From assembly GCA_045646605.1 (NCBI GenBank), contig JAZRLA010000002.1, positions 15,940-79,939 of the forward strand: DNA of 64,000 bases. Reading direction: 5' to 3'. The position numbers were made by a program, and so were the translations under genes. The notes beneath the pieces were generated by a model. That model was not told where the DNA came from. It saw only the letters and a list, made by a program, of their open reading frames with translations, and made no database searches. Numbering within the stretch: the first letter of the stretch is position 1; each line of letters starts with the position of its first letter. This document shows, one piece after another, positions 1-64,000 of this stretch. Source of the stretch: Candidatus Enterousia sp. (GTDB lineage Bacteria; Pseudomonadota; Alphaproteobacteria; Rs-D84).

Positions 1-2
1 AT

Positions 3-389
3 TTGATTGAAAAAGTCGCGGCCGGCAACATTGATTTTGACCGTGTTATCGCAACACCGGAAATGATGCCGAAAATGTCAAAGATTGCACGTGTTTTGGG
101 GCCAAAGGGCTTAATGCCGAACCCAAAATTGGGAACGGTAACGAACGATGTCGCGGCGGCGGTCGCAAGTGCCAAGGCCGGACAAATCGAATATCGTGCC
201 GAAAAGAACGGTATTATTCATGCCGGTATTGGTAAAATGTCGTTTGCAACCGATAAATTGGTCGAAAATGCAAATGCGTTGATCGAACAATTGAAAAAGG
301 TTAAACCGGCATCGGTCAAGGGTCAATATATTGTTGGAATTGCGGTTTCAACAACCCAAGGTCCGGGCCTGCACGTGGATGCAAAATAA
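3..389 (+). CDS. rplA: 50S ribosomal protein L1, C-terminal part (5' end outside window)
   Basis: Translation (…[15 protein letters not shown]…[23 protein letters not shown]…) has the characteristic L1 motifs. Synteny rplA-rplJ-rplL-rpoB-rpoC. Confidence 0.9.
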
Positions 390-588
390 TTATTGCGGTT
401 TGGTGCGCATGTATCAAACCGCAAACAGAGATTTCTGTCCAAGACTGATGGTGCGGTAACGCTTAATTCCCATCATAGACAAAGAAAGTTTCTTTGGGAC
501 AGGAAGTGGTCCCATCCCGGGGAAACCCGGATGGAAAGTTGAATTGGTTCGTGCGATTATCAATCGAACCAGAAGTAAGGGTAAAAAG
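390..588 (+). promoter_or_regulatory. rplJ 5' leader (probable L10(L12)4 autoregulatory leader region)
   Basis: A ~200-nt untranslated gap between rplA and rplJ at the conserved position of the L10 leader. The structure was not folded here. Confidence 0.35.
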
Positions 589-1068
589 ATGAAACGCGAA
601 GAAAAGTCAAACTTGATTTCTGCGTTGCAATCGTCCTTGGGCGAAGCGAACGGCGTTTTCGTCGTTGAAAATCACGGCCTTAGTGTAAAAGAAATGGAAG
701 TGTTGCGCAATGAATTGCGTCCACTTGTTTCCGTTTTCAAGGTTGTGAAAAATCGCCTTATGAAGTTGGCGTTAAAAGACACCGATTTCGAACCTGTATC
801 AGACCTTATGAAACGTCCGACCGCCGTTGCTGTTGCAACCGACGCGTTGGCCGTGACCAAGGTTTTGGTAAAATTTGTCGAAGAACATCCAAACCTTACC
901 ATCGTTGGGGGTAAAATGGATGCCGGCATTTTGGGTATGGACGATATTGTGCAATTATCCAAGCTTCCTTCTCTGCTCGAAGTTCGTGGCACAATTGCGC
1001 GTATCTTGGTGGAACCGGGGTCGCGTCTTGCGCGTGTTTCGGCGGAGTATGGAAAAAAGAATCAGTAA
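589..1068 (+). CDS. rplJ: 50S ribosomal protein L10
   Basis: L10-like sequence. Start chosen at ATG 589 (MKREEK…) after an AAGG RBS; the ORF extends to an upstream TTG at 544. Confidence 0.85.
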   Translation: MKREEKSNLISALQSSLGEANGVFVVENHGLSVKEMEVLRNELRPLVSVFKVVKNRLMKLALKDTDFEPVSDLMKRPTAVAVATDALAVTKVLVKFVEEHPNLTIVGGKMDAGILGMDDIVQLSKLPSLLEVRGTIARILVEPGSRLARVSAEYGKKNQ

Positions 1069-1110
1069 TTATTGGAATAACTTTCCAGTAAGAATCGAAG
1101 GAGCAAAAAA

Positions 1111-1479
1111 ATGGCAGACATTCAAAAATTAGTTGAAGAATTGTCAAAATTGACCGTTTTGGAAGCCGTAGAGTTGTCCAAAGCGTTGGAAGAAACATGG
1201 GGCGTTAGTGCCGCCGCCGCGGTTGCAGTTGCCGCAGGTCCGGCCGCAGGTCCAGCCGCCGAAGAAAAGTCCGAATTTGATGTTGTGTTGACGGATATTG
1301 GCGCAAACAAATTGGCGGTCATCAAGGCTGTGAAAGAAATCACAGGTCTTGGATTGACAGAAGCCAAGGCGTTGGTTGAATCTGCACCAAAGACGGTGAA
1401 AGAAGCTGTTGCCAAAGACGAAGCCGAAAAGATGAAGGCATCGATTGAGGCCGCAGGCGCCAAAGTTGAATTGAAATAA
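1111..1479 (+). CDS. rplL: 50S ribosomal protein L7/L12
   Basis: N-terminal dimerisation helix, Ala/Pro hinge ([10 protein letters not shown]) and C-terminal domain (…LKEAKDLVE-like, …KAVKE…GLGL…EAK). Confidence 0.92.
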
Positions 1480-1489
1480 TTCAATTCAT

Positions 1490-1512
1490 ACGAACCGAAA
1501 GGTTCAAAAAAA
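1490..1512 (+). terminator. Hairpin (GAACCGAAAGGTTC) between rplL and rpoB; possible partial attenuator
   Basis: Perfect 5-bp stem with GAAA loop, followed by an A-run rather than a U-run. Partial termination at this position is well known in other bacteria. Confidence 0.3.
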
Positions 1513-1619
1513 TAGGGTCCACGCCCGCGCGGATGAACGTTTGTCTGTGCGGGCGATGGGCAAAAAAGGTATATGCAATAGTTTCGTTTGCAAAACGCAT
1601 AAAAAAAGGATTGATACCC

Positions 1620-4600
1620 ATGGCAGTTATCCAAAAATTAAGAAAATCTTTTGGTAAAAGTTTTTTGCAAACTCCGCTTCCTGATTTAATAGAAATTCAA
1701 TACAATTCCTACAAGGAATTCTTGCAGGGCGATGTTGCACCCCAAAATCGTAAAAACAAGGGGTTGCAAAGTGTATTTACTTCTATGTTCCCAATCAAGG
1801 ATTATGCGGGGGCCGCCGAATTGGAATTTGTTGAATACAATTTGGAAAAACCGGCGTATAACGTCAAAGAATGCCTTGCGCGGAAAATGACGTATTCAAG
1901 CAAGTTAAAACTTAAATTAAAACTGATTTTGTGGGATGTCGCCGAAGATGGCAAAAAGTCATTGCGCGATATCAAAGAACAAGAAATCTTTATGGGCGAA
2001 GTGCCACTTATGACCGAACGGGGCAGTTTTATTGCATCGGGCGTAGAGCGCGTCATTGTTTCGCAAATGCATCGTGCCCAAGGTGTTGTTTTCGCAACCA
2101 CCAAAGAGGCCAAAATTGCCGGAAATCCTATTACATATACCGCGCGTATAATTCCGGAACACGGTTCTTGGATTGATTTCGAAGAATCCAAGGGGGTTAT
2201 ATATGTTCGTATCGACCGTCGTCGTAAAATTCCGGCAACGGTTTTATTACGTTGCTTACCGTGTGCCGAAGACGAAAAGAAATGGGTGGCGGAACCGCGC
2301 AAACCGACAATTCGCGGAATGTCTGATACTGAAATTTTATCGGTGTTCTACAAACGTATCGCGCTTAATAACAACGGTAAATTGTGGGTTGGTGACACAT
2401 CCGTGTTCGAAGGTTTGGATAAATATCGTTTAAATTACGATTTGATAAACCCCAAGGATAAAAAAGAATTGGCGGCCAAGGGTGATCGTTTGAACGCAAA
2501 GCGCTTAGGCAAGATTATGACCGCATCAAAACAATTCGGTATTTTGCCGGATGCGTTGGTGGGTGAATATTTGTTTGACCCGATTATGTCCGCGGGCGAA
2601 GTGATTTACCCGTCGGGTACCGAAATCACCGAAGAGGTTTTGGCCGATATCGAAAAACTTGGTATCAAAGATATTTCTTTGATTTCGATTGATAACACAA
2701 CGATAACCGCACACATGCGTAACACATTAGTTGCGGATAAAACGACAAATCGTGAAGATGCGTTAATCGAAATTTATAATATCATCAGACCGGGTGAACG
2801 TCCAACATTAGAGGCGGCAATTAACTTGTTCATGCGTCAAGGATTCGAAGCGGCATATTATGATCTTTCGCCAGTTGGTCGATTCAAAATGAACAAACGT
2901 TTGAAAATTGATTCTGGGAAAAAGCCCGAAGACGAACGTTTGCTGACCAAAAACGATTTTCTTGCGGTGTTAAAAACTTTGACGAACATCATCGACCACA
3001 AAGACACGATTGATGATATTGATAACCTTTCAAATCGTCGTGTTCGTACTGTTGGTGAATTGTTGGAACAAAATTTCCGTACCGGTATGGTTCGTATTGA
3101 ACGTCTTGTGCGCGAAAGTTTGTCTTCGCCGAATATTGCAACAATGCAACCCCAAGATGTTGTCAATGTCAATCCGTTGATGTCATTGGTTGCGGAATTC
3201 CTTGGGACAAGTCAATTGTCACAGTTTATGGATGCATACAATCCTCTTTCGGAATTGGAACACAAACGTCGTATATCTGCGTTGGGGCCTGGGGGACTTA
3301 ATCGCGAACGTGCTGGTATTGATGTACGCGACGTTCATCCAACACACTATGGACGTCTTTGCCCAATTAACACACCCGAAGGTGCAAACATTGGCTTGAT
3401 TAACCACCTTGCGTCTTATGCGCGTGTGAATCCATACGGATTTATTGAAACACCGTATTATGTTGTAGAAAACAGTAAGATTACAGACAAGATGGTCTAT
3501 CTTACCGCGGACGAAGAACTGGGACACAAAATTGCCCAAGGTAATACCCCAACAAATGACAAGGGTGTTTTGACCGAAGAAATGGTTACCGCGCGTGTTG
3601 ACGGTGAATTTACACGTGTACCACGTGGCGAAATCGATTTAATCGACGTTGAACCGCGCCAGGTGGTGTCCATTTCGACCGGACTTATTCCATTTGTTGA
3701 AAACGACGACGCGAACCGTGCATTGATGGGTTCAAACATGCAGCGTCAGGCCGTGCCACTCATGCGGGTGCAAACACCACTTGTTGGAACGGGGATTGAG
3801 CGTGAGGTTGCACGCGATTCTCGTACGGGCAAGGTCGCAAAGCACAGTGGTATCGTTGAATCTGCGGACGCAAATCGTATTGTTGTAAAATGTATGAACA
3901 GCCGCAATGTTGTGACGGGTGTGGACATTTACAATTTGGAAAAATACGAACGTTCAAACAATGATACGATTTTACATCAAAAGCCATTGGTTCATGCGGG
4001 TGACCGTATATCCGCGGGCGATATCATTGCGGACGGTTCGTCAATGAACTATGGTGAATTGGCGTTGGGTCGCAATGTCTTGGTTGCGTTCGTGCCATGG
4101 CGCGGATATAACTATGAAGATTCCATTGTGATTTCCGAACGTATTTCGCGTGATGATGTTTTCACATCGGTCAAAATTGTGGAAAAAGAAATCAAGGTTC
4201 GCGATACACAATTGGGGCCTGAAAGCTTAACGCGCGACATTCCGAACGTTAGTGAAGAAGCGTTAAAGAATTTGGACGAATCCGGTATTATCTATATCGG
4301 TGCACGTGTGAAACAGGGTGATATTTTGGTTGGCCATGTATCGCCGAAATCTGAAACATTGCTTACCCCCGAAGAAGCGTTGTTGCGTAACATCTTTGGT
4401 GAAAAGGCATTGAATGTAAAGGATACATCACTGCGTGTTGGTCCGAACGAAGAAGGAACGGTTATCGGTGTGAACGTCCTGACCAGACATGGGGTCAAGA
4501 AAGATGAACGTACCCAAATGATTGAATTGGAAAAAATCGCCAAGATAAATAAAGATCGTGACGAAGAAATCCAAATCATGGAAAAAGGTTTCGCCGACCA

Positions 4601-5756
4601 AATCTTCCAAATTGCCGAAGGTCACACTATCGAAGCCGGTACGGGTAGTTTGAAACCGTTCATCGGTAAAAAATTAAACCAGGAAGTGTTCGAAGGTATA
4701 AGACCGGCCGATTTCAAAAAGTTGGTCATATCTAACAAGGAAGCCCAGGCGAAAATCGAAGAAATTCGTGATGTGCACATCTTGACTTTGAAACAGTTGA
4801 ATGAAAATGCCGATCGCGAAATCGAAAAGGCGACCGAGAGCAATTCGCTGAATGCCGGTGTTTTGAAAGAAGTCAAGGTTTACATCGCACATAAAATGAA
4901 ATTGCAACCGGGTGACAAAATGGCGGGGCGTCACGGAAACAAGGGTATCGTTTCACGCGTTGTTCCAATCGAAGATATGCCACATATGGAAGATGGAACA
5001 CCGGTCGATATTGTTCTGAATCCGCTTGGCGTGCCAAGTCGTATGAACTTTGGCCAGATTTTGGAAACCCACCTTGGTATGGCGGCGCGCACGCTTGGTG
5101 AACAGATTGGGGCTGTTTTGGACGAAGTTAAACAAAAACGTGCGGTGACCGACGACCTGCGCGCGATAATGGGCAAGATTTATGGCAAAGACATGGCGGA
5201 AAAATTGGCCAAGATGACCGATACGGATGTTCGTGCCAATGCCGCGTTGTTGCGTGATGGTGTGCCGATGGCAACACCGACATTTGACGGTGCGAATGCC
5301 GAAGATATTCGTCGCATGTTAAAATTGGCAAAATTGCCTGAAACAGGTCAGTTCACATTGTATGACGGTGTAACCGGTGAAAAGTTTGCGCGTCCGGTGA
5401 CCGTTGGTGTGATGTATATGTTGAAACTGCATCATTTTGTGGACGAAAAGATTCACGCACGTTCAACCGCAAGTTATTCACTGGTAACGCAACAACCATT
5501 GTCCGGTAAGGCACACATGGGTGGCCAGCGTTTGGGTGAAATGGAGGTCTGGGCACTGGAGGCACATGGTGCCGCGCACTTGCTGCGTGAAATGCTAACG
5601 GTGAAGTCGGACGATATTGTTGGCCGTAACAAGATGTATGAATCCATCATTTCTGGCAGTGACGATATTCAAACCGGCACCCCAGAGGCGTTTAACGTGT
5701 TCGTTCGCGAATTGCGTGGATTAGGCCTGGCAATGACACCAAAAAAAATTGACTAA
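1620..5756 (+). CDS. rpoB: DNA-directed RNA polymerase subunit beta
   Basis: 1378 aa with unmistakable RpoB motifs throughout. Start at ATG 1620 (MAVIQKLRKSFGK…); the ORF-track extension from 1533 is probably not translated. Confidence 0.95.
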   Translation: MAVIQKLRKSFGKSFLQTPLPDLIEIQYNSYKEFLQGDVAPQNRKNKGLQSVFTSMFPIKDYAGAAELEFVEYNLEKPAYNVKECLARKMTYSSKLKLKLKLILWDVAEDGKKSLRDIKEQEIFMGEVPLMTERGSFIASGVERVIVSQMHRAQGVVFATTKEAKIAGNPITYTARIIPEHGSWIDFEESKGVIYVRIDRRRKIPATVLLRCLPCAEDEKKWVAEPRKPTIRGMSDTEILSVFYKRIALNNNGKLWVGDTSVFEGLDKYRLNYDLINPKDKKELAAKGDRLNAKRLGKIMTASKQFGILPDALVGEYLFDPIMSAGEVIYPSGTEITEEVLADIEKLGIKDISLISIDNTTITAHMRNTLVADKTTNREDALIEIYNIIRPGERPTLEAAINLFMRQGFEAAYYDLSPVGRFKMNKRLKIDSGKKPEDERLLTKNDFLAVLKTLTNIIDHKDTIDDIDNLSNRRVRTVGELLEQNFRTGMVRIERLVRESLSSPNIATMQPQDVVNVNPLMSLVAEFLGTSQLSQFMDAYNPLSELEHKRRISALGPGGLNRERAGIDVRDVHPTHYGRLCPINTPEGANIGLINHLASYARVNPYGFIETPYYVVENSKITDKMVYLTADEELGHKIAQGNTPTNDKGVLTEEMVTARVDGEFTRVPRGEIDLIDVEPRQVVSISTGLIPFVENDDANRALMGSNMQRQAVPLMRVQTPLVGTGIEREVARDSRTGKVAKHSGIVESADANRIVVKCMNSRNVVTGVDIYNLEKYERSNNDTILHQKPLVHAGDRISAGDIIADGSSMNYGELALGRNVLVAFVPWRGYNYEDSIVISERISRDDVFTSVKIVEKEIKVRDTQLGPESLTRDIPNVSEEALKNLDESGIIYIGARVKQGDILVGHVSPKSETLLTPEEALLRNIFGEKALNVKDTSLRVGPNEEGTVIGVNVLTRHGVKKDERTQMIELEKIAKINKDRDEEIQIMEKGFADQIFQIAEGHTIEAGTGSLKPFIGKKLNQEVFEGIRPADFKKLVISNKEAQAKIEEIRDVHILTLKQLNENADREIEKATESNSLNAGVLKEVKVYIAHKMKLQPGDKMAGRHGNKGIVSRVVPIEDMPHMEDGTPVDIVLNPLGVPSRMNFGQILETHLGMAARTLGEQIGAVLDEVKQKRAVTDDLRAIMGKIYGKDMAEKLAKMTDTDVRANAALLRDGVPMATPTFDGANAEDIRRMLKLAKLPETGQFTLYDGVTGEKFARPVTVGVMYMLKLHHFVDEKIHARSTASYSLVTQQPLSGKAHMGGQRLGEMEVWALEAHGAAHLLREMLTVKSDDIVGRNKMYESIISGSDDIQTGTPEAFNVFVRELRGLGLAMTPKKID

Positions 5757-5852
5757 AGTGTTAGTGTAAGTGGTTAGTGGTTAGTAAAGAAATGCTAGCC
5801 GTCACTAACCACTAACACCGACCACTAACCACTAAGTAAGGAGCTTAGAAAA
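5757..5852. repeat. rpoB-rpoC intergenic inverted repeat built from GTGGTTAGTG/CACTAACCAC units
   Basis: …GTGTAAGTGGTTAGTGGTTAGT…GTCACTAACCACTAACACCGACCACTAACCACTAAG…. Imperfect long hairpin; the same unit recurs elsewhere in the window. Confidence 0.55.
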
Positions 5853-8800
5853 ATGGCAAATATGTTGCAAAAGATATTTGGACAAATCGAAACAAGGGAA
5901 CAATTTGATGCGTTGCGTGTGACAATTGCATCGCCGGAAGAAATCCTTTCTTGGTCCCATGGCGAAGTTACAAAGCCAGAAACGATAAACTATCATTCGT
6001 TGAAACCGGAACCGGATGGATTGTTCTGTCAAAAGATTTTTGGCCCCGTCAAAGACTATGAATGTGCATGCGGAAAATATAAAAGAATTAAATTCCGTGG
6101 CGTTATCTGTGAACGTTGTGGGGTCGAAGTTGGATCTGCATCTGTTCGTCGTGAACGTATGGGACATATCAAATTGGCGATGCCGGTTGCGCACACTTGG
6201 TTCCTGCGTGAAGGTAAGATTGCGACCCTGTTGAATAACCTGTCGCAAAAGAAATTGGAACAGGTTGTATCCTATGATGCATATATCGTTATTGAACCAG
6301 GGCTTACAAATCTTAAACAATACGATGTCATAAGCGAAGATGAATATCGTGCCGCGGTTGAAGAATATGGTCCGGATGCGTTCCGCGTTGGTATCGGTGC
6401 CGAAGGTGTACGCAGTATTATCGCAAACCTTGATATGGGCGATGAAAGAACACGTCTGCGCGCGGAATTGGCGGAAACAAAATCCGAAGCAAAGCGCAAA
6501 TCCATTATGAAGCAACTTAAATTAGTCGAAGCGTTCCTGGATTCAAAAACCGAACCGCAATGGATGTTGCCGGATATTATTCCGGTTATCCCACCGGATA
6601 TGCGACCACTTGTCACATTGGATGCGGGACATGTTGCGGCATCTGATTTGAACGATTTGTATCGTCGTGTGATTATTCGTAACAATCGTTTGAAACGGTT
6701 TATGGAAATGCATGCACCTGAAATTATCGTTCGCAATGAAAAGCGCATGTTACAAGAAGCCGTTGATTCATTGTTTGATAACGAACACAAAACGCGTCCG
6801 ATGGTTTCGCAAAATCGCCGTCCGCTTAAATCATTGTCTGGGTCATTGCGCGGTAAATCCGGTCGTTTCCGTATGAATTTGTTGGGTAAACGTGTGGATT
6901 ATTCCGGGCGCAGCGTGATTGTGTCTGGGCCATCATTAAAGATGCACCAGGTCGGTTTGCCAAAAGCGATGGCATTGGAATTATTTAAACCGTTCGTATT
7001 TGCACGTTTGATGGCGGGTGATTATGCCAATACATTAAAGACTGCACGTAAAATGGTTGAAAATGGTGAACCGGTGGTGTGGGATATTTTGGAAAAGGTC
7101 ATCCATGAACATCCGGTTTTGCTGAATCGTGCGCCATCTTTGCACCGTTTGTCGTTGTTGGCGTTTGAACCGGTTTTGATTGAAGGCAAGGCAATTCGTT
7201 TGCATCCGTTGGTTTGCAAGGGATTCAATGCGGACTTTGACGGTGACCAAATGGCCGTGCATGTTCCAATTTCATTAGAAGCCCAGTTAGAGGCACGCAC
7301 ATTGATGTTATCTACCAATAACATTTTGTCGCCGGCAAATGGTGAACCTATGACCGTTCCGTCACAAGACATGGTTTTGGGTATTTACTATATTTCGTTA
7401 ATGGATGGTGAACATACCGACAAATCTCCACGGTTTAGTGGTATGGACGAAGTTGAAATGGCATTGGAAAACAAGACAATTACACTGCATACCCCAATTG
7501 TTGCGCGTATCAATGGTAAAACATATAAAACAACCGCGGGTCGTATGATTATCGGGCAATTGTTACCAAAATCTGAAAATATGCCGTTTGATTTGGTGAA
7601 CAAGGTTATGGGTGAACCTGATATTCGTGCGTTACTTGCGACCACATACGAACGTTGCGGTGATAAAGCAATGATTCTGCTTGCCGATGCGTTAAAGAAT
7701 ACCGGGTTTGAACAGGCGGCGCGCAGTGGTATTTCAATTGGTTATGATGACGTTGTTATTCCCGAAGAAAAAGAAACAATGATTGCCGACACCGAAGAAG
7801 CCGCAAAGGATATCGAAGATCAATATCAAAACGGTTTGCTATCGGGTGGTGAACGTTATAACAAACTGATTGATTTATGGCAAAAAACAACCGATCGTCT
7901 TGGTGATTTGTCTTTCGCTGCGCTGGGTCGAAATCACGGTAACGATTGGAACTCTATCTATATGATGGCGGATTCCAAGGCACGTGGTTCGAAACGCCAG
8001 ATTCAACAGCTTGCCGGTATGCGTGGTATGATGTCAAAGCCGGACGGTTCGATTATCGAAGTTCCAATTATTTCGAACTTTAAAGAAGGCCTTACTATGG
8101 CGGAATACTTTACATCAACCCACGGTGCGCGCAAAGGTTTGTCCGATACCGCGTTGAAAACAGCGCAAGCGGGTTATTTGACGCGTCGTTTGGTTGATTT
8201 GGCATTAAACACCGTTATTACCGAACATGATTGTGGAACCAAGGAATATATTACCGCAAAGCCTGTATACCAAGGCAGCACACTTTCCGTTCCGCTTGGT
8301 AACGTTGTTTTGGGTCGCACCGCGGCACATGATATTGTCCATCCAATCACCAAGGAAGTTATCGTTCCGGCCGGCGAACTGGTAACCAAGGCCGCTGCAC
8401 GCAAGATAAACGAATCTGGTTTGCCAAGTGTTGATGTGCGCAGTGTTCTAACGTGTTGCAGTGATGGTTTGTGCGCAAAGTGCTATGGTATGGATTTATC
8501 GCGTCAATCACTGGTTCATGTTGGCGAAGCCGTCGGCGTTGTCGCAGGTCAATCCATTGGTGAACCGGGAACCCAATTGACATTGCGTACCTTCCACATT
8601 GGTGGTATCGCGTCCGGTGGAACCGAAAGTCATTATATAGAGGTTCCAGTCGCCGGTAAAATAAAGTTAATTGGTGTTAACACAATTAAAAATTCTGCGG
8701 GCCGCGTTGTTGTCCTTTCCCGTAATGGCAAGGTCGTGGTTGAATCACCATCTGGTGAAGAATTATTTAGTTGCGGTTTGCCGTATGCATCTATGTTGAT

Positions 8801-9962
8801 TGTGAATGAAGGTGACACGGTCGAAAAAGGTGCCAAGGTCGCAGAATGGGATCCATATTCCAACACAATCATTGCGGAAAAAGATGGTATCGTAAACTTT
8901 AACGATTTGGTTGAAAACGTTTCGTTCCAAGAAGAAGTTGACCCAACAACCGGCATAATTTCGCGCAAAGTTATCAATTGGAAATTAAACACGAAAAAGG
9001 CGATGCAACCGGCAATCCGTTTGGTAAATGAAAAAGGTGATATCCTTTCGCTTGGTGGAAAAAAGGTCGCGGAATATCTGTTGCCGATTCATTCGGTTTT
9101 GAACGTCGCGAACGGCGCAACGGTTGCAGCGGGTGATGTTTTGGCACGCATACCGGTTCAGGCAAAGCGTACGGGCGATATTACCGGTGGTTTGCCACGC
9201 GTCGAAGAATTGTTAGAGGTTCGTCGTCCGTCCAACCCGGCATTACTTGCGGAAATTGATGGAACGGTCGAATTGGAAGATGCAAAATCGAAAATCATCA
9301 TTCGCATTGAACCAAATGATGGAACTGCGCCGGTGGAATATGCGGTACCAAAGGGAACAAATCTGTTGGTACGCAGTGGTGATGTCGTCAGAAAGGCGGA
9401 TAAATTGGTTGATGGTGATCCCGTCCCCCAAGATATATTACGTATCTTGGGTCAAAAGGCACTTGCAACCTTTATGGTCGAACAAATTCAACAGGTTTAC
9501 CGGCTTCAGGGCGTGTCCATCAACGATAAACACATTGAAATTTTGATTCGTGAAATGACACGCCGTGTGGAAATCACCGATCCTGGTGATACCGGATTCC
9601 TGACTGGACATGTTGTTGACCGTGTCGATTTCGAAGAAGAAAATGCACGTGTTATTCACGATGGTGGTCGTCCGGCGGTCGCGTCCCAGGTTTTGGTTGG
9701 ACTTACACGCGCGTCGCTTACCACACGTTCGTTCATATCAAACGCATCGTTCCAACAAACGACCAAGGTTTTGGTGGATGCGGCAATCAATGGTTCAACC
9801 GATAAATTGGTTGGTATAAATGAAAACTTGATTGTTGGTCGTCTTATTCCAATTGGAACGGGCGCGTATGTCCGTCGCGTTCGCGAAATAGCAAAGGCCG
9901 AAGAAAAGGCCGAACGCATCGCGCGTGAAGGTGGCGAAAACCAACAATTGCTGGATTTATAG
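5853..9962 (+). CDS. rpoC: DNA-directed RNA polymerase subunit beta'
   Basis: 1369 aa. Zn-binding CxxC…CxxC N-terminus and the NADFDGD catalytic motif (…GFNADFDGDQMAVH…). Confidence 0.95.
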   Translation: MANMLQKIFGQIETREQFDALRVTIASPEEILSWSHGEVTKPETINYHSLKPEPDGLFCQKIFGPVKDYECACGKYKRIKFRGVICERCGVEVGSASVRRERMGHIKLAMPVAHTWFLREGKIATLLNNLSQKKLEQVVSYDAYIVIEPGLTNLKQYDVISEDEYRAAVEEYGPDAFRVGIGAEGVRSIIANLDMGDERTRLRAELAETKSEAKRKSIMKQLKLVEAFLDSKTEPQWMLPDIIPVIPPDMRPLVTLDAGHVAASDLNDLYRRVIIRNNRLKRFMEMHAPEIIVRNEKRMLQEAVDSLFDNEHKTRPMVSQNRRPLKSLSGSLRGKSGRFRMNLLGKRVDYSGRSVIVSGPSLKMHQVGLPKAMALELFKPFVFARLMAGDYANTLKTARKMVENGEPVVWDILEKVIHEHPVLLNRAPSLHRLSLLAFEPVLIEGKAIRLHPLVCKGFNADFDGDQMAVHVPISLEAQLEARTLMLSTNNILSPANGEPMTVPSQDMVLGIYYISLMDGEHTDKSPRFSGMDEVEMALENKTITLHTPIVARINGKTYKTTAGRMIIGQLLPKSENMPFDLVNKVMGEPDIRALLATTYERCGDKAMILLADALKNTGFEQAARSGISIGYDDVVIPEEKETMIADTEEAAKDIEDQYQNGLLSGGERYNKLIDLWQKTTDRLGDLSFAALGRNHGNDWNSIYMMADSKARGSKRQIQQLAGMRGMMSKPDGSIIEVPIISNFKEGLTMAEYFTSTHGARKGLSDTALKTAQAGYLTRRLVDLALNTVITEHDCGTKEYITAKPVYQGSTLSVPLGNVVLGRTAAHDIVHPITKEVIVPAGELVTKAAARKINESGLPSVDVRSVLTCCSDGLCAKCYGMDLSRQSLVHVGEAVGVVAGQSIGEPGTQLTLRTFHIGGIASGGTESHYIEVPVAGKIKLIGVNTIKNSAGRVVVLSRNGKVVVESPSGEELFSCGLPYASMLIVNEGDTVEKGAKVAEWDPYSNTIIAEKDGIVNFNDLVENVSFQEEVDPTTGIISRKVINWKLNTKKAMQPAIRLVNEKGDILSLGGKKVAEYLLPIHSVLNVANGATVAAGDVLARIPVQAKRTGDITGGLPRVEELLEVRRPSNPALLAEIDGTVELEDAKSKIIIRIEPNDGTAPVEYAVPKGTNLLVRSGDVVRKADKLVDGDPVPQDILRILGQKALATFMVEQIQQVYRLQGVSINDKHIEILIREMTRRVEITDPGDTGFLTGHVVDRVDFEEENARVIHDGGRPAVASQVLVGLTRASLTTRSFISNASFQQTTKVLVDAAINGSTDKLVGINENLIVGRLIPIGTGAYVRRVREIAKAEEKAERIAREGGENQQLLDL

Positions 9963-10020
9963 GGGAACGCAAAAGTTCCCCTCTGGCTAGAGGGGTGCCC
10001 GAAGGGCGGGGTGGTCTTTT
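9963..10020 (+). terminator. rpoC terminator region with overlapping alternative hairpins
   Basis: AGGGGAAC-GCAAAA-GTTCCCCT and CCCCTCT-GGCT-AGAGGGG share the CCCCT segment, then a GCCC-GAAG-GGCGGG hairpin. Weak U tract. Confidence 0.4.
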
Positions 10021-10099
10021 CACCAAGCCAGGGCAAAGCCCTGGCGCAGTCTCGGCGTAGTCGCGTCACCGCTGTGCGGTGACGGACAAAGACGGATAA
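10021..10099. repeat. 79-bp GC-rich two-hairpin repeat, copy 1
   Basis: CACCAAGCCAGGGCAAAGCCCTGGCGCAGTCTCGGCGTAGTCGCGTCACCGCTGTGCGGTGACGGAC(A/G)AAGACGGATAA. Identical except for 1 nt to the copy at 10570-10648. Internal hairpins CCAGGG-CAAAG-CCCTGG and GTCACCG-CTGTG-CGGTGAC. Confidence 0.75.
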
Positions 10100-10111
10100 C
10101 CACTAACACTA

Positions 10112-10510
10112 ATGACTTCCAAACCTGCAATTTTTTGTGATATCGACGGTGTGGTGTCCAAGAAATGGGCTATTGCCGACTATGATCGCTTTGGTGAACC
10201 GAACGCGAATATGATACGTGTACTCGAAACATTGGGTCGGGATTTTACAATCGTCTTTATAACGGGGCGTTGGGCGATGGGCCAGGCCAAGGTGGACGCA
10301 TTTATCGACGGATTGCTGCCGAATATTAAAAAAATCGTATTCTGCAAGCCGCACGATTACCCCGGTACAACGGCGGAATATAAATTGGCCAAGATTATGG
10401 AATTGGAATCAGATGGCTATCAATTCTATCTTGGGCTTGACGACCATAGTGCGGTAATTGGATTGATGCACAACCACGGCATGTTCGTCGCCAAGGTGAT
10501 AAGTGACTAG
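10112..10510 (+). CDS. Minimal HAD-superfamily phosphatase (132 aa)
   Basis: HAD motif I FCDIDGV, motif II (T in VFITGR), Lys, and motif IV-like GLDDHS. Bracketed by the 79-bp direct repeats. Confidence 0.55.
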   Translation: MTSKPAIFCDIDGVVSKKWAIADYDRFGEPNANMIRVLETLGRDFTIVFITGRWAMGQAKVDAFIDGLLPNIKKIVFCKPHDYPGTTAEYKLAKIMELESDGYQFYLGLDDHSAVIGLMHNHGMFVAKVISD

Positions 10511-10569
10511 AAATAATTGGGGTGGAGTGTGTCGTTGTAACACACTAACCCGCTAGCCATTTACACTAA

Positions 10570-10648
10570 CACCAAGCCAGGGCAAAGCCCTGGCGCAGTC
10601 TCGGCGTAGTCGCGTCACCGCTGTGCGGTGACGGACGAAGACGGATAA
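10570..10648. repeat. 79-bp GC-rich two-hairpin repeat, copy 2
   Basis: Direct repeat of 10021-10099 with one mismatch; preceded by CACTAAC-type motifs. Confidence 0.75.
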
Positions 10649-10719
10649 ATCACAATTTTTTTCTTGCAAATGGGCAAGAATTGGATAGAATTAATAACTG
10701 TCGAATAAAAGGATAGAAA

Positions 10720-10869
10720 ATGGCAACGCCAAGAAGTAAAACAAGTAAAGCACGCAGCGCACAACGTCGTTCACATGATGCATTATCTGTGATGCCGTGT
10801 GGTGTATGCAAAACATGTGGCGAAAAGAAACGTCCACATCATGTTTGCCCGGCTTGCGGTGCAAAATAA
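10720..10869 (+). CDS. rpmF: 50S ribosomal protein L32
   Basis: 49-aa ORF MATPRSKTSKARSAQRRSHDALSVMPCGVCKTCGEKKRPHHVCPACGAK, absent from the ORF track because it is <60 aa. L32 signature RRSHDAL and CxxC…CxxC; located upstream of plsX (rpmF-plsX synteny); GGATAG RBS. Confidence 0.8.
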   Translation: MATPRSKTSKARSAQRRSHDALSVMPCGVCKTCGEKKRPHHVCPACGAK

Positions 10870-10927
10870 TAAAAAATGTATTTTGGATTGGGCGCATTCG
10901 TGTGCCCGTCTGTATTTTTAGTGCGCT

Positions 10928-11995
10928 ATGACCGACGAAACAAAGAAAATTATTGCGATTGATGCGATGGGCGGCGACCGTGGACCGGCCGCGGTCTTGG
11001 GGGGTATAAATCAGTTTTTATACCAACACGGTGAATCACACACTTTTTTCCGTATATTTGGTGATGAAAAATTGTTGCGCAAATTACTTGCAAAATATCC
11101 GCGCGTTGCGCGCAATTCTACGGTAATCGATGCACCCGATATAATCCGTGGCACGGACAAGATTCGCGATGTAATTCGCCATGCGCAAAACACTTCGATG
11201 TATATGGCGATAAAGGATGTGCGCGAAGGACAGTCCGCCGCGGTGGTCAGTTCCGGGAACACCGGTGTTTTGATGTCGCTTTCGAAACTTGCGTTAAAGA
11301 CGGTTGATGGAATTTCGCGGCCGGCGATTACGACAATGTTGCCGTCGGGTGCGGGCGATTCCCGTGTGGTTGTTTTGGATTTGGGTGCAAATGTGCAATG
11401 CGATGCCGGAAACCTGTTTGACTTTGCCATTTTGGGCAGTGTTTATGCCGAAATCATCGGTAAAATGCAACGACCGAAACTGGGCGTTTTAAATATCGGC
11501 GAAGAAGAAACCAAGGGCAACGAAACATTGCAACATGTGAATAAATTGCTGACGACGCATCGCGCGGAATTGCCGTTCGAATACCTTGGGTTTGTAGAAC
11601 CCACGGACATCAGTGCCGGCCGGGTCCAGGTTGTTGTGACCGACGGATTCACCGGCAACATCGTTTTAAAAACTGTCGAAGGCACCGCGAAACTTATCAA
11701 GCGCGTTATTTCCGAAAATATGAAACGTTCGTGGCTTGCGATAATCGGCGCGTTCTTTTTGGTGCATGTGTTCAAACGGTTAAAGCATAAAATTGATCCG
11801 CGTTCTTATGCTGGCGCAACATTTTTGGGATTGAATGGGTTTGTGGTTAAAACGCACGGAAATTCAGATGCGCTGGCCTTCGCAAACGCGATACAATACG
11901 CATCTGAATTTGCCAAGAAAGATTTAAACGATATAATCGGCGGCCGTGTTGCAAACCTTGCCCACATCCGCGCCGAATTGCAATCTGCAGAATAA
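10928..11995 (+). CDS. plsX: Phosphate acyltransferase PlsX
   Basis: 355 aa, PlsX-like throughout (…IAIDAMGGD…, …GFTGNIVLKT…); follows rpmF. Confidence 0.9.
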   Translation: MTDETKKIIAIDAMGGDRGPAAVLGGINQFLYQHGESHTFFRIFGDEKLLRKLLAKYPRVARNSTVIDAPDIIRGTDKIRDVIRHAQNTSMYMAIKDVREGQSAAVVSSGNTGVLMSLSKLALKTVDGISRPAITTMLPSGAGDSRVVVLDLGANVQCDAGNLFDFAILGSVYAEIIGKMQRPKLGVLNIGEEETKGNETLQHVNKLLTTHRAELPFEYLGFVEPTDISAGRVQVVVTDGFTGNIVLKTVEGTAKLIKRVISENMKRSWLAIIGAFFLVHVFKRLKHKIDPRSYAGATFLGLNGFVVKTHGNSDALAFANAIQYASEFAKKDLNDIIGGRVANLAHIRAELQSAE

Positions 11996-12026
11996 TTTTT
12001 AATAAACATAATGTTATAAAAAACAT

Positions 12027-12048
12027 CGTCGGCGATTACTCGCCGACG
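12027..12048. terminator. Hairpin terminator, mainly for the minus-strand gene ending at 12087
   Basis: CGTCGGCG-ATTACT-CGCCGACG, an 8-bp perfect stem with an A-run on the plus side (a U-run for the minus transcript). Confidence 0.45.
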
Positions 12049-12086
12049 TGCTCTCCTTCCTTCCGGAAACCGGAAACTTTTTTGGG

Positions 12087-12425
12087 CTACGCCACCATTG
12101 CGACTGTGTCCATCGATTTACCTTCGTCCGCATCCATAATGCGCTTTGCTTCGGCAAAAACCATTTCTTTGACACGTAATGCCAAATCCCGTGTTTCAAG
12201 GGCTTCGGCGGCGACATCAAAGTTGTCTGTTCGAATTTGCAAAGACACATATGCACCAATCAATGATGGGCGCGGCAAATCTTCAATTGAACGTGGCGAA
12301 TTGTTATGACCGATTTGCAATTCATCGCTAAGCGAAATAATCTGTCGGTCGGCGTTTACCCACACGGTTGTGCTTAACACTTTGTGCAGCGCAATCATGA
12401 TTTCTTTTATATTTTTCTGTTGCAT
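12087..12425 (-). CDS. Hypothetical protein (112 aa)
   Basis: Clean ORF, no recognisable family; A/T homopolymer-rich upstream region. Confidence 0.45.
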   Translation of the reverse strand: MQQKNIKEIMIALHKVLSTTVWVNADRQIISLSDELQIGHNNSPRSIEDLPRPSLIGAYVSLQIRTDNFDVAAEALETRDLALRVKEMVFAEAKRIMDADEGKSMDTVAMVA

Positions 12426-12685
12426 GTGTGTGTCCCTCCTTTCTGGGTGTTTTGTTTGAAATTTAGCCAGATTTTGTATTTACACCGTGTATTTACATTT
12501 TGCCGACTAAAATTTCCAAATTGTTTGTTGTTTTGCCCGAAAATCTGCGGTTTTTGCAAAGTTTCGAACGATTTTCCTCTGGTCCCTTTGTCTATACAGT
12601 GATGATAGAATAAAAACGAATCGCGGGTCAAGTGAAAAAATAAAAAAAATGAAAAAAAAATTAAAAAATTTTTAACCAATTGTAT

Positions 12686-14266
12686 TTAGACAAATTTTTC
12701 CGGAATAATTTTTGCAATCGTCTTAAAAATGCGTCTAAAAATTGTCGTGTCGGGGTCGTGATGATGAATTCGTGGTGTGCTATCGCCACTTCGAAACCCC
12801 ATCCAAGTTGTGCGGTTATCTTCAATTGTTACATGCCACGATGTTTTTGTGTCGTCAATAATCATATTGCGCAGTTTTTCCGCAAATTCCGCACTTTCAA
12901 AGATTGCTACATTTTCGGTGTTGTAATACGCGCTGCGCGGGTCCAGGTTAAAACTGCCTATCCATGAAATTTTATCATCGAACACAATTGTCTTGCTGTG
13001 CATGACGGAAAAACTTGATTGCTTGCGCATGCGGTCGTGCAGTTTTCCGCGCCTATTTTCCGCCGAAGACATAAATTCATACACATCGATTCCATCACGA
13101 ATAAGTTTTCGCCGATATTTTTCCCATTTGCCAAAAACGGTCGGTGCATTTGTTGATGCAAGTGAATTTGTGACAATCGTGACATGAACGCCGGACTTTT
13201 CACCGCGTTGCATCATCTGCATGCCGCCACGCCCGGGAACAAAGTATGCGGCGGACACATAGGCGGATTTTTTTGTCGCATTCCAAAGTTTATTAAGTGT
13301 GCGCATAATTTGCCCCGGCAATCGTTCTTTTCGTGACATCGGCATTTGCACCTTGGTCGGCGCATCGGCCAAGAATTGCCCGTGTCCCCACGAAAAATCA
13401 AAATTCTTGCGCCCATATTCCCGCACAACCAATGAAATAATCGTATTGTATCGTTTAAGGTTTTTTGTTCCCATTTGCTCTTGACGCCGAAATTGCCGAT
13501 TAAGTTTTTGCATCGCATGCGCGGAACATGCCTTTGGAATCACGGCCGCCGGCACCGACAATTCATAGTTCCAATATTCATTAAAACTTTTTGTTGCGTC
13601 ATGCGTGATGTTTCCAATAAATAAAACATCGGTATCGGAAAAATTCGCCGCGGTTTCCGGCATGAAATAATTACTGCCTATATTTCGGCCACCGGTAATC
13701 AGCGCAACATTATCAACAATAAAAAGTTTGTTATGCATGCGCGAATTTAATCGATTAAAATCTAACAGCATTTGCGGATAATACAGTAATCGTGAACGAT
13801 GTTTTACCGCATTAAAAATTTTCACTTCGATATTTGGATGTTGATTAAGTACGATAACATCGGCAATATCGGAATTTGTTCCATAGTCATCAATAAGGAT
13901 TCGCACCTTTACCCCCCTATCGGCGGCGTTTTTAAGTTCGCTAATTAAAACATGTGCGGAAAAATCGTTGCTATATATATATGTCTGTAAATCGATTGTT
14001 TTGGTTGCCATACGTGCAAATGCGGCGCGAATGATAAACGCGGAAAGCCCATCATCAATCAGTGTTGCGCCACTTGTATCTGTGCCATGGGTCAGTTCCT
14101 TTTTGTAAACCTTTGCGATTGGTGTTGTGTTCGGATTGTATTCAAAATCTTGTTCCGTTATCTTTGATTGGTAATTACGCAGCTGTTCGTCTTTCATGCT
14201 GGTTGGAATTGCGCAACCAAAAAAAGAAAACTTTGTCCATGGCAAAATTTTTTTTGTCTTTTTCAT
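12686..14266 (-). CDS. cls: Cardiolipin synthase / phospholipase D family lipoprotein
   Basis: Two HKD motifs (HNKLFIVD…GGRN and HSKTIVFDD…GSFNLDPRS). N-terminal signal with a probable lipobox (FFGCA). Confidence 0.85.
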   Translation of the reverse strand: MKKTKKILPWTKFSFFGCAIPTSMKDEQLRNYQSKITEQDFEYNPNTTPIAKVYKKELTHGTDTSGATLIDDGLSAFIIRAAFARMATKTIDLQTYIYSNDFSAHVLISELKNAADRGVKVRILIDDYGTNSDIADVIVLNQHPNIEVKIFNAVKHRSRLLYYPQMLLDFNRLNSRMHNKLFIVDNVALITGGRNIGSNYFMPETAANFSDTDVLFIGNITHDATKSFNEYWNYELSVPAAVIPKACSAHAMQKLNRQFRRQEQMGTKNLKRYNTIISLVVREYGRKNFDFSWGHGQFLADAPTKVQMPMSRKERLPGQIMRTLNKLWNATKKSAYVSAAYFVPGRGGMQMMQRGEKSGVHVTIVTNSLASTNAPTVFGKWEKYRRKLIRDGIDVYEFMSSAENRRGKLHDRMRKQSSFSVMHSKTIVFDDKISWIGSFNLDPRSAYYNTENVAIFESAEFAEKLRNMIIDDTKTSWHVTIEDNRTTWMGFRSGDSTPRIHHHDPDTTIFRRIFKTIAKIIPEKFV

Positions 14267-14420
14267 GTGTTGATTATATCAATTTGCATTTTTCGTCGCA
14301 AGCTAAAATAGGAAAAGACATAATTCCCAAAAAGTTTTTTTTAGAATGTGTATGCATTTTTCACTTGCCTTAAATTTTGATTAAATGGTAAACTTTCCGT
14401 AAAGGAAGGAAGAATTTACC

Positions 14421-17400
14421 ATGAAACGACTTGCTATATTTATTGGTGGCCTGTTTGTGTTGCCCGCATTTGCTGAGGTTGCGCCCGTTTTCGTTACGGA
14501 TGAAGGCGCACTTGAATATGCGGATTTGATGTACGATGAAAATGGGTTTTTGATAATTCCTGATACAGAAATTGTTGAAGAAACGGACGAAGTGGACGAA
14601 CAAAAATCGCAAACGCCCGTAAAAATTTCGCGTGTGCCAACCGGTGCAACGCCGACCGCGAATCGTTCAACGGCATCGCGTGCGGTGCCTGCGTCGGGCC
14701 GAACGAATAATACATCGGGTCGTGGTTCAAATGCGGGCAATTCATCGCGTGTTGTTTCGGCACGTACGACAACCGCCACGCCGCGTGCAAATGCATCGCG
14801 CACGGTTGCATCACGTGGAACGGTTGCGTCGCCACGTACGGGAACGGCCGCGACGACATCAACGCGTACGACATCGAATACCGCGGCAACAAACGCGGCG
14901 GCGGCACGTGCAACGGGTGGTTCGGCCCGGTCGACCGCAACAACTGGTGCAAATGTTGCACGAACCGGAACAGTTGCGCGGACGGCAACGACGACGCGTG
15001 CGGGAACTGCGCGTGCGGCGACGGCAAAATCATCGACTGTTTCGCGTGCGGCAACAACGGACACATCGCGTCCATCGGTGCGTGGAAATATTGATGTTGG
15101 TGCGGGGGTAAAGGCCGGTGCAACAATCACGGCATCGAACGGAACTGTCACATTAGTGGATTCGAATAGAAGTCTTTATAACGCATCTGCGGTTCGTCGC
15201 GCGCCAACTGTTCGCATGTCTGCGTTAAAGGATACGACTGAATCAACAATAACCATGTCGATGGAGGATATGGATGATTTGGCGGAAATGACCGATTACT
15301 GCAAGGCACAATACGCATCATGTATGGATAATTATTGTAATGTCTTGGACGATAACCAGGGCCGGTGCAGTTGCAGTGCGAATTTAAAGAATTATGCCAA
15401 GGCCGAACAGGCGTTAAAAACCGCAACCGAAGAATTACAGGACGTTGCGCAAAAAATCCAATACATCGGTCTTACCACGCGTGAGGTTGAAACCCTGTTC
15501 ACCCAGACCGAGGCTGAATTGGCAATGCAATCCAAAACGGATACCAGCCAACTTCAGGCGAGTCTTGATAAAATCAAGGACATGATAATCGATGTTAAAA
15601 CCGGCAACACGACCAGCAGTGGCAACACCGACCTTTTTGGTCTGAATTTTGATTTGTCGGGCCTTTTGGAATTTTCGTTCGACAGTACTGGTTTTGACCT
15701 TGGGTCGCTTTTTGGTATGTCCAACACGAACAGTGTTAGCAACCAACGCGGCGAAGAACTGTTCAAAACCGCAACGGCGCGTTGCAAAACATCGGTGTTA
15801 AAGGCATGCACGGCGCGTGGTGTTGATGCGTCACTTGTCACAAACGCATACGATTTGGAAATTGATCGTGAATGCATCGCGTACGAGCGCAGTTTGAATG
15901 ATTCCAACGACCAAATGATTGCGACGGTTCGTAATGCAAAGAACGTTTTGCAAAAGGCGCGCCTTATGGTTGCGCAACAGAAAAACGCCTATGACCTGCG
16001 CGGATGTATCAACGCCCTGGACGAATGTATGCAGGATGAATTTGTCTGCGGTTCGGAATATGAAAATTGCCTTGACCCGACGGGCCGTTATATCGTGAAC
16101 GGTGAAATCGTGGTGGGCAGTCAACCCGGCCACGCCATTGACCCAGATTTACCGCAAAATGTCGCAAGTGTGATGACCAGTGACGTTTGCCGCGTGAACC
16201 TGTATCGGACATGGGACGTTGAACCCGGTGTATGCACACCGCACACCGTGGATGATGCATACAGCACATATGTTCAATATCCAACCGCGGACCAAGGCAA
16301 CGCCTGGGGCAGTGGTAATGAAAACGACAACCTTGTATATTATATTGAACAAACGGTAAAAACCGGCGCCGCGCACACGGCAAGTGAAAATATGTCGAAA
16401 TACTTGCAAAACAAAATCGGCTATATCGACAAAAAGGACGGCCGCGCGCACGGTATGTGCATATCGGTCCTTAACAAATGCCAAGATTATAGTTACGATG
16501 GCAAGGGCACATCCGCCAGTTACAAGGAAGACAACGACGTCATCAAACAATACCTTGGGCGCGTTTTGGTCCAGATCAAGGCGAAACAGGATGAAATCCT
16601 TGCAAACTATGCCGAAACATGTGTAACGGACGTCACATCGTGCCTGTCACAGAACGGGTACCCGACCGAGGATCCAACGGAATGGGGCGACGGCGACCCA
16701 AACTCACTTGAATACACGCAAAACATTGTAAAACAAAACATTGCGGTAAACGCCTGCCGGGCGCAGGTTGTAACCTGTATGTCCGTGAACGGCTATTCAA
16801 TCAGCACCCCAACCCCAACGGAAATGAATTGCTGGGTCCAAGGTTTGCTGTATAACTACACAACCGAAGATTGCATGTTTGAAACCAACACCACACATTC
16901 GTGCAGTTCTAGTACGCCTGGGTGGTGTTATAATAAGACCGCCTGTGAGGATGTCGGTGCCAACTGGTGCGGCAGTTCATGTCAACAACAGGAATGTTCC
17001 TGTTCGACACAAAACCCGGGCTCTTGCACCGAAACGGAATGCAAGGCAAAGACCGGCTTGTTCTGGTGCACGAATAATGGCGGTTCTTGTATGACCAGTA
17101 ATTCGCAATGCAGATATACTGTGAACATTGCGTGTGGAAGTGGTTCGACCGCTGCAAGTAGCAACCCCACCAGTAGCAACGTAATGCACGGCAATTCTGT
17201 GCAACTAAATAATGCATGGTGTAATGCAAGCAGCGATTACACATTTATTGGGTGGACTTGTACTGGTGGTTCGGTTGATAGCAGTGGAAAGTATTACCCA
17301 ACACACACTGGAACCACATGTACAGCAAACTTTAGATATGTATCCCCCGACACACCAAAATATTCCGTAACCCTTAACTGTGGCAATTCTTGTACCTATA

Positions 17401-18578
17401 ATTCGCGTGGATATAGTGGTACTTCGTTACCTCAGGGTACATCGCTTACTGTTCCAACTTGCAACAATGCTGTAAACGAGACGGTAGAATGGTCCTGTCA
17501 ATCGGATTCTACAATCACTGCTGGTCAGATTAATGGTGGAAATAGCCTATCTGTAACCGGGAAAGTCAACTGTACCGCACAATGTTCAACCCCTGGTACT
17601 GGCGATGAAATTAGTGTATGCATCGATTGTGGAATTAACACTTTTGTGAGCGACAAGATTAACACTATATCTGTTGGCTCCAAAGCATCCGCCTCGTTGC
17701 CATATACAGAAACTAGTAGTTCGGTTACTTTGTCATCATTTACATCTGGTGATGGGATTGAATTTGATAAAGGAATATGCAAATGCAGTGATGGTAGCAG
17801 CCCAACGGGATGGTGGGCAAACGACAGTACCCAAGGCATATCGGTGGGTAGTGACGGTAAGATTACAATGTCAAATATAACCGCAGACACAACCTTTACC
17901 CCAATATGCTCCACCGGCACCACGGACGGCACCACAATTGTGCAGATTTCATGCCCCGCCTCTTCTTGGGCAACACTTAACACTAATTTCTTCAGCAATT
18001 ATCCTGGAGATATAATAGCAGGCAATGTATATAAACAAGAAAACGTGACATCTTCAACGTTCGCGTTGGATAAGGATATGTGCGCTTGTAAGTCAGGGGA
18101 TACTATTAAAAATTGGATAAATAGTAACGGTGGTTTAGTCGGGGGTGTTAGCGGTGATTATGGCACGACAAATGCTATCTTAAAAACAGGCCAACTCAAT
18201 ACATTTATGCCGTATTGTCCGTCGGATTGGGTAACGTTGAATTTGAACTATAACAACGGTTCAACATCGCAAGGGCATCTTTACATTGATAGAAATCGTA
18301 CATGTCCAAATTTCTATACAAGTAATAGCATAACCCAATTACAATATTGCCCGTCTATAGTTCCCGACAGCAAAATCACCGTTCCAACCAAAGATAATTG
18401 CACGTTTGGTGGGTTCAAGGATAGCAGTAACAATACGTGGATAAATACCGAAGGTAAAATACAATTATCTGTTCTAAACTATGCTATTCCATCGACGGGC
18501 AACAGTATAACATTAACCGCACAGTGGGATTGCGGGTCCAGGCCGGTTTATATCCCCGTTGACGTTGAAGGTGACTAA
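14421..18578 (+). CDS. Giant secreted Cys-rich surface protein (1385 aa)
   Basis: Signal peptide MKRLAIFIGGLFVLPAFA. A ~180-aa Arg/Thr/Ala/Ser low-complexity tract, then an acidic segment, then a long Cys/Asn/Thr/Gly-rich region. AAGGAAGG RBS. Confidence 0.8.
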   Translation: MKRLAIFIGGLFVLPAFAEVAPVFVTDEGALEYADLMYDENGFLIIPDTEIVEETDEVDEQKSQTPVKISRVPTGATPTANRSTASRAVPASGRTNNTSGRGSNAGNSSRVVSARTTTATPRANASRTVASRGTVASPRTGTAATTSTRTTSNTAATNAAAARATGGSARSTATTGANVARTGTVARTATTTRAGTARAATAKSSTVSRAATTDTSRPSVRGNIDVGAGVKAGATITASNGTVTLVDSNRSLYNASAVRRAPTVRMSALKDTTESTITMSMEDMDDLAEMTDYCKAQYASCMDNYCNVLDDNQGRCSCSANLKNYAKAEQALKTATEELQDVAQKIQYIGLTTREVETLFTQTEAELAMQSKTDTSQLQASLDKIKDMIIDVKTGNTTSSGNTDLFGLNFDLSGLLEFSFDSTGFDLGSLFGMSNTNSVSNQRGEELFKTATARCKTSVLKACTARGVDASLVTNAYDLEIDRECIAYERSLNDSNDQMIATVRNAKNVLQKARLMVAQQKNAYDLRGCINALDECMQDEFVCGSEYENCLDPTGRYIVNGEIVVGSQPGHAIDPDLPQNVASVMTSDVCRVNLYRTWDVEPGVCTPHTVDDAYSTYVQYPTADQGNAWGSGNENDNLVYYIEQTVKTGAAHTASENMSKYLQNKIGYIDKKDGRAHGMCISVLNKCQDYSYDGKGTSASYKEDNDVIKQYLGRVLVQIKAKQDEILANYAETCVTDVTSCLSQNGYPTEDPTEWGDGDPNSLEYTQNIVKQNIAVNACRAQVVTCMSVNGYSISTPTPTEMNCWVQGLLYNYTTEDCMFETNTTHSCSSSTPGWCYNKTACEDVGANWCGSSCQQQECSCSTQNPGSCTETECKAKTGLFWCTNNGGSCMTSNSQCRYTVNIACGSGSTAASSNPTSSNVMHGNSVQLNNAWCNASSDYTFIGWTCTGGSVDSSGKYYPTHTGTTCTANFRYVSPDTPKYSVTLNCGNSCTYNSRGYSGTSLPQGTSLTVPTCNNAVNETVEWSCQSDSTITAGQINGGNSLSVTGKVNCTAQCSTPGTGDEISVCIDCGINTFVSDKINTISVGSKASASLPYTETSSSVTLSSFTSGDGIEFDKGICKCSDGSSPTGWWANDSTQGISVGSDGKITMSNITADTTFTPICSTGTTDGTTIVQISCPASSWATLNTNFFSNYPGDIIAGNVYKQENVTSSTFALDKDMCACKSGDTIKNWINSNGGLVGGVSGDYGTTNAILKTGQLNTFMPYCPSDWVTLNLNYNNGSTSQGHLYIDRNRTCPNFYTSNSITQLQYCPSIVPDSKITVPTKDNCTFGGFKDSSNNTWINTEGKIQLSVLNYAIPSTGNSITLTAQWDCGSRPVYIPVDVEGD

Positions 18579-18600
18579 AATTTTATAAACCTAAGGAAAC

Positions 18601-21600
18601 ATGAACATGAAAAAGACTTTTATTTATTCAATCTGTGGATGTTTTGTAACCGGTGTGGCGACCGCGACCACATATTGGCTAAACATTATTCCAAATACAT
18701 GTACGGGGCACACAATATGCCTTACCCAGCCCACGGATGGTTCATGTTGTTCCGCAAACGATACCATTGAAAAATTTCCTGTTGCCTCTGGATCCAAAGG
18801 CGGCACCATTTCCCTGGGGTCCCGCAATATTGCAATATTTGATGCGACCGGTACGCCAACAACGTTTACCAACGAAAATATTCGTAATTCATTGATAAAC
18901 GCCACATCAAATGGAAGTCACCTTAGTGTTACAAAAATTCCCGCGGACACAACATTGGTATCCGTCACGGTTAATATGCAGGGCGGTTCATTACCCCTTG
19001 GGTTTACGGGTAACACGATGGCGATGGAACCGGGCGATGTAATCCTGTCTGCGGGCGTTACGCGTGCCGATGGTGCCAATTTGGCCGGATTTTATAAATC
19101 GGGTCAATCGCCGTCCACCGCAACATCAATTATAACCGTTGATAGCACACCAAGCCAAACATATATCGCAAAGTGGGAATGTGGCGAAGGTTTGGAAATG
19201 AATTCAAAGGGAACATGTATAAGTTCGAATACCGTTTATATGAAATCGGATGGTACGGTAATGGACCCCAATGAAATCGATATTAAATCCGGCGGTTCCA
19301 ATGGTTGCACTTTGTTGACCAAGGGCAAGGTTCATTTGTACGATTATAACCCAACTGCCCCCGATGATTTAAAGAATAATATGTATTATTATATGTATCG
19401 TGATGGTCCCAATGGTTCCTATGATAATAATATAATATATCGGCCATATTCGGACAGTGATCATAATCCATATATGGGAACTATTGTTACGTTAAACAAT
19501 ATATCCCAGGTTCAAAACTACAATTATTTACATACCGGAAGTCCGAACAATGGTGTAACACTGTATTGTCGTAGTAATGGATGCTGGTGGTCCGAACAGG
19601 GTGCCGAGTTACCCATGGTGGTATATCACACCAGTTCACAAAATGATTGTACGTGGTGCGGGTCCGATTGTACAATGTATACATATCCAAATAACGGCCA
19701 AACAATCTACTATTGGCAATGCCCTTGCATAAAGGCCTATGACGTCCCGGGCGAGGGCGAATGCGTCCCCGCATATCTTGGATGTACATATTTACCCCAG
19801 GTAACAGAAGATGGAACCACAGAAATGGTATGTGTACCACAAGGACAATATTCGGCCGCACATACCGAAGATTTAGTATGGGGATTACGTCAGCCAAAGG
19901 CAATCGGGTGGACTTTCCGCGGCTATTATCTTTCAAATACTGATGCAGACCTGTATACAACCGAAAATACAAATGTGGGCGCACCCGTAAATGGTTTCGG
20001 CACAGGAAACCCGAACAATCGGGAAAAAGTAATAAACATTACATCTCCAATCGCTGTATGTGGTACAAGTGGGCAAACGGCATATGAAATCACTCTTTAT
20101 GGTGCGTGGGCCAAAAACTGTAATCCTAGCGATCATGCGACATGTAATATGTCAATTAATGGCGTGGGCGCAAGTCCGTCATCTTATGGAACCGGCGACG
20201 TGTATTACAGCGCGTCATGCCAAAACGGGTACAATATAGAAAGCGGATCCGGAACGTATAATCCGGTGTGCAGTACGGATGTATCGGGTTCTGTGGACCT
20301 TAATTACAAATTTATAAATCAATACGGAAATTATATCAAGAAAAACAACAGCATGTACACTGTTGAGAACAGCTGTTCGTACGGGCAAGGATACACACTT
20401 TTAAGTGCGACCAGTTTCACCAACGCCCTTGGCACCGGGTATAGTTTGCGTTATTTAAAGATTGGTACTGGCAGTAATGGTTCATATTTTACCCAAAATT
20501 ATGGCCTTGGCTGTAGTACAAACGTGTTTGGCGCCGATGTAAATTCGGTCGATGTTACCGGGTACGTTTGCGACGAATGTGTGCCAGAGAACGGAACCTG
20601 TGTTGATGTCGATTACAGCCCATCTATACAATATCCCACCAGTGGTTCCGCACATCAAACCGCCACGTTGTGGGGTGCAAACACTAATAAAGGCTATACG
20701 GCATGCAAGAAATTAAGTTGTGCAGAGGGATACACCCTGCGGCAAAATGAAGCCACCGGTCACATGTATTGTGCACAAGAATGTGAACCCGGTAAAACGT
20801 TTCTTGATGGTGAATGTCGTACACCTTATGAGGCTTGCATATATAATTGTCAGCAAAACCAAGACCCGTCTAAGTGCGGCAGCAATTTAACAGATTTTTC
20901 AAGCTATTGCAGCACCGAAACATTTGTGTGTCCACCTTTAAACGCTCCAACGGGTCTTAGTATTACAAATGTGGCCAAGACAAACAGCCCCAAAGAATGC
21001 AAATATACGGTTGATTGCGCCAATGGTATCGGTACAGTATACGAAGGGGGACAGATGATCCATACCCAAGATAATGAGCTACATATATGGACAAGCAATA
21101 CTACGTCTGATTATATCCATTATAATGATGATGGCTCGGTTACGGTTACCTGTACTGATACAGACTGCAAACAAGAAAAGCTGAGTAATTTAAAGTGTCT
21201 GATTTGTCCGGCTTATAACGGGTCAGATACTACTGTAACTGTTCATAACCCGACGCGGAGCGATAAAAATCGCACCTGTTCATATAACATTAGCTGTAAA
21301 GCTACAGTGGTCCCAAGAATATTATTGAAAAAACGCGCAAGAAATGATAGCTGTTATGTGTGGAATGAGACTGATGAACCCAACTACTGTGCAATCGACA
21401 ATATTGACGCTGATTCTACGGATACTTTTACACCGACGGATACGGTTACATGCACGGCCAACCAATGTACGGCCGGTTATATGAGCACTCCTTACCACTT
21501 CTTGTCCACCGAATTTGCGAAATATAAATGTATACATACCAGCGCCTTCAGTTGCCCAACAATTAGTGGAAACAGCGGGGTAGCCGTCACAAAACGGCTA

Positions 21601-21900
21601 GGAACAGGCGAACAATGCACATACACATTGTCGTGCAATAATACTTCTCAAGTTCCGTATAGTGGTGGAGCACGCCCCAGTAGCAACTCTCCCACTGCAG
21701 TGACAATTTCTTGCGATGGGGTGGATGGATACAGCAATGCACCTTGCGTGGCGAGTTATTTAACCAGTAAGATACAAGCGTATATCTGTGGAGATACTCC
21801 GGGCTCTGGTGGTTCTGGGGATTCTGGTGATTCCGGCGGTACGGGTAGTGATGAAGGCGATATAGGTTCTGGTACCTCCGGTGGCACCCAAAGCAATTAA
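18601..21900 (+). CDS. Giant secreted Cys-rich surface protein (1099 aa), tandem to the previous one
   Basis: N-terminal hydrophobic signal. Cys/Asn/Thr/Gly/Tyr-rich throughout. C-terminal Gly/Ser/Asp tail (GSGGSGDSGDSGGTGSDEGDIGSGTSGG). 22 bp after the upstream gene. Confidence 0.8.
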   Translation: MNMKKTFIYSICGCFVTGVATATTYWLNIIPNTCTGHTICLTQPTDGSCCSANDTIEKFPVASGSKGGTISLGSRNIAIFDATGTPTTFTNENIRNSLINATSNGSHLSVTKIPADTTLVSVTVNMQGGSLPLGFTGNTMAMEPGDVILSAGVTRADGANLAGFYKSGQSPSTATSIITVDSTPSQTYIAKWECGEGLEMNSKGTCISSNTVYMKSDGTVMDPNEIDIKSGGSNGCTLLTKGKVHLYDYNPTAPDDLKNNMYYYMYRDGPNGSYDNNIIYRPYSDSDHNPYMGTIVTLNNISQVQNYNYLHTGSPNNGVTLYCRSNGCWWSEQGAELPMVVYHTSSQNDCTWCGSDCTMYTYPNNGQTIYYWQCPCIKAYDVPGEGECVPAYLGCTYLPQVTEDGTTEMVCVPQGQYSAAHTEDLVWGLRQPKAIGWTFRGYYLSNTDADLYTTENTNVGAPVNGFGTGNPNNREKVINITSPIAVCGTSGQTAYEITLYGAWAKNCNPSDHATCNMSINGVGASPSSYGTGDVYYSASCQNGYNIESGSGTYNPVCSTDVSGSVDLNYKFINQYGNYIKKNNSMYTVENSCSYGQGYTLLSATSFTNALGTGYSLRYLKIGTGSNGSYFTQNYGLGCSTNVFGADVNSVDVTGYVCDECVPENGTCVDVDYSPSIQYPTSGSAHQTATLWGANTNKGYTACKKLSCAEGYTLRQNEATGHMYCAQECEPGKTFLDGECRTPYEACIYNCQQNQDPSKCGSNLTDFSSYCSTETFVCPPLNAPTGLSITNVAKTNSPKECKYTVDCANGIGTVYEGGQMIHTQDNELHIWTSNTTSDYIHYNDDGSVTVTCTDTDCKQEKLSNLKCLICPAYNGSDTTVTVHNPTRSDKNRTCSYNISCKATVVPRILLKKRARNDSCYVWNETDEPNYCAIDNIDADSTDTFTPTDTVTCTANQCTAGYMSTPYHFLSTEFAKYKCIHTSAFSCPTISGNSGVAVTKRLGTGEQCTYTLSCNNTSQVPYSGGARPSSNSPTAVTISCDGVDGYSNAPCVASYLTSKIQAYICGDTPGSGGSGDSGDSGGTGSDEGDIGSGTSGGTQSN

Positions 21901-21977
21901 CCCGATCCGCGGGTGGCGGATGTTCAAATTCACATTAACCGGCAAAGGGGAAACAAAAACGCGGTATCTGCATCGGG

Positions 21978-22200
21978 TTGCAGAGAATCGTCACCCCGCC
22001 GAAGGGCGGGGCCCAGGCCGAGCGTAGCGAGGACTTGCTCCGCAGGATTCTGAAACAAGTTCGAAATGACGATTTACTTGATGTCTGCGACGCAAGTTTT
22101 TACTTTCGCAAAAACTGGATCCCGGCCTTTGCCGGGATGACGGCGTTCTGGGAATTTGGCATAAAACACGGGCGCGAACGCGCCCGCACTAACCACTCAC
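21978..22200. repeat. Mosaic GC-rich hairpin repeat, instance B1
   Basis: Modules GTCACCCCGCCGAAGGGCGGGG, CCAGGCCGAGCGTAGCGAGGAC, GTCTGCGACGCAAGTTTTTAC…, GATCCCGGCCTTTGCCGGGATGACGGCGTTCTGG, then a GGGCGCGAACGCGCCC hairpin and CACTAACCACTAAC units. Shares modules with B2, B3 and B4. Confidence 0.6.
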
Positions 22201-22208
22201 ACTAACCA

Positions 22209-22499
22209 CTAACACTTGCGTGATACCCTTTCACGAAACTCTGCGCATGGCCGGAAAGAAACAACCCGTCGCGCCGTTACAATTGCCACCTCTCCGGTTT
22301 TTGGGTTGCGACCCACGCGTGCCGATTTATCCAAAATCTTGAATGTGCCGAAACCGGCAAACTTTACTTCTTCGCCATTTATTAATGATTCACATATTTC
22401 ATCAAATATTAAATCAATCAGTTTTCCTGACTGCGACGCCGTAAAGCCAAACTTGTCGCGCAATGTTAACGCCAAATCATTCCTTGTTATCGTTGCCAT
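22209..22499 (-). CDS. hup: HU/IHF-family DNA-binding protein
   Basis: 96 aa. …GFGTFKILDKSARVGRNPKTGEVAIVTARRVVSFRP… is the typical HU arm. Confidence 0.85.
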   Translation of the reverse strand: MATITRNDLALTLRDKFGFTASQSGKLIDLIFDEICESLINGEEVKFAGFGTFKILDKSARVGRNPKTGEVAIVTARRVVSFRPCAEFRERVSRKC

Positions 22500-22592
22500 T
22501 TTTTACATCCCCCGGTTATGTTTTGTATCTAAATACTGTGTCCAGATATTATACAGATTTTAATATAACTTGCAATATCAAAATCAAAGATT

Positions 22593-22824
22593 GTTAAAGC
22601 GCGATTAAGGTACGAAATGGTGATAATTCCAGAACACCGTCATCCCGGCGCAGGCCGGGATCCAGGCCGAGCACAGCGAGGACCCGCGTCGCAGACAGTT
22701 TGTCGTCGCTGTGCGACGATAAATCCCCTGCGGGGCAAGTTTTTGCATTTGCAAAAACTAGATACCGCCCTTCGGCGGTATGACAATTCTTTGGAATTTT
22801 AAGTGTCGTTAATTGCACATTGAC
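22593..22824. repeat. Mosaic GC-rich hairpin repeat, instance B2, flanked by an 18-bp direct repeat
   Basis: CCAGAACACCGTCATCCCGGCGCAGGCCGGGATCCAGGCCGAGCACAGCGAGGAC…GATACCGCCCTTCGGCGGTATGAC. Flanked by ATATCAAAATCAAAGATT at 22575-22592 and 22825-22842. Confidence 0.6.
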
Positions 22825-22857
22825 ATATCAAAATCAAAGATTAAAATATACCTGCGT

Positions 22858-22933
22858 GTCCCCATAGTTCAATCGGATAGAACAAGTTCCTCCTAAGAAT
22901 TAGATGTCGGTTCGATTCCGGCTGGGGATACCA
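22858..22933 (+). tRNA. tRNA-Arg (anticodon CCT)
   Basis: Manual fold: acceptor GTCCCCA/TGGGGAT; D stem GTTC/GAAC; anticodon stem AGTTC/GAATT with loop CTCCTAA; T arm GTCGG-TTCGATT-CCGGC; encoded CCA. Confidence 0.85.
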
Positions 22934-22938
22934 AAGAA

Positions 22939-23280
22939 ATGGATTTTATTATGAAAAATCGCGCTGTGAAAATTGGAATTATTGCCGGAATTTTGCCACA
23001 CATGTTTTGCTGTGTGTTGCCGGTTGTGTTGGGATTGGTGGGATTGGTTGCGCCAGGCGTATTGGATCATGACTTTATACCACACGATGCGGAAAAATGG
23101 CTGTTTGTGTTTTCCGGATTAATGTTGTGTTTGTCTTGGATTATGTATTTTTCAAATCGTGAATGTAATTGCGAACACTGTGACGCGACGCATCATCACC
23201 GCGTGCAAATGATAATTTTGGTTTGTATAACGATTTTGACGGTCGGCGGAATTGTTGCGCATTTGTTTTTGCACCACTAA
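22939..23280 (+). CDS. Small Cys/His-rich integral membrane protein (113 aa)
   Basis: Three or four predicted TM segments with CC, CNCEHC and HHH motifs. Immediately 3' of the tRNA-Arg. Confidence 0.5.
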   Translation: MDFIMKNRAVKIGIIAGILPHMFCCVLPVVLGLVGLVAPGVLDHDFIPHDAEKWLFVFSGLMLCLSWIMYFSNRECNCEHCDATHHHRVQMIILVCITILTVGGIVAHLFLHH

Positions 23281-23286
23281 AAAATT

Positions 23287-25275
23287 TTACCACAAACGCG
23301 TGCGTTCTTCGGGACGCAGGTACATTTTGTTGCCGGGTTTAACATTGAACACATCATACCATGCGTCAATATGCGGCAAAATTCCGTTCACGCGCCAACG
23401 ATTCAGCGAATGTTCGTTCGTTTTCGTTTGAACCAAAACCTGTTCATCGCGAATATTCCCCGCCCATGCGCCCGCGTACGCAATAAAGAACCGCATGTCC
23501 GGGGTAAGGTTTTGAACCGTTTCGGTTTTTTTACCAAAATTCTTATACGCCGTATACGCAATTGTCACACCGCCATAGTCCGCCAAATTTTCGCCCAGTG
23601 TAAATTCGCCATTCGCATGTGTGTCGGGCGCAACGACTATATTATCAAAATATTTCCGCATAACATTCGCGCGCGCGGTGAATGCGTTCGAATCCGCATC
23701 CGTCCACCAATCGCGCATATTGCCGTATTCATCAAAATGCCGGCCCGAATCATCAAACCCATGCGTCATTTCATGTCCAATTATCGCACCAATCGCGCCA
23801 TAGTTAAATGCATCATCCGCATTCATATCAAAAAACGGCGGTTGCAAAATTCCCGCGGGAAAGCAAATCTCATTCGTTGTCGGATCATAATACGCATTAA
23901 TTTCGTGCGCATTCATATACCAAAGCGTTGGGTCTTTTTCTTTGCCGATTTTTGCCAACCAAAATTCATCTTCGAATTTCGCAACACGCATCATATTTTC
24001 AAATAAACTTTCATTTTTATCCAAATGCAAATTTGAATAATCGCGCCATTTATCCGGATAACCGATTTTCGCCCGGAAAGCATTTAATTTCCGCAACGCG
24101 TTTGCACGTGTGTTATCCGACATCCAATCAAGTTTTTGAATGCGGGCGGTATATGCACGACGCAGATTTTCAACCAATTCTTGCATACGAATTTTTGCCG
24201 CGGCCGGAAAATATTTCGATACATAAAGTCGCCCGATTTCTTCGCCAATCGATCCATTCAACATACCAATTGCGCGTTTCCAACGGGGCTTTTGTTCACG
24301 TTGTCCCGACATTTCACGATTAAAGAAATCAAATGATATTTCGTATGTTTCATCGTCTAGTAACGAATCGGCCGCCAAAATAACATGATACTTTAAATAT
24401 GATTTTATTAAACTAAGGTCAGTATCGTTTATGATTTTTATCGATTCCTTTATCGCCTCTGGCTGACCCACATCGATAAATTTCGCGGCATTTGCGCCAC
24501 GTATATCGAAATACGTTTTCCAATCAAACCCACCATATTCACGAATAAAATCATCGCGTGAAATTTTATGATAGTTTGCATGCGGGTCGCGCAGTTTTTC
24601 TTTTGTATAAAAAGATTTTGCCATGCGCTCTTCTAAATCATAAATCTTTTGCGCATCCGCATTTACACCAAAATTTTTTAATTGTTTTACGATAAAATCC
24701 ACATACTTTTTACGAATTTCTTTTGTTCGTGCATCGTCATCAAAATAGTAATCACGTGGCAAACCGATGCCCGATTGATGCAAACCGTAAATAAAATGTT
24801 CACTGTCACCCGCATCAATTCCAACCGTGTCGCCCCAAAATCCAGAAAAATAGGCATGATGTTCACCCAAATATTTTGGTAAATCCGATTTCGATTTTAT
24901 TTTGTCAATTTTTTCAAAATACGGCTTAACAGGCTGTGTCTTATCGGTGTTCAATTTTTTTTCATCCATTGCGACACCGTAAAGCAGGCCGATCTTTCCA
25001 TTGTCATTTTCGGCGATTTCACGCACCCGATTAAGGTTTGTTTCATTTAATACCTCAAACACACCATATCGAACATAATCATCGGGAATCGGGTTTGCAT
25101 TTCGCCACCGCAACGTCACAAAGTCAAAAAAATCATCAGCCGGATTTATCGCAAAATCCAAATTGTTAATGTTGAAACCCGTATCCATTTTTTTACCCCC
25201 TTTGATTTGTATTGCAAACATTATTGCCAACACAACGGCAACAATTCCAAAAATGTTTAATAAAGTATGTCGCAT
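23287..25275 (-). CDS. pepO: M13-family zinc metallopeptidase (neprilysin/PepO-like)
   Basis: HEMTHGFDD zinc motif, NAYY, GENLADYGG. N-terminal membrane anchor. Confidence 0.9.
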   Translation of the reverse strand: MRHTLLNIFGIVAVVLAIMFAIQIKGGKKMDTGFNINNLDFAINPADDFFDFVTLRWRNANPIPDDYVRYGVFEVLNETNLNRVREIAENDNGKIGLLYGVAMDEKKLNTDKTQPVKPYFEKIDKIKSKSDLPKYLGEHHAYFSGFWGDTVGIDAGDSEHFIYGLHQSGIGLPRDYYFDDDARTKEIRKKYVDFIVKQLKNFGVNADAQKIYDLEERMAKSFYTKEKLRDPHANYHKISRDDFIREYGGFDWKTYFDIRGANAAKFIDVGQPEAIKESIKIINDTDLSLIKSYLKYHVILAADSLLDDETYEISFDFFNREMSGQREQKPRWKRAIGMLNGSIGEEIGRLYVSKYFPAAAKIRMQELVENLRRAYTARIQKLDWMSDNTRANALRKLNAFRAKIGYPDKWRDYSNLHLDKNESLFENMMRVAKFEDEFWLAKIGKEKDPTLWYMNAHEINAYYDPTTNEICFPAGILQPPFFDMNADDAFNYGAIGAIIGHEMTHGFDDSGRHFDEYGNMRDWWTDADSNAFTARANVMRKYFDNIVVAPDTHANGEFTLGENLADYGGVTIAYTAYKNFGKKTETVQNLTPDMRFFIAYAGAWAGNIRDEQVLVQTKTNEHSLNRWRVNGILPHIDAWYDVFNVKPGNKMYLRPEERTRLW

Positions 25276-25276
25276 T

Positions 25277-26335
25277 TTATTTCACCAACCTTTGAATTAA
25301 ATTATCAAGAATCAAAATTCCCGCATCTGTTGCGCGAATTCGATTGTCAGATTTGAACTCTATCACATCGGGATTCGATTTTGCAAATTCTATATTAATT
25401 ACTTTTTTTATTGTGTCGTCAATTTTTACACCGCATTGTGTTCGCATACCAGTTATAACACGTTCAATTGCACGTTCCGAATCGGCCAGTTTTTGAAATA
25501 ATTTTCCGCCACCCATTTCTTCGTACCAAACGTTATCAATCAAAATTCGACCTGCGGCCCCGTCACCAATTCCAATATACGGTGCGCCATCCCAAACATT
25601 TTGATTATGTCGGCATTCAAATCCATTTTTTGCATAGTTTGAAACTTCATATCTATTTAGTTCTAATGTTTTTGCAATTGCCGTGTACATTTCCGCCATA
25701 ACCTCATTAGACGGCATTTGTAAATTCATTTTTCCAAATGGTGTGTTTGGTTCAATTGTCAATTCATACATCGAACAGTGCGACAATCCAATTTTATTTA
25801 TTTCATTGCAAGTTTTTATTACATCATCAACAGAATCTTTTGGCAAACCATATATAAAATCAGCTGAAACATTTTTTATTTGTGTCATTGCAATATCAAT
25901 CAAACGACGCGCATCATCGGCATTGTGCGCACGCCCAAGAAATTTCAATTTTTCATCATTAAAAGATTGCACGCCAATCGAAATTCGATTTACACCCGCA
26001 TCAAAAAAATCATGTAAACGATTTGCGTCAATTGTTTTTGGATTTGCCTCTATCGTAATTTCTGCACCATTCGATAATTCAAAATTTTTATGAATTGTAT
26101 TCATTATTTTTGCAAAAATTTGTATTGGCAAAAGCGAAGGTGTTCCACCACCAAAAAAAATTGTTGGCACCGAAATACGCCCCAACAAATCATGCCAGTG
26201 TTTTATTTCATTAACAATTTTTTCGGCATATGAATCCCAATCAGGCTTTGCACAGGCACGTGAAAAAAAAGCGCAATAATTGCATTTTGACATACAAAAC
26301 GGAACGTGGATGTAAATGTTATGCGGCGTTTTCAT
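25277..26335 (-). CDS. hemW: Radical-SAM heme chaperone HemW (HemN-like)
   Basis: CxxxCxxC (CMSKCNYC) near the N-terminus and HemN-family conservation; 352 aa. Confidence 0.85.
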   Translation of the reverse strand: MKTPHNIYIHVPFCMSKCNYCAFFSRACAKPDWDSYAEKIVNEIKHWHDLLGRISVPTIFFGGGTPSLLPIQIFAKIMNTIHKNFELSNGAEITIEANPKTIDANRLHDFFDAGVNRISIGVQSFNDEKLKFLGRAHNADDARRLIDIAMTQIKNVSADFIYGLPKDSVDDVIKTCNEINKIGLSHCSMYELTIEPNTPFGKMNLQMPSNEVMAEMYTAIAKTLELNRYEVSNYAKNGFECRHNQNVWDGAPYIGIGDGAAGRILIDNVWYEEMGGGKLFQKLADSERAIERVITGMRTQCGVKIDDTIKKVINIEFAKSNPDVIEFKSDNRIRATDAGILILDNLIQRLVK

Positions 26336-26444
26336 AACCCCGATATTACAACGGGGATAAAAATCTGCAATAAAAAATGTTAAAACTATTAAAATAGTTG
26401 TTTACAAAATATTGTCGATGTTATAATATCACATTGAAAGTGAG

Positions 26445-27977
26445 ATGATGAAAAGGGGAATAATATCTTTTTTACCGGCGTTGTGGGCCAGTTTTGCTGC
26501 ATTGGCGGCGAATGAAGGTGTGCCGGTTTATTACCAAGATGCGCCGGCAACTAACGCAAATCAGTCGAGTTATGGTGCGTATGCTGATAACGGTTATACA
26601 AAGTATGTTGGAAAGTCTGGTGAAAAACAGGTTGTGGGTACCCGTACGTATTCTTATACAACTGAAAAACGAAATCGTCCAACCCCAAGTATTGAAGAAT
26701 ATGCCGAAAATATCGGCTATGTTGGTGCTGGAACCATGACGGTAAATGGTGTCGGTTTGGCACCGGAACAGGAACGTTCAACACACTTTTATGCCGGATA
26801 TACACGTCGCTTTGCAAATTTTGAATTTAAGTCGGGTGTGAATTCAATACTTGAATGGGATGACATGATTTTTAATGAAATAAATGTTGGTGCCCGTCAT
26901 GTGTTTTCCTTTGGTAATTTTGATATGTTCGGTTTTGCCGATTATGCGTACGGTAAAATGTCAAATGGTGGGCTTTCCATGGATTACGATTTGGAACCAT
27001 ATGATTGGTCGGATCCAGAGTACGGAATTTTCACAATTTCAATGGGGGGACAATCCGGTGATTCGCATCATTTACGCCTTGGAATCGGGGCAAAGCATAT
27101 TTGGAACGTTGGTGGATGGAAATTTTCACCGGTGATTGGATACGAAATTTTCAAACACAATTTGGAAATGTCTGACCATTTATATCCAAACCAGGGAATT
27201 TATTTACCGCTTATGACAAATCTTGGTGAATATGTTTATGGAAATACAGAAGGGGAGTATTATTCATTACCAATTGACGTGTTGCCACCCGATGATTGGT
27301 ACCAGGTTTGTATGGGCCCCGAAGATATAAAAGTTGTGACACAAAGCGGAACATCAATGGGATATGCAACGTATCTTGGTGATGTTTTGCATACAATGGA
27401 TTATGACGAAGAAACGATGGGATACTTGCCTTGGGGTGTTTATGGTGGTGATTGTGTTATTATTGGGGGCGACGGACCGATAAAGGTTGGCGGACTTACG
27501 CACATATATAACACAACATGGAGTGGTTTCTATTTTGGTCTAGAAATAGAAAAACAAATGACACTTGCGGATAAATTGCGTCTGTATTTTCAAGTTGGTA
27601 TGCCAAAGTATTCATCCGAAGGTATATGGCCGAATCGTACGGATTGGCAACAAAACCCAAGTTTTTTGGATGAAGGAACAAATGGTTCCTATACATACGC
27701 GGCGGAATTGGAATATGATGTTCGTATCGCACCGCGGTTACAGTTGGCCTTAAAAGTTGATACGAATTTCTTTCATATTGGAAAGATACCTGGAAAACTT
27801 TACGTTGCCGAATATACTGAATTTGTAATGGATGAAAACGGTCAATATGTACTTGACGGAAATGGGTTACCATATCTACAAACGGTTCCCGCACATACCG
27901 AAGACGTGCAAGAATCATTAAAGTATGCAGATTGGCAATCGTTTGGCGTGCACCTAGGGTTTAAATATTCATTCTAG
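26445..27977 (+). CDS. Outer-membrane beta-barrel protein (510 aa)
   Basis: Signal peptide (…ASFAALAANE). Alternating amphipathic strands rich in Gly/Tyr. C-terminal …GFKYSF. Confidence 0.6.
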   Translation: MMKRGIISFLPALWASFAALAANEGVPVYYQDAPATNANQSSYGAYADNGYTKYVGKSGEKQVVGTRTYSYTTEKRNRPTPSIEEYAENIGYVGAGTMTVNGVGLAPEQERSTHFYAGYTRRFANFEFKSGVNSILEWDDMIFNEINVGARHVFSFGNFDMFGFADYAYGKMSNGGLSMDYDLEPYDWSDPEYGIFTISMGGQSGDSHHLRLGIGAKHIWNVGGWKFSPVIGYEIFKHNLEMSDHLYPNQGIYLPLMTNLGEYVYGNTEGEYYSLPIDVLPPDDWYQVCMGPEDIKVVTQSGTSMGYATYLGDVLHTMDYDEETMGYLPWGVYGGDCVIIGGDGPIKVGGLTHIYNTTWSGFYFGLEIEKQMTLADKLRLYFQVGMPKYSSEGIWPNRTDWQQNPSFLDEGTNGSYTYAAELEYDVRIAPRLQLALKVDTNFFHIGKIPGKLYVAEYTEFVMDENGQYVLDGNGLPYLQTVPAHTEDVQESLKYADWQSFGVHLGFKYSF

Positions 27978-27979
27978 TT

Positions 27980-29014
27980 ATGATGAACATAGTATATAGA
28001 ATGGTTTCGTTGTTTGTTGTATCATTTGCTATCTCGGCTTTGGCTGATAGTGGTGAATTTGATATGTCGCGCTGGACATCAATAATGGATGATGTGCGGT
28101 CGCGGGCGGTGGCCCAGAATATATCTGAATCGACAATAAATGACACGTTACGTTCGCCTGCATTTATTCCGTCAATTGTAAAAAGTGATAAAAATCAGTC
28201 TGAATTCAAATTAACATTGGACGAATATTTGAAACGCACGGTTAATACAACCCGAATTTCGCGTGGTCACCAAATGCGTGCAAAATACCCAACCTTGCTT
28301 TCGCGTGTTGAAGATATTTATGGGTTGCCACCACATGTTATTCTTGCGTTTTGGGGTATGGAATCAAACTATGGCGAAGTAAAGGCGCGACACAGGTTGA
28401 TAGACGCGTTCTTTACATTAATTTATGACGGCCGTCGTGAAAAATTTTTCAGTGACCAATTATTGGCGCTGATGAAAATAGCGGATAAAAATTCATTGGA
28501 TATAAATAAAATAAGGGGCAGCTGGGCCGGCGCAATGGGGCATTTCCAATTTATTCCAACAACGCTTGCATCGTATGGTGTGGACGGAAACGGCGACGGT
28601 CGTGTCGATATTATCGAAAGTGTTGGCGATGCAATGGCCAGTGCGGGAAATTACCTTAGTAAACTTGGGTGGAATAAAAACGAACGTATTGTTCGACGCG
28701 TTATTTTACCGGCGGATTTTGATACATCCTTGCTTGACGGTAAAACAAAGAAAACATTAAACGATTGGGCGCGTATGGGTGTGTTGAACCCCGATGGAAC
28801 CCCGATCCCGAGTGGTGAAATGGTCGCGGGTTTGGTCGCGGACACATCAAATTTGCCGGAACCAACATTGGATGAAAATCCGGATTCCGACATCGCACCG
28901 CGTCCGGTAATAACGGCTTATTTAACCTATCCAAATTTTTACCGCATAAAAAAATGGAATAATTCAAATTGGTATGCAATCGCGATTGCCGAATTGGCAG
29001 ATAAATTAAAGTAA
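27980..29014 (+). CDS. mltB: Lytic murein transglycosylase, MltB/Slt35 family
   Basis: …FWGMESNYG… (catalytic Glu context) and …SWAGAMGHFQFIPTT…DGNGDGRVD…ASAGNYL… typical of the SLT_2 family; signal peptide. Confidence 0.8.
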   Translation: MMNIVYRMVSLFVVSFAISALADSGEFDMSRWTSIMDDVRSRAVAQNISESTINDTLRSPAFIPSIVKSDKNQSEFKLTLDEYLKRTVNTTRISRGHQMRAKYPTLLSRVEDIYGLPPHVILAFWGMESNYGEVKARHRLIDAFFTLIYDGRREKFFSDQLLALMKIADKNSLDINKIRGSWAGAMGHFQFIPTTLASYGVDGNGDGRVDIIESVGDAMASAGNYLSKLGWNKNERIVRRVILPADFDTSLLDGKTKKTLNDWARMGVLNPDGTPIPSGEMVAGLVADTSNLPEPTLDENPDSDIAPRPVITAYLTYPNFYRIKKWNNSNWYAIAIAELADKLK

Positions 29015-29102
29015 ATTCCCATCAAAAAACCCAAAATAAAAAGATTGCACCGGCGGCTTTTGTTTGCTATCCTTATGATAGTTTTTAAACCAAGGATTTA
29101 TT

Positions 29103-30059
29103 ATGGCTATTAAGGTTCGCGATTTTGAAGTTAGACTAACACACACCAAAGAAGAACGTCGTATGGTGCGTCAATTGCGTTATGACGTTTTTGTCGCCGA
29201 AGAAGGTGCATCCGCCACCGACGAACAAAAAGAATTACACGAAGAATTTGACGAATTTGATAAATATGCCGAATATATGGCGGTATTTCATAACGGTAAA
29301 ATTGTCGGTACCTATCGTATTATTGATAAAAAGGCCGCGGACAAAATGGGCGGTTTCTATACCGAAACAGAATTTAATCTTTCAAAAATAAAAAAGGCAT
29401 CGGATAACATCGCGGAAATGTCGCGTGCATGTGTGGCGCGCGAATATCGTGAAAATGCACTTGTTATGCGTATGCTTTGGGCGGGACTTAGTGAATACGT
29501 TTTACGCCGGCGCATTGCGGTTTTGTTTGGTGTTGCATCATGGGTTGGCCAAAAACCGGTGGAATCGGCCCAGGCGATATCATACCTGTATTACAATTAC
29601 CTTTCGCCGTTGCGCCTGCGCGCGCGCGTGATACCGGAAAATTTTGCCGACGGCGTGGATCAACGCATGGCCCAAATGAATATTTTGCCACGCGCCTTTG
29701 TGGACGAAGAAATTGCAAAAAAACAAATGACACCACTTATAAAGGGTTACTTGCGCATGGGTGCAACCTTTGGCCAGGGTGTATTTATTGATAAACCGTT
29801 TAATACATACGATGTTTTTGTTATGTTGCAAACGAAAAATATGGATGCCGCGTATCAAAAGCATTTCTATGGTCGTGAAAATGCATTGGAACATTTGGAT
29901 GTTAAACGTCGCCCGATTCAAACATTGGGCAAAATAATGTTGTTGCCAATAACGGGGTCGTTGAATATGCTTGGTGCTTTTTTCGAATTTTTATTGCGTG
30001 AAGATGCGGCGGACGCGGAATTCATCGACGAATCACAGGTAACAGACGAAGAACAATAA
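29103..30059 (+). CDS. olsB: Ornithine-acyl-ACP N-acyltransferase (OlsB-like GNAT)
   Basis: Family resemblance (hemolysin-like acyltransferase fold, …RACVAREYRE…). Directly precedes a PlsC-type acyltransferase; olsB-olsA synteny. Confidence 0.65.
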   Translation: MAIKVRDFEVRLTHTKEERRMVRQLRYDVFVAEEGASATDEQKELHEEFDEFDKYAEYMAVFHNGKIVGTYRIIDKKAADKMGGFYTETEFNLSKIKKASDNIAEMSRACVAREYRENALVMRMLWAGLSEYVLRRRIAVLFGVASWVGQKPVESAQAISYLYYNYLSPLRLRARVIPENFADGVDQRMAQMNILPRAFVDEEIAKKQMTPLIKGYLRMGATFGQGVFIDKPFNTYDVFVMLQTKNMDAAYQKHFYGRENALEHLDVKRRPIQTLGKIMLLPITGSLNMLGAFFEFLLREDAADAEFIDESQVTDEEQ

Positions 30060-30060
30060 A

Positions 30061-30894
30061 ATGTCGGGTACACGGAAACAGAATTTTTTTAATACGATAA
30101 CCGGCGCACTGCGTTTTACGGCGTTTTGGATAATGGTTTTGTTACAGTTGCCTATATTGTTTGTATTGCCGGCGCGCAAAAAGATAACAGTAAAATATAT
30201 GTCGGTGTTTATGCGGATTTTTCTTTGGATTGCAAATGTTAAAATTGTAAAGCATGGCACAATGTCGACGCGGCGGCCATTGCTGGTTGCGGGCAATCAT
30301 ATTTCCGTGTTTGAAATTGCAACTTTTCCGGTTATGTTCGGGGGCAGTTTTATTTCCAAAAACGATGTCCGCAATTGGCCGCTTGTCGGGTGGGTTGCGA
30401 ATAAGTTTGGGGTCGTCTTTATCGATCGCCGTCCGTCACATGCGATGGAGGTATTAAAACAAGTGCAACATGAAATCGCAACCATCGATTGGCCACTTTA
30501 TGTTTTCCCCGAAGGCACCACAACCAACGGCGCGTATGTCAAGGAGTTCAAAAGTCCGCTTTTCAATGTCGCAGAAGGCGCGGATTTGACGGTTCAACCG
30601 GTTGTTATTCAATATTGCCACCATGATGGCACACCAATAAACGATGCGGACTTGGCGGAACATTATGCGTATTTCGATAATGCAAAACAAACCGCTGGTC
30701 CCAAATGTTCCCGCGAACGCAGCGCATTCGGCCAGGTTTTTCACATCATGGTTTTGGGCGGATTCCGTGTGAATGTTTATATGTTGCCGCCACCGCCACT
30801 GGCGGGAAAAGACAGAAAACAAATCGCAGAAACAATGTATGAAATAATTTCAAATAAATATATGGAACTTAAAGGTAATAAAAATGAGAATTGA
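30061..30894 (+). CDS. olsA: Lyso-ornithine lipid O-acyltransferase (PlsC family, OlsA-like)
   Basis: H(x)4E/D-type box (AGNHISVFE) and FPEGTTTNG motif of the lysophospholipid acyltransferase family. Confidence 0.6.
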   Translation: MSGTRKQNFFNTITGALRFTAFWIMVLLQLPILFVLPARKKITVKYMSVFMRIFLWIANVKIVKHGTMSTRRPLLVAGNHISVFEIATFPVMFGGSFISKNDVRNWPLVGWVANKFGVVFIDRRPSHAMEVLKQVQHEIATIDWPLYVFPEGTTTNGAYVKEFKSPLFNVAEGADLTVQPVVIQYCHHDGTPINDADLAEHYAYFDNAKQTAGPKCSRERSAFGQVFHIMVLGGFRVNVYMLPPPPLAGKDRKQIAETMYEIISNKYMELKGNKNEN

Positions 30895-32176
30895 AAATTT
30901 ATGTGTAAAACGGCAAATCGGTGATGTCGCGGGTGCAACCACGCGTGGCCACAAAATGGCGATCAGGGGCGGATATATCTATCAAACTTTTCAGGGCGGA
31001 TACACACTGACCCCGACGGGTTGGCGCGTTGTTCATAAAATTGAAAATATTATTCGCGACGAAATGGATAAAATTGATGGCCAGGAAATTTTAATGCCGG
31101 TCGTATGCACCGCGGATTTGTGGCGTGAAACCGGTCGTTACGATGCGATGGCGGTCCTTGCAAAGTTCAAAGGTTCGTCCGGCGCGGACTATGTAATATG
31201 TCCCACGCATGAGGAAGTTGTAACGGACTATGCGCGTTCGGTAATTGGTTCGTATCGTCAGTTGCCGTTTATGCTGTATCAAATTCAAACAAAGTTCCGT
31301 GATGAATTGCGCGTGCGTGCGGGTTTAATTCGAACACGCGAATTTATCATGAAGGACGGTTATTCTTTCCATGAAACCCAAGAAGACCTGGAACGGTATT
31401 ATAAACTTTGCTTTGATGCGTATTATCGCATATTCCGGCGCTGTGGATTAAAGAATATCGTCGATGTTATGTCATCCACGGGCGATATGGGCGGCGCGGT
31501 CGCGCATGAATTCCAACTGGTCAACGAAATGGGCGAAGATACACTTTATATCTGTGATTGTGGTTTTCGCGCGAACAAGGAACTGGAAGACCACCAGGGC
31601 GGGGGCGAAAACGCCGTTTGCCCAAAGTGTGGTAAACCAATGCAAAAGGTTCGCGGCATTGAAATCGGAAACATTTTCCAACTTGGGAAAAAATATACCG
31701 ATTCAATGCACATGACATATACTGCGGCGGACGGCACGGAAAAAACGCCAATCATGGGTTGTTATGGCATCGGTGTTGGGCGCACTATGGCGGCAATTTT
31801 GGAAGAAAGCGCGGACGACAACGGTCCGATTTGGAACATGGAAACCGCACCTTTCGCGGTACAGGTTATCGGCCTTGTGGACAAAGAAAACAAAACTTTG
31901 CCGATGGCGGAAAAAATCTATAACGAATTAAAAAATGCGGGTGTCGATGTTTTGTTGGATTCGCGTGATATTCGCGCCGGCGAAAAGTTTGCGGATGCGG
32001 ATTTAATCGCGGCGCCAATTCGCTTGATTGTGTCGGAAAAAAATCTTTCGCGTAATGTGATTGAGGTTAAGTACCGCGTGAACGATTTTGATATATCAAA
32101 ATTGTCAACGGAATTCAAAATCGAAACTTGTGTTGCGGACACTTTGACCACAATACAAAAGTTGCTACATAAATAA
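30884..32176 (+). CDS. proS: Prolyl-tRNA synthetase, short form without an editing insertion
   Basis: Class II motifs; the N-terminus aligns to the ProRS start (…RGGYIYQ…TPTGWRVVHKIENIIRDEM); 430 aa. Overlaps the olsA stop by 11 nt. Confidence 0.85.
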   Translation: MRIENLCVKRQIGDVAGATTRGHKMAIRGGYIYQTFQGGYTLTPTGWRVVHKIENIIRDEMDKIDGQEILMPVVCTADLWRETGRYDAMAVLAKFKGSSGADYVICPTHEEVVTDYARSVIGSYRQLPFMLYQIQTKFRDELRVRAGLIRTREFIMKDGYSFHETQEDLERYYKLCFDAYYRIFRRCGLKNIVDVMSSTGDMGGAVAHEFQLVNEMGEDTLYICDCGFRANKELEDHQGGGENAVCPKCGKPMQKVRGIEIGNIFQLGKKYTDSMHMTYTAADGTEKTPIMGCYGIGVGRTMAAILEESADDNGPIWNMETAPFAVQVIGLVDKENKTLPMAEKIYNELKNAGVDVLLDSRDIRAGEKFADADLIAAPIRLIVSEKNLSRNVIEVKYRVNDFDISKLSTEFKIETCVADTLTTIQKLLHK

Positions 32177-32193
32177 AAAACAAAAATCAAAAC

Positions 32194-32209
32194 GGGCGCG
32201 GACGCGCCC
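32194..32209. terminator. Bidirectional hairpin terminator GGGCGCG-GAC-GCGCCC
   Basis: Sits between convergent proS (+) and 32252..32746 (-), with an A-run upstream and T-rich downstream. The same hairpin recurs at 22161-22176. Confidence 0.5.
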
Positions 32210-32251
32210 ACTTTGGTTGTATGGATTTATAATATTTTTATCACAATATCA

Positions 32252-32746
32252 TCATTTAACTTCATTCAATATCAAGTAGAAATCTGCGATATGTTCTGGG
32301 CTCATACCATTTAGTAAACTAACCGATGCGACAGAACCGAACGGGGCATAAAAATTGTTATCGAAGTTATAGTATTTACGGATACTATCGTTTATCTTAT
32401 TTTCCAGTGCGGACATTTGCATATGAATCATCATATTCCAAACTTTTTCTTGGATTTCATCATATTTGTAATCATCAAACCTGTAATTGTCCCAAAAATA
32501 ATTCAATATCTGTTCTGCTTGCGATGCTTCTAATTCTTTTATGCTTTCTGGAAAATTGTAACGCGGATGCGAATTACGGTATATATCCAGCTTTTCTTGA
32601 TTTACACCATACGCATTTATTCGTGCGGTATTATTGTCGGTTTGTGTGTTTTCATATTCAAGTATTTTATTAACAAAATCACTACGCCTATCGGCAACAG
32701 CAACCATTGGGACCAGCAATAATAATACAAACACTAACTTTTTCAT
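32252..32746 (-). CDS. Secreted hypothetical protein (possible periplasmic partner or immunity protein for the upstream GH108 protein)
   Basis: Signal peptide MKKLVFVLLLLVPMVAVA. AT-rich codon usage. Start overlaps the stop of the 32779..33636 gene by 4 nt. No known domain. Confidence 0.55.
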   Translation of the reverse strand: MKKLVFVLLLLVPMVAVADRRSDFVNKILEYENTQTDNNTARINAYGVNQEKLDIYRNSHPRYNFPESIKELEASQAEQILNYFWDNYRFDDYKYDEIQEKVWNMMIHMQMSALENKINDSIRKYYNFDNNFYAPFGSVASVSLLNGMSPEHIADFYLILNEVK

Positions 32747-32778
32747 ACACTTATTATTGCAGGATATATACAAGAAAA

Positions 32779-33636
32779 TCAATATCTATTTGTACGATTT
32801 GTCCATCCGTTGCCATATTTATCCCATCCGGGTAAATCCTTTAAGTATTCTATTCTGTTATCTTTTAAATCTTGCATAAAATCATCGATTTTATCGGTTG
32901 GAATACTGTTTAGTGCATCTATGGTTTTATCACCAATTTTCCCATCAACTTTTAAATTTTCGCCCATTGAATCATTTAGTATTTCTTGGACAAGTTTACC
33001 AACGTTTCTGAAATTACTCATAACACCCATATCAAATATAGCATTTGCAATACGGTCATCTTCTATATCACTAATACGACGGTCATCGTAGAAATTTTCC
33101 CCGTATATTTGTCTTGCCTGATTATTTGTTAAATCTTTTACCGCGTCCGGAAAGTTAAAGTCAGGGTGTTCCGTGTTATATTTATTTAGTGTCGGTTGGG
33201 TTATGCCAGAATTTGTGGGTTGGTCTATCTTATTTGGGTTATCAACATATCCGCCTTCTTCCGCCATAGTTTTACGAATTATATTTTGCTTTCGTTTATC
33301 AACGATCGGGTCATCATTATCATCCAGTTCTAGTTCTTCTATCCAACAACGGCAATTTAGATGATGTGGATGTTCCGGGATATCTTCTTCAGTTTCATAA
33401 ATAGTGCCGGAAAAACTTAGGCAATCATCACAAGTTTTTTCATCTTTTTCTGTATGCCAACACCACGCTCTTCTTATTGTTATACTGCGTCCGGTTGCAT
33501 CAATCGTGCTGTTGCCATATTTATTTTCGAAATAATTTTGAACTCGTCTTGTAACATTTTGGTGTTCTGGATTGCTAGAATTTGCATACGCATCACTTTG
33601 CATAAGGTTTAATATATTTTCTGGTATTTTGTTCAT
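32779..33636 (-). CDS. Mu F-like N-terminal segment fused to GH108 lysozyme and a PG_binding_3 peptidoglycan-binding domain
   Basis: N-terminus …TCDDCLSFSGTIYETEEDIPEHPHHLNCRCWIE… (HPxxNCRC signature of the Phage_Mu_F/SPP1 gp7 family). Middle …EEGGYVDNPNKIDQPTNSGIT…LTNNQARQIYGENFY… (GH108). C-terminus …DGKIGDKTIDAL…GWDKYGNGWTNR (PG_binding_3). Confidence 0.7.
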   Translation of the reverse strand: MNKIPENILNLMQSDAYANSSNPEHQNVTRRVQNYFENKYGNSTIDATGRSITIRRAWCWHTEKDEKTCDDCLSFSGTIYETEEDIPEHPHHLNCRCWIEELELDDNDDPIVDKRKQNIIRKTMAEEGGYVDNPNKIDQPTNSGITQPTLNKYNTEHPDFNFPDAVKDLTNNQARQIYGENFYDDRRISDIEDDRIANAIFDMGVMSNFRNVGKLVQEILNDSMGENLKVDGKIGDKTIDALNSIPTDKIDDFMQDLKDNRIEYLKDLPGWDKYGNGWTNRTNRY

Positions 33637-33779
33637 AATTTATCCTTTTGTTAAATAAAAAATCCGCTAAAAAGCGGACAAAAAAATGACACAAATGTGT
33701 CTTAAAACCAAGAGACATTTTATCATAAAAAACCAAAAAAATCAAGATGATATGTTATATCTCCCACGCCCGTTTTATA

Positions 33780-34349
33780 TCAATCTTTAAACAATATATC
33801 CATTATCGTATCAAATCTTTCTTTCAATTCTTTTTGCGATTCGGGACTTAGTTTTCGATAATCGCGCGCCAATTTGTTTTTAACAAATCCTTTTCCTTCC
33901 GGTATCGACAAATTCATTTTGTTATACGCCAAACTAAACAAAGATGGGATGTTATCAAAATGTGCAATAGCATCCGCATCGGCAAGAATTTGTTCTTCCG
34001 CCGTGTTGCGTGCGTCACTTTTACTGCCCCGATGGTGTAAAACGCATTTTTCAACCAAATCAATTTTTTCGGCCGGATATCCAAGTTCGGATAGTATCGA
34101 ACGTGTCATTTTCGCACCGTATATTTCATGTTCTTCGCGTGGACCAAATTCCGCGGCCATTGCCATATCGTGGAACAGTGCCCCCAGTTCGCAAACTTCA
34201 ACATCCGCACCGCGTTTAACCGCCAAATCATGCGCGTTTTGAAAGACATATTTTATATGCTCGTTCCAAAAATCATATCCGTCTTTTTCAAAAGATTTCT
34301 GGGTATATTCCAATAATTTGGCTTTTACGATTTCAACAATGTTTTGCAT
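33780..34349 (-). CDS. HD-domain phosphohydrolase
   Basis: H…HD motif (…ALFHDMA…), later His/Asp residues (…HH…DADAIAH…); 189 aa. Confidence 0.65.
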   Translation of the reverse strand: MQNIVEIVKAKLLEYTQKSFEKDGYDFWNEHIKYVFQNAHDLAVKRGADVEVCELGALFHDMAMAAEFGPREEHEIYGAKMTRSILSELGYPAEKIDLVEKCVLHHRGSKSDARNTAEEQILADADAIAHFDNIPSLFSLAYNKMNLSIPEGKGFVKNKLARDYRKLSPESQKELKERFDTIMDILFKD

Positions 34350-34351
34350 GA

Positions 34352-35104
34352 TTAATATTTCCTTTGATTTCCAAAAACAGGCATAGATACATTTTTTACA
34401 ATGTTTATAAAATTAGTTGTGGTATATTCAATCCCTGGATCGATTTGTTTGTTCTGACCTTTATTAAAAATATACCAAGGTCTTGTTCCAACAATTTTTA
34501 CTACCTTGCCATCGGTATATAAACTATCTTCTTCTGGTAATGCAATTACCGGCTCATGCATGGAATATTGTGTTAAATATTCTGTGGCTTTTTTGTGATG
34601 TTCCGCGTCTTGATTTGTGTAATGTGCGGTAAGTGAAAAACCAAATAATGAATTAAAACCGCGTGTATCTTTTAATTCAACATTGTTTGTATCCATATAG
34701 CTAATTGCTTCAATATCTTTGCCGAATATTGCCGCCCCAGCACTTCCACCATAAACCAACCCGCCGTTAGCTGTATATTCTTTTATTCGTTCAAACGCAC
34801 CACTGTCTTTTAACAGTTTTAATAGTTTATAAGTGTTTCCACCACCAATAAATATAGAAGAATAATTTGATAAATTTTTTTCTGAAATTTCGTCGGCGGA
34901 TTGTATAACTTCGATTTCGCCATGTTTAATATTTTTAAATTCACGAACCAAAAATTTTTTACAATTTTCATAGCCGGCATCATAATGATTCCAAGCCAAA
35001 GGAATGTATAAAATTGGTTTTTGCGAATCAATCAAACTTTCGAACAATTTATTTGTTATAGTGGTTTTATCTGCGCTGCCACCACCACCCAGTATAATAG
35101 CCAT
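34352..35104 (-). CDS. Peptidase S51 family (dipeptidase E / cyanophycinase-like)
   Basis: …ILGGGGS… N-terminus, GGGNTYKLL and the nucleophile elbow GGSAGAAIFG. Start taken at MAIILGGGG; the ORF-track extension overlaps parC. Confidence 0.7.
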   Translation of the reverse strand: MAIILGGGGSADKTTITNKLFESLIDSQKPILYIPLAWNHYDAGYENCKKFLVREFKNIKHGEIEVIQSADEISEKNLSNYSSIFIGGGNTYKLLKLLKDSGAFERIKEYTANGGLVYGGSAGAAIFGKDIEAISYMDTNNVELKDTRGFNSLFGFSLTAHYTNQDAEHHKKATEYLTQYSMHEPVIALPEEDSLYTDGKVVKIVGTRPWYIFNKGQNKQIDPGIEYTTTNFINIVKNVSMPVFGNQRKY

Positions 35105-35133
35105 AATTACACCCTTTTTAGAATTGTAAAAAA

Positions 35134-37404
35134 TTATTTTCCAAACTTCCCGCTTCGTGGAAAACCGACGGGGATTGTGCGGCCCTGGGTTGCGCGCCGG
35201 CCGACCCACGGCGTCCAATCGTCAAGTTTCGTTGTTCCGCGCCCAGTTGTCCAACCGAACCCGTCCGCCGCGTTAAAGAACATCACGTCCAAAACATACG
35301 TCCGTTCGGCATTGTATTTCTGTAAAATCACACCCTTGCCACGAACCATTTCCGGGATTTCGGTTGCCGGAAAAATCAAAATCTTGTCATTTGAACCGGA
35401 CATCGCAACCGTGTCACCCGTGACCCGAACACAGAACGTTGCGGGATTCGCATCATCGACATTCATAACCTGTTTCCCAGTGCGCGTTTGCGCCAAACAG
35501 TTTTCACCCGCAACAATAAATCCGTTTCCATGCCGCGACACCAACAAATATTTCGCGGACATATCCAAAACGAATGCGTTCACAATTGCTTCTTCGGCGC
35601 CGATATCAACCATCATACGCACCGATTCACCAAACCCGCGCGCCGACGGCAAATCATTTGCGGCCAACGTGAACATGCGCCCTGACGCACCAAACAGGTT
35701 TATTTTATCGGTGGACATCGCGTGAAATGCAAATTGCAATTCATCGCCCTCTTTGAATTTCAAATCAAGTGCATTCAAATCCATATGCCCCTTGGCCGCG
35801 CGAATCCAACCCATTGTGGACAAGATTATGGTCAACGGTTCTTTTTCGATAAATTCTTCGGCATTTACGGTGATTTCTTCGGTCTGTGCCGCCCAAGTTG
35901 TGCGCCGCCGCCCAAGTGCGGTCTTTTTATCATATTGCTTTTTAATATCCGCGAACCAGGCCTTTATCTGATTGTTCTGAATTTCTTCATCTTGCAACAA
36001 CGCAACCAATTGTTCGCGTTCCGCACGCAGGTTTTTATCTTCGCGCCGAATTTCCATTTCTTCCAATTTACGCAACGCGCGCAGGCGGGTGTTCAAAATC
36101 GCCTCTACCTGAACCTCGGTCAATTTAAATTCCGCCATAAGCACGGCCTTTGGATCATCTTCGGTCCGGATAATTTCAATCACGCGGTCAAGGTTCAGAT
36201 ATACAATCAGCAATCCGCCCAAAATTTCAAGCCGTTTATCGATGTTGGTCAACCGCCACCGCGACCGCCGGCAAAGAACATTTTTCTGATGCCGAATAAA
36301 TTCGGTCAGCACATCGCGAATCCCCATCACACGTGGCGCGCCGTTTGAATCGATAACATTAAAGTTCATATTAAACCGATATTCCAAATCGGTCAGGGCG
36401 AACAAATGCGCCATCATTTTATCCGCGGGCACATTGCGACTTTTTGGTGTAATGACAATGCGAACATCGGTCGTCGATTCATCGACGATATCATCAACCA
36501 GTGGCAATTTCTTTGCGTCAATCATTTCGCCGATTTGCTCAACCAACTTTGATTTAATAATGCCGTACGGGATTTCGGTAATTACAACCTGGTATCCACC
36601 GCGGTCAAGTTCTTCGATTTCATAGCGCGCGCGAATACGGAATGCACCCTTGCCGGTTTCATAGTTTTTAACAATCGTGTCGAAATCGTCAACAAGGATG
36701 CCACCGGTTGGAAAATCCGGCCCAATCATCTTTTTCATAATTTGCGCGGTTGTGGATTCCGGTTTATCAACCATAAGGGTCAGAGCATCGCAAACCTCCG
36801 CCACATTATGCGTCGGGATATTCGTCGCCATACCGACCGCAATACCCATGCCACCGTTCGCAAGCAAATTTGGAAACGCACCCGGCATAACCACCGGTTC
36901 AACCGTTGTGCCGTCAAAGTTCGGCATCATATCGACACTGTCTTCGTCAATGCCGTCCATAATCAGCATTGCCGCCTCGGTCATCTTGGATTCAGTATAA
37001 CGATATGCCGCCTGGGGGTCGCCGTCGATATTTCCAAAATTCCCTTGGCCATCAATCAGCGGATAACGCACGGAAAAATCCTGCGCAAGTCGCACCATCG
37101 CGTCATAGACCGACGAATCGCCGTGCGGGTGATAGTGCCCAAGCACATCACCAACAACGGTCGCACATTTGCGAAACGCCGCGGCGGGCGATAATTTTTG
37201 CCGCAACATAGAATACAAAATGCGCCGATGCACGGGCTTTAAACCATCGCGCACATCGGGCAGGGCGCGCGACACAATCGTGCTGACCGCGTACGACAAA
37301 TACCGCGTGGACAGCGCGTCCGCCAATTGTTGTGAATCAATTCTTTCGATTATTTCTTTACTCATAACGACATGAAACATAGAACATTTAGAAAAAAATA
37401 ACAA
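35134..37404 (-). CDS. parC: DNA topoisomerase IV subunit A
   Basis: GyrA/ParC N-terminal domain with the catalytic Tyr context (…[10 protein letters not shown]…) and …HPHGDSS… 743-756 aa without a GyrA box. The true start is probably an internal Met (MFHVVM/MSKEII, 37365-37380). Confidence 0.85.
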
Positions 37405-37419
37405 CCAAAAAAACGCGAA

Positions 37420-37698
37420 TTATTCGGCAATTTTATTTTTTATTTCGCGGATTCGGGCCAAAATTTCCCGCAAATCGGCATCAGTTACACTTGGTGCGGG
37501 GCGATTGCGGATTTCGTCGGCCAAAACGATGCACACGGTGGCAAGTAACGAACTTTCCGGCAACGGTCCGATTTTATCCAAAATTTGCCGCGCACGCGCA
37601 TCCACCATTTGCCCCAGTTCCACAAGACGACCTTCCTGGCCATCTTCACAGCCCATGGGATAATTTTTATTCACAATTGGGATTGAAACAACACTCAT
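37420..37698 (-). CDS. zapA: Cell division protein ZapA
   Basis: 92 aa; ZapA-like pattern (…RLVELGQMVDARARQILDK…SSLLATVCIVLADEI…). Confidence 0.65.
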   Translation of the reverse strand: MSVVSIPIVNKNYPMGCEDGQEGRLVELGQMVDARARQILDKIGPLPESSLLATVCIVLADEIRNRPAPSVTDADLREILARIREIKNKIAE

Positions 37699-37904
37699 TT
37701 CAACCCCCCAAGAATTTCAATGGATTGGTCAATAAGTTCGGTTGCCCGCGCATTTTTTGCACGCAAGTTTCGCACTTGCTGGGTCAAAATTGCAACCTCA
37801 AGGTCGGTTTGTTTGTTCGCACTAATTGCCGTCGCCCGCAGGCGCGCGGTCGCTTCTTCAAGTTTTGATAGTTCCTGAAAAATCTGTTCCCTTATATCTG
37901 ACAT
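37695..37904 (-). CDS. Small coiled-coil protein upstream of zapA (ZapB-like)
   Basis: 69 aa, heptad-rich, translationally coupled (4-nt overlap) to zapA. Confidence 0.45.
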   Translation of the reverse strand: MSDIREQIFQELSKLEEATARLRATAISANKQTDLEVAILTQQVRNLRAKNARATELIDQSIEILGGLK

Positions 37905-37983
37905 GTTGTCATTTTAAGACATTTTTTATATGCGTTCAACCTTAAAATGTGATATAATCGTTTCGAAAGATTTAAAAAATGCG

Positions 37984-38784
37984 ATGGTGATGCAAATGAA
38001 AAAAAAGATAATTTATATTTCTGGGGCCGATTCTTTTGATGCGAACGAAGTGCACGCCGCTTTTGACGAAGTTCGTTCCACGCTTGGGCTTGACCCCGAT
38101 ACCATATTATTCGGTGTTCCGGTGGATGATTTGATTGCGGTAGAAAGTGTTTCAAAAACGACTGATTCGGTGGAAACCGCCACGCCGGAAATAATCAAAG
38201 AACCAACTATGCCAAAGGCTGAAAAATCGATAAAAGCCAAGAAAGAAAAACATGTAGATACGCCTGTGGTACCGATTTTGTCAGTGTTGGATTCCAAAAC
38301 CGATGAAAAACCCGTCATTGTCGAAGAAACAGCGGTCCAAGAAGAAATTACGGAAACAATTGCCAATCCGGGTATTGCCGATATTGAAGAAATGCTAAAA
38401 GACGAAGCGCCAATTGAAAATCATGAAAAAACACTTGAAGAATTATTGGAAACGATGACGCCTTTACGTGAAGATATACATGTAGATGAACCGGTTGTTG
38501 AAATGTCGGAACCGACCCCAAATGACGATTCTTTGGAAAAATCGGATGCAACACTTGAAAGTTTGGCCACAGAGTTTGCAGATATTCAAGATAAAATGCC
38601 GACATTCAAAAAAGGGTCAGAACGTGGCAAAATAAGTAAACTAAAAAATATATTGCCTTTCAAAAAGATGAAACGTGACGATACCGGAATTATGGGTGAT
38701 TTATTCGGTTGGGCGGGTGTCGCCGCGAATGACGAGGAATTTTCTATCCCGGGATTCTTTACGAATGTTGCATCGAAAAAATAA
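37984..38784 (+). CDS. Acidic hypothetical protein
   Basis: Glu/Asp/Thr/Pro-rich, no TM segments. Start ambiguous (ATG at 37984, 37990 or 37996). Confidence 0.5.
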   Translation: MVMQMKKKIIYISGADSFDANEVHAAFDEVRSTLGLDPDTILFGVPVDDLIAVESVSKTTDSVETATPEIIKEPTMPKAEKSIKAKKEKHVDTPVVPILSVLDSKTDEKPVIVEETAVQEEITETIANPGIADIEEMLKDEAPIENHEKTLEELLETMTPLREDIHVDEPVVEMSEPTPNDDSLEKSDATLESLATEFADIQDKMPTFKKGSERGKISKLKNILPFKKMKRDDTGIMGDLFGWAGVAANDEEFSIPGFFTNVASKK

Positions 38785-38790
38785 AAGCCA

Positions 38791-39960
38791 ATGAATAACA
38801 TTGATACAATCAGAACAATGTTGAAAAACGTGGGTCTGCACGTGCGTGGGGTTGATACAAATTTTATTTATATCGAAGACCCGGCATGTATATTGCGTGG
38901 CTTTGAAAATTTTTTGAACTATGCTTGGATGGTGTTGGGTTTGTTTACGGCCGGCCTTGTTATCGGATGGGGCATATCAATGATACGCGGTGCCAAAAAT
39001 GATATCAAAGAGAATTTCAAAACATTGGTTTTAATTTTTGGAATTCTGACCGCTGTGTGGCCAATTTTAAACGTTATTTATGGTGGCGACCTTTTGGGTA
39101 TGGGTTGTAAAACAACGCGAATTTCAATTAATGGTGTTAATGAAATATTGGCGGCCAAAGTGGCGGCCCGTGGCAGCAACGCAATGCTTTACGAAGATAT
39201 TGATATCTATGACTCAGGCAGTGGAATTTTACCAACATATGAGATGCCAGAATTAGACGACTTCCCAGATTTATCAGATTTGATGAATTGGACACCCGAT
39301 GAAACAGACGGTGGTTATAATATAACAAGTGAAATCAATCGTACGACCAATGCCGCTTCAAATTATACAAATGCACTTGGTGAATTTTCCAATCATACAA
39401 ATTCAAGAAATATAAACAGTAACCAATTTGGCAACGGGACTATCAATGGAAATGAATATAGAACAAATAGTGCCTCAAATTATACAAATATATCAATGAA
39501 CGGAAATACAGCAATTGCCGCGGTCAGTTCGAATGTCGGTGAAATTACATATACTGCACAAAACGGATCAAAGTATACACACCTTGGGGGAAGTTTAACA
39601 TGGCGTGCAAACAATCCGGGGGCGTTGCGGAATTCTGATTTTACGCGACGTATGGGTGCAATAGGTGTAACCACGAATGGATTCGCAATTTTTCCAACCC
39701 CAGAGGTTGGACGCAGGGCAAATGTTGCGTTGTTAAAAACCGATAAATATCAAAAGAAAACCTTGGCCGAAACAATACATGCCTATGCACCATCATCGGA
39801 TGGTAATAATCCCGCATCTTATGCGGCGCGCCTTGCACGGGCAATTGGTGTTTCGGTGAATACATACCTGCATGATATGTCTGATATACAAATAGAACGC
39901 ATGGTCGAAGGTATTCGCCGAATCGAAGGTTGGCGCGCGGGCGATGTTCGTAATCATTAG
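38791..39960 (+). CDS. Membrane protein with an Asn/Thr-rich linker and a conserved C-terminal domain of unknown function
   Basis: Two or three N-terminal TM helices. N/S/T-rich repeats (NYTN…). C-terminus …GGSLTWRANNPGALRNSDFTRRMGAIGVTTNGFAIFPTPEVGRRANVALL…. Confidence 0.55.
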   Translation: MNNIDTIRTMLKNVGLHVRGVDTNFIYIEDPACILRGFENFLNYAWMVLGLFTAGLVIGWGISMIRGAKNDIKENFKTLVLIFGILTAVWPILNVIYGGDLLGMGCKTTRISINGVNEILAAKVAARGSNAMLYEDIDIYDSGSGILPTYEMPELDDFPDLSDLMNWTPDETDGGYNITSEINRTTNAASNYTNALGEFSNHTNSRNINSNQFGNGTINGNEYRTNSASNYTNISMNGNTAIAAVSSNVGEITYTAQNGSKYTHLGGSLTWRANNPGALRNSDFTRRMGAIGVTTNGFAIFPTPEVGRRANVALLKTDKYQKKTLAETIHAYAPSSDGNNPASYAARLARAIGVSVNTYLHDMSDIQIERMVEGIRRIEGWRAGDVRNH

Positions 39961-39975
39961 AAAAAGGAACAAGAT

Positions 39976-40569
39976 ATGCAAAAAAATAATGGATGGATAA
40001 AAATAGTAATAATTATTGTATCGATTATGATCGGTATATTCATATTTTATAAACTTAATAAACCACGTACAGAAATTACATCAACCAATGAAGGGGAACA
40101 TGTTATTGAAACCGTCGAAGGCGCGGATTTTACAGATGGGTTGGAAAACCCCGTGTCGATGCATAATTTTCAACCAGATGAATTTGGTGAAGGTGTTGTT
40201 GAAGTCGCAACATTTTCATATGACATTGATGGCGATGGGCGACCCGATAGAATTTCACGCGCGCGCCGCGAAACCGGGACCGCACATTTTCAATATATAT
40301 ACAAGGTTGAATTAAACAACGGTGAAAAAATGTTAAATATAACACCAAAAGATTTGTTTACGGTCGAAGGTACGGAATGTGCACATCAAAAAATCCAATT
40401 TTCTTTTAAACCAGATTTTTCCATAACAAAGATTTCAAGGCCCATGGGCGAAGATTGGGATACACCAACACAATCAACCAAAACAATCTATACGTTGTGG
40501 AATAATAAATTACACATTGCAGAAACGTCCGAATATAAAACTGTATGTGATGTTGCGGAATTATTTTAA
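39976..40569 (+). CDS. Membrane-anchored hypothetical protein (197 aa)
   Basis: Single N-terminal TM segment, then a soluble domain; AGGAAC RBS. Confidence 0.5.
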   Translation: MQKNNGWIKIVIIIVSIMIGIFIFYKLNKPRTEITSTNEGEHVIETVEGADFTDGLENPVSMHNFQPDEFGEGVVEVATFSYDIDGDGRPDRISRARRETGTAHFQYIYKVELNNGEKMLNITPKDLFTVEGTECAHQKIQFSFKPDFSITKISRPMGEDWDTPTQSTKTIYTLWNNKLHIAETSEYKTVCDVAELF

Positions 40570-41247
40570 CCAACATTGTTCTTTCATGGAATATACAACC
40601 CCACCCGACACAACAAAGTGGTCATAAAGTTGTATGCGAACATTTAGCAACGCATTTTTTAATTGTTCGGTAATATCTATGTCTTCTTGTGAAAATCCCA
40701 AACCAGGAACCGGATGATTGTGAATAAGCGCAACAAACTTAGCATCCATGCTAAGGGCGTTTTTTACGATTTCTCTATCATATAAAACTGTGCAATCAAC
40801 TGTTCCGGTGCTGTGTTTTTCGTCTTTTAACAAATGTAAATTGTTATCCAGGTATAAAACATGCATTTCTTCGGTCGGTCGCCCACCAAGCATAAGTCGT
40901 ACATAATTATAAAATTGTTCCCTGTTGTGTAAAATTGGTTTTTCTTCGGCCTCTGACCTGTATCCATCGATGATTATTTGTTGCATCGCCTTGATAAAAA
41001 TTGCGGTGTTATGTCCAAGACCAGGGATTTTTTCAAGTTCTTCAATCGGTGCGCAAAGAATCGGAAATGTTCCACCAAATTTTTTATACAACATCCGCGC
41101 CAATGGCCGAACATCTTTGCGTGGAATAGCATAACTTAAAACCAATTCCATAATTTCATATTTTGCAAGTTCGCCATCCAAGAATTTTTGGCGCAATCTG
41201 TCGCGATGACCGGCACGCAAAGATATTTCCAACGATTTATCTTTCAT
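40561..41247 (-). CDS. radC: RadC-family JAB/MPN domain protein
   Basis: C-terminal JAMM-like motif …ALIHNHPVPGLGFSQEDIDIT… and an N-terminal helix-hairpin-helix-like region. Start at MKDKSLEI. Confidence 0.8.
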   Translation of the reverse strand: MKDKSLEISLRAGHRDRLRQKFLDGELAKYEIMELVLSYAIPRKDVRPLARMLYKKFGGTFPILCAPIEELEKIPGLGHNTAIFIKAMQQIIIDGYRSEAEEKPILHNREQFYNYVRLMLGGRPTEEMHVLYLDNNLHLLKDEKHSTGTVDCTVLYDREIVKNALSMDAKFVALIHNHPVPGLGFSQEDIDITEQLKNALLNVRIQLYDHFVVSGGVVYSMKEQCWLK

Positions 41248-42011
41248 GCATTTATCATTTTTTCCGTAAATATTATGACACCGTCTTCGGTAATTCCCAA
41301 TGTGTGTTCCCACTGGGCCGAAAGACCACCATCAACCGTGCGCGCCGTCCAACCATCTGCATCAATTTTGCATTCGGGTCGTCCCGTATTTATCATTGGT
41401 TCAATTGTAAATACCAAGCCCGGAACCATTTTTACGCGATCCCACATTTTATCATAAAAATGAAAAATTTGCGGATCGTCGTGCATAACCTTGCCAATGC
41501 CGTGTCCAACAAAATCGCGCGATATTGAAAAACCATGTGGTTTAACAACCGATTCAATGGTTTTTCCAATTTCGGAAAGTGGCACACCCGGGGCGCATAC
41601 TGCAATCGCCGCATTCAGCGCATCTTGGCACGTTTGCACCAATTCACGCGCACGTGGTGCAACATTTCCAATCATAAACATGCGCGACGCATCACCATGA
41701 AAACCTTTGTATTCTGCGGTTAAATCAACATTCACGATGTCACCGTCACGCAGAATAACATCATCACTTGGAATTCCATGCACAATAACATCATTTACCG
41801 ATGTACAAATACTTTTCGGATAACCTTGGTACCCTAAATCAGACGAACGGGCACCGTTTTCATGCAAGAAACCGGCAACAAGACGATCAATTTCGCCGGT
41901 TGAAATTCCGGCTTTGACGTGCGGTGTAATATAATCAAAACAGCGTGCAACCAAATCACCAACCACACGCAATCTTTTGAAATCCTTGGGTGCATACACA
42001 GATGACAACAT
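41244..42011 (-). CDS. map: Methionine aminopeptidase type I
   Basis: Metal ligands and pita-bread fold motifs (…VNDVIVHGIP…DIVNVDLT…GFHGD…HGIGK…EPMIN…EHT…). Confidence 0.9.
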   Translation of the reverse strand: MLSSVYAPKDFKRLRVVGDLVARCFDYITPHVKAGISTGEIDRLVAGFLHENGARSSDLGYQGYPKSICTSVNDVIVHGIPSDDVILRDGDIVNVDLTAEYKGFHGDASRMFMIGNVAPRARELVQTCQDALNAAIAVCAPGVPLSEIGKTIESVVKPHGFSISRDFVGHGIGKVMHDDPQIFHFYDKMWDRVKMVPGLVFTIEPMINTGRPECKIDADGWTARTVDGGLSAQWEHTLGITEDGVIIFTEKMINA

Positions 42012-42013
42012 AA

Positions 42014-43003
42014 TTAATTCCTTCGTTTAATAGACATTTTATAAGTTTTTAATACCAATTTTAACGCAAAATCACGCAATAAAATTTCCGCCGGCATTCC
42101 GGTCGTACGCATTTGCGATTCAAGCTCGTTTAACCGAACCAAAACCGCGGTTATGTCGTCACCACGCCATATTTTGGTGGCAATGTTAAATTTATCCGCA
42201 ACCTTCCAAAAAAGTCGTGGCAATTGACCATCAACCACCGCGGTTAATAACGATTTGAAATGCCGATCCAGCATCCTTAGCAACATATTGGGTTCCGCAT
42301 TGTCGTACAGCAATCGATCAAGCGCGAGCATAGTTTGCTGGATATGCCCCGCGGTCAATGAATACAAAAAATCATCAGTATTTGCCGCACCAGTATCCGG
42401 CAGACATTTTTCGACATCTTCCAATTCAATTGTTTTTTTATCATCGACATATATTGCAATTTTATTCAAGAATCCGCGCGTAATTCCACGGTCACCCCCA
42501 AGGTGCGTTGTCATATAAACCATCGCATCGGGTGAAATCTGTTTGATTCCGGCATTTGTAAAAAGTTCATTTCGAATAAGGTTTTCAAGTGTTTTTGCAT
42601 CGTCACTATAACACGCAAGTGCCGCGATATTTGCGCCACCTTCAAACAGGGTGCGTAAAGAACCGCCCGAACGTAAATCACCCGCTGTCACGATAACCAT
42701 TGCATCAAGTGATGGATGTTCAACCAAATCGCGGATTGTTTTTGCATCGGAATCACCGGCGTTTGAAATAATAACCATTTTTCGTCCACCGAACATTGAT
42801 GGGGTGCATGCTTCGGCAAACAATGAATCTTGCTTGTCACGCAACTCATCAGAATCAAGTGCAAAAATATTATCTTTTTCAATGGATAAAATATTTATAG
42901 ATTTATCGCACAGTTCATCGACAAGTCCCGCATCCGGCCCATAAATTAATACACCGCGAATTGTAGAGATTCCCTTGGAAAAATCGGTTTCTTTCCATTT
43001 CAT
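42014..43003 (-). CDS. holA: DNA polymerase III delta subunit
   Basis: 329 aa, HolA-like; lptE-holA synteny. Confidence 0.75.
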   Translation of the reverse strand: MKWKETDFSKGISTIRGVLIYGPDAGLVDELCDKSINILSIEKDNIFALDSDELRDKQDSLFAEACTPSMFGGRKMVIISNAGDSDAKTIRDLVEHPSLDAMVIVTAGDLRSGGSLRTLFEGGANIAALACYSDDAKTLENLIRNELFTNAGIKQISPDAMVYMTTHLGGDRGITRGFLNKIAIYVDDKKTIELEDVEKCLPDTGAANTDDFLYSLTAGHIQQTMLALDRLLYDNAEPNMLLRMLDRHFKSLLTAVVDGQLPRLFWKVADKFNIATKIWRGDDITAVLVRLNELESQMRTTGMPAEILLRDFALKLVLKTYKMSIKRRN

Positions 43004-43470
43004 TTTTTTGCCATTTCGCGTTCGTGTTTTGAAACATCGGCAATCGCACGTGTTCCAATTTTGTCGGCCAAAACCGTAATGGTATTTGCAACCGCATCAT
43101 TGTATGACGCATTTGCCGCCACCAAATAGCGCACAAATGTATACGATTCTGATGCAGATTCGGTTCCGGTGGAAATAGTTTTGCCATTGTTGGTCAAAAC
43201 GTAACTTGCCGTAAGTTTTATTTCTTGCCACGTTGCGGCCCCCGTCGGTTCCAAAGCTTTGTACTTTGTTTGTGGTTCATTTAGTGTTATAGCTAGTTTA
43301 TATGGGGCGTTGCTTTCCTTTTGCCCCCCAAATTTTGTATTCAACGCATTGCGCAGTTCGATTCCGTTTATACCACTGATTACCGGAACATATATGTCGG
43401 TGTTTGATTCAGAAAACATCGGTGTAAACCCGCAACCGCAAAGAAGTAACAAACATAAATATTTTTTCAT
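43000..43470 (-). CDS. lptE: LPS-assembly lipoprotein LptE (probable)
   Basis: Lipobox LLLCGCGF. Size and position immediately upstream of holA. Confidence 0.55.
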   Translation of the reverse strand: MKKYLCLLLLCGCGFTPMFSESNTDIYVPVISGINGIELRNALNTKFGGQKESNAPYKLAITLNEPQTKYKALEPTGAATWQEIKLTASYVLTNNGKTISTGTESASESYTFVRYLVAANASYNDAVANTITVLADKIGTRAIADVSKHEREMAKK

Positions 43471-43563
43471 AGCGATATCACCATATTTAGAAAATAGACA
43501 GTTTTTTTTCTTGAATTTCATCCATATAATACCTAGACTTTTATTAAATCGCAAGAGGGAATC

Positions 43564-44838
43564 ATGAATATTTTTCTTATAATGCTTATATCTCTATTCA
43601 TGGCGGGGTATTACATGTTTTTTGCCCCAAATACACGCGTTTTGGAACATGAAACCGATAGGGCTATAATTGTTTCTGATTTGCGTTCAATTGCCGAATG
43701 TGCATTGGCCGTGCATAATGCGGAAATCACCGGAAACACATTTGACGATATATGTGTCGAGCAAAATCAAATAAAAACCGAACGGATGTGCTTTGATTCC
43801 CGACTTTCTATTGCGGATTGTTCTTCGAATGGCACACGTCGCCCAAGTTACAGTTTTATTGTAACAACAACCGGCGCATTGGATATATCGGATTATAACG
43901 CAATGATGGAAATTTTGGAAAAGAATTTTTCTACTACTGGGACTTTTGGAATCTATCAAAACGGTATGGTTATGGTTGCCGGAACCAATGCCAAAGAAGT
44001 TTTACCGAAATCAATGGTTGATAAATTATCATTGGGAAACGGTCAACTTGTTTATATGACCAATTACGATGTTCCTGACCCGGATCGTGTGTTCAGTGAA
44101 CCTGGGGTTGAAAATGTTACGTGCCCATCGGGAACGCAAAAGGTTTTTCGTTTTGGACGTTGGCAATGTGCAAATTACAATATAAAGACAAGTTGTGGCG
44201 GTGATCAGGTATGGGATTCTTCGATTATGGAATGTGTCCCTGACGAATCGCGTCGGCCTTTGTGTGCCGGTGTACAAACCGCGGTTATGGTTGATGGGGT
44301 TTGGGAATGTGTTGCACCGTTTGGTGAATATAAATGCCCCGGAAATCAACTTGCACGTATGAATTACGAAACATTGCAATGGGAATGTGTCGATAATTCG
44401 ACCAAGACTGATATGACTAAACGTGGAAAATGCACAATGCCACCCCCCCAGGTCGTTCGTGGACGCGGTGGTGCATCGTTGCGCGTTGTTGCAAACGATT
44501 GTACGGATTGTGAAAAGGCAATTACAAATGAAGAAAATTGCACTGTTACATGTGTTCCGGATCCGGCAAAATTATCCCTAAGTGCGTGTTATCACGGGCG
44601 GGTAAACGATTGTCGTGGATCGTCCAAGGCTTTTTATTTCGGCTTTCCTGATGAGGATTATGCTGAAAAGGCTGGGGTCGTTTCGGTAAAATCAATTCCT
44701 TTTGATAAAACACATTCGCGCAACAGAAGATTTAATTGTCTTGATTGTGGCAAGGAAGATATAGATCTTTCGCTTTCTGTGTATCCCTATGTTGCTGTGT
44801 GTAAACATCATGGGGACACCAAGATGGATGAATATTAA
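43564..44838 (+). CDS. Membrane-anchored Cys-rich hypothetical protein (424 aa)
   Basis: N-terminal TM helix (IFLIMLISLFMAGYYMFF). About 30 Cys in the extracytoplasmic part. Confidence 0.5.
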   Translation: MNIFLIMLISLFMAGYYMFFAPNTRVLEHETDRAIIVSDLRSIAECALAVHNAEITGNTFDDICVEQNQIKTERMCFDSRLSIADCSSNGTRRPSYSFIVTTTGALDISDYNAMMEILEKNFSTTGTFGIYQNGMVMVAGTNAKEVLPKSMVDKLSLGNGQLVYMTNYDVPDPDRVFSEPGVENVTCPSGTQKVFRFGRWQCANYNIKTSCGGDQVWDSSIMECVPDESRRPLCAGVQTAVMVDGVWECVAPFGEYKCPGNQLARMNYETLQWECVDNSTKTDMTKRGKCTMPPPQVVRGRGGASLRVVANDCTDCEKAITNEENCTVTCVPDPAKLSLSACYHGRVNDCRGSSKAFYFGFPDEDYAEKAGVVSVKSIPFDKTHSRNRRFNCLDCGKEDIDLSLSVYPYVAVCKHHGDTKMDEY

Positions 44839-44909
44839 TCACATAGTTCTTTGATTTAATTCATGAAAAAGCAACCGGTTGTTTTTTGACGGTGTGTATT
44901 TTCTATATA

Positions 44910-45175
44910 TAGATGCTTTTGTGTGTTTTGCGACTATATTTTGTATTTTTGTAAAAATACGAATCGATTTCGAATCGTTTTTGTTTATTTTCTTGACACA
45001 AAACATGCTTTGGTGTTCAAATTGTGTTATGATATTGTTCCTGAACACCGCAGAAAACCCGCATTTTTAAATGTCCAGTAAAAAAATAAAAAAAATTTCA
45101 TTTTATTGGTTGTATTAAAATCGAAAAAACTATATATTGATGCTGAAACAACGTAAACGACACAAGATATTGTGT
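44910..45175 (+). promoter_or_regulatory. nrdD upstream region with NrdR-box-like palindromes
   Basis: ACACAAGATATTGTGT at 45160-45175 matches the NrdR box consensus (acaCwAtATaTwGtgt). A TATATAT-centred partial box lies about 31 bp upstream, and TCTATATATAGA at ~44912. Confidence 0.4.
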
Positions 45176-45200
45176 TTTTTGACAAAATTGGAGTTTAATA

Positions 45201-47243
45201 ATGTCTGGGACCAAAAAAGAGGTTAAAATGCAGATTGCGCCGACATTTATATGCAATGTCATGAGTGTGAAAAAGCGCTCTGGCGAAACGGTTGCGTTTG
45301 AATCAAAAAAAATTTACAACGCTATTAAAAAGGCGGCAATGGCCACAAATGAAATTTCTGATGAAACGGTTGTCCAAATCACAAATGAAGTTTTGAAAGA
45401 TTTGGACAATAATTTTATGGCGCGCACCCCATCGGTCGAAGAAATCCAAGATACGGTGATTCGCAAACTGATGGATGCACACGCGTACAAAACCGCAGAG
45501 GCATATATTATATATCGCCAAAAACATTCTGAAATTCGCAACGCTAATGTTGATGCGATTGATATAATTGAAAGTTATGTCGGCGGTTCGAATTGGCGTA
45601 TCAAGGAAAATGCAAATATTGGTTATTCCATTGGCGGACTTATCTTGCGGACCAGTGAACGCGTAACGGCCGAATATTGGTTGAATATGTTTCCGGCGGA
45701 AATTGCCGATGCACATCGCAGTGCGGCAATTCATATCCACGACCTTGGGTGGTTGACGGGATATTGCGCTGGTTGGTCGCTTCGCGAATTATTGTACGAA
45801 GGTTTCAACGGTGTTCCGGGTTATCTGCAATGTGAACCGGCCAAACATATGGCCACCGCAATTTCACATATGGTAAATTTCCTTGGCACGTTGCAAAACG
45901 AATTTGCCGGGGCCCAGGCATTTTCCTCGGTTGATACATATCTTGCACCGTATGTCCGTGTGGACAATATGTCCTATGCCGATGTAAAAAACGCGATGCA
46001 GACATTGGTATTCAATTGCGCCGTGCCGTGCCGTTGGGGAACACAAACGCCGTTTATCAACTTTACATTTGATTGGACATGCCCCGAAGACCTGAAACCG
46101 CAACGTCCGTTTATTGGTAAAAAGCAAGTTGACTTTACATACGGCGATTTGCAAAACGAAATGGACATGATAAACCGCGCATTTATAGAGGTCATGACCG
46201 AAGGCGATGCCCAGGGGCGTCCGTTTACTTTCCCGATTCCGACATACAATATCACGAACGATTTTCCGTGGGATCATCCAAACGTTAAACCTCTGTTTGA
46301 TTTGGCGGCAAAATACGGAATTCCGAATTTTCAGAATTTCTTGAATTCTGATTTGAACCCAACGGACGTTCGTTCTATGTGCTGTCGCTTGCGCCTTGAT
46401 GTGCGTGAATTGCTGAAACGTGGTGGGGGCCTGTTCGGTTCCGCGGAAAAGACCGGATCAATCGGCGTCGTCACAATGAACCTTGCACGGCTTGGGTATA
46501 TGCACAAGGGCGACCGTGATGGATTGTTCCGCGACCTTGAACGGCTAATGAATATGGGACGTGAAGTTTTGGAAATCAAACGCCGTGTCATCACAAAGCA
46601 CATGGAAAATGGGCTCTATCCATTTACGCGTCGTTACCTTGGCAATTGGAATCATCACTTTTCCACAATTGGTGTGAACGGTGCGAACGAAATGGTTTTA
46701 AACTTTACGGATGGCAAAGAAAACATCGCAACCCCGTATGGTAAAAAATTGGTTTTGGACTTGATGGACTTTATGCGCGAAAAACTCGTAAAGTTCCAAG
46801 AAGAAACCGGAAACCTTTATAATTTGGAGGCTACGCCGGCCGAAGGTTGTTCGTATCGTTTCGCAAAGACCGATGTCAAAAATTTCCCGGATATCATTAC
46901 CGCCGGCACGCGTGAGGCACCGTATTACACAAACTCCACACAATTACCAGTGAACTTTACCGATGACCCGTTTGTCGCATTGGAACACCAGGAAGAATTG
47001 CAACGCAAATATACCGGTGGCACAATGTTACACCTTTATATGGGCGAACCGGTATCCAGTGGTGAAGCGGCACAGAAAATCGTGCGCACGATATTCGAAA
47101 ACTACAAGATTCCGTACATGACACTTACCCCGACATTTTCAATATGTCCAAAACACGGGTATCTGCCTGGCCGGCATGAATTTTGCCCAAAGTGCGACGC
47201 CGAACTTGGCATAACGCCAGACGACGTGTCGAACAAGGCATAA
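45201..47243 (+). CDS. nrdD: Anaerobic ribonucleoside-triphosphate reductase catalytic subunit, lacking the C-terminal glycyl-radical segment
   Basis: N-terminal ATP-cone (…KIYNAIKKAAMA…). NrdD core. C-terminal Cys-x2-His…Cys-x2-Cys zinc site (SICPKH…FCPKCD). The ORF stops 9 codons after the zinc site without an RxxGY motif. Confidence 0.85.
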   Translation: MSGTKKEVKMQIAPTFICNVMSVKKRSGETVAFESKKIYNAIKKAAMATNEISDETVVQITNEVLKDLDNNFMARTPSVEEIQDTVIRKLMDAHAYKTAEAYIIYRQKHSEIRNANVDAIDIIESYVGGSNWRIKENANIGYSIGGLILRTSERVTAEYWLNMFPAEIADAHRSAAIHIHDLGWLTGYCAGWSLRELLYEGFNGVPGYLQCEPAKHMATAISHMVNFLGTLQNEFAGAQAFSSVDTYLAPYVRVDNMSYADVKNAMQTLVFNCAVPCRWGTQTPFINFTFDWTCPEDLKPQRPFIGKKQVDFTYGDLQNEMDMINRAFIEVMTEGDAQGRPFTFPIPTYNITNDFPWDHPNVKPLFDLAAKYGIPNFQNFLNSDLNPTDVRSMCCRLRLDVRELLKRGGGLFGSAEKTGSIGVVTMNLARLGYMHKGDRDGLFRDLERLMNMGREVLEIKRRVITKHMENGLYPFTRRYLGNWNHHFSTIGVNGANEMVLNFTDGKENIATPYGKKLVLDLMDFMREKLVKFQEETGNLYNLEATPAEGCSYRFAKTDVKNFPDIITAGTREAPYYTNSTQLPVNFTDDPFVALEHQEELQRKYTGGTMLHLYMGEPVSSGEAAQKIVRTIFENYKIPYMTLTPTFSICPKHGYLPGRHEFCPKCDAELGITPDDVSNKA

Positions 47244-47288
47244 AAACAAGAACTAACAAAAGCAATACAAAAAAGAAAGGAGAGAAAC

Positions 47289-47474
47289 ATGATTGCTAAC
47301 CAACAACAAAGAACACCTTGCGAAGTATTTTCACGCAGCATGGGATTTATTCGCCCGACAAAAAATTTCAACATCGGGAAATATTCTGAATTCTGCGAAC
47401 GCAAGACGTTCACCGAATGCAATTGTTTGACGACCGGCGCACGGCACGTCGAATTGATGAAGAAAGCCGCGTAA
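47289..47474 (+). CDS. Stand-alone NrdD-type glycyl-radical domain protein (61 aa)
   Basis: …SRSMGFIRPTKNFNIGKYSEFCERKTF… matches the NrdD C-terminal glycyl-radical region (RxxGY…NxGKxxExxER). Own RBS (AAAGGAGAG) 45 nt after the nrdD stop. Ends 2 nt before nrdG. Confidence 0.6.
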   Translation: MIANQQQRTPCEVFSRSMGFIRPTKNFNIGKYSEFCERKTFTECNCLTTGARHVELMKKAA

Positions 47475-47476
47475 AG

Positions 47477-48178
47477 ATGAATACTGTTCAGATTGGCGGG
47501 TTGGTATCGTTCACAACGATTGACTTCCCGGGCAAATTGGCGGCGGTTTTGTTCTTGGTCGGTTGCCCATTGCGTTGTGCGTATTGTTCCAACCCGCATC
47601 TGATTGATGTCGCCCCCGGTGAATACGATGCGGATAAAGTTTTGGATTGGTTGCGGTCCCGCGTCGGAAAGCTGGAGGGCGTCGTTTTTTCCGGTGGCGA
47701 AGCATTGATGCAGGGCGACGCCACAATCGACTATATGCGGCGCGTGCGCGATTTGGGGTTTGCAATCGGCCTGCACACAAATGGGTTTTATCCCGAAAGA
47801 TTGGCCGCGGCCGCGGATTTAATTGATTGGATTGGTATTGATTACAAGGCAACCAAAACAAATTACGAAAAACTTACCGGCATAAATATCGCATACGACC
47901 GGTTGCTGCAAAGTTTGGACGTGTGGTCGAAAACCGGCAAACCGGCGGAGGTTCGCGTCACTTGTGACCCGCGATATGTCACGCCGGACGATTTGTTAGA
48001 AATTGCGCGTGATGTGTCGGCGCGCGGATTCAAAAACTTTGCGGTGCAAAAATATATTCCACACTTTGAAGATGACGAACATAAGACAACGCCCGCAATG
48101 CGTGGCGCATTTTTTACCGACGACAAATTACGTAATGAAATAAATTCCATGTTCGAAACCGTCATTTGGCGGGAATAG
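47477..48178 (+). CDS. nrdG: Anaerobic ribonucleotide reductase activating protein (radical SAM)
   Basis: GCPLRCAYCSNP CxxxCxxC motif; 233 aa from the ATG at 47477. Confidence 0.8.
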   Translation: MNTVQIGGLVSFTTIDFPGKLAAVLFLVGCPLRCAYCSNPHLIDVAPGEYDADKVLDWLRSRVGKLEGVVFSGGEALMQGDATIDYMRRVRDLGFAIGLHTNGFYPERLAAAADLIDWIGIDYKATKTNYEKLTGINIAYDRLLQSLDVWSKTGKPAEVRVTCDPRYVTPDDLLEIARDVSARGFKNFAVQKYIPHFEDDEHKTTPAMRGAFFTDDKLRNEINSMFETVIWRE

Positions 48179-48312
48179 GGCAAATAGTGGTTAGTCCGTC
48201 ACGACCGCGACGCGGCGTGCCGCGACGGGTGTAAGTGGTTAATGATTAGTGGGAAGTAAACCCCGCCCTTGCGGCGGGGTCGATGCGACCGAGCGTATGC
48301 AACGGTCAAATC

Positions 48313-48350
48313 GGGGGCGGGTTGATTATATTATTTTTTTACCCGCCCCC
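48313..48350. terminator. Bidirectional terminator hairpin
   Basis: GGGGGCGGGT…TTATTTTTTT…ACCCGCCCCC. A 10-bp GC stem with an A/T-rich loop, between convergent nrdG (+) and 48376..49185 (-). Preceded by a CCCCGCC-CTTGC-GGCGGGG hairpin and GTGGTTAGT motifs. Confidence 0.55.
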
Positions 48351-48375
48351 GCATCCAAAAAAAGATATTGTTAAA

Positions 48376-49185
48376 CTAAAAACATTTACTATGGCAACTG
48401 TAAAGTGTCATCGGTGGCAATGTGGCAAGGACGGTTGTTGCAAAAAGTTTTCCTTGTTCGGGATTGTCTTTCAAACATTTCTGTAAAGCCGGGTTTTCGT
48501 ATAATACATTGGCGGTCACTGCAACCGTAAATGTTTCTTTGGCATCTTTACCGGGAATTGTTTCCAATGTTCCGTCGCAACATAATTCTTTACAACGTTT
48601 GCGTATATCAGCGGTTGTAAAGATATTTTGCGAACCGGTTTCACTTAAAACCGGGATAAGGTAATTTTTATCACAATTGCCCAATGCGGAATACCCGTCT
48701 TTTTGTTTTTCCAATATCGCGCCTTCCCAATTAAAATTATATAAATTATGCAGGACAAAGCAATCTGTATCCTTGGTCCAACATTTACCTTCGTGAAAGT
48801 TTTTATCCGTATCGATGCATACGCAACTTTTGCCATCCCATTTTGCAATATCTTTGTGCTTTTCGCAATCTGCTTGGACCTCGGCAAGTGTTTTTACTTT
48901 TTCTTGTCGCCGCAAAAGTTCATTTTTTGCCGACGTGATTTGTGCATCCATTTCATTATTTTTATTTTTTAATGCAATGTTCCCAACGACACCTGCCGCG
49001 GTAAGTCCAAGTGTTGAAATTCCCGCAACTTTGAATCCGGTGACTTTTTTTGTACATTGCTCTAATGTTGCAAGTTTTTGATTTTTTTCATCCACCAATT
49101 GCCTAATCAGTGTTTCATCGCTAACCGCATTTACATTATCAATCATACCAAACATCGCAATTATAATATAAGAAATTTTCCGCAT
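48376..49185 (-). CDS. Secreted protein with a C-terminal Cys-rich domain (269 aa)
   Basis: Signal peptide. N-terminal module paralogous to 49197..49568 (coiled segment, then the Gly-rich hydrophobic stretch VAGISTLGLTAAGVVGNIAL). About 16 Cys in the C-terminal half. Confidence 0.55.
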   Translation of the reverse strand: MRKISYIIIAMFGMIDNVNAVSDETLIRQLVDEKNQKLATLEQCTKKVTGFKVAGISTLGLTAAGVVGNIALKNKNNEMDAQITSAKNELLRRQEKVKTLAEVQADCEKHKDIAKWDGKSCVCIDTDKNFHEGKCWTKDTDCFVLHNLYNFNWEGAILEKQKDGYSALGNCDKNYLIPVLSETGSQNIFTTADIRKRCKELCCDGTLETIPGKDAKETFTVAVTANVLYENPALQKCLKDNPEQGKLFATTVLATLPPMTLYSCHSKCF

Positions 49186-49196
49186 GTTTATATCCC

Positions 49197-49568
49197 TTAT
49201 TTTGAAATGTGTTCGGCCGCATCCGTCGCCGTGGTTGTGGCATTGACTTGGTTTTTTAATTCGTTGAATTCCGCCTTTTTATCAGACAAAGTATTCGCCT
49301 GTTTTATTGCGGCGACACCGGTTCCAACGATTCCAATACCGCCAATGACCGTGGCGGCAATCCAAGATTTGCGTTGCTGTTCACAAAGGGCGATATCATT
49401 GTCAATCGTTGCAATGTCTTCGCGCAGTGTCGCGATAATTTCGCTGGGGCTCATGCCGGCGGCATTTGTTACATAATTATCAACCGCTTTTGGATTATGA
49501 TGCTTAACGGCGGCGGTGGCCCCATTACAAACCATCACCATAAATAAAATAAATAAAGTTTTTTTCAT
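49197..49568 (-). CDS. Secreted hypothetical protein (123 aa), paralogous to the N-terminus of 48376..49185
   Basis: Signal peptide MKKTLFILFMVMVCNGATA; …IAATVIGGIGIVGTGVAAIKQ… segment. Confidence 0.55.
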   Translation of the reverse strand: MKKTLFILFMVMVCNGATAAVKHHNPKAVDNYVTNAAGMSPSEIIATLREDIATIDNDIALCEQQRKSWIAATVIGGIGIVGTGVAAIKQANTLSDKKAEFNELKNQVNATTTATDAAEHISK

Positions 49569-49934
49569 GATTTTTCCTTTGCTATAAAAATACCGCCTGG
49601 GAAATCAAGCGGTCAGGGTGTTCGTAAATCAAATCCGTAATGATTCCTGTGGCCTTTTTTTATATACGCCCCAGGCACCCCGACCAACAACCGGGGTAAA
49701 TCAGAATGACGGCACAAAATATCGGAAATTTTGCGGATTACGACATAATGTGCCGACGGATTTAGGCCTACGACAGCCCAGAGCCAGGTTCCCACCTGAT
49801 TCAAGTATAATTATACCAAAAAACAGATTAAATGTAAAGCAACATATACCCAAACAATAAAAATGCGGGGCATTGCCCCGCGCACTAACCCTTGTCCCAC
49901 GAAGCCTTGGCGAAGTGGGAACGCCTTACCACTT

Positions 49935-50108
49935 TTAGTGTGGCATTTTCGCCTCGGTCATTTTGACATGCTTGCGCAATTTCGGGTCGTATTTACGACG
50001 GCTAACCTTGCCCGTGGCGGTTTTGGTGTTTTTTACCACCGTATAGAAATAACCGGTTTCCTTGTTTTCCAGTTTGATGATTTCTTTGCTACCTTTTTTA
50101 GATGCCAT
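49935..50108 (-). CDS. rpmG: 50S ribosomal protein L33
   Basis: 57-aa ORF MASKKGSKEIIKLENKETGYFYTVVKNTKTATGKVSRRKYDPKLRKHVKMTEAKMPH, absent from the ORF track because it is <60 aa. L33 pattern (GxxYxTxKN…Kxxxx(K/R)KYDP…RKHV…E(A/T)K). Confidence 0.8.
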   Translation of the reverse strand: MASKKGSKEIIKLENKETGYFYTVVKNTKTATGKVSRRKYDPKLRKHVKMTEAKMPH

Positions 50109-50196
50109 TTTATTCGCCTTTTATTTACGTTGCGTCAAATCATAGGTTATTTTTTACTGGAAATCAAGTATTTTTTATCATAACATATTTTGCGCG

Positions 50197-50281
<85 letters not shown>

Positions 50282-50374
50282 CCAAATTTTCAAGCGCGCT
50301 TTGCAAGCGTTGAAAATTTGAGTGCCGCGGCGGAGTTCGCAAAGCGAACGAAGACGAGCAAAATTCCAGATACT

Positions 50375-50485
50375 TTAATACATCGGATAATCGCGCAGCG
50401 GCCCATTCGGCCGTGACAGGTCAGATTTAACCCCGCACGCACACAGCACAAACGCACACAACAAAATTAAAACAATTTTTTTCAT
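50375..50485 (-). CDS. Very small hydrophobic ORF (36 aa), possible secreted peptide or lipoprotein
   Basis: MKKIVLILLCAFVLCACGVKSDLSRPNGPLRDYPMY. Signal-like N-terminus with a weak lipobox. Low confidence. Confidence 0.2.
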   Translation of the reverse strand: MKKIVLILLCAFVLCACGVKSDLSRPNGPLRDYPMY

Positions 50486-50589
50486 AATTCACCATTAAAC
50501 GACACTTTATAATACATAAAAAACACCGAAATGTCTATTGTTTTATGTTGTCTACTTTTGGGATACACTTCATTGTGTGTTAAGGACAA

Positions 50590-50712
50590 GTCTCGCTGCA
50601 GCGTAAGCGAAAGTGGATGGCAGGGCCACTCAAGCAATTCACGAGTTGATTTTATTCGTGAATTGTTAATATTCGGAAAAGATATTAAAGTGTTTTTGAA
50701 TAACTATATTTA
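50590..50712. repeat. Island structured repeat, copy C1 (variant 5' hairpin, att-like core and module 2)
   Basis: …TCGCTGCAGCGTAAGCGA…TGGCAGGGCCACTCAAGCAATTCACGAGTTGATTTTATTCGTGAATTGTTAATATTCGGAAAAGATATTAAAGTGTTTTTGAATA. Confidence 0.6.
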
Positions 50713-50738
50713 ACCACCTGTTATGTAATAACTTTGTT

Positions 50739-51428
50739 TTATAAGTGTAATTGGTTATCCTTGTATTTTTCTTTTATTAATTGTGCGTATCTTAATGCAG
50801 CACATTTTATCAGGGATTCGCATTTTGTATAACCATCTTTTAACATTTGTTGTGCAGGACATACATCAGGTGTTGAAACTTGGCATTTTTCACAAGAAAT
50901 ATTTTGTTTTGGCATACAATCGTGCGTATCCCATGGTTTGTGCCACTTACATCCAGCACAAGCACCAAGAACACTCATCGAATCAAAAATATATAATTGA
51001 TCCAAGCGTTGTGATTGTATATTAACTTCCACGCAAGAACCAACAAGAAACGAGGGACCGTAAAATGTTAAAACATATGGGACAGAATATTTTTGCAACC
51101 TTTTAAGCATTTCGCATTCTTGCACTTCGTTCGCTGTACGATCTATCAATTTCTTGCAACATGTATTTCCACGCATACCATCAATAGAAATGAATCTTAT
51201 TTCCGTAAAATGTTGCAATTGTTCACGAAAACAATATTCGTTTTTCCATCCCAATACAGGTTTTTGTAAATTTTCTTTCGAAACATGAATACTTTCTGTA
51301 TCTGTCGAGCGATTATATTGTGCTGTGTATACCATATCTTTTAATGCAGGACATTGCTGTGATTCTATATAACACCCATAGCATTGAAAGGCGATACAAT
51401 TATCTTTTGTATAAAATATTCTTTTCAT
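50739..51428 (-). CDS. Cys-rich hypothetical protein (229 aa), possible Fe-S or Zn protein
   Basis: About 24 Cys, including CIAFQCYGC (Cx4Cx2C) near the N-terminus, CC, CAGC and CEKC. No signal peptide. AT-rich codons. Confidence 0.5.
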   Translation of the reverse strand: MKRIFYTKDNCIAFQCYGCYIESQQCPALKDMVYTAQYNRSTDTESIHVSKENLQKPVLGWKNEYCFREQLQHFTEIRFISIDGMRGNTCCKKLIDRTANEVQECEMLKRLQKYSVPYVLTFYGPSFLVGSCVEVNIQSQRLDQLYIFDSMSVLGACAGCKWHKPWDTHDCMPKQNISCEKCQVSTPDVCPAQQMLKDGYTKCESLIKCAALRYAQLIKEKYKDNQLHL

Positions 51429-51484
51429 ATTAAAAACTTTTACATGATTATAATGTATGTGTTCCCAATATCAATATAAAAAAA

Positions 51485-51690
51485 GTTCGTAAATCAGCAA
51501 AACGGTCTCTGTTTTCAACACCTAACTTTCGAACTCACAGAACTATTGGAAATCCAATCAAAAAACCACCCGTTTGGGTGGTTTGAATTTTTGGCAGGGC
51601 CATCTGTGCAATTCACGAGTTGATTTGATTCATGAATTGTTGTTGTTTGGAAAAGAAATTAAGATTTTTTTGAATAAATACTATCATATC
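51485..51690. repeat. Island structured repeat, copy C2 (module 1 + TGGCAGGGCC + module 2)
   Basis: AGTTCGTAAATCAGCAAAACGG…CTTTCGAACTCACAGAACTATTGGAAATCCAATCAAAAAACCACCCGTTTGGGTGGTTTGAATTTTTGGCAGGGCCATCTGTGCAATTCACGAGTTGATTTGATTCATGAATTGTTGTTGTTTGGAAAAGAAATTAAGATTTTTTTGAATA. Confidence 0.65.
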
Positions 51691-51727
51691 TGAACTATGT
51701 TATGCAAATTATTGACATTTATATATT

Positions 51728-52603
51728 TTGTATTATATTATAAACGACAATAAGAGAAAAAACAAATTGGCAATTCAAATAGATTTTGACCGAGCCTTGC
51801 ATGATATGGAATATCATGATTCAACAACACGGGTAACCTTTGGGCCGTATTCGCCGACATATCTTATCGCAACAGATGAAGATGCAAACCAAGATATCAA
51901 ACGTTATATGTATAACGGAAAAGATAAAAAATACTGCGAAAAAGTTCTGACCGTATCGGCATCTGGCGACCATCCATTATTTTGTAAAATGTATGGTGCT
52001 AAACAAATTACTACTTTTGATATAACATATGCATCCAAAATAATTATGGATATTAAAACACTGGCTATAAAAAAGCTTACTTTTGACAACTATTGGCAAT
52101 TATTAAAAGATTTATGGAACAATCCGAACATTACATCTGTGTCAAATTTTGAGAGTATTATGCAAAAATTAGATTCAAACGAACAAAAATATATTCATAC
52201 AATGGATAGAAAATTCGCATTATTTAACTTTGGAACACCGCCAGGTTATTATCATGTTTCGGATACAAATAACCAAAAATCACTTTACGAAGGATTACAT
52301 CTGGCTGATTTGCCAACATTTCCTTTTATTTGGACTGATATTGAAGACCTGGACGCAAAATTGGGTGATAATACATATGATTTTATACATTTATCCAATA
52401 TCTTAGATTTTGTAAATGATGACATCAAAGTATCTGTTTTAAAACAATTGACGCAAAGATTGAATTATGGTGGTCGTATATTAATGCGCAGAATAAATGG
52501 CAATTATCAATTAGTCGACATATGTCAAAACATAGAAAAACAATCAGATGATTTAGGCTTTGTTAATCGTTGGGAACAAATGATTTTATTAAAATGCAGA
52601 TAA
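51728..52603 (+). CDS. Hypothetical protein (291 aa); weak resemblance to the DUF3419/BtaA-like SAM-binding family
   Basis: …VLTVSASGDHPLF… and …IHLSNILDFV… resemble DUF3419 signatures. AT-rich. The assignment is tentative. Confidence 0.5.
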   Translation: MYYIINDNKRKNKLAIQIDFDRALHDMEYHDSTTRVTFGPYSPTYLIATDEDANQDIKRYMYNGKDKKYCEKVLTVSASGDHPLFCKMYGAKQITTFDITYASKIIMDIKTLAIKKLTFDNYWQLLKDLWNNPNITSVSNFESIMQKLDSNEQKYIHTMDRKFALFNFGTPPGYYHVSDTNNQKSLYEGLHLADLPTFPFIWTDIEDLDAKLGDNTYDFIHLSNILDFVNDDIKVSVLKQLTQRLNYGGRILMRRINGNYQLVDICQNIEKQSDDLGFVNRWEQMILLKCR

Positions 52604-52620
52604 TCAAAACAATTTAATAG

Positions 52621-52815
52621 TTCGTAAATGTATGAAACGGCGGCGGTTTTTGATATCCGACTTACGAACTCACAGAACTATTGGAAATCCAATCAAAAAA
52701 ACACCCAAACGGGTGTTTTTGATTCTTGGCAGGGCCATCTGTGCAATTCACGAGTTGATTTGATTCATGAATTGTTGTTGTTTGGAAAAGATGTTAAGGT
52801 GTTTTTGAATACTAC
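52621..52815. repeat. Island structured repeat, copy C3
   Basis: Same two-module architecture as C2. The module-1 terminator hairpin reads CACCCAAACGGGTG here, against CACCCGTTTGGGTG in C2 (same stem, loop reverse-complemented). Confidence 0.65.
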
Positions 52816-52868
52816 CAACTTGACTTTGTAACGATTTTTGCTACTTTCTCAAATGAAAAGAGATATAT

Positions 52869-53273
52869 ATGTCAGATATTTCAAATAAAGAATACATCAC
52901 TATAAATAAAGATGGGGTTTTTGTTGGTGGAGAACCCGCAATTTATTATCGTGGCAAAAAAATGCATTCACAAAGTTTGACACAAACATATTTCCTTTAT
53001 ATACAAGAGAAATTTCCAGTAATTGAAGAAGTTCACGTCTTATCATCAAAAACCGAAGCCAAACTATACAATATAAATGAAAAGCCATCACAACAAGATG
53101 GAAAACATACATGGTGTCGTGTAAAATTTACTAACGGTAAAATGGGATATTGGACACCAAATTTAACGTGGAATAATGCGGTAGAAACCTATTGCTATTG
53201 TGTTGCTGATATTGGTTGGGATGCTGAATTTACCAAAAAATTATTCTTACCAAAAAACGAGAATGAAAGATGA
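52869..53273 (+). CDS. Hypothetical protein (134 aa)
   Basis: Clean ORF. Sigma70-like promoter (TTGACT-17-TACTTT) and RBS upstream. No recognisable domain. Confidence 0.5.
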   Translation: MSDISNKEYITINKDGVFVGGEPAIYYRGKKMHSQSLTQTYFLYIQEKFPVIEEVHVLSSKTEAKLYNINEKPSQQDGKHTWCRVKFTNGKMGYWTPNLTWNNAVETYCYCVADIGWDAEFTKKLFLPKNENER

Positions 53274-53277
53274 TAAA

Positions 53278-53412
53278 TTAAAAAGTTTGTAAATTGGCAA
53301 AACGGTGGCTATTTTTACTACACAACTTACGAACTCGTGAAAGTGTTGGAAAACAAAGAAAAATCGGGTATAAAACCCGATTTGTTTATTTTGGCAGGCC
53401 TACTCGGATTTG
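53278..53412. repeat. Island structured repeat, copy C4 (module 1 only) ending in a 21-nt copy of the tRNA-Glu 3' end
   Basis: GTTTGTAAATTGGCAAAACGG…ACTTACGAACTCGTGAAAGTGTTGGAAAACAAAGAAAAATCGGGTATAAAACCCGATTTGTTTATTTTGGCAGGCCTACTCGGATTTG. The final 21 nt match the 3' end of the tRNA-Glu gene (20 of 21 identical). Confidence 0.65.
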
Positions 53413-53554
53413 TTTGCATACGCTCACCACTCGTAAGACTCGAACTTCGCTATGCTCGTTCTCGTCAACTATCGTGTGAACCGCAGTTCAAATTCGCCAA
53501 GGTAAACCAAAAGGATAAAAAACAACACCCAAAGCGGGTGTTGTTCCTTATCCT

Positions 53555-53629
53555 TGGCAGCCCTACTCGGATTTGAACCGGGATTCTCGCCTTGAAAGGG
53601 CGGTGTCCTAACCATTAGACGATAGGGCC
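53555..53629 (-). tRNA. tRNA-Glu (anticodon TTC)
   Basis: Reverse complement GGCCCTATCGTCTAATGGTTAGGACACCGCCCTTTCAAGGCGAGAATCCCGGTTCAAATCCGAGTAGGGCTGCCA is close to E. coli tRNA-Glu. Anticodon loop CTTTCAA. Confidence 0.85.
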
Positions 53630-53650
53630 AAAACGAAAGCACAAAAAAAC

Positions 53651-53728
53651 TGGCGGGATTGACGGGGCTCGAACCCGCGACCTTCTGCGTGACAGGCAGA
53701 CGCTCTAAACCAGCTGAGCTACAACCCC
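53651..53728 (-). tRNA. tRNA-Asp (anticodon GTC)
   Basis: Reverse complement GGGGTTGTAGCTCAGCTGGTTTAGAGCGTCTGCCTGTCACGCAGAAGGTCGCGGGTTCGAGCCCCGTCAATCCCGCCA. Anticodon stem TCTGC/GCAGA with loop CTGTCAC. Confidence 0.85.
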
Positions 53729-53859
53729 AATGCCGTGACGGTATAATATAATTCTTTTCCGACAAAATCAAGCATTTTTTACAAAAAATTTACGACCGGT
53801 TTTTATAATTATTTTAAACCTATTGATTTTTGATAATTTGATGCTAGGATACAAATGAC

Positions 53860-54025
53860 AGGTGGGTGTCCCATCTGTTGGGCTTAAACAACCCATGTAG
53901 TTGTCCCAAATGGGATGTGTTTTCCAACCATTGGTTGGAGTGTGCGAATATATTGAATAAGCACAGCAAAACTACATTGTTGTTTAGCTCCAACCACTTG
54001 AAATTATTTCGGTGGTTTTTTTAAC
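53860..54025 (+). ncRNA. Candidate small RNA in the tRNA-Asp/lgt intergenic region
   Basis: Sigma70-like promoter TTGATT-17-TAGGAT (~53825-53853). About 165 nt with internal complementary segments (GTCCCAT…ATGGGAT, CCAACCATTGGTTGG palindrome). Ends in an intrinsic terminator AACCAC-N14-GTGGTT-TTTTT (~53995-54025). No ORF >30 codons. Confidence 0.25.
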
Positions 54026-54175
54026 AAAAAGGAATACACAATGTCGCAAATGCTGTTGCTGAACAACATACGAAATTTTTTCAAAAAAAATCCCGCATAT
54101 GAACCAGAATTGGTCGAAATAACCGCCGCGATATATGTCTTGTCATGTCGGGCAATGTATGAAAAACCAAATCCA

Positions 54176-54976
54176 TCATTTCTTGCGATGGTGCAAGGCA
54201 AATGTAAAAAACACCGCACCGGCAATGAACAGGATTCCGGACAACAATTGCCCCATGGTCAATCCCCAACTGGTTAAAAATCCAATTTGCGCATCGGGTG
54301 CGCGGAAAAATTCGCAAATGATTCTAAACACCGCATAGAACATCGCCATTGCCCCACATAGTGCGCCAGGATATTTCCGCAAATTCGTAAATCGATACAA
54401 GCAACACATAATGCCGAACAAAAGCACGCCTTCGGTTGTGGCTTCGAACAAAGGACTTGGGTAACGGGGAACATCGGAAACCCCATTGAAATAAACACCC
54501 AACGCGGAATCCGTGGGTCGCCCCATAATTTCAATGTTTATGAAATTTGCAATTCGGCCAAAGAAAAATCCAATCGGCGCGACCAGTGCGATTAAATCCA
54601 AAACCTGTAACGCGCGCCGCCATTTTTTCGCAAATATAATCGCCGCAACGATTACCCCCAACAGACCGCCATGAAAACTCATCCCACCGTGCCACACGGC
54701 AAAAATATCCAACGGATGTGCCAAGAAATAGGGCAGGTTATAGAACAACACATAACCCATCCGACCCCCGATAATCACGCCCAATATCACGGCGGTCAAT
54801 AAATCATCAAGTTCTTTTTTTGAAAGTTGCAATTCAGCGTTTTTCGACCGCCCAATCCGGCGCAATATAAGATACCCCGATATAAATGCGATGATATACG
54901 CAATCGCATACCATCGCACCGGAAACCCAGCAACCGAAAAAGCAACAGGTGAAATTGGGTCGATGGTAATCGCCAT
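54176..54976 (-). CDS. lgt: Prolipoprotein diacylglyceryl transferase
   Basis: Polytopic membrane protein with Lgt family conservation (…RWYAIAYIIAF…GGRMGYVLFYN…H…GGLLG…). Confidence 0.85.
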   Translation of the reverse strand: MAITIDPISPVAFSVAGFPVRWYAIAYIIAFISGYLILRRIGRSKNAELQLSKKELDDLLTAVILGVIIGGRMGYVLFYNLPYFLAHPLDIFAVWHGGMSFHGGLLGVIVAAIIFAKKWRRALQVLDLIALVAPIGFFFGRIANFINIEIMGRPTDSALGVYFNGVSDVPRYPSPLFEATTEGVLLFGIMCCLYRFTNLRKYPGALCGAMAMFYAVFRIICEFFRAPDAQIGFLTSWGLTMGQLLSGILFIAGAVFFTFALHHRKK

Positions 54977-55225
54977 TTAGTGCCCCAGATCCTTTTCTAA
55001 TTGTGCAACTATTACACGCAAACGCTTCACAATACGTTCAAGACGCTCGTATTCGGCCGTTTCCTTATATGCCGGCGTAGCCCTATCGTATTTTGCCTTT
55101 TGTTCTTCGTACTTGTTACGCAAAATACGATAGGTTGCTTCTTTTTGGATTCTGGGGTTTATATCGGGTGTAATACTCCTTCCCGCGAATGACGTGCTAA
55201 ATTCATAACCTTTGTATATAGGCAT
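54977..55225 (-). CDS. Small coiled-coil protein upstream of lgt (UbiK/BMFP-like?)
   Basis: 82 aa, charged heptads. Functional label from position and size only. Confidence 0.35.
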   Translation of the reverse strand: MPIYKGYEFSTSFAGRSITPDINPRIQKEATYRILRNKYEEQKAKYDRATPAYKETAEYERLERIVKRLRVIVAQLEKDLGH

Positions 55226-55247
55226 TTTTTATCCTTTTTTTTGGAGA

Positions 55248-55613
55248 TTATTTTTGATACGGTTCAAGTCGTTTTTGCAAATCTGCGACGGTAACGGTTA
55301 CAACTTTTTTCTTTTTCTTTTCTTCTATAACAACCTTAATCGAACCATTTTTGGGTCCACCATTTTTGAAATAATCACCAAGGTTACGTGTGGCAATTTC
55401 AATCAATCTCGCCTTTTTCTTGGGATCTGATTCGCCGGCCTCTAATTTGGTAACCTTGTCATAAACGTTATTCAAAAATATAGTATTGGTGTTATCCGTT
55501 TGCATCGAAGAATCCAATGTGCTGTCAACATAGAAACCATCCTGTCCACGGACCGGCAATCTATCGTTTGTGCCATACGGATTATTTTTTCCTGTTCTTA
55601 TCTCTCGTATCAT
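55248..55613 (-). CDS. Hypothetical protein (121 aa)
   Basis: Clean ORF with a Lys-rich C-terminal region; no known domain. Confidence 0.45.
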   Translation of the reverse strand: MIREIRTGKNNPYGTNDRLPVRGQDGFYVDSTLDSSMQTDNTNTIFLNNVYDKVTKLEAGESDPKKKARLIEIATRNLGDYFKNGGPKNGSIKVVIEEKKKKKVVTVTVADLQKRLEPYQK

Positions 55614-55696
55614 TTCGTCATCCTTTTTATTTTTTTATTCTTGAAACTTTTTTCTTATTGTATTATATATTTTCTGAATAACAAGGAGAAAAAATT

Positions 55697-56422
55697 ATGC
55701 CCACAAAAAAAACACCTGTGCGTAAAGTTGCCGCGGTTACCCAGAAAACCGGCGGTATTGACATGTATCTTAAAAAGATATTCACATTAATGTTTGGTGC
55801 CGTTGGCGTTACCGCAATCACAACATTTATCACAATTTACCTTGGGGGAATACGGTTGCTGGTTTCCACCGGCGGAATGACACCGTTCTTTTATATCATG
55901 GTGTTCGGCGGACTTGCGCTGTCCATCTGGGCCCAGGCACGGGCGTTTTCCATGCGGCCGGCGGTTGCGGCGGTTTTACTGTTTACCTATGCGGTGATGA
56001 TTGGTTTTGCACTTACGCCGATTGTTTGGGGCGGGCTGTCGGTCAATCCGGCATCAATCCTTTGGGCATTTATAATCGCCGCGATAATGTTTGCATGTAT
56101 GGCGATGTTCGGGTACAAAACCGTTAAAAACCTGTCGTTTTTGGGGATATTCCTGATGATGGGTATGATTGGTTTGGTGTTGGTTGGTATTGTTTCAATG
56201 ATATGGACACTTGGCGGCACGTTTTCAACAATCGTCTGTGCGGTTGGCGTTTTGGTGTTCGCACTGTTCACCGCGTATGATATGCAGAATTTGAAAAACG
56301 CGTACAACACACTCAGCGATGATACGCAAAAGGATCAACTTGCGGTCCTTGGTGCGTTGCACCTGTATATATCGTTTATTGCAATGTTCCAATATGTGTT
56401 GGGATTGCTGAATCGGGATTAA
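55697..56422 (+). CDS. Bax inhibitor-1/YccA family membrane protein
   Basis: Seven predicted TM helices and the family hallmark near the C-terminus (…FTAYDMQNLK…). Start possibly at the internal Met 55763. Confidence 0.7.
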   Translation: MPTKKTPVRKVAAVTQKTGGIDMYLKKIFTLMFGAVGVTAITTFITIYLGGIRLLVSTGGMTPFFYIMVFGGLALSIWAQARAFSMRPAVAAVLLFTYAVMIGFALTPIVWGGLSVNPASILWAFIIAAIMFACMAMFGYKTVKNLSFLGIFLMMGMIGLVLVGIVSMIWTLGGTFSTIVCAVGVLVFALFTAYDMQNLKNAYNTLSDDTQKDQLAVLGALHLYISFIAMFQYVLGLLNRD

Positions 56423-56443
56423 TAAAAAGCATAGGAGTAAAAA

Positions 56444-56623
56444 ATGGCATATAAAATCGACAAGACTAAATGCATCGGGTGCCATACATGTATGGGTGTA
56501 TGTCCAATGGGCGCAATCAGTGTTGATTCCGACGGTAAATGCGTAATTGACCCGGCAAAGTGCGTTTCTTGTGGCGCATGTGCATCGGTTTGCCCCGTCA
56601 CGGCAATTGCCCCCGCACAGTAA
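56444..56623 (+). CDS. fdx: 2x[4Fe-4S] ferredoxin (59 aa)
   Basis: MAYKIDKTKCIGCHTCMGVCPMGAISVDSDGKCVIDPAKCVSCGACASVCPVTAIAP. Two CxxCxxCxxxCP motifs; below the ORF-track size cutoff; GGAG RBS. Confidence 0.75.
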   Translation: MAYKIDKTKCIGCHTCMGVCPMGAISVDSDGKCVIDPAKCVSCGACASVCPVTAIAPAQ

Positions 56624-56741
56624 ATGTTGGTTTTTATGTTTCTTTGGGGGCGTCGCCCCCATTTTTATACCAAAAACTGTTGCAAAATGCGGAATAAAGG
56701 ATAATACTTAATACGCAAATTAAACAAAAGGGGTTTGAATT

Positions 56742-58106
56742 ATGCCGGCAAAAAGTGTTAATGATATTGTTGCCCTGTGCAAGCGTCGCGGGTTTATATT
56801 TACCGGGTCAGAGATTTACGGCGGACTGGGGGGGACATATGATTACGGCCCGTACGGCGTGGAATTGATGAAGAATATTCGCGCCGCATGGTGGAATGCG
56901 ATGATATATTCGCGCAACGATATCGAAGGTTTGGACGCATCACTGATTGGCAACCGGCTTATGTGGAAATATTCCGGACACGAAGGCGGTTTTTCCGACC
57001 CGTTGGTTGAATGCAAAAAATGTGGCGCCCGCATGCGCCAAGATAAAATGCGCGACCAAACAAAGTGCGACAATTGCGGTTCAACCGATTTAATGCCGCC
57101 GCGTGAATATCAATTAATGATGGGCCTTTCGATTGGTGCGGTTGCGGACGGCGAAGTCAACGCGTATCTGCGCCCGGAAACGGCGACAACAACATATATA
57201 AATTTCAAAAACGTGCTTGATTCCACACCGCACAAGTTGCCTTTTGGAATCGCCCAGATTGGCAAGGCGTTTCGTAACGAAATTTCCCCGCGTGGCTTTG
57301 TGTTCCGTATGCGCGAATTTGAACAGGCGGAAATGCAATACTTTGTCCGCCCGGGCGAAGATGAAAAATACTTTAACCAATGGCGCGAAACGCGTATCGC
57401 GTGGTGGACAAACGTCCTTGGGATACCGGCGAATAAATTGCGTTTCACACCGCACGAAAAATTGGCGCACTATGCCAAGGCCGCGGGCGACATCGAATAT
57501 GAATTCCCTGATGGATTTGATGAGGTCGAAGGTGTCCATAATCGTCAAGATTTCGACCTGGGGTCACATACGAAATCGCAAAATGAGTTCAAGATTGCGG
57601 CGCACGTTATGGAAAATAACGACAGCACGATAAAACTGTGCTATTCCGACCCGCAAACGGGCGAAAGTTTTATTCCGTATGTCATCGAAACCGCGATGGG
57701 TGTGAACCGCGCGATGATGGCACTAATGATAGAGGCGTATACCGAAGAGCAGTTACCCGACGGCAAATCACGCACGGTGTTAAAATTAAAACCGGCATTG
57801 GCACCGGTCAAGGCGGCGGTTATACCATTGGCACGCAATGTTCCCGAATTGGTGGGTTTGGCGGAAAATATCGAAAACGATTTACGGAAACTTGCCATCG
57901 GCCGTATCGAATTGGAAAATTCCGGTAATATCGGTAAAAACTATCGCCGGCACGATGAAATTGGCACGCCGGTTTGTATCACCGTTGACCACCAAACATT
58001 GGAAGATGGTATGGTGACAATGCGTTTCCGCGATACAATGGAACAGGTTCGTGTTGCGATTGCCGATGTGCCAGGGCGGGTGATGGAAATAGTCAGAGAG
58101 TGTTAG
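56742..58106 (+). CDS. glyQS: Glycyl-tRNA synthetase, single-chain alpha2 type
   Basis: …FTGSEIYGGLGGTYDYGPYG…, a class II core and a C-terminal anticodon-binding domain; 454 aa. Confidence 0.85.
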   Translation: MPAKSVNDIVALCKRRGFIFTGSEIYGGLGGTYDYGPYGVELMKNIRAAWWNAMIYSRNDIEGLDASLIGNRLMWKYSGHEGGFSDPLVECKKCGARMRQDKMRDQTKCDNCGSTDLMPPREYQLMMGLSIGAVADGEVNAYLRPETATTTYINFKNVLDSTPHKLPFGIAQIGKAFRNEISPRGFVFRMREFEQAEMQYFVRPGEDEKYFNQWRETRIAWWTNVLGIPANKLRFTPHEKLAHYAKAAGDIEYEFPDGFDEVEGVHNRQDFDLGSHTKSQNEFKIAAHVMENNDSTIKLCYSDPQTGESFIPYVIETAMGVNRAMMALMIEAYTEEQLPDGKSRTVLKLKPALAPVKAAVIPLARNVPELVGLAENIENDLRKLAIGRIELENSGNIGKNYRRHDEIGTPVCITVDHQTLEDGMVTMRFRDTMEQVRVAIADVPGRVMEIVREC

Positions 58107-58107
58107 T

Positions 58108-58240
58108 GGTAAATACGTCATCCCGCGGTATCGGGCCCCGCAAAATTTGAAAAATTTTGTGGGTGATGACAGGCGGGATCTTGTGGTTTCAACTATAATA
58201 ACAAGATACCGCCTTTCGGCGGTATGACGTTTTACTCTTT
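58108..58240. repeat. Mosaic GC-rich hairpin repeat, instance B3
   Basis: CGTCATCCCGCGGTATCGGGCC…GGGTGATGACAGGCGGGATC…GATACCGCCTTTCGGCGGTATGACG shares modules with B2. Between convergent glyQS and 58232..59917. Confidence 0.5.
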
Positions 58241-59917
58241 TACCGTGGGCAACGATACAACATCGTTATAGAATGTCAGGAATTTTTTGCCTGTGCCGCA
58301 ATATATCTTTTCAAGTGAATCATTATATTCGCGTGTGGCTTCGACAAAGCGGGCCTCGATATCGGCCTGGGCACCTTGGTATCCGGAAAATCCGCCAAGC
58401 GCACCACCGACGCCTGCGCCTTTTAGTGTTGAACCCAAACGTGCCTTGTTCGAAAAATCAACCACGCCGCCATCATCAGCATCCATCGTCAACGGGTTAA
58501 AATCTTCAATTGTGTACGGGTTTTTATCGGCATCCACTAACTTGCAATCACCAGTTGGGTTACCGTATCCGTCGCGCTGGCACATTCTTACGCCCGTTTT
58601 ATGCGCAGCCTTCCATTGTGTCCAATCGGCAAGTTTTTGTCCAAATGCCCCCGTATCTTGGAAATCAACAATAACCGCCGATATTGGTGCGCCCGCCCGT
58701 TTTTCAACATACGCATCATAGCAATACGCGTCGTCGAATCCCGGATTCGGTTTTATATCATTATTTTCATATTTATATTCGGTTGCTTTATCGGCAAGAA
58801 AACGGGCAAAATCGCCGTTCTTATTAAATTCTTCGGGACGATAGGTTTTACCGTCTTTGTTACCTTTTATATGTTTTACAACCAAGCTGTTATCTATTGT
58901 GCACGGCTTATCCGTCTTTGTAGTGTCGCAAACAATCACATTACTATCCTTTGGACAGTAATAATAGTTTTTGCTTGGGTCTTTTAATTGTTCTGTTTTT
59001 GTAATGTTTCCCCAAAGGCATGTTGTTTCACGCCCCCCGTCATTACACTTTTGTACACGCAATACCGCATCACCCGTTGCCATCATATTTCCAACAACAC
59101 TGCCCGCCGCCGCGTTCACACCCGCGTGTAAAATCGTATCACCGGCGACTTTCCCGGAATATGTGCTTGCGGTCATCAATGCTGCACCAAGCAACGCGCC
59201 ACCAAGTGTGGTTTTCATTTTTTCCGAATTTGTTCCAAACAAACCGTCTTTGCCCGGTTCTTGTCGCCCGACCATATTTCCCGCAACACCCGCCGCAACC
59301 GTCGCCGCCGCGATTTTAAGCCCCGCTTTGTTCTTTTGTTCTTCGTTCAAAACGCGAATAACATCATCGTGTGTCGGTGCATTGTCCGCCGGGAAAGTCA
59401 CACGCATCGCGTCCGGCAAATATGACGAAGATGGAAAGTCCGATATATTGCAATTCACCGCATCACCCGCCGCCAATTTTCCACGTGCCACGGTTGTATA
59501 TTCATATGCACCGTTCGCGCCCAAGACGCGCATTTCAACGACCGCGACACATGTTGGCTTGCCACCGGCGCCTTGCCCCATTGTAGGCACATCCCAAACA
59601 AATTCGCCGTCGGGATAAATCATTGCACAGTTGTTCAGTGTATTGTAATCTGCGCCTGCATCTTTATCGCCACTTTTTATCTTGTCCGCAATATTTTTAT
59701 CGGCCACACGAACCGGTAAATCTACGTCAACCGGCGCATCTTGGACGGCGGCAACAGAATCATAGTATTGCTGTTCCAATGCGGTAACATTTTTATACGA
59801 ATTTGCATAGTTTCGTGAAATATTCCCAACGCGTATTCCACCAAACACATCACCTGCGGATAAAACCGCAACCCCGGCCAACAACGAACAAAACAATATA
59901 CAATAATTCTTTTTCAT
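58232..59917 (-). CDS. Secreted hypothetical protein (561 aa)
   Basis: Signal peptide MKKNYCILFCSLLAGVAVLSA. Gly/Ala-rich with scattered Cys. No known domain. Confidence 0.55.
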   Translation of the reverse strand: MKKNYCILFCSLLAGVAVLSAGDVFGGIRVGNISRNYANSYKNVTALEQQYYDSVAAVQDAPVDVDLPVRVADKNIADKIKSGDKDAGADYNTLNNCAMIYPDGEFVWDVPTMGQGAGGKPTCVAVVEMRVLGANGAYEYTTVARGKLAAGDAVNCNISDFPSSSYLPDAMRVTFPADNAPTHDDVIRVLNEEQKNKAGLKIAAATVAAGVAGNMVGRQEPGKDGLFGTNSEKMKTTLGGALLGAALMTASTYSGKVAGDTILHAGVNAAAGSVVGNMMATGDAVLRVQKCNDGGRETTCLWGNITKTEQLKDPSKNYYYCPKDSNVIVCDTTKTDKPCTIDNSLVVKHIKGNKDGKTYRPEEFNKNGDFARFLADKATEYKYENNDIKPNPGFDDAYCYDAYVEKRAGAPISAVIVDFQDTGAFGQKLADWTQWKAAHKTGVRMCQRDGYGNPTGDCKLVDADKNPYTIEDFNPLTMDADDGGVVDFSNKARLGSTLKGAGVGGALGGFSGYQGAQADIEARFVEATREYNDSLEKIYCGTGKKFLTFYNDVVSLPTVKE

Positions 59918-59950
59918 TTGGCCCCCCAATCAGACCACATGGTTAAATCC

Positions 59951-61075
59951 CTAGAATTGCAACCGCAGGCGCATACCAACATCAATCAGTGCCAAACGCC
60001 CGCTTTCATACCAATTTGTATAATGGAACACACTGTCGTAATCTGCCTGAACTTCTTCACCGGCGCCATCAGACAACCATTCGATTTGTGATAAAACAAT
60101 ACTGCCCGACGTTTTTACATTTCCAAGATTCGCATACCGTGCAAAAAAGTCTATCTTTATCCCGCCACCAAGATCCGTTGTTATACCGGCTTCGGCCATA
60201 AATGCCAATTGTTCACTTGTCCCGCCATTGTGATACGCATATATATCAGAAATCCCGGTAAGTAATCCTGCCTTGCCAATAGTGGTATTCAAATCTTCAA
60301 TAATTGTATAATACGTATCGTCATATATAACATAATCCGCAATCGTATTCAACGACAAACCAACACCCACACCAATATATGGGCGCAGCGACCCACCCGC
60401 CAAATACCCAGTATAAGAATCAAGGTTATAGTATATATTCAACATAGTTGTGTTTGCGGTAATTGCACCACCTTCGACGGCGGTCTGAACCGTGGCGGCA
60501 CCGGTGTATTCCGCGGTGTAAACATGGTCTGGATAACTTAACCCCGAATAACGCGTATACGAAAAGTCAACGCGAATATCATTATTTAACGCCGAACCAA
60601 CCGAAACCTGAAGTGGTATAACGGTATCCGTCTGAAAATCTGCATCTGCAAATGCGCCTGGTACGACATAGGCATCTTTTTCACCCGTATAATCCGCGTG
60701 CATAGATCCCATAACACTCGCGGCGTATGCAACCGAAAGACCAACATACAAACCACTATCCGCAAGTCTATCGTAATCGGATGGTAAATAATATTTCCGC
60801 CCCGCCGCCGTTGCCGCAGACCCAACCTGGGGCAAAGCGCCCGTCACACGCGTTGCCGGTACCGCAACACCGGAATTGGCGACCAAAACCGCGCCACCGG
60901 CCGTTGGTAATTGAACCGTACCCGTTTGTACCGGATACGCGGCCTGCACCTGCATCTGTTGTTGATATTGTTGTTGATAAAGTGGAATATTCTGCGATGG
61001 ATACGCCGCACCCGCAATGCGCGATGCACCAAAACAAAATCCCAGCAAAGTGGCAGAAAACCCGAACTTCCTCAT
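59951..61075 (-). CDS. Outer-membrane beta-barrel protein (374 aa)
   Basis: Signal peptide. Gln/Pro/Tyr-rich linker, then amphipathic strands. C-terminal …RLRLQF. Confidence 0.55.
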   Translation of the reverse strand: MRKFGFSATLLGFCFGASRIAGAAYPSQNIPLYQQQYQQQMQVQAAYPVQTGTVQLPTAGGAVLVANSGVAVPATRVTGALPQVGSAATAAGRKYYLPSDYDRLADSGLYVGLSVAYAASVMGSMHADYTGEKDAYVVPGAFADADFQTDTVIPLQVSVGSALNNDIRVDFSYTRYSGLSYPDHVYTAEYTGAATVQTAVEGGAITANTTMLNIYYNLDSYTGYLAGGSLRPYIGVGVGLSLNTIADYVIYDDTYYTIIEDLNTTIGKAGLLTGISDIYAYHNGGTSEQLAFMAEAGITTDLGGGIKIDFFARYANLGNVKTSGSIVLSQIEWLSDGAGEEVQADYDSVFHYTNWYESGRLALIDVGMRLRLQF

Positions 61076-61194
61076 ACTTTTTTCTTTTCTCTCTTGGGGG
61101 TATTATATCATAAAATCGACATTAAAAAAAGCACTTTAATATGAAAACTGTTCTAAAAACAGGATTCTTATATACATCATTGATTTTGATGACG

Positions 61195-61345
61195 GGAATT
61201 CTTTTCCAGAGAGTCGTCACACCGCTGAAGAGCGGTGCCCAGTCGTCGCGATAGCGATGACTTGCCCCGCAGGGAATTTTTTATCGCTTTGCGATGAAAA
61301 ACATAAATGTCTGCGACGCAAATTTTTGCATTCGCCGGGATGACA
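61195..61345. repeat. Mosaic GC-rich hairpin repeat, instance B4
   Basis: GTCGTCACACCGCTGAAGAGCGGTGCCCAGTCGTCG…GTCTGCGACGCAAATTTTTGCATTCGCCGGGATGACATCGTTCTAG. Modules are shared with B1 (GTCTGCGACGCAAGTTTTTAC… CCGGGATGAC…GTTCTGG). Confidence 0.5.
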
Positions 61346-61477
61346 TCGTTCTAGAAATTGTCGCATTATCGCAGTATTTCTATTATAGAAATTAGCAACA
61401 TATACAAACGTAACGATAATACAAAAACGGACCCAATCGGATCCGTTTTTTATCTGTGCCTGGGTTCGGTTTTTTCT

Positions 61478-62485
61478 TTAGAACATAAAGTTAAACCGGA
61501 AACCACTTTCAACCTTTACATTTGTCGTGTTTGCCGACAAACGCGCACCGGTATCATATGTGTCTTCGATATACCACGCAAGTTGTGTGCCCGGCGTGAA
61601 CTGATACGCAATCGTGAAACTAAGCGCATATTCATCGAAACGATCGTTCATATCTTTGAACCCGTTGACCAACCCATTGACTTGGGCTTGAACCGCCGGG
61701 GCAAGGTTTGATAAATCGGTATAGATGCCGGTTAACCCATTTGTCGCATGATGTTTATAATTAAATCCGATACCACCCGAAAGTTCATCGGATATTTGAT
61801 AGAACACATTTGCGCCGGCGTTGATTTCCCATGTGGATTTAAGGTTTACGGACAAATCCCTTGGCAATCCAGGCAACATAGCGGACAATACCGACACATC
61901 AATTTCATTATTATGATTACCCCATGTCCGTAAAACCTCTACAAACGCACTTGTGGTAAGGTTCGTCCAACGATAACCAAGTTTTGTTCCCAAATGCGCA
62001 CCCCAACGGCCGTTTGAATAGTTTTCATAATTAAAAACCGGTTTTCCTGGTTCTATGGTTGAAAGGCTAAGTTTCCCTTTCATCCTTTCCATCCCGCCAA
62101 GGTGGAAATCGCCATACATATCCCACACGAAATTTGTTTCGTTACCAAATATGCGATATGTCGTCCCCAATCGCCCAAGGTGGAAACCCTTGCGATTTAT
62201 ATCCGGGTCATACGTATATCCCGCAATTAAATGCGCCGCCCAACGGTCACTTATACCAACACCAAATTCTTGCATCGGGCGCCAGATTGGGAATTCCGTA
62301 CTGCCACTGTGTCCACGCAAAATCTGATTTTCCGTGGAATCGGTGATTTTATACATCAATCCCAATGTAGTTTTCGAATAAACATCCAATGCGCCCGGCA
62401 AGAACAATGGATTTTCCATGTTTGCCGCCATCGCCGAAGTTGTCATGGCCGCCGTAGCCGCCGCAATACCAAGTATTTTTTTCAT
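61478..62485 (-). CDS. Outer-membrane beta-barrel protein (335 aa)
   Basis: Signal peptide MKKILGIAAATAAMTTSAMA. C-terminal …FRFNFMF. Confidence 0.55.
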   Translation of the reverse strand: MKKILGIAAATAAMTTSAMAANMENPLFLPGALDVYSKTTLGLMYKITDSTENQILRGHSGSTEFPIWRPMQEFGVGISDRWAAHLIAGYTYDPDINRKGFHLGRLGTTYRIFGNETNFVWDMYGDFHLGGMERMKGKLSLSTIEPGKPVFNYENYSNGRWGAHLGTKLGYRWTNLTTSAFVEVLRTWGNHNNEIDVSVLSAMLPGLPRDLSVNLKSTWEINAGANVFYQISDELSGGIGFNYKHHATNGLTGIYTDLSNLAPAVQAQVNGLVNGFKDMNDRFDEYALSFTIAYQFTPGTQLAWYIEDTYDTGARLSANTTNVKVESGFRFNFMF

Positions 62486-62689
62486 TTTGATTTTCCTTTC
62501 GTTAAAAGTTTTTTCACCAACCCCCATTATTGGCAAGATTGGTATCATACCCCCGCACCACCCATTATTGGCAACAGTGCCTTATTCGGAATATGACCCG
62601 TATATGATTGCCCAAGTAAAAAATAAAGTCAAAGATTTTGTGATAACCCTTGAAATCCGTGGCAAAAAACACTATTATATAGTAATAAG

Positions 62690-63232
62690 GTGTATGAAAA
62701 GATTCAAATGGAAACGAACCTAAATAAACTTATTGCCATGGCTGCGGGTCAAAATCGCGATTGTTTCGATGAAAATTCCATTTCATCAGAGGTGCGCGGT
62801 AAGGTTGATGGTGCTCTGGATTCTATATTCCGTGGCAAAAGTATATTGATTTGGACACGTGGTGGAAAACTTTGCGACGCATGGAAGGCGGCTATGGATG
62901 AATTGCGTGACGAAATTTTTGCGATAAAAAATACCGCGCCAATTATTGAATACTTGCGTATCGCGGTTTTTGCCTTGCGCGAAAAATGGGAAATAAAAAT
63001 TACGCAAAGCAATGAAAGAAATTCTACGGTAAACGGTGCATCTGATACGGAATTGAATGATTTGAAAAATTATGCAAAATCCCTCATAGAAACGGGCACT
63101 CAGGTAATAAAAGATTTAATATCCGTTGGCGCATTTGCATGTTCCGAACGCGGGGTACAAAAAAACCGACCTATGAATATGGAACGTGTAAGGGGGCACG
63201 AACGCGAATACGAACATACACGAAAACGATAA
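62690..63232 (+). CDS. Hypothetical cytoplasmic protein (180 aa)
   Basis: AT-rich ORF. No signal or TM segment. No known domain. Confidence 0.45.
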   Translation: MYEKIQMETNLNKLIAMAAGQNRDCFDENSISSEVRGKVDGALDSIFRGKSILIWTRGGKLCDAWKAAMDELRDEIFAIKNTAPIIEYLRIAVFALREKWEIKITQSNERNSTVNGASDTELNDLKNYAKSLIETGTQVIKDLISVGAFACSERGVQKNRPMNMERVRGHEREYEHTRKR

Positions 63233-63250
63233 TAACTGGGACACAAAAAA

Positions 63251-63802
63251 ATGAAAACAGAACACATTTCCAATGCAACAAAAGACTTACTGGCTCATGC
63301 ATACCAGAATACGTATGACGCCTTTGTAAAGGCGTATCTGGCCAAAGGGAAAACCCAAGGCGAATCGCGCTTTAATGCAAGTTGCAGAATGAAACAACTT
63401 ATAAGCGCGCATGAAAACGAAAAAGATAACCCGGTAATCATGTATTTAAGAAGTTTTAATGATTCTCATTATTCGGCCGAGGCAAAAAAACTTATGGACC
63501 CAAAACGGAATATGGACCAGATTGACCCTGCATCGTTGGACGTTGACATGACGGATGCAATCATAGATGCAATAAATAATTTTGAAAGGGTTATTACTGC
63601 GGTGTCACCAAATGTTTTGTGTGTGCTTAGGAAAACTGGTGCACCAGATACGAATCCGCAAAATATGCAAAAAATGAGATCGGACTTTTCTTCGTGGTTG
63701 GATAATACAATTAATGACAACGAATTCGCAAAATTGGAAAAAGATCCACGGTATTTTGAAAAACTTTACCGCCGTTATGTTATGCGCCAATCGCATCGGT
63801 AA
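63251..63802 (+). CDS. Hypothetical cytoplasmic protein (183 aa)
   Basis: AT-rich ORF, tandem to the previous one. No known domain. Confidence 0.45.
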   Translation: MKTEHISNATKDLLAHAYQNTYDAFVKAYLAKGKTQGESRFNASCRMKQLISAHENEKDNPVIMYLRSFNDSHYSAEAKKLMDPKRNMDQIDPASLDVDMTDAIIDAINNFERVITAVSPNVLCVLRKTGAPDTNPQNMQKMRSDFSSWLDNTINDNEFAKLEKDPRYFEKLYRRYVMRQSHR

Positions 63803-64000
63803 AATCACTTATGCTTATATGCCAAGACAAGTGGCACCAATTTATCGAAAACATCCGCGACCCAATCGCGCGGAATTTTTATCGCGCCATGTTGGCCCGC
63901 GGACATCTTTGGTAAAATGGAATTATCACGCGCATTAATGATTTGTTTAAGTTTGACACGCACACCGCACACATCATGCGGAATAACAAATGTAATTTCG

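Follow-up and report, generated by a model that had tools for sequence, protein, structure and literature searches.

Candidatus Enterousia carries a chromosomal gene for a predicted wall-degrading enzyme whose N-terminus resembles part of a phage head protein. This raises the question of what such an enzyme does, how its expression is controlled, and what role the secreted protein encoded beside it plays. To our knowledge, the known MuF fusions are phage-packaged toxins with mainly nucleic-acid- or nucleotide-targeting warheads, and they always lie beside portal genes. The preliminary description of the locus had read the cassette as one of these polymorphic MuF effectors. Here, the window (the whole stretch of 64,000 nucleotides that was analyzed) and the relatives of the cassette are examined. 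We suggest that the two genes form a cassette of phage origin, domesticated on the Enterousia chromosome, in which an antitermination-gated muramidase effector would be paired with a separately expressed periplasmic immunity protein or modulator. This reading is drawn from sequence, and we give it as a whole a probability of roughly 45%.

Organization of the cassette

The features of the cassette are collected in Table 1. The 285-aa reading frame of the effector stands as first described. The claimed 4-nt overlap of the two genes does not. The partner begins at ATG 32746, 33 nt beyond the effector stop, and this start is conserved in the orthologues. The overlapping frame with a TTG start is interrupted by stops or frame shifts in four of them (L001, L009, L010 and L012), which rules it out. 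The signal peptide claimed for the partner is present (MKKLVFVLLLLVPMVAVA followed by D). By exact-sequence look-ups, neither the effector protein of the window nor P0272 is on record.

Table 1. Positions of the cassette features in the window
Feature	Position	Strand	Description and basis
Effector gene, 285 aa	32779..33636	minus	ORF; AAGGA Shine-Dalgarno 8 nt 5' of ATG; signal peptide absent
Partner gene, 164 aa	32252..32746	minus	Sec signal peptide (aa 1-18) and GH108/PG_binding_3-like paralogue without catalytic motif
Bidirectional intrinsic terminator	32188..32215	.	12-bp stem; separates partner from convergent proS
Promoter-like site P1	33717..33745	minus	TTGATT-17-TAAAAT with upstream TG; consensus scan; 5' of leader hairpins
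Leader hairpin 1	33688..33701	minus	GACAC/GTGTC, then T-run; terminator-like; pattern scan
Leader hairpin 2	33662..33679	minus	GTCCGCT/AGCGGAT, then T-run; terminator-like; 26 nt 5' of ATG
Helix-loop-helix motif, aa 6-41	33514..33621	minus	LMxSDAYxNxxNPxHxxVxxxVxxYF; AF2 helices 6-13, 15-18, 25-40
MuF C-terminal motif, aa 54-104	33325..33477	minus	W..W/H...D..TCxxC...PxHPHHxNCRCW; PF04233 match; predicted beta-hairpin
GH108 muramidase domain, aa 121-206	33019..33276	minus	Pfam Glyco_hydro_108, 59.2 bits (cut-off 21.2); E127, D138, T141 invariant
PG_binding_3 domain, aa 214-282	32791..32997	minus	Pfam, 34.7 bits (cut-off 24.6); aligns with C-terminal domain of SagA and TtsA
Promoter-like site P2	32753..32782	minus	TTGATT on effector stop codon, 18-nt spacer, (TG)C-AATAAT, 6 nt, partner ATG; consensus scan

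The enzyme part of the effector

Both domains assigned to the enzyme part in the preliminary description, GH108 and PG_binding_3, score above their cut-offs in the HMM search (PF05838 and PF09374; Table 1). In a PDB profile search the effector matches SagA (PDB code: 7dnp; E 1.4e-14), with a Foldseek TM score of 0.76, and the AF2 model has a pLDDT of 83.8 and a pTM of 0.73. Since Pfam, PDB and fold searches agree, the effector is a predicted GH108 muramidase of the type of N4 gp61, Brucella abortus SagA and Salmonella Typhi TtsA (PDB code: 6v40); with SagA and TtsA it shares the GH108 + PG_binding_3 fold and the absence of a classical signal peptide. E127 and T141 are in register with E17 and T31 of the catalytic Glu-Asp-Thr of SagA (E17, D26, T31). 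The position of D26 is taken by K136, and an invariant Asp, D138, lies two residues on in an IDQPTN loop, as against DPGGxT in the SagA/TtsA type. Because the catalytic Asp is displaced, the muramidase activity of the effector is an assumption. Going by homology, the released enzyme would cut the glycan strands of peptidoglycan.

The nearest solved structures, SagA and TtsA, favor an explanation in which the effector is a domesticated specialized autolysin. It would locally open the wall of its own cell to allow envelope assembly, protein export or division, and the N-terminal module and the pseudo-enzyme partner would be regulators, with no antagonism involved. The presence of mltB and other envelope genes among the neighbors of the cassette (Pfam, window) also fits, as does the adjacent secreted candidate modulator, since SagA likewise has one, PhiA, although this has an MliC/PliC-like beta-barrel fold and is not a GH108 paralogue (PMC8334348). 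However, SagA is anchored by a C-terminal TM segment and lacks a MuF module, whereas the effector has neither signal peptide nor TM anchor. No T4SS or toxin-export genes are seen in the window; a test for T6SS/T4SS adaptors found no secretion-system or PAAR/VgrG/Hcp Pfam families in the window or the annotated orthologue flanks, and no export route (holin, secretion system or capsid genes) was found near the effector gene. With the family and leader data below, we consider an autolysin unlikely.

The half-MuF module

The N-terminal segment had been assigned to the Phage_Mu_F family. The relationship holds, but the full domain is not present. The window effector matches PF04233 at E 8.1e-6, but its 27.0 bits fall short of the curated cut-off (29.6), and the match spans only profile positions 62-110 of 112 (effector aa 54-98). 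Orthologues exceed the cut-off, with 31.6 and 34.2 bits, and the domain is carried by 62 of the 82 relatives from the profile search. Six PHROG families (head morphogenesis, minor head protein, head maturation protease) match the full effector (E 3e-7 to 8e-3) and seven such families match aa 1-114 alone (E 2e-6 to 7e-2), and MuF or minor capsid proteins make up nearly all top matches of the BFVD fold search. The motif at aa 6-41 has a match in the C-terminal end of phrog_3742 (E 5e-5) and is also found C-terminally in podophage proteins whose genes lie between those for portal and major capsid. On the basis of Pfam, PHROGs, tblastn against phages, profile search and BFVD, we regard the predicted relationship of the N-terminal ~110 aa to phage MuF head proteins, namely to their C-terminal half, as real.

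Across 51 relatives, H92, C95 and C97 of the MuF motif never vary and C69 and C72 hardly do, and we infer that these five residues are a putative Zn site. In our reading, the module is a helix-loop-helix with a Cys/His knuckle after it. No solved structure matches the module, either by sequence profile (best E 0.61, spurious) or by fold. The C-terminus of the L043 scaffold was rejected as a relative of the helix-loop-helix, its likeness being by eye and not recovered by profile at E ≤ 1. The segment is not a general GH108 extension, since stand-alone GH108 relatives of ~180 aa lack it. That some relatives retain GH108 without the module counts against our overall reading. In its phage relatives, the module would most likely build the protein into the capsid or let the capsid carry it.

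Swapped C-termini and phage relatives

A Pfam census of the 82 relatives found many C-terminal domains on the module, namely GH24, SAA-like, M23, GH108, M15, Tlde1/YkuD, pesticin-like, lipase and ADP-ribosyltransferase (ART), the pesticin-domain matches being weak and in two family members. In P0127, the N-terminus is 67% identical and the protein switches after residue ~112 to a GH24 lysozyme. The homologue survey proposed earlier thus turned up the expected variety of toxin domains. Since one N-terminal module occurs in combination with many wall-degrading domains, we suggest that the cassette is a member of a polymorphic, phage-derived family of cell-wall effectors. Recombination with unrelated wall-degrading and lipase domains is atypical of a housekeeping enzyme, and this argues against an autolysin.

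A distant relative, P0183 (long module with M23), sits among T7-type scaffold, major capsid, portal and terminase genes, and it is 40% identical to the N-terminus of the Enterousia long form (E 4e-35). Podophages carry virion-internal or ejected peptidoglycan hydrolases, for example T7 gp16. The family resembles these in joining a wall-degrading domain to a capsid-associated module, and in the position of P0183 in a T7-like structural module. The Enterousia gene differs from them in being chromosomal, stand-alone and paired with a secreted paralogue, with no virion genes nearby. Lysozyme domains also occur in phage polyvalent proteins (Iyer et al. 2017, PMC5512222).

P0183 and the swapped C-terminal domains both favor a second explanation, that of a classical MuF polymorphic toxin. 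The effector would be packaged into capsids whose genes lie elsewhere in the genome, those of a phage, a prophage or a GTA-like particle, and would be injected into neighbors, where it would degrade peptidoglycan, and the partner would be the periplasmic immunity protein of the lysogens. The MuF toxins of temperate phages (Jamet et al. 2017, PMC5576092; Zhang et al. 2012, PMC3482391), defined by PF06152, MuF3 or MuF4 as well as by PF04233, resemble the cassette in their MuF-related N-terminal module, variable C-terminal effector domains and small downstream ORF, possibly for immunity. A small secreted downstream protein, as found here, is the pattern described for them (PMC5576092). However, the cassette has the C-terminal MuF half only, the warheads of its family are mostly peptidoglycan hydrolases, and its candidate immunity protein is a paralogue of the effector that has lost the catalytic motif. 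The main text of PMC5576092 uses neither the word lysozyme nor the word peptidoglycan.

The genomic context also speaks against such a toxin, since the cassette is neither beside a portal gene nor in a prophage. Portal, terminase and capsid genes have no Pfam match among the window ORFs of at least 150 aa (64 kb), and PHROG searches of ten window ORFs, including the unannotated ones nearest the cassette, gave no match to them (nine have no family match of any kind). The earlier remark that phage structural genes are missing nearby holds for the window ORFs searched. None was recognized in the ±10-kb flanks of the orthologues either, and the MuF-toxin context is found only at P0183. The genomes are small, ~0.75-1.0 Mb (PMC12306168), and the cassette lies in varied housekeeping neighborhoods. 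IMG/VR pattern scans with the GH108 alignment, P0183, P0134, P0159 and P0144, which detect close relatives only, gave no relatives. We consider a classical MuF toxin quite unlikely. Of the earlier interpretation as a polymorphic MuF effector, the MuF relationship, the swapped C-termini and the effector/immunity logic of a secreted partner remain, but not the full MuF domain, the portal context or the overlapping partner of unknown fold. By sequence, we class the cassette as a variant of the MuF polymorphic effectors.

Conservation and base composition

At least 13 Enterousia-like genomes have orthologous loci, in differing neighborhoods with parC, proS, gyrA and leuS as flanking genes, and the partner is the only co-conserved gene. 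The effector is conserved over its full length in more than 50 protein clusters. With synonymous sites almost saturated, its dN/dS comes to 0.16 in the N-terminus and 0.11 in the enzyme part. The GC content is 0.34-0.35 in both cassette genes versus 0.43 in the window, and 7 of 38 genes have 0.36 or less. The preliminary description was right that both genes are AT-rich, but this is weak evidence for the horizontal origin that it drew from it. Recent transfer is unsupported in view of the similar genes in the window, the age of the cassette in the genus, the genus-wide pair, the near-saturated synonymous divergence and the low dN/dS.

Purifying selection in a reduced genome is what would be expected of an autolysin. 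It argues against a third explanation, in which a prophage has decayed and left the cassette as an inert remnant, its MuF motif having no present function. The phage ancestry of both domains and the AT-rich composition would suit a remnant, and so would the damaged copies: the closest relative, L001 (96% identity), has a nonsense codon at position 176, and the copies in L024 and L028 are split or degenerate. However, both halves are under purifying selection, the full length is conserved, and the leader, the internal promoter and the partner are all conserved as well. We hold a remnant to be highly improbable. The nonsense codon in L001 indicates that the effector gene can be lost, which counts against our own reading as well as against an autolysin.

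The leader

P1 is kept as TTGAYT..TGnTATAAT 5' of orthologues in differing contexts and of distant family members. The equivalents of hairpin 1 in the relatives have stems that differ and stay complementary (GGCACA/TGTGCC, GGCGCA/TGCGCC, GGACGAC/GTCGTCT and AGACGGC/GCCGTCT). By per-sequence detection, and not alignment, all 23 of the 23 family leaders have a near-consensus promoter with one or two terminator-like hairpins behind it. In the MAFFT leader alignment the hairpins are out of register, and RNAalifold recovered only hairpin 2, with a negligible covariation term; a trimmed hairpin-1 alignment split into two registers. Terminator-like hairpins precede 3 of 38 window genes as background, and two within 110 nt upstream are seen for the effector gene only. 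An Rfam scan of the leader gave chance-level matches only.

At the sequence level, a predicted promoter lies closely 5' of predicted intrinsic terminators before a lytic gene, as in a phage late operon. Lambda-type late control is based on PR'-tR' with Q antitermination, and colicin-type operons have a constitutive internal immunity promoter. The cassette is similar to both in its apparent layout, with a strong promoter followed by terminators before the lytic gene, and a protective gene that is separately promoted. Unlike lambda, it has two tandem terminators, and no Q-like gene, Q-binding element or other antiterminator candidate was recognized near the cassette. Transcription from the strong promoter would meet two intrinsic terminators before the coding region, so that the enzyme would be made only when termination is overridden. 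Thus, the effector is apparently held off by its leader terminators and gated by antitermination. A leader that resembles a phage late operon is also in line with a classical MuF toxin, whereas a tandem-terminator leader would be unusual in a housekeeping hydrolase.

The partner protein

The partner had been described as a protein of unknown fold. It is instead a diverged GH108/PG_binding_3 paralogue of the effector, as indicated by hhalign (probability 98%, E 1.6e-13), tblastn (25-28% identity) and Pfam GH108 (E 0.0023; 18.9 bits, below the gathering score of 21.2). Where the enzyme has the EGGY motif and the catalytic loop, the partner family varies, and some of its members have a deletion there. 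Since the homology is clear and the catalytic region is lost, we suggest that the partner is a pseudo-enzyme, a duplicated enzyme fold minus its catalytic motif. An inhibitor of the LprI, PliC or MliC type has no Pfam support and was rejected in favor of the paralogue.

The layout of P2 is kept in 15 of 15 orthologues (L011 and L012 read by eye), with TTGATT, a 17/18-nt spacer of varying sequence, nAnAAT, exactly 6 nt, and ATG. The partner ATG is not preceded by a Shine-Dalgarno sequence, as would be expected of a leaderless mRNA. The partner therefore appears to be transcribed from its own promoter, and we infer an mRNA that would start at the ATG, with the product exported by Sec.

The secreted 164-aa partner follows the effector gene in all short-form orthologues. 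In other family members, a different small secreted protein adjoins the enzyme gene; one locus has an LprI-like (lysozyme-inhibitor) fragment near the enzyme gene, and the convergent secreted Cys-rich protein of the long-form loci has no match at E ≤ 1, LprI included. A secreted partner beside a signal-less wall hydrolase fits an effector/immunity logic. In the periplasm, it would probably protect or tune the producer's own wall, most likely by shielding its peptidoglycan or titrating the enzyme. Pesticin and Pim are a muramidase bacteriocin and its periplasmic immunity protein. The cassette is like this pair in that its muramidase lacks a signal peptide and carries a non-catalytic module N-terminally, and in that its candidate protective protein would be periplasmic. 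It differs in that the effector has no recognized TonB box or receptor-binding domain, the module is MuF-like and the candidate immunity protein is a paralogue of the enzyme. For an effector's own paralogue to serve as its immunity protein is unusual, which counts against our reading; effector-fold-derived immunity, if true, would be an unusual evolutionary route.

Implications

We suggest that Candidatus Enterousia may retain a self-contained, two-gene, phage-derived cassette as a chromosomal module. The half-MuF module is a portable one, joined to many peptidoglycan-cutting enzymes, and it can persist in a genome of ~1 Mb without visible phage genes. If its function in capsids is confirmed, it could be useful as a capsid-targeting tag. 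The conserved promoter-terminator leader and the dead-paralogue partner, with its putative own promoter and leaderless mRNA, provide directly testable hypotheses. A bolder view, which we think rather doubtful at present, is that the cassette represents an undescribed class of polymorphic cell-wall effectors. Such a class would combine a ~110-aa half-MuF trafficking domain, made up of a scaffold-tail-like helix-loop-helix and a Cys/His knuckle and used without a linked phage, a universal gate of promoter and tandem terminators, and immunity from a duplicated, inactivated catalytic domain. In Rs-D84/Enterousia, gut Alphaproteobacteria with reduced genomes and an obligate dependence on partners, it could be a weapon or access tool against the bacteria that they live on. 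Enterousia has not been cultured and is believed to depend on other cells, and a gated enzyme that degrades cell walls would be a concrete lead on its interactions with them.

The effector and its N-terminal module

In the 285-aa protein, hereafter the effector, Pfam places Glyco_hydro_108 at residues 121-206 (59.2 bits) and PG_binding_3 at residues 214-282 (34.7 bits), both over the curated cut-offs. Structural matches to the C-terminal 174 residues are Brucella SagA (7dnp; E 1.4e-14, Foldseek TM 0.76), NMB1012 and TtsA/Sen1395. The catalytic residues of SagA are E17, D26 and T31 (PMC8334348). In our alignment, E127 and T141 of the effector are in register with E17 and T31, whereas the position of D26 is occupied by K136; an invariant aspartate, D138, lies two residues on, inside the conserved IDQPTN loop. 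From these comparisons, the effector is likely to be a muramidase.

The preliminary description had assigned the signature TCDDC...HPHHLNCRCW to the MuF head-morphogenesis family. We find that the motif is real but partial, because the Phage_Mu_F match is statistically non-random (E 8.1e-6) but reaches 27.0 bits, under the cut-off of 29.6, and covers only the C-terminal part of the model (profile positions 62-110 of 112 against residues 54-98). Effector orthologues exceed this PF04233 cut-off. Six PHROG families (head morphogenesis, minor head protein or head maturation protease) match the full effector (E 3e-7 to 8e-3), and seven match residues 1-114 queried alone (E 2e-6 to 7e-2). A weak tblastn match against phage genomes (E 0.05) pairs residues 4-105 with the C-terminal half of the product of a gene annotated as protein F-like in Fusobacterium phage Funu2; this gene sits after terminase and portal genes. 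In a confident AlphaFold model of residues 1-116 (pLDDT 86.4), a helix-loop-helix (6-40) leads into a beta-hairpin and knuckle bearing C69, C72, H92, C95 and C97. The best BFVD matches of this model are nearly all MuF or minor capsid proteins (probability 0.9-1.0, E only 0.01-0.3); no solved structure resembles the module, by sequence profile or by fold. Since several independent lines of sequence comparison agree with the predicted structure, we regard the N-terminus as MuF-related.

A second match of the first 40 residues is to the far C-terminal end of phrog_3742 proteins (E 5e-5; 40-45 bits with a motif profile), which podophages encode between portal and major capsid protein. Where the scaffold or prohead protease of phages has been characterised, its C-terminal tail binds the capsid interior, and because of this analogy we infer that the half-MuF module is a putative capsid-association signal. 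With such a signal, the effector could be delivered by capsids encoded elsewhere. Phage structural genes had been described as absent nearby, and this holds, as the window ORFs searched gave no hit to a portal, terminase, capsid, T4SS or T6SS family. We regard such delivery as unlikely.

Across ten orthologues, residues 1-112 have a median dN/dS of 0.16 and residues 113-285 one of 0.11; synonymous sites are close to saturated. Judged by these ratios, the half-MuF module is under maintenance, not decay. At L001, the closest genome locus (96% identity; a Candidatus Enterousia MAG with full synteny over 20 kb), one substitution turns codon 176 from CAA into the stop codon TAA, and therefore the public protein P0001 has 175 aa; this is either a real pseudogenisation or an assembly error. 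Copies at L024 and L028 are split or truncated. An inert remnant, to which broken copies would point, is a highly improbable reading at these dN/dS ratios.

The secreted partner

The partner gene had been described as overlapping the effector gene by 4 nt and as encoding an unknown fold. The overlap is an artefact of the longest-ORF rule, as the TTG frame is interrupted by stops or shifted relative to the conserved ATG in four related loci (L001, L009, L010, L012). From this ATG, the N-terminus is MKKLVFVLLLLVPMVAVA with D directly following, and the signal peptide that had been proposed is confirmed as Sec-type, without a lipobox. The fold is also accounted for, since the partner is a GH108 homologue by Pfam (weak, E 0.0023), by tblastn (25-28% identity to effector residues 115-271) and by profile-profile comparison with the effector (probability 98%, E 1.6e-13). 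Both proteins have the lineage-specific insert YN..HP.[FY]NFP, which argues that the partner is a duplicate of this very enzyme and arose from its duplication. Where EGGY and the catalytic loop would be expected, the partner family varies in sequence, and some members have a deletion; the partner is thus a predicted secreted pseudo-enzyme. Its family comprises 90 clusters, restricted to Enterousia-like sequences.

Regulatory layout

A promoter-like TTGATT-17-TAAAAT lies 5' of the effector; between it and the AAGGA and ATG stand two GC-rich hairpins, each with a T-run. This layout is kept in orthologues with differing upstream neighbours, and also precedes distant family members that bear other C-terminal domains (warheads). 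At least one terminator-like hairpin is present in 23 of 23 family leaders, the stems varying in sequence with complementarity retained; a comparable hairpin within 110 nt upstream is found at 3 of 38 window genes, and two hairpins at the effector gene only. Phage late operons follow this logic, with a strong promoter and terminators directly behind it, and since the leader has the same arrangement, effector expression would require antitermination. No antiterminator gene was recognised near the cassette, which ends in a strong bidirectional terminator.

Upstream of the partner, TTGATT overlaps the effector stop and is followed by a 17-18-nt spacer, nAnAAT, exactly 6 nt and the ATG in 15 of 15 orthologues. 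The bases between these elements vary, and a Shine-Dalgarno is absent ahead of the ATG. The fixed spacing and the absent Shine-Dalgarno predict an internal promoter and a leaderless mRNA. Such a tightly gated enzyme with an independently expressed secreted partner would be the layout expected of a dangerous effector and its protection. The structural matches would also suit a SagA/TtsA-like housekeeping autolysin with regulators, which we consider rather unlikely beside this leader.

Relatives and phage link

Run against 1.84 billion proteins, a profile of the effector N-terminus gave 340 representatives at E ≤ 1e-3, and PF04233 is present in 62 of 82 sampled relatives. By Pfam census of these 82, the joined domains are GH24 lysozyme (13), SAA-like (10), M23 (6), GH108 (6), M15 (3), Tlde1 (2), YkuD (2), pesticin-like (2), lipase (2) and ADP-ribosyltransferase (1). 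The relative P0127 is 67% identical to the effector over residues 1-129 (71% over residues 1-116 in a second alignment) and a GH24 lysozyme thereafter; in P0129 and P0190, the module is at the C-terminus rather than the N-terminus.

The gene of P0183 (long-form module and M23) lies among a T7-type scaffold gene, a major capsid gene, a PF12236 portal gene and a fragment of a T7-type terminase gene. The N-terminus of P0183 shares 40% identity (E 4e-35) with the long form that precedes GH108 in other Enterousia. Because of this context and identity, the module lineage traces back to podophage structural modules. The Enterousia copies and that of P0130 lie among housekeeping genes, unlike P0183.

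Enterousia relatives take three forms: a short module with GH108 and the paralogue partner (L001-L012, L033), a long module with GH108, and GH108 alone (~180 aa). In the latter two, a convergent secreted Cys-rich neighbour of ~145 aa replaces the paralogue. It is found at L013, L014, L015, L018, L019, L020, L024, L025 and L036, with a signal peptide, the pattern KCD..F...VCYESV...MYNPD.CYN.CGNL and no Pfam family, and may be an alternative immunity protein or inhibitor. A convergent 148-aa signal-peptide neighbour at L046 has a similar Cys pattern by eye and no tblastn match to the others.

At L024, from an Enterousia MAG, module and enzyme are on separate genes, in the order of a frameshifted or split MuF-like ORF (184 aa; PF04233 34.2 bits), an ORF of 113 aa with multiple TM segments and a GH108 gene that stands alone (180 aa). 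L043, a podophage-like element that carries a mini-MuF-M23 gene, also has a PG_binding_1 and Tlde1 (L,D-transpeptidase-like) gene 2 kb upstream, whose product does not match the mini-MuF profile. P0124 (276 aa; module, truncated GH108 and DUF2924-like tail) has probably arisen by rearrangement or as a chimera. P0006 (101 aa) terminates in GRASCRERV, resembling translated sequencing adaptor.

Genomic surroundings

Enterousia, of the uncultured alphaproteobacterial order Rs-D84, is an inhabitant of animal guts; its genomes measure about 0.75-1.0 Mb, and it is considered dependent on other cells (PMC12306168). The rest of the window carries rplJ, rpoB, rpoC, plsX, a PLD-type synthase, an M13 peptidase, a Pom-like porin, mltB, olsB/olsA-like genes, proS, parC, map, nrdDG, lgt and similar genes. 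The HD-domain and S51 peptidase genes are AT-rich (0.33-0.40) and missing from the otherwise syntenic L001, where the cassette directly follows parC, which suggests a small insertion. The C-terminal ~110 aa of the 389-aa membrane protein (GGSLTWRANNPGALR...) match phage endolysin and tape-measure PHROGs (E 4e-15) and the N-terminal domain of P0129 (32% identity, E 5e-18), with no Pfam family; a second wall-related domain of phage origin may be present here. Neither of two adjacent very large ORFs matches Pfam or PHROG, and one has a 45%-identical relative at L022. A GNAT gene and an acyltransferase gene next to each other resemble the olsB/olsA ornithine-lipid pair.

Coordinates of the cassette genes, neighbouring features and related loci
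Feature	Coordinates	Strand	Remark
Effector ORF, window	32779..33636	-	285 aa
Partner gene, window	32252..32746	-	164 aa; ATG at 32746
HD-domain and S51 peptidase genes, window	33780..35107	-	189 and 251 aa; between parC and cassette
Membrane protein, window	38791..39960	+	389 aa; 5 kb from cassette
Very large ORFs, window	14421..18578; 18601..21900	+	1385 and 1099 aa
Pom-matching gene, window	26445..27977	+	510 aa; C-terminus matches Protochlamydia outer membrane protein family (E 1e-10); directly upstream of mltB
GNAT (Acetyltransf_5/FeeM-like) and acyltransferase genes, window	29103..30894	+	
Effector copy, L001	10001..10855		
Cys-rich neighbour, L014	11232..11666	-	
Module and enzyme genes, L024	8385..9170; 10128..10670		
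PG_binding_1 + Tlde1 and mini-MuF-M23 genes, L043	7025..8029; 10001..11158		

Interpretation

Compared with published MuF toxins (PMC5576092, PMC3482391, PMC5512222), the cassette has a half-domain, peptidoglycan-directed warheads and no prophage linkage, and adds a conserved terminator leader and a paralogous partner. We favor, at a probability of about 45%, a domesticated, phage-derived and gated muramidase effector, accompanied by a periplasmic immunity protein or modulator that would have evolved from the effector itself.

Follow-up and report, generated by a model that had tools for sequence, protein, structure and literature searches.

A class III ribonucleotide reductase locus in Candidatus Enterousia with a separately encoded glycyl-radical domain

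In the 64,000-nucleotide stretch of DNA analysed here (the window), from Candidatus Enterousia sp., the genes for an anaerobic ribonucleotide reductase (RNR) and for its activating enzyme lie on either side of a short third gene. The locus comprises the following features, given as positions in the window unless residues are named:

45160..45175, no strand assigned: palindrome ACACAAGATATTGTGT, located 26 nt before the start of nrdD, read from the sequence
45201..47243, plus strand: nrdD, large subunit of 680 aa with ATP-cone, barrel and zinc ribbon, ending in a TAA stop
Residues 21-111 of the large subunit: ATP-cone (Pfam, E = 5e-23)
Residues 136-666 of the large subunit: class III RNR barrel (Pfam NRDD, PF13597, E = 5.5e-171)
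47145..47195, plus strand: zinc-ribbon motif C649-P-K-H652...C662-P-K-C665, beyond which the large subunit has no conserved element
47244..47288, plus strand: intergenic spacer between nrdD and the small ORF, 45 nt, A-rich
47276-47284, plus strand: Shine-Dalgarno sequence AAAGGAGAG of the small ORF, with GGAG 6 nt before the ATG
47289..47474, plus strand: small ORF, a stand-alone glycyl-radical domain of 61 aa, MIANQQQRTPCEVFSRSMGFIRPTKNFNIGKYSEFCERKTFTECNCLTTGARHVELMKKAA
47343-47345, plus strand: codon for the radical Gly19 of the small ORF
47477..48178, plus strand: nrdG, radical-SAM activating enzyme of 233 aa, whose ATG lies 2 nt past the small-ORF stop

The 45-nt spacer and the 2-nt gap before nrdG had both been reported in the initial annotation of this DNA, and the ORF map and the sequence agree with them. 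With its start so close to the preceding stop, nrdG is likely to be translationally coupled to the small ORF. The same annotation placed the end of nrdD 9 codons after the zinc site, but the chain actually continues for 15 residues past the last zinc-ribbon cysteine. The 10 largest ORFs of the window include no further RNR. The palindrome upstream of nrdD resembles the NrdR-box consensus and may represent a candidate repressor site; a second, weaker copy of it is seen at about 45127-45142.

Class III RNR is the textbook homodimer of one polypeptide carrying its own glycyl radical, and in canonical NrdD the glycyl-radical domain is formed by the C-terminal 35-60 residues of that same chain. By every profile, the large ORF is a class III RNR: it covers positions 1-528 of the 562 in Pfam NRDD, scores 1036 bits with NCBIfam PRK08270 (NF006126; cut-off 548 bits, positions 3-652 of 684) and 461 bits with TIGR02487 (cut-off 326). 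The solved structures closest to it are class III RNRs as well (8p23, 9d3x, 4coi and 4u3e from T. maritima, and 1h78 from T4), and searching proteins with the large subunit as query gave near-identical relatives only. The NrdD core includes a barrel of ten strands with the thiyl-radical finger loop MCCRL. Its zinc ribbon, C649-x2-H652-x9-C662-x2-C665, is a predicted metal site that aligns to the CPKC of a contiguous phage NrdD and is followed by a variable tail, 15 residues long here and 11 to 22 residues (after the CxxC) in relatives. This barrel polypeptide lacks the glycyl-radical motif (RxxG[FY]), which is found instead on the 61-aa ORF, a separate gene with a ribosome-binding site of its own, just as the initial annotation had read the locus. 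The nrdG product is recognized by NCBIfam NrdG2 (TIGR02495; 176 bits, cut-off 131) and also by Pfam Radical_SAM.

The core of the small protein reads R8-T-P-C11-E...S-R-S-M-G19-F...N-F-N-I-G-K-Y-S-E-F-C-E-R38 and leads into a conserved tail whose last residues are -KKAA. It matches positions 532-562 of 562 in Pfam NRDD, its sole relevant match, and positions 649-682 of 684 in PRK08270; no match to the PFL-type Gly_radical domain (PF01228) was found at E <= 1. An alignment of 21 homologues of the small protein contains 33 invariant columns, among them Gly19, and the assignment of this residue as the conserved radical glycine has held up on alignment, as has the downstream N-x-GK-x2-E-x2-R pattern, which is likewise invariant. 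At 90% identity the small protein forms more than 300 clusters, and those listed (120) range from 56 to 92 aa, with 95 of them at 56-64 aa. Neither the small ORF nor its profile has a sequence match in the PDB, where the alignment of a concatenated large and small query stops at the zinc ribbon. The structure predicted for the small protein alone is of low confidence (pLDDT 56), which fits a domain that may fold on binding but is no proof of it.

Between them, the large and the small ORF tile the Pfam and NCBIfam NrdD profiles almost exactly. A contiguous homologue, the 802-aa NrdD of phage MT835493, is 50% identical; residues 23-665 of the large ORF align to its residues 7-655 and residues 10-45 of the small ORF to its residues 658-693 (E = 4e-11), so the two products abut within 2 residues on the phage protein. 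The split adds only 24 residues, 15 at the end of the large ORF and 9 at the start of the small one, and these are poorly conserved.

The same arrangement of nrdD, small ORF and nrdG is present in 80 of 80 related genomes of Ca. Enterousia and its kin, independent MAGs from different studies and hosts whose NrdD is 79-99% identical to that in the window; together with the window they provide 81 loci. At none of the 81 does the large subunit carry a radical domain, and no contiguous nrdD occurs among the close relatives (above 80% identity) in the 80 loci. Contiguous forms were found only at about 50% identity, so that a close relative with an intact nrdD against a lesion in the window, the case raised by the initial annotation, has not come to light. 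Every small ORF among the relatives has its own ATG, a Shine-Dalgarno sequence (AGGAGG, at least 5 of 6 positions) precedes it in 76 of 81 loci, and its stop lies 1-9 nt from the nrdG start in 80 of 81. The spacer varies in sequence and in length (21-53 nt), and nrdD stops with either TAA or TAG. Relative to nrdD, the small ORF is in frame 0, +1 and +2 in 31, 13 and 25, respectively, of the 69 scorable loci. The dN/dS ratio of the small ORF is about 0.08 (0.07 in the core, 0.16 in the tail). Taken across loci, these frames, spacers, stops and Shine-Dalgarno sequences effectively rule out readthrough and frameshifting as well as sequencing error and recent decay.

The split three-gene layout is also found in distant contigs (L081, L085 and L087) and in finished genomes of cultured Proteobacteria, namely Cupriavidus necator H16 on plasmid pHG1 (676 aa, 66 aa and activase), C. 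metallidurans CH34 and Paracoccus ferrooxidans; in C. necator and Paracoccus the small ORF overlaps the activase gene. The small ORF is H16_RS32675 in C. necator H16 and Rmet_5138 in CH34. In its passage on these genes, the CH34 genome paper cites the NrdDG enzyme of C. eutrophus H16 as one that denitrification needs in order to run to completion and lists the CH34 NrdDG as Rmet_5137 and Rmet_5139, skipping the intervening gene (PMC2864759). Plasmid and chromid records matching the small protein total 161; in 132 records from Ralstonia and 7 from Bradyrhizobium, the match to the small protein was all that was seen. A profile search with the small protein yielded 2,594 representatives at 50% identity, a count that takes in a share of fragments, since misassembly accounts for part of the short NrdD C-terminal "proteins" listed in metagenome catalogues; the individually checked contexts were all genuine. 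The best 150 of these representatives are all short (47-118 aa), and 147 of the 149 readable ones start with Met. Judged from sequence, this distribution points to a split class III RNR layout common to a large and varied group of bacteria. The hits obtained through P0384 in looking for the closest unsplit relatives were all short actinobacterial fragments; their contexts show them to be frameshifted or contig-edge artefacts of fused genes, and an alternative split point was therefore discarded. L087 carries a LAGLIDADG insertion.

Copies of the small protein also occur in viruses. In 24 of 25 IMG/VR viral contigs it is an orphan, with neither nrdD nor nrdG within 10 kb, which suggests that the radical module is exchangeable or can be supplied in trans.

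In the window, the small ORF happens to be in frame with nrdD, with a single TAA between them, a circumstance on which the initial annotation did not remark and which, taken alone, might point to a nonsense mutation or to readthrough. Both are excluded at this TAA by the comparison with relatives. A bypass of the stop by readthrough, frameshifting or ribosome hopping, giving one fused NrdD, is very unlikely, since the small ORF occupies three different frames behind spacers of variable length and sequence, so that no conserved recoding signal could serve all loci, and has its own ATG and Shine-Dalgarno sequence. Fragmented NrdD from error-prone assemblies does exist in databases (L116), but the probability that recent pseudogenization or an assembly error broke a normal nrdD here is close to nil: an identical architecture recurs in 80 independent MAGs and in finished genomes of cultured bacteria; the dN/dS ratio is that of a gene under purifying selection; and the split comes with 24 residues of its own and a ribosome-binding site, not with a point lesion. 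The initial annotation, too, had judged a sequencing artefact unlikely. In Ca. Enterousia, with its genome of less than 1 Mb and no respiratory chain (PMC12306168), a decaying gene would also be unlikely to last. Equally negligible is the joining of the two polypeptides after translation by a split intein. Inteins and homing endonucleases are known in NrdD genes, the insertion in L087 being a case at hand, but the 15 and 9 poorly conserved residues that are unaccounted for are far too few for split-intein halves, and no intein domains were detected with Pfam.

More can be said for a spare part in the manner of GrcA/YfiD, normally dispensable and serving only to rescue oxygen-damaged enzyme, which the initial annotation offered as its second reading. 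Like GrcA, the small protein is a stand-alone glycyl-radical domain adjoining its activase, and the phage contigs with orphan copies and no nrdD or nrdG parallel the phage T4 protein Y06I, which serves pyruvate formate-lyase (PFL). A spare part in this strict sense is nevertheless improbable, because in all 81 loci the large subunit lacks a resident radical domain that could be damaged or rescued; moreover, the small protein belongs to the NRDD family rather than to the PFL-type Gly_radical family, and its gene is strictly linked in position to nrdD and nrdG and coupled with both. What survives of the proposal is supply in trans, as suggested by the phage orphans.

The locus thus very probably encodes an obligate two-polypeptide class III RNR with a radical domain that acts in trans. 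Such an enzyme, the first reading of the initial annotation, is strongly supported by the anatomy and complementarity of the two ORFs, by the conservation of the layout in 80 of 80 relatives in three frames, by purifying selection and translation signals including the ribosome-binding site, and by a phylogenetic spread that takes in finished genomes; the split locus is found in organisms that need nrdD-nrdG for anaerobic growth. Since the large subunit has no radical glycine of its own, the small protein would be an obligate subunit and not an optional spare. The three genes would be co-transcribed, with the small subunit translationally coupled to NrdG, and NrdG would abstract the pro-S hydrogen from Gly19 of the small protein. 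Once activated, the small subunit would dock non-covalently, placing its glycine loop in the barrel opposite the finger-loop cysteine, and would do the job of the covalent radical domain. Such a division may allow the oxygen-labile part to be renewed at low cost while the 680-aa core stays in use.

An extension of this two-polypeptide model, possible but rather less likely to be right than wrong, treats the small protein as a "radical cartridge": a diffusible, consumable protein of about 60 aa that is charged by NrdG off the enzyme, swapped after cleavage by O2 and supplied also by phages. Once charged, it would plug into the NrdD core and, when cleaved by O2 at the glycine, would be discarded and replaced, and its conserved C-terminal -AA may aid disposal as a ClpXP-type degron. 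Phages would carry cartridges of their own without nrdD or nrdG, keeping host dNTP synthesis running during infection.

Compared with the canonical single-chain NrdD of E. coli, phage T4, T. maritima and Prevotella copri, the domain order, the RxxG[FY]...NxGKxxE signature and the adjacent NrdG are the same. Here, however, the chain breaks off just past the zinc ribbon and the radical segment is a separate product with its own start; the ribbon is C-x2-H...C-x2-C instead of four cysteines; and the small protein carries an additional conserved tail that ends in -AA. The PFL cofactors GrcA/YfiD of E. coli and Y06I of phage T4 are likewise small stand-alone glycyl-radical domains with phage versions, and by analogy the likeness may extend to activation by the activase of the parent enzyme and to non-covalent work with a core devoid of a functional radical domain. 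They differ in that the present protein is of the NRDD type, is encoded between core and activase, and is adjacent to a parent that never has a radical domain of its own (81 of 81 loci), which argues for an obligate component and not a repair part. The glycyl radical enzymes benzylsuccinate synthase (alpha-beta-gamma) and 4-hydroxyphenylacetate decarboxylase also possess small accessory polypeptides, but their radical glycine is on the large catalytic subunit, whereas here it is on the small one. In NrdJa/NrdJb of Pseudomonas aeruginosa an RNR chain is also divided between two co-transcribed polypeptides, with the C-terminal module on the second; this is an analogy only, as NrdJa/NrdJb is a class II (B12-dependent) enzyme with other chemistry and its module is an IscU-like and Zn-finger reductant relay, not a radical site. 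NrdJa/NrdJb has been called a unique split RNR (PMC4520616), split domains have been considered possibly distinct to class II (PMC9669993), and a 2026 review holds that, among glycyl radical enzymes, small stand-alone radical proteins exist only for the formate lyases (PMC13450708). In the literature searched, up to 2026, we found no description of a separate radical-domain protein for class III RNR, in agreement with the initial annotation, which knew of none.

For split enzymes of this kind, annotation and heterologous expression would fail without the small gene. The locus also offers a natural, tractable system in which to follow how an activase gains access to a radical domain and how that domain then docks in the barrel, and C. 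necator H16 and C. metallidurans CH34 are genetically tractable hosts in which direct tests are possible. If the small protein is indeed an exchangeable cartridge, it would for the first time extend spare-part or exchangeable radical modules beyond the formate lyases, and class III RNR would gain a true radical-bearing small subunit. A testable idea that follows from the split is that the enzyme may be deliberately built with a replaceable oxygen-labile part, with phages supplying the replacement.

In the Candidatus Enterousia sp. window, nrdD, the small ORF and nrdG are three tightly packed genes on the + strand, as seen in both the ORF map and the raw sequence:

45201-47243, + strand: nrdD, 680 aa, TAA stop
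Spacer between nrdD and the small ORF, + strand: 45 nt, A-rich, carrying AAAGGAGAG at 47276-47284
47289-47474, + strand: small ORF, 61 aa
47477-48178, + strand: nrdG, starting 2 nt past the small-ORF stop

The 45-nt spacer, the ribosome-binding site and the 2-nt gap are as the initial annotation had them, but nrdD does not end 9 codons past its zinc site, as stated there: the tail after the last Cys has 15 residues. The large ORF encodes an ATP-cone (residues 21-111) followed by the NRDD barrel (Pfam), and it scores 1036 bits against NCBIfam PRK08270 (cut-off 548), while the nrdG product lies above the NrdG2 equivalog cut-off (176 bits vs 131). The large and small ORFs share out the NrdD profiles, covering positions 1-528 and 532-562, respectively, of the 562 in Pfam NRDD, and 3-652 and 649-682 of the 684 in PRK08270. 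No dedicated model for the small protein was found in Pfam or NCBIfam. The large ORF aligns to residues 7-655 of the 802-aa contiguous NrdD of the uncultured phage MT835493 (50% identical), and small-ORF residues 10-45 to its residues 658-693 (E = 4e-11). This alignment places the cut directly after the zinc ribbon (C649-x2-H652...C662-x2-C665), apparently in the linker that precedes the radical domain, and the split adds residues of its own, ~15 to the C-terminus of the large protein and 9 to the N-terminus of its small partner. The phage NrdD, from an unannotated record of the same clade (MT835493.1, L139 3009-5438), has an extra glutaredoxin/thioredoxin-like C-terminal segment (…TKTCPNCKMAKMMLDKAGIKY…) after its radical domain, and its nrdG lies upstream, not downstream.

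Just upstream of the Enterousia nrdD is a palindrome, ACACAAGATATTGTGT (45160-45175), which we take to resemble the NrdR operator box; a second, weaker and degenerate copy is found 33 nt upstream, at 45127-45142. Elsewhere in the window, two adjacent very large ORFs of this <1-Mb genome, 14421-18578 (1385 aa) and 18601-21900 (1099 aa), gave no Pfam match at E <= 1e-5, and neither did a third ORF, 58232-59929 (565 aa).

Relatives were scanned at one genome per species, which yielded 80 loci whose NrdD is 79-99% identical. All of them come from uncultured Alphaproteobacteria of gut and rumen, and many bear the name Candidatus Enterousia. The small ORF is present and the split kept in 80/80, and no close relative with a contiguous nrdD was found among them. 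Spacer lengths span 21-53 nt, and nrdD stops at TAA or TAG. In 76 of 81 loci (the 80 and the window), AGGAGG is matched at 5 or more of its 6 positions before the small-ORF ATG, and in 80 of 81 nrdG follows the small-ORF stop after a gap of 1-9 nt. By the Nei-Gojobori method, dN/dS is ~0.08 over the small ORF, lower in its radical core (0.07) than in its C-terminal tail (0.16). Aligning 21 homologues leaves 33 columns invariant, among them the NrdD radical-motif residues R16, G19 (the radical glycine), N28, G30, K31, E34 and R38, which bears out the earlier assignment of the radical Gly and N-x-GK motif to the small ORF. The residues nearest the junction are the least conserved, and those of the catalytic motif are all kept on the small chain.

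A sequencing-error frameshift had already been considered unlikely; the frames, spacers, Shine-Dalgarno matches and selection seen in relatives exclude it, and conservation, the use of three frames, the Shine-Dalgarno matches, dN/dS and the nrdG gap likewise rule out recent pseudogenisation. Nor would a useless gene be expected to persist in Ca. Enterousia (order Rs-D84), whose genomes are <1 Mb and lack the TCA cycle and the respiratory chain (PMC12306168). A point absent from the initial annotation is that, in the window, nrdD and the small ORF share a reading frame and are separated by a single TAA (47241-47291), so that readthrough would give a 757-aa fusion. This shared frame looks like chance because the frame is not conserved in relatives, being 0, +1 and +2 in 31, 13 and 25, respectively, of the 69 loci whose nrdD stop was located automatically. 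Since one recoding signal cannot serve three frames, stop-codon readthrough, programmed frameshifting and hopping are ruled out, and so is split-intein trans-splicing, because the residues left unaccounted for are too few and unconserved.

The claim of a two-polypeptide NrdD is thus supported by the profile tiling, the relatives and the low dN/dS. We consider a two-polypeptide class III RNR with a separate radical subunit highly probable, an obligate two-subunit enzyme being the best-supported reading. In single-chain NrdD (T4, T. maritima and P. copri structures), the radical domain follows the zinc ribbon, its Gly loop inserts into the barrel opposite the finger-loop Cys, and the domain must swing out to meet the activase. 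Given a cut in the linker, variable junction residues and an intact catalytic motif, the small protein would, by extension from single-chain enzymes, dock non-covalently into the NrdD core and have its Gly19 activated by NrdG. The small gene is tightly coupled to nrdG, which suggests joint production of radical carrier and activase. Modelled alone, the small protein has a pLDDT of 56 and three short predicted helices; such a low-confidence fold is consistent with a protein that folds once bound, without being evidence of this. Of the 81 Enterousia-clade loci, 74 have a small subunit ending in -AA and 7 one ending in -VA (last codon in the window, 47469-47471); in a set of 149 diverse representatives, an AA end occurs in 11, vs 0.4 expected from composition, and a final A in 31. 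The -AA end, which resembles ssrA/MuA-type ClpX recognition tails, is a possible degron.

Beyond the clade, the small protein falls into >300 clusters at 90% identity; of the 120 clusters listed, all 56-92 aa long, 95 fall within 56-64 aa, and named members are mostly 'hypothetical protein'. Its profile gave 2,594 matches (E <= 1e-3) among 1.84 billion representative proteins. The best 150 are all 47-118 aa, and 147 of the 149 readable sequences among them start with Met. In these sequences a variable N-terminal stretch, which puts the radical Gly at median residue 27, precedes the pattern ER(T/Q)xCE(V/I)W(T/S)RVMGY(H/Y)RPVxxFNxGKKxEFxER. The raw count of short matches includes some artefacts, because the 92-200-aa 'proteins' related to database protein P0384, considered as an alternative split, derive from fused actinobacterial NrdD broken up on frameshifted or short contigs; the fused sequence of that clade (…CERCAAARPNAEPVECEVWTRVMGY…) has only ~10 linker residues. 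In a long-read MAG, an actinobacterial NrdD is called as four fragments of 141, 68, 118 and 132 aa (L116 2570-4399); such fragments swell the catalogue counts of 'short NrdD C-terminal proteins' and could pass for a second split point.

The nrdD-small-nrdG layout recurs in four distant chromosomal or megaplasmid contexts:

L081: NrdD, small protein and NrdG of 583, 62 and 244 aa
L085: the same three, of 673, 63 and 237 aa
L087: NrdD of 981 aa with a LAGLIDADG homing-endonuclease/intein-like insertion at 1010-3955, a 75-aa ORF at 4001-4228, and NrdR upstream
L088: the same locus as L087 without the insertion, NrdD of 672 aa

A tblastn search of plasmids and chromids returned 161 records (Ralstonia 132, Bradyrhizobium 7, Cupriavidus 5, Paracoccus 4, Allochromatium 2, and others), of which three were inspected in detail. 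The finished pHG1 megaplasmid of C. necator H16 encodes a 676-aa 'ribonucleoside triphosphate reductase', a 66-aa protein labelled nrdD in RefSeq (WP_011154154.1) and an overlapping activase; Paracoccus ferrooxidans has a 60-aa gene annotated 'hypothetical protein', and C. metallidurans CH34 shares this layout. For C. eutrophus H16, the CH34 genome paper cites a strict need for NrdDG in complete denitrification, unless B12-dependent NrdJ stands in for it, and it lists CH34 NrdDG as Rmet_5137 and Rmet_5139, the intervening gene being passed over (PMC2864759). The gene overlooked in this Cupriavidus listing is presumably Rmet_5138, the small radical subunit, and the denitrification citation provides indirect evidence that split-type loci are functional.

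Copies of the small gene also occur on phage contigs. One, P0243 (79 aa; L089 4001-4240), has phage recombination genes for neighbours (Sak, YqaJ, HNH, methyltransferase), and neither nrdD nor an activase was found nearby. An IMG/VR scan with the small-protein alignment identified 25 loci, of which only L091 includes nrdD and nrdG, and this contig looks like Enterousia chromosome. In the remaining 24 there is a Met-started ORF of ~45-70 aa with the full radical motif RxxG[FY]...NxGKxxE, and no NrdD or NrdG profile match was found in them among ORFs of at least 50 aa within ±10 kb; the search covered 353 kb over all 25 loci, with five contigs complete. Neighbouring genes encode tail-fibre proteins (Mtd_N, gp53-like), DNA polymerase A, HNH endonucleases and recombinases, and many phage versions end in a basic tail, …KMPCGKKKGGKK. 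They match phrog_4132 (PHROGs, 'unknown function'), a profile of 179 positions that meets the radical motif at 117-156 (E ~1e-6) and may be a candidate phage-side family of radical modules. These orphan copies are the main support for a putative 'exchangeable cartridge', suggesting that the radical module may be provided in trans, in the way that T4 Y06I serves pyruvate formate-lyase (PFL).

Every profile places the Enterousia locus in class III RNR, and it departs from one defining feature of the canonical enzyme in having the radical glycine off the barrel chain. In PFL, a cleaved domain can be replaced by the separate protein YfiD/GrcA, with which the small protein had been compared. The likeness holds for a stand-alone radical domain, but the small protein does not belong to that family (no PF01228 match), and NrdD here lacks a built-in radical domain that it could repair. 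Split class II NrdJa/NrdJb is a parallel by analogy only. [quoted passage not shown] The initial annotation knew of no such module for class III RNR, and no description of a split NrdD was found in the full-text literature searched, whose coverage leaves out most subscription-journal papers, so that a prior mention is possible; for some genomes, RefSeq gives the small gene the name nrdD. The feature is real, ancient and under strong selection, and the separate NrdD radical protein, apparently undescribed, is widespread and present in model organisms.

Follow-up and report, generated by a model that had tools for sequence, protein, structure and literature searches.

The genome of Candidatus Enterousia sp. 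contains a short stretch between a tRNA-Leu gene and a tRNA-Glu/tRNA-Asp pair in which three unrelated genes are set among copies of a repeat of about 200 nt. The locus raises the question of what this repeat is, and how such genes could have come to stand between its copies. The whole stretch of DNA that was analysed (64,000 nt) is called the window here, and the survey loci in other genomes carry numbers with the prefix L.

Organization of the locus

The features of the locus are listed in Table 1. The first-pass annotation had described an AT-rich island bounded by tRNA genes, and both the tRNA boundaries and the GC drop were recovered (0.305-0.33 at 51-53 kb vs about 0.43-0.45 in the flanks). 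The three unrelated genes were also found as described, as ORFs of 229, 291 and 134 aa with four copies or part-copies of the element (C1-C4). The full copies C2 (51480-51680) and C3 (52615-52815) share 85% identity over 196 nt; C1 has the core and module 2 without module 1 (repeat match 50618-50706), and in C4 (53280-53412) only module 1 and the core are present. No further copy was found in the rest of the 64-kb window, and about zero matches to every long pattern are expected in shuffled sequence. The short hairpin near tRNA-Leu may be what is left of a collapsed module-1 inverted repeat, judging from its similarity to the arms AGTTCGTAA/TTACGAACT. A tRNA-Leu gene on the same side of the array was also observed in L021, L047/L048 and L049.

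Table 1. Features of the array and its borders, with positions in the window.
Feature	Position	Strand	Basis
tRNA-Leu(tag), distal (left) limit of the array	50197..50281	+	ARAGORN, Rfam
Short hairpin AGTTCGCAAAGCGAAC	50334..50353		read from sequence; also arm of inverted repeat I6
C1: core TGGCAG and module 2, tail frame WQGHSSNSRVDFIRELLIFGKDIKVFLNNYI to stop	50618..50713	+	repeat family D2, nhmmer m2 match, peptide list
Cargo 1, Cys-rich protein, 229 aa	50739..51428	-	ORF list
Putative promoter of cargo 1, TTGATA-N17-TATAAT	~51440-51475	-	read from sequence
C2, left half	51480..51591	+	repeats D1, D3, I4; nhmmer
C2 module-1 inverted repeat AGTTCGTAA...TTTCGAACT	51484-51535	+	repeat I4
C2 bidirectional terminator hairpin	51562-51584
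C2, right half: core TGGCAG and module 2, tail frame WQGHLCNSRVDLIHELLLFGKEIKIFLNKYYHI to stop	51592..51693	+
Cargo 2, DUF3419/methyltransferase-like protein, 291 aa	51728..52603	+
C3, left half	52615..52726	+	repeats, nhmmer
C3 module-1 inverted repeat	52619-52670
C3 terminator hairpin	52698-52720
C3, right half: core TGGCAG and module 2, tail frame WQGHLCNSRVDLIHELLLFGKDVKVFLNTTNLTL to stop	52727..52831	+	ORF 52628-52831
Cargo 3, 134-aa protein	52869..53273	+	ORF list
C4, left part	53280..53390	+	D3, I15
C4 module-1 inverted repeat	53284-53335
C4 terminator hairpin	53352-53392
Displaced tRNA-Glu 3' end duplicate, att-type direct repeat	53391..53412	-	D5
Module 3, conserved non-coding filler between displaced tRNA end and live tRNA-Glu	53413..53554
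Terminator of module 3	53511-53555
tRNA-Glu(ttc), 3' end = anchoring attachment site of the array	53555..53629	-	ARAGORN, Rfam
tRNA-Asp(gtc), co-located with tRNA-Glu, context only	53651..53728	-

Cargo 1 gave no match in a Pfam search. Cargo 2 matches the DUF3419 and methyltransferase families (E = 4e-10), and its actual start codon may be further downstream than the TTG at 51728; its cassette is about 99% identical in L007, where it has other neighbours, and homologues occur in L024 and L055. The cargo 3 family is present in 7-9 other arrays, in the identical orientation each time. Module 3 is 95% identical in L098 and has homologous copies in L004 and L073; it showed no consistent ORF and no match in an Rfam search.

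Distribution of the arrays and shuffling of their cargo

A pattern scan with one genome per species gave 75 loci, of which 8-kb blocks were examined; the data are mostly MAG contigs, in which repeats can be misassembled. Nearly all of the 75 loci belong to Enterousia or to uncultured alphaproteobacterial MAGs. In Candidatus Enterousia and in alphaproteobacterial MAGs related to it, about 70 loci have co-oriented arrays of the element 3' of tRNA-Glu, and the host genomes are reduced (0.75-1 Mb). Every one of the 179 module-1 and 168 module-2 copies was co-oriented, and copies were found only at gene boundaries inside arrays. The spacers between elements (n = 164, median 706 bp) usually hold one ORF each, with a median of 88% of the spacer covered, and up to 8 spacers occur within one 8-kb block. 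The locus is a small example of a lineage-wide single-gene cassette array, which is anchored at tRNA-Glu in Candidatus Enterousia (order Rs-D84).

The 155 cargo proteins fell into 87 families, most frequently GNATs; nucleotidyltransferases, hydrolases and kinases are also among the commonest. Of 46 cargo pairs with at least 80% identity, all 46 agreed in their orientation to the repeats and none were opposed. Neighbouring cargo was homologous in none of 31 cases (0/13 on the left, 0/18 on the right). One third of the cargo genes are inverted, i.e. antisense to the module-2 promoter, and have promoters of their own. Moreover, different cassettes are present in L021, whose flanks share 94-97% identity with the window, and in L098, whose tRNA region shares 95%. 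These results show that the cargo units shuffle independently. The proposal of a cassette-like or tandem-accretion array was sustained; relatives differ by single gene-plus-repeat units between the same flanks.

Structure and coding pattern of the junction element

On the plus strand, the junction consists of an inverted repeat of about 52 bp (module 1), a bidirectional terminator, the TGGCAG hexamer and module 2 (a box of about 60 nt), and it is closed by an A/T-rich promoter region, which moves together with the gene downstream of it. The terminator hairpin lies, on the minus strand, where the tRNA terminator would sit. An extended -10 promoter (TGnTAWAAT) follows 55 of 159 module-2 copies.

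The first-pass annotation had described a two-module structured element. A two-module structured RNA was not upheld: no Rfam family matched the element, and RNAalifold recovered almost no consensus structure. The alternative offered there, a gene-insulating sRNA or terminator module, fits as far as the terminator and the promoter are concerned, but not as a structured RNA. The inverted repeat of module 1 is indeed conserved, as an imperfect hairpin of about 52 nt with a conserved A.C mismatch; its outer stem is 87.6% paired, whereas covariation is slight. The hairpin proposed for module 2 is perfect only in this window, and its second arm is often non-complementary in other genomes. Module 2 shows protein-coding-type conservation instead, with a codon-periodic frame that starts at TGG CAG and is open in 113 of 121 copies. 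The entropy by codon position is 0.51/0.37/0.78, and the synonymous fraction is 0.43 vs 0.24 and 0.14 in the other frames. The module-2 peptide has neither a conserved start codon nor an upstream open frame; gene callers now and then call ORFs of 44-104 aa across it.

Attachment site at tRNA-Glu and the serine recombinase islands

The core TTGGCAG corresponds, in reverse complement, to the 3' end of tRNA-Glu (CTGCCA), and the longer core TTGGCAGG(G/C)CC complements the tRNA 3' end; the C4 core (53391-53412) is identical to this end at 21 of 22 positions. Because the core equals the tRNA-Glu 3' end, the element is, by its sequence, an attachment-site repeat, which had been missed. Displaced tRNA-Glu 3' ends of 6-22 nt were found inside arrays at 32 further junctions besides that of the window, and the arrangement of the window recurs in L098, L004, L041 and L073. 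The array abuts tRNA-Glu in 35 loci. In the blocks that contain a tRNA, it lies on the tRNA-Glu 3' side in the orientation of the window, and the terminator and module 1 follow tRNA-Glu directly. tRNA-Glu(CUC) bears a second array, in which 19 nt of the end of this tRNA are duplicated. Mutually unrelated types of junction (island-type, GC-rich and module 3) all meet exactly at TGGCAG. The array architecture, the anchoring at tRNA-Glu and the displaced tRNA-end repeats are thus established.

As in the first-pass annotation, the locus showed no recombinase: phmmer searches with seeds for XerD, IntI1, lambda Int, Cre, gamma-delta resolvase, IS608 TnpA and RAYT found none in the 64-kb window, the region included. 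Across the 75 species loci, the 8-kb blocks contained no recombinases except small resolvases (L009 and L074). Islands with large serine recombinases are located at tRNA-Glu in L159, L161 and L162, and encode Resolvase, Recombinase and Zn_ribbon proteins. The ORFs of the large serine recombinases continue into the antisense strand of tRNA-Glu; the C-terminus WQP[QH][PS]D[SL]NR[CD]SRLERAVS in 11 of 13 homologues (43-100% identity) is the translation of this strand. All 13 cross TGG CAG in the same frame, and P0131 and P0138 have a different sequence after WQP. At their far ends, the islands start with TGGCAG and continue as a coding tail, for example WQPQLDDFRT...FLNS.

Comparison of the first 27 nt of module 2 with the island ends gave 17 matching positions, and the homology spans the first ~30 nt. 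When a module-2 peptide HMM was compared with the island tails, 0, 0 and 7 of 500 shuffles reached the real score. These comparisons show, at the level of sequence, that module 2 and the island ends are homologous and share a reading frame. The earlier statement that the element is not a known mobile-element end can be kept only in part, as module 2 shares homology with the end of the serine-recombinase islands that integrate at tRNA-Glu. No recombinase fused to a module-2-type tail was found in a collection of 5.8 billion proteins; the large serine recombinase family looks rare (13 protein clusters).

Proposed mechanism and alternative explanations

The best explanation, which is given about an even chance, is that single-gene cassettes without an integrase accrete in tandem at the tRNA-Glu site, probably served in trans by the large serine recombinase of the islands. 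The junction would be an attP-like recombination site, and circular or incoming cassettes would be joined at TGGCAG, by recombination, to the site at the 3' end of tRNA-Glu; the crossover would lie inside the hexamer. Every insertion would restore the tRNA end and its terminator and leave an attP-like junction behind, so that the units would pile up in one orientation, while single units might be lost or exchanged one by one. The enzyme that moves the cassettes is probably a tRNA-Glu-specific large serine recombinase of the larger islands in the same lineage. The module-2 homologue at the island end would supply the C-terminal tail of the recombinase ORF after excision, and module 2 might be translated as such a tail. 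Against this enzyme, large serine recombinases normally recombine attP only with attB, and no clear left half-site was found. The apparent rarity of its family, the lack of a recombinase with a fused module-2-type tail, and the absence of recombinases from the window and from all but two of the 8-kb blocks also speak against it.

A serious, if less likely, rival is RecA-dependent homologous recombination, in which cassettes are swapped through the repeats without a dedicated recombinase. The junction of about 200 nt would be portable homology; a circularised or imported unit would recombine Campbell-style with a resident junction, which would also insulate foreign genes by its terminator and promoter. 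The position at tRNA-Glu and the frame of module 2 would be relics of an ancestral integrative element. Near-identity blocks of the same cassette in different genomes have no single fixed endpoint: on the left they stop between -7 and +69 nt relative to the core, on the right between +14 and +83 nt relative to the module-1 start, and these variable breakpoints coincide with the borders of conserved segments. The segments of the element are combined as a mosaic, and the promoter tail is the only part of module 2 linked to the cargo. The central segment of the element is partly homogenised in arrays (near-identical pairs 21-29% within-locus vs 1-6% between loci). Such a mosaic is the expected product of homologous recombination or gene conversion, and it blurs a site-specific breakpoint. 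Most arrays also have no adjacent recombinase, and the bidirectional terminator and extended -10 sequences agree with the insulator role. However, RecA-mediated exchange leaves unexplained the siting of all arrays at tRNA-Glu, including the second one at tRNA-Glu(CUC), and the displaced tRNA ends, which vary in length and all run from TGGCAG. It also leaves unexplained the module-2 frame in phase with the serine recombinase ORF, and the joining of unrelated types of junction exactly at the hexamer.

It is improbable that the junction is purely an expression or RNA element (a 3'-UTR hairpin with terminator and promoter, perhaps a small RNA or a module-2 micro-peptide), copied along with genes that came by other means. 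The terminator and promoter features, the paired outer stem with its slight covariation, and the coding-type substitution pattern with occasional ORF calls are consistent with such a role. However, neither an Rfam family nor an appreciable consensus structure was obtained, the peptide lacks a conserved start or upstream frame, and the inverted third of the cargo has its own promoters; tRNA-end repeats and cassette-by-cassette shuffling are also unaccounted for.

Co-oriented repeats between single diverse genes, a GNAT-rich cargo typical of integron cassettes, the imperfect module-1 hairpin with its A.C mismatch and the frequent halt of cargo-linked sequence at a module-1 arm might suggest a divergent integron without integrase (CALIN), or a novel tyrosine recombinase that uses the folded hairpin in the manner of attC, but this is very unlikely, as searches of ~800 kb of loci with IntI1, XerD and lambda Int seeds gave no homologue, the arms AGTTCGTAA/TTACGAACT fit neither R'' RYYYAAC nor R' GTTRRRY, cassettes have their own promoters and inverted genes, and unit junctions coincide with the tRNA 3' end. 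Integrons were also reported to be entirely absent from Alphaproteobacteria (PMC9668308). A canonical integron was rejected, with no IntI, no attC consensus and the tRNA-Glu 3' end as anchor; the first-pass view that this is neither an integron attC array nor a CRISPR array holds.

Comparison with known systems

The arrays resemble integrons and CALINs in having one chromosomal platform, co-oriented repeats, single highly diverse genes as independent units and an acetyltransferase-rich cargo, and in persisting without an adjacent integrase. They differ in the anchor, which is not attI, in the one third of inverted genes, in the candidate enzyme, a serine rather than a tyrosine recombinase, and in the alphaproteobacterial host. 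The junction of ~200 nt also differs in carrying a terminator and often a promoter, and therefore the cassettes are self-expressing.

Tandem accretion at tRNA genes is known from integrative elements, among them the integrase-less cis-mobilisable elements (CIMEs) beside ICEs, where insertion occurs at the tRNA 3' end and direct repeats flank successive units; units without an integrase keep their att sites and might be movable in trans, and new units stack beside the tRNA. All of these features have counterparts here. However, the present units are single genes of ~0.5-2.4 kb instead of multi-kb islands, 8 units or more can be packed into 8 kb, the arrays occur in dozens of species, and the tRNA identity is often just the 6-nt TGGCAG.

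With the attP/attB systems of phage-type serine integrases, the arrays share the Resolvase/Recombinase/Zn_ribbon islands at the same tRNA-Glu site, the short identity of the junction core, and a module-2 box as long as an attP half-site (~27 bp), with homology to the island ends. The classic enzymes move one large element and build no arrays, whereas here the cassettes carry no enzyme and the recombinase ORF spans the attachment site, so that its C-terminus changes with the integration state. The SSV1-type integrase is split by integration, and in the integration-dependent immunity of mycobacteriophages attP also lies in a coding gene, whose C-terminal coding is likewise altered. Those cases concern tyrosine integrases or repressors of single prophages; whereas the module-2 tail is repeated at each junction.

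REP/BIME, BOX, Correia and RUP elements are composite modular repeats of ~100-200 nt at gene boundaries, with hairpins and promoter or terminator activity, and the present element resembles them in its modular build, size and position. They are dispersed genome-wide, whereas the junction element is confined to one or two tRNA-Glu-linked arrays and always flanks variable genes. The arrays of Candidatus Enterousia hold swappable single genes, set apart by a conserved junction, in an integron-like manner, yet probably with a serine integrase, in a class reported to be free of integrons.

The cassette array and its anchor at tRNA-Glu

The first-pass annotation had described a tRNA-bounded, AT-rich island with repeat copies, and this proved to be real; the tRNAs, the ORFs, the copies and the drop in GC were all confirmed. 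The GC content is 0.305-0.33 at 51-53 kb versus about 0.43-0.45 in the flanks, where housekeeping genes are located (NrdD, NrdG and L33 on one side; Lgt, a Bax1-I protein and an aminoacyl-tRNA synthetase on the other). The two full copies of the junction element, C2 and C3, share 85% identity. The number of copies expected by chance is about zero in shuffled sequence, and pattern searches revealed no copy outside 50.6-53.4 kb within the 64-kb window. Exact look-ups with three proteins from the window matched no recorded protein.

Features of the array in the window and large serine recombinase genes of tRNA-Glu islands in other genomes
Feature	Locus	Position	Strand	Basis or remark
tRNA-Leu(tag)	window	50197-50281	+	ARAGORN, Rfam
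C1 (core and module 2)	window	50618-50706		repeat finder, pattern searches
229-aa ORF	window	50739-51428	-	ORF calling
C2 (full copy)	window	51480-51680		repeat finder, pattern searches
291-aa ORF	window	51728-52603	+	DUF3419 and methyltransferase family matches
C3 (full copy)	window	52615-52815		repeat finder, pattern searches
134-aa ORF	window	52869-53273	+	ORF calling
C4 (module 1 and core)	window	53280-53412		repeat finder, pattern searches
tRNA-Glu(ttc)	window	53555-53629	-	ARAGORN, Rfam
tRNA-Asp(gtc)	window	53651-53728	-	ARAGORN, Rfam
Large serine recombinase	L159	1529-3208		family P0129-P0141
Large serine recombinase	L161	10001-11626		family P0129-P0141
Large serine recombinase	L162	4790-6415		family P0129-P0141

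The window contains two more low-GC stretches (0.34-0.38), at 24000-27000 and 32000-35000, with several minus-strand ORFs; a tRNA-Arg(cct) gene (22858-22933) lies immediately upstream of the former. Two neighbouring minus-strand genes at 48376-49568, which adjoin the L33 gene outside the array, encode secreted-looking products (a Cys-rich one of 269 aa and one of 123 aa) that have no Pfam match.

In a full junction, module 1 (an inverted repeat of about 52 bp) is followed by a bidirectional terminator, the core TGGCAG, module 2 (a box of about 60 nt) and an A/T-rich promoter region. The core, left unexplained in the first-pass annotation, was reread as the 3' end of tRNA-Glu: TTGGCAG carries the reverse complement of CTGCCA, the final bases of the tRNA, and the core of C4 (53391-53412) shares 21 of 22 nt with the 3' end of tRNA-Glu. 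The minus-strand order at every junction is module 2, ...CTGCCA, terminator and module 1. Since this copies the order of the tRNA-Glu gene, its terminator and module 1, the junction repeats are of the attachment-site type found at a tRNA 3' end.

A census of junctions composed of a T-run and TGGCAG showed that the next feature is module 2 in 94 cases, the tRNA-Glu gene in 35, and a CCCYA-type displaced tRNA end of varying length in 32. These 32 ends are joined to ends of the island type or to further conserved modules; together with the 22-nt end of the window itself (53391-53412), which was counted apart, the displaced tRNA-like ends total 33. A second array in the MAG of L002 (oriented 1450-1900) lies at tRNA-Glu(CUC) and contains a 19-nt duplicate of the 3' end of that tRNA. 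A tRNA-like fragment, GGGTTCGATCCCC...ACCA, was also observed on the opposite strand of this array. Module 2 with the core, read on the minus strand, was considered as a tRNA-like or CCA-ended RNA and rejected, as no acceptor or T-arm pairing was present and ARAGORN reported nothing.

Distribution of the junction element

A degenerate core-plus-module-2 pattern was scanned against one genome per species, and 75 loci matched. The specifically labelled records among them are Candidatus Enterousia or Alphaproteobacteria MAGs, except L029 (Bacteroidales) and L062 (Roseateles), and most labelled array records come from the ruminant or horse gut. The genomes of the order Rs-D84 lineage and Enterousia are 0.75-1.0 Mb in size (PMC12306168). 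The comparative data are almost wholly MAG contigs, cut into 8-kb blocks and often ending in arrays. After the loci had been oriented like the window, the array was located on the 3' side of tRNA-Glu(ttc) in every block containing a tRNA, with the terminator and module 1 directly after the tRNA. Profile searches detected 179 module-1 and 168 module-2 copies, all co-oriented, and within the scanned blocks the copies in MAGs all cluster in tRNA-Glu-linked arrays. A Lgt-based synteny search of metagenomes revealed arrays only in L085 and L098, and most contigs break at the array. Neither the element nor the large serine recombinase was found in the viral contigs scanned. The L029 contig (DASTGN010000004.1, 903 kb) has a full-length module-2 match, and its Bacteroidales label could reflect misbinning, a chimeric assembly or inter-phylum transfer.

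Structure and coding potential of the modules

The outer stem of module 1 is 87.6% paired, with changes on both sides in 3 of 11 pairs, and its covariation score was equalled in 3 of 500 shuffles. Module 2 had been taken for a conserved hairpin (AATTCACGAG...TCATGAATT); the pairing is perfect in the window, but the second arm is often non-complementary elsewhere, and the RNAalifold consensus is -1.3 kcal/mol with zero compensatory pairs. No Rfam match to the element was obtained in the window and 16 array loci, where only tRNAs passed the gathering and E-value thresholds.

Module 2 instead looks like coding sequence. The plus-strand frame starting from TGG CAG stays open through 28 codons in 113 of the 121 copies, compared with 35 and 5 copies for the other plus-strand frames, and encodes WQGHLCNSR-[TVA]-[DN]-x-[IM]-[HRK]-[DE]-LL-x-FGK-[ED]-[IV]-K-x-FL. 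The entropy by codon position is 0.51/0.37/0.78; 43% of the changes between codons one base apart are synonymous, whereas the other frames reach 24% and 14%. Over the first 27 nt, the nucleotide sequence is conserved as well. The frame has no conserved start codon, and upstream it is full of stops in the terminator and module 1. Among 5.8 billion proteins, no long protein ends in the module-2 peptide, and only ORF calls of 44-104 aa over the element were recovered.

Two other candidates were rejected. Module 1 plus the terminator, as a relic of a recombinase 3' end, showed no significant similarity and has stops upstream of TGG CAG; dif/Xer-like or Hin/Gin-like sites were dropped by eye, as the spacing and conservation do not fit.

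Cargo genes

The 164 inter-element spacers have a median length of 706 bp, and nearly all contain one ORF, which covers a median of 88% of the spacer (105 ORFs on the plus and 50 on the minus strand). The 155 proteins encoded by the cargo represent 87 families. GNAT acetyltransferases are the commonest Pfam group (about 15 of 150), followed by nucleotidyltransferases, NERD, DUF3419, hydrolases, D-Ala-D-Ala peptidases, HAD, GDSL, kinases/APH and deaminases; a few cargo genes are related to defence. Cargo of at least 80% identity in different genomes has the same orientation relative to the repeats in 46 of 46 pairs and the opposite one in none, although these pairs are phylogenetically non-independent. 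Neighbouring cargo is homologous in none of 13 left-hand and none of 18 right-hand cases. The 291-aa cassette of the window recurs in L007 at about 99% identity, with different neighbours. Cassette-level variation among relatives, which the first-pass annotation had proposed to look for, is present: the flanks of L021 are 94-97% identical to the window, and the tRNA region of the metagenomic L098 is 95% identical, with entirely different cassettes between. There is evidence that the cargo units move independently.

Cassette positions are also taken up by at least three more conserved non-coding modules (140-240 nt), which have no ORF and no Rfam match. These include module 3, the filler between the displaced tRNA end and the live tRNA-Glu (window 53413-53553, shared by L098, L004 and L073), a GC-rich non-coding module (L007, L066 and L098), and TTTCGCTCGGCAC... 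(L008, L011 and L069). Such modules might represent RNA genes or what is left of other element ends; as recombinase tails, module 3 and the GC-rich module were rejected because they have no consistent ORF. An additional 3' module, CACCCACAATnAATACGAAC...AAAAGGTTAGATTTCTAACCTTTT, precedes module 1 in some cassettes with unrelated cargo families (examples in L002, L006, L012, L042, L057, L007, L015 and L098:3018-3075). At the distal array end of L098, the closest relative, a HTH gene overlaps a 363-aa ORF (550-1915 in window orientation); from their sequences, the pair is a candidate XRE-type antitoxin with a HipA-like toxin. The corresponding position in the window has only non-coding DNA after tRNA-Leu.

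Cassette boundaries

Near-identical cassettes of different genomes did not define a single exact boundary, as the breakpoints vary. The left end of the near-identity blocks falls at -7 to +69 nt from the core, and the right end at +14 to +83 nt from the start of module 1. Linkage with the downstream cargo was detected only in the promoter-proximal tail of module 2, where at least 90% identity was reached in 46% of same-cargo pairs versus 0% of random pairs. Within arrays, the centre of the element, running from module-1 arm 2 to the module-2 box, shows partial homogenisation, and mosaic combinations of element segments occur. The varied breakpoints, the cargo-linked tail, the homogenised centre and the mosaics therefore indicate that homologous recombination or gene conversion acts on the junctions, which hides any original site-specific breakpoint. 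The breakpoint pattern is also compatible with RecA-mediated exchange; exchange by homologous recombination alone is considered less likely than not.

Recombinases and tRNA-Glu islands

The absence of a recombinase from the array region was borne out, and seed searches found none in the window. Homologues of IntI1, XerD, lambda Int and Cre were not detected even at E <= 10 (phmmer, six-frame ORFs of the window and L001-L098) with seeds of limited sensitivity. Nothing credible was found in about 800 kb of loci for tyrosine recombinases, Y1 (IS200/IS605 TnpA) transposases or RAYTs. A weak RAYT match (window 36553-37191, E = 0.0076) was dismissed, since it overlaps a large opposite-strand ORF (35134-37404). 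The large serine recombinase is absent from the window and most arrays, as seen in the 8-kb blocks.

A resolvase seed matched, in both L009 and L074, a serine recombinase of 189 aa, which adjoins a RloB/AAA_21 pair (a candidate defence module) and lies some 270 nt from a junction at which the terminator and TTTTTGGCAG meet TCTCAATATGACAAC. Small resolvases of 189-191 aa together with a RloB/AAA_21 pair, next to a TGGCAG junction, occur at L009:529-1152 and 4910-7574, L074:5458-6027, and in L156/L157. The 10-kb contig of L009, on which two resolvase genes bracket an array of two cassettes, could be an episome.

Homologues of the small resolvase led to L159, in which tRNA-Glu and array remnants are separated by a 9.3-kb island whose two sides carry the tRNA end as an 11-nt direct repeat (TGGGGCTGCCA). 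The small resolvase is located at the far end and a 559-aa large serine recombinase (Resolvase, Recombinase and Zn_ribbon domains) at the tRNA end; L161 and L162 have the same arrangement. Of the 13 homologues of the large recombinase (43-100% identity), 11 end in WQP[QH][PS]D[SL]NR[CD]SRLERAVS, which is the antisense translation of tRNA-Glu and takes up about the last 16 codons of the ORF; the recombinase ORF thus crosses the junction in the frame TGG CAG. P0131 and P0138 also have WQP across TGG CAG, with a different continuation. The attachment site is thus within the gene, whose C-terminus must change between the integrated and the excised state. In L163 (7600-7662), P0131 reads TGG CAG CCC AAG TTA... 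into non-tRNA DNA, and no tRNA is present within 10.5 kb, which might reflect a secondary integration site or an excised form.

The far ends of the islands open with TGGCAG, followed by a tail of 33-42 codons in the same frame (WQPQLDDFRTLVLHDYDEIVRNINALEDFLNSLDG and a stop in L159; WQSQYDNFRT... in L009; WQPQIDNIRTEISLYEAEIMETLDLLEEFLNDLKH and a stop in L018). Since the frame continues, an excised recombinase would gain the far-end tail. Synonymous changes, such as CGA/AGA and GAC/GAT, are present among the tails. Module 2 aligns with these island ends: 17 of 27 nt agree with L058 and L072, and the motif W-Q-x-[QH]-L-x-[ND]-x-R-T is common to module 2 and the island ends. The real score of a module-2 peptide HMM against island tails was reached by 0, 0 and 7 of 500 shuffles. 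In L018, an ordinary one-gene cassette begins with an island-type end. No recombinase carrying a module-2 tail was present among 5.8 billion proteins.

Proposed mechanism and comparison with known systems

The array is probably a cassette-accretion platform at a tRNA attachment site, in which single-gene cassettes lacking an integrase would accrete in tandem at tRNA-Glu. The junction is predicted to be an attP-like recombinase substrate, which is indirectly supported by the homology of module 2 to the P' ends of the islands, the common reading frame and the same TGGCAG join. Its right arm (module 2) may derive from, or be common to, the far end of tRNA-Glu-specific serine-recombinase islands, and its left arm would provide a replacement terminator for the tRNA. 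Because the left arms are all alike (terminator, T-run and TGGCAG), every insertion would restore an attB-like site at the tRNA, with an attP-like junction left behind in the array; repeated insertion beside the tRNA and excision of units would thereby be possible. The large serine recombinase presumably acts in trans on the cassettes, and the full model including this enzyme has about an even chance of being correct.

No description of this array was found in the literature searched. As in tandem accretion, the array sits at a tRNA 3' end, displaced ends bound its units, and a cognate integrase occurs at the same site in the L159, L161 and L162 islands, with none in the window; in contrast, the units here are single genes and are spread over dozens of species. 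Unlike REP/BIME or MITE-like repeats, the copies in the 64-kb window and the MAG loci are tied to tRNA-Glu loci and not dispersed.

The array resembles integrons and CALINs in its single platform, co-oriented repeats, mostly single, diverse and independently assorting genes, and GNAT-rich cargo. It differs in that seed searches found no adjacent gene for an IntI-type tyrosine recombinase, although a CALIN does not require one. The array arms AGTTCGTAA and TTACGAACT, judged by sequence, do not match attC (R''-L''...L'-R', with R' GTTRRRY, R'' RYYYAAC and boundaries between G and TT); units are joined at TGGCAG, which is also the position of the displaced tRNA ends, and not at an attC boundary. 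The earlier view that the element is not an integron attC is thus upheld, with neither IntI nor the attC consensus. Array cassettes also express themselves, and their anchor is a tRNA. Integrons have been reported to be entirely absent from Alphaproteobacteria (PMC9668308).

By analogy, Enterousia and its relatives might possess an independently evolved, integron-like gene-capture platform with a large serine recombinase acting in trans with a swapped tail; this is a speculative and rather doubtful extension. The tRNA-Glu 3' end would then correspond to attI and the junction of about 200 nt to attC, and each captured gene would come with its own terminator and promoter. The recombinase tail would be swapped by the downstream DNA (tRNA antisense, island end, or a module-2 'tail exon'), which could set the direction of the reaction.

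Enterousia, with genomes of 0.75-1.0 Mb, reserves one locus for single accessory genes with fast turnover, including acetyltransferases, nucleotidyltransferases, kinases, peptidases and defence genes. The MAG contigs of this lineage break at the locus because of the conserved junction, which is also a specific probe for retrieving the pool of accessory genes of an uncultured lineage of the gut from metagenomes. The tRNA-Glu-specific serine integrase family with a state-dependent C-terminus could be tried as a genome-engineering tool. If the mechanism is true, cassette-wise gene capture would have arisen outside the integron/IntI system, via a tRNA site and probably a serine integrase, in a class from which integrons are reported absent (PMC9668308).
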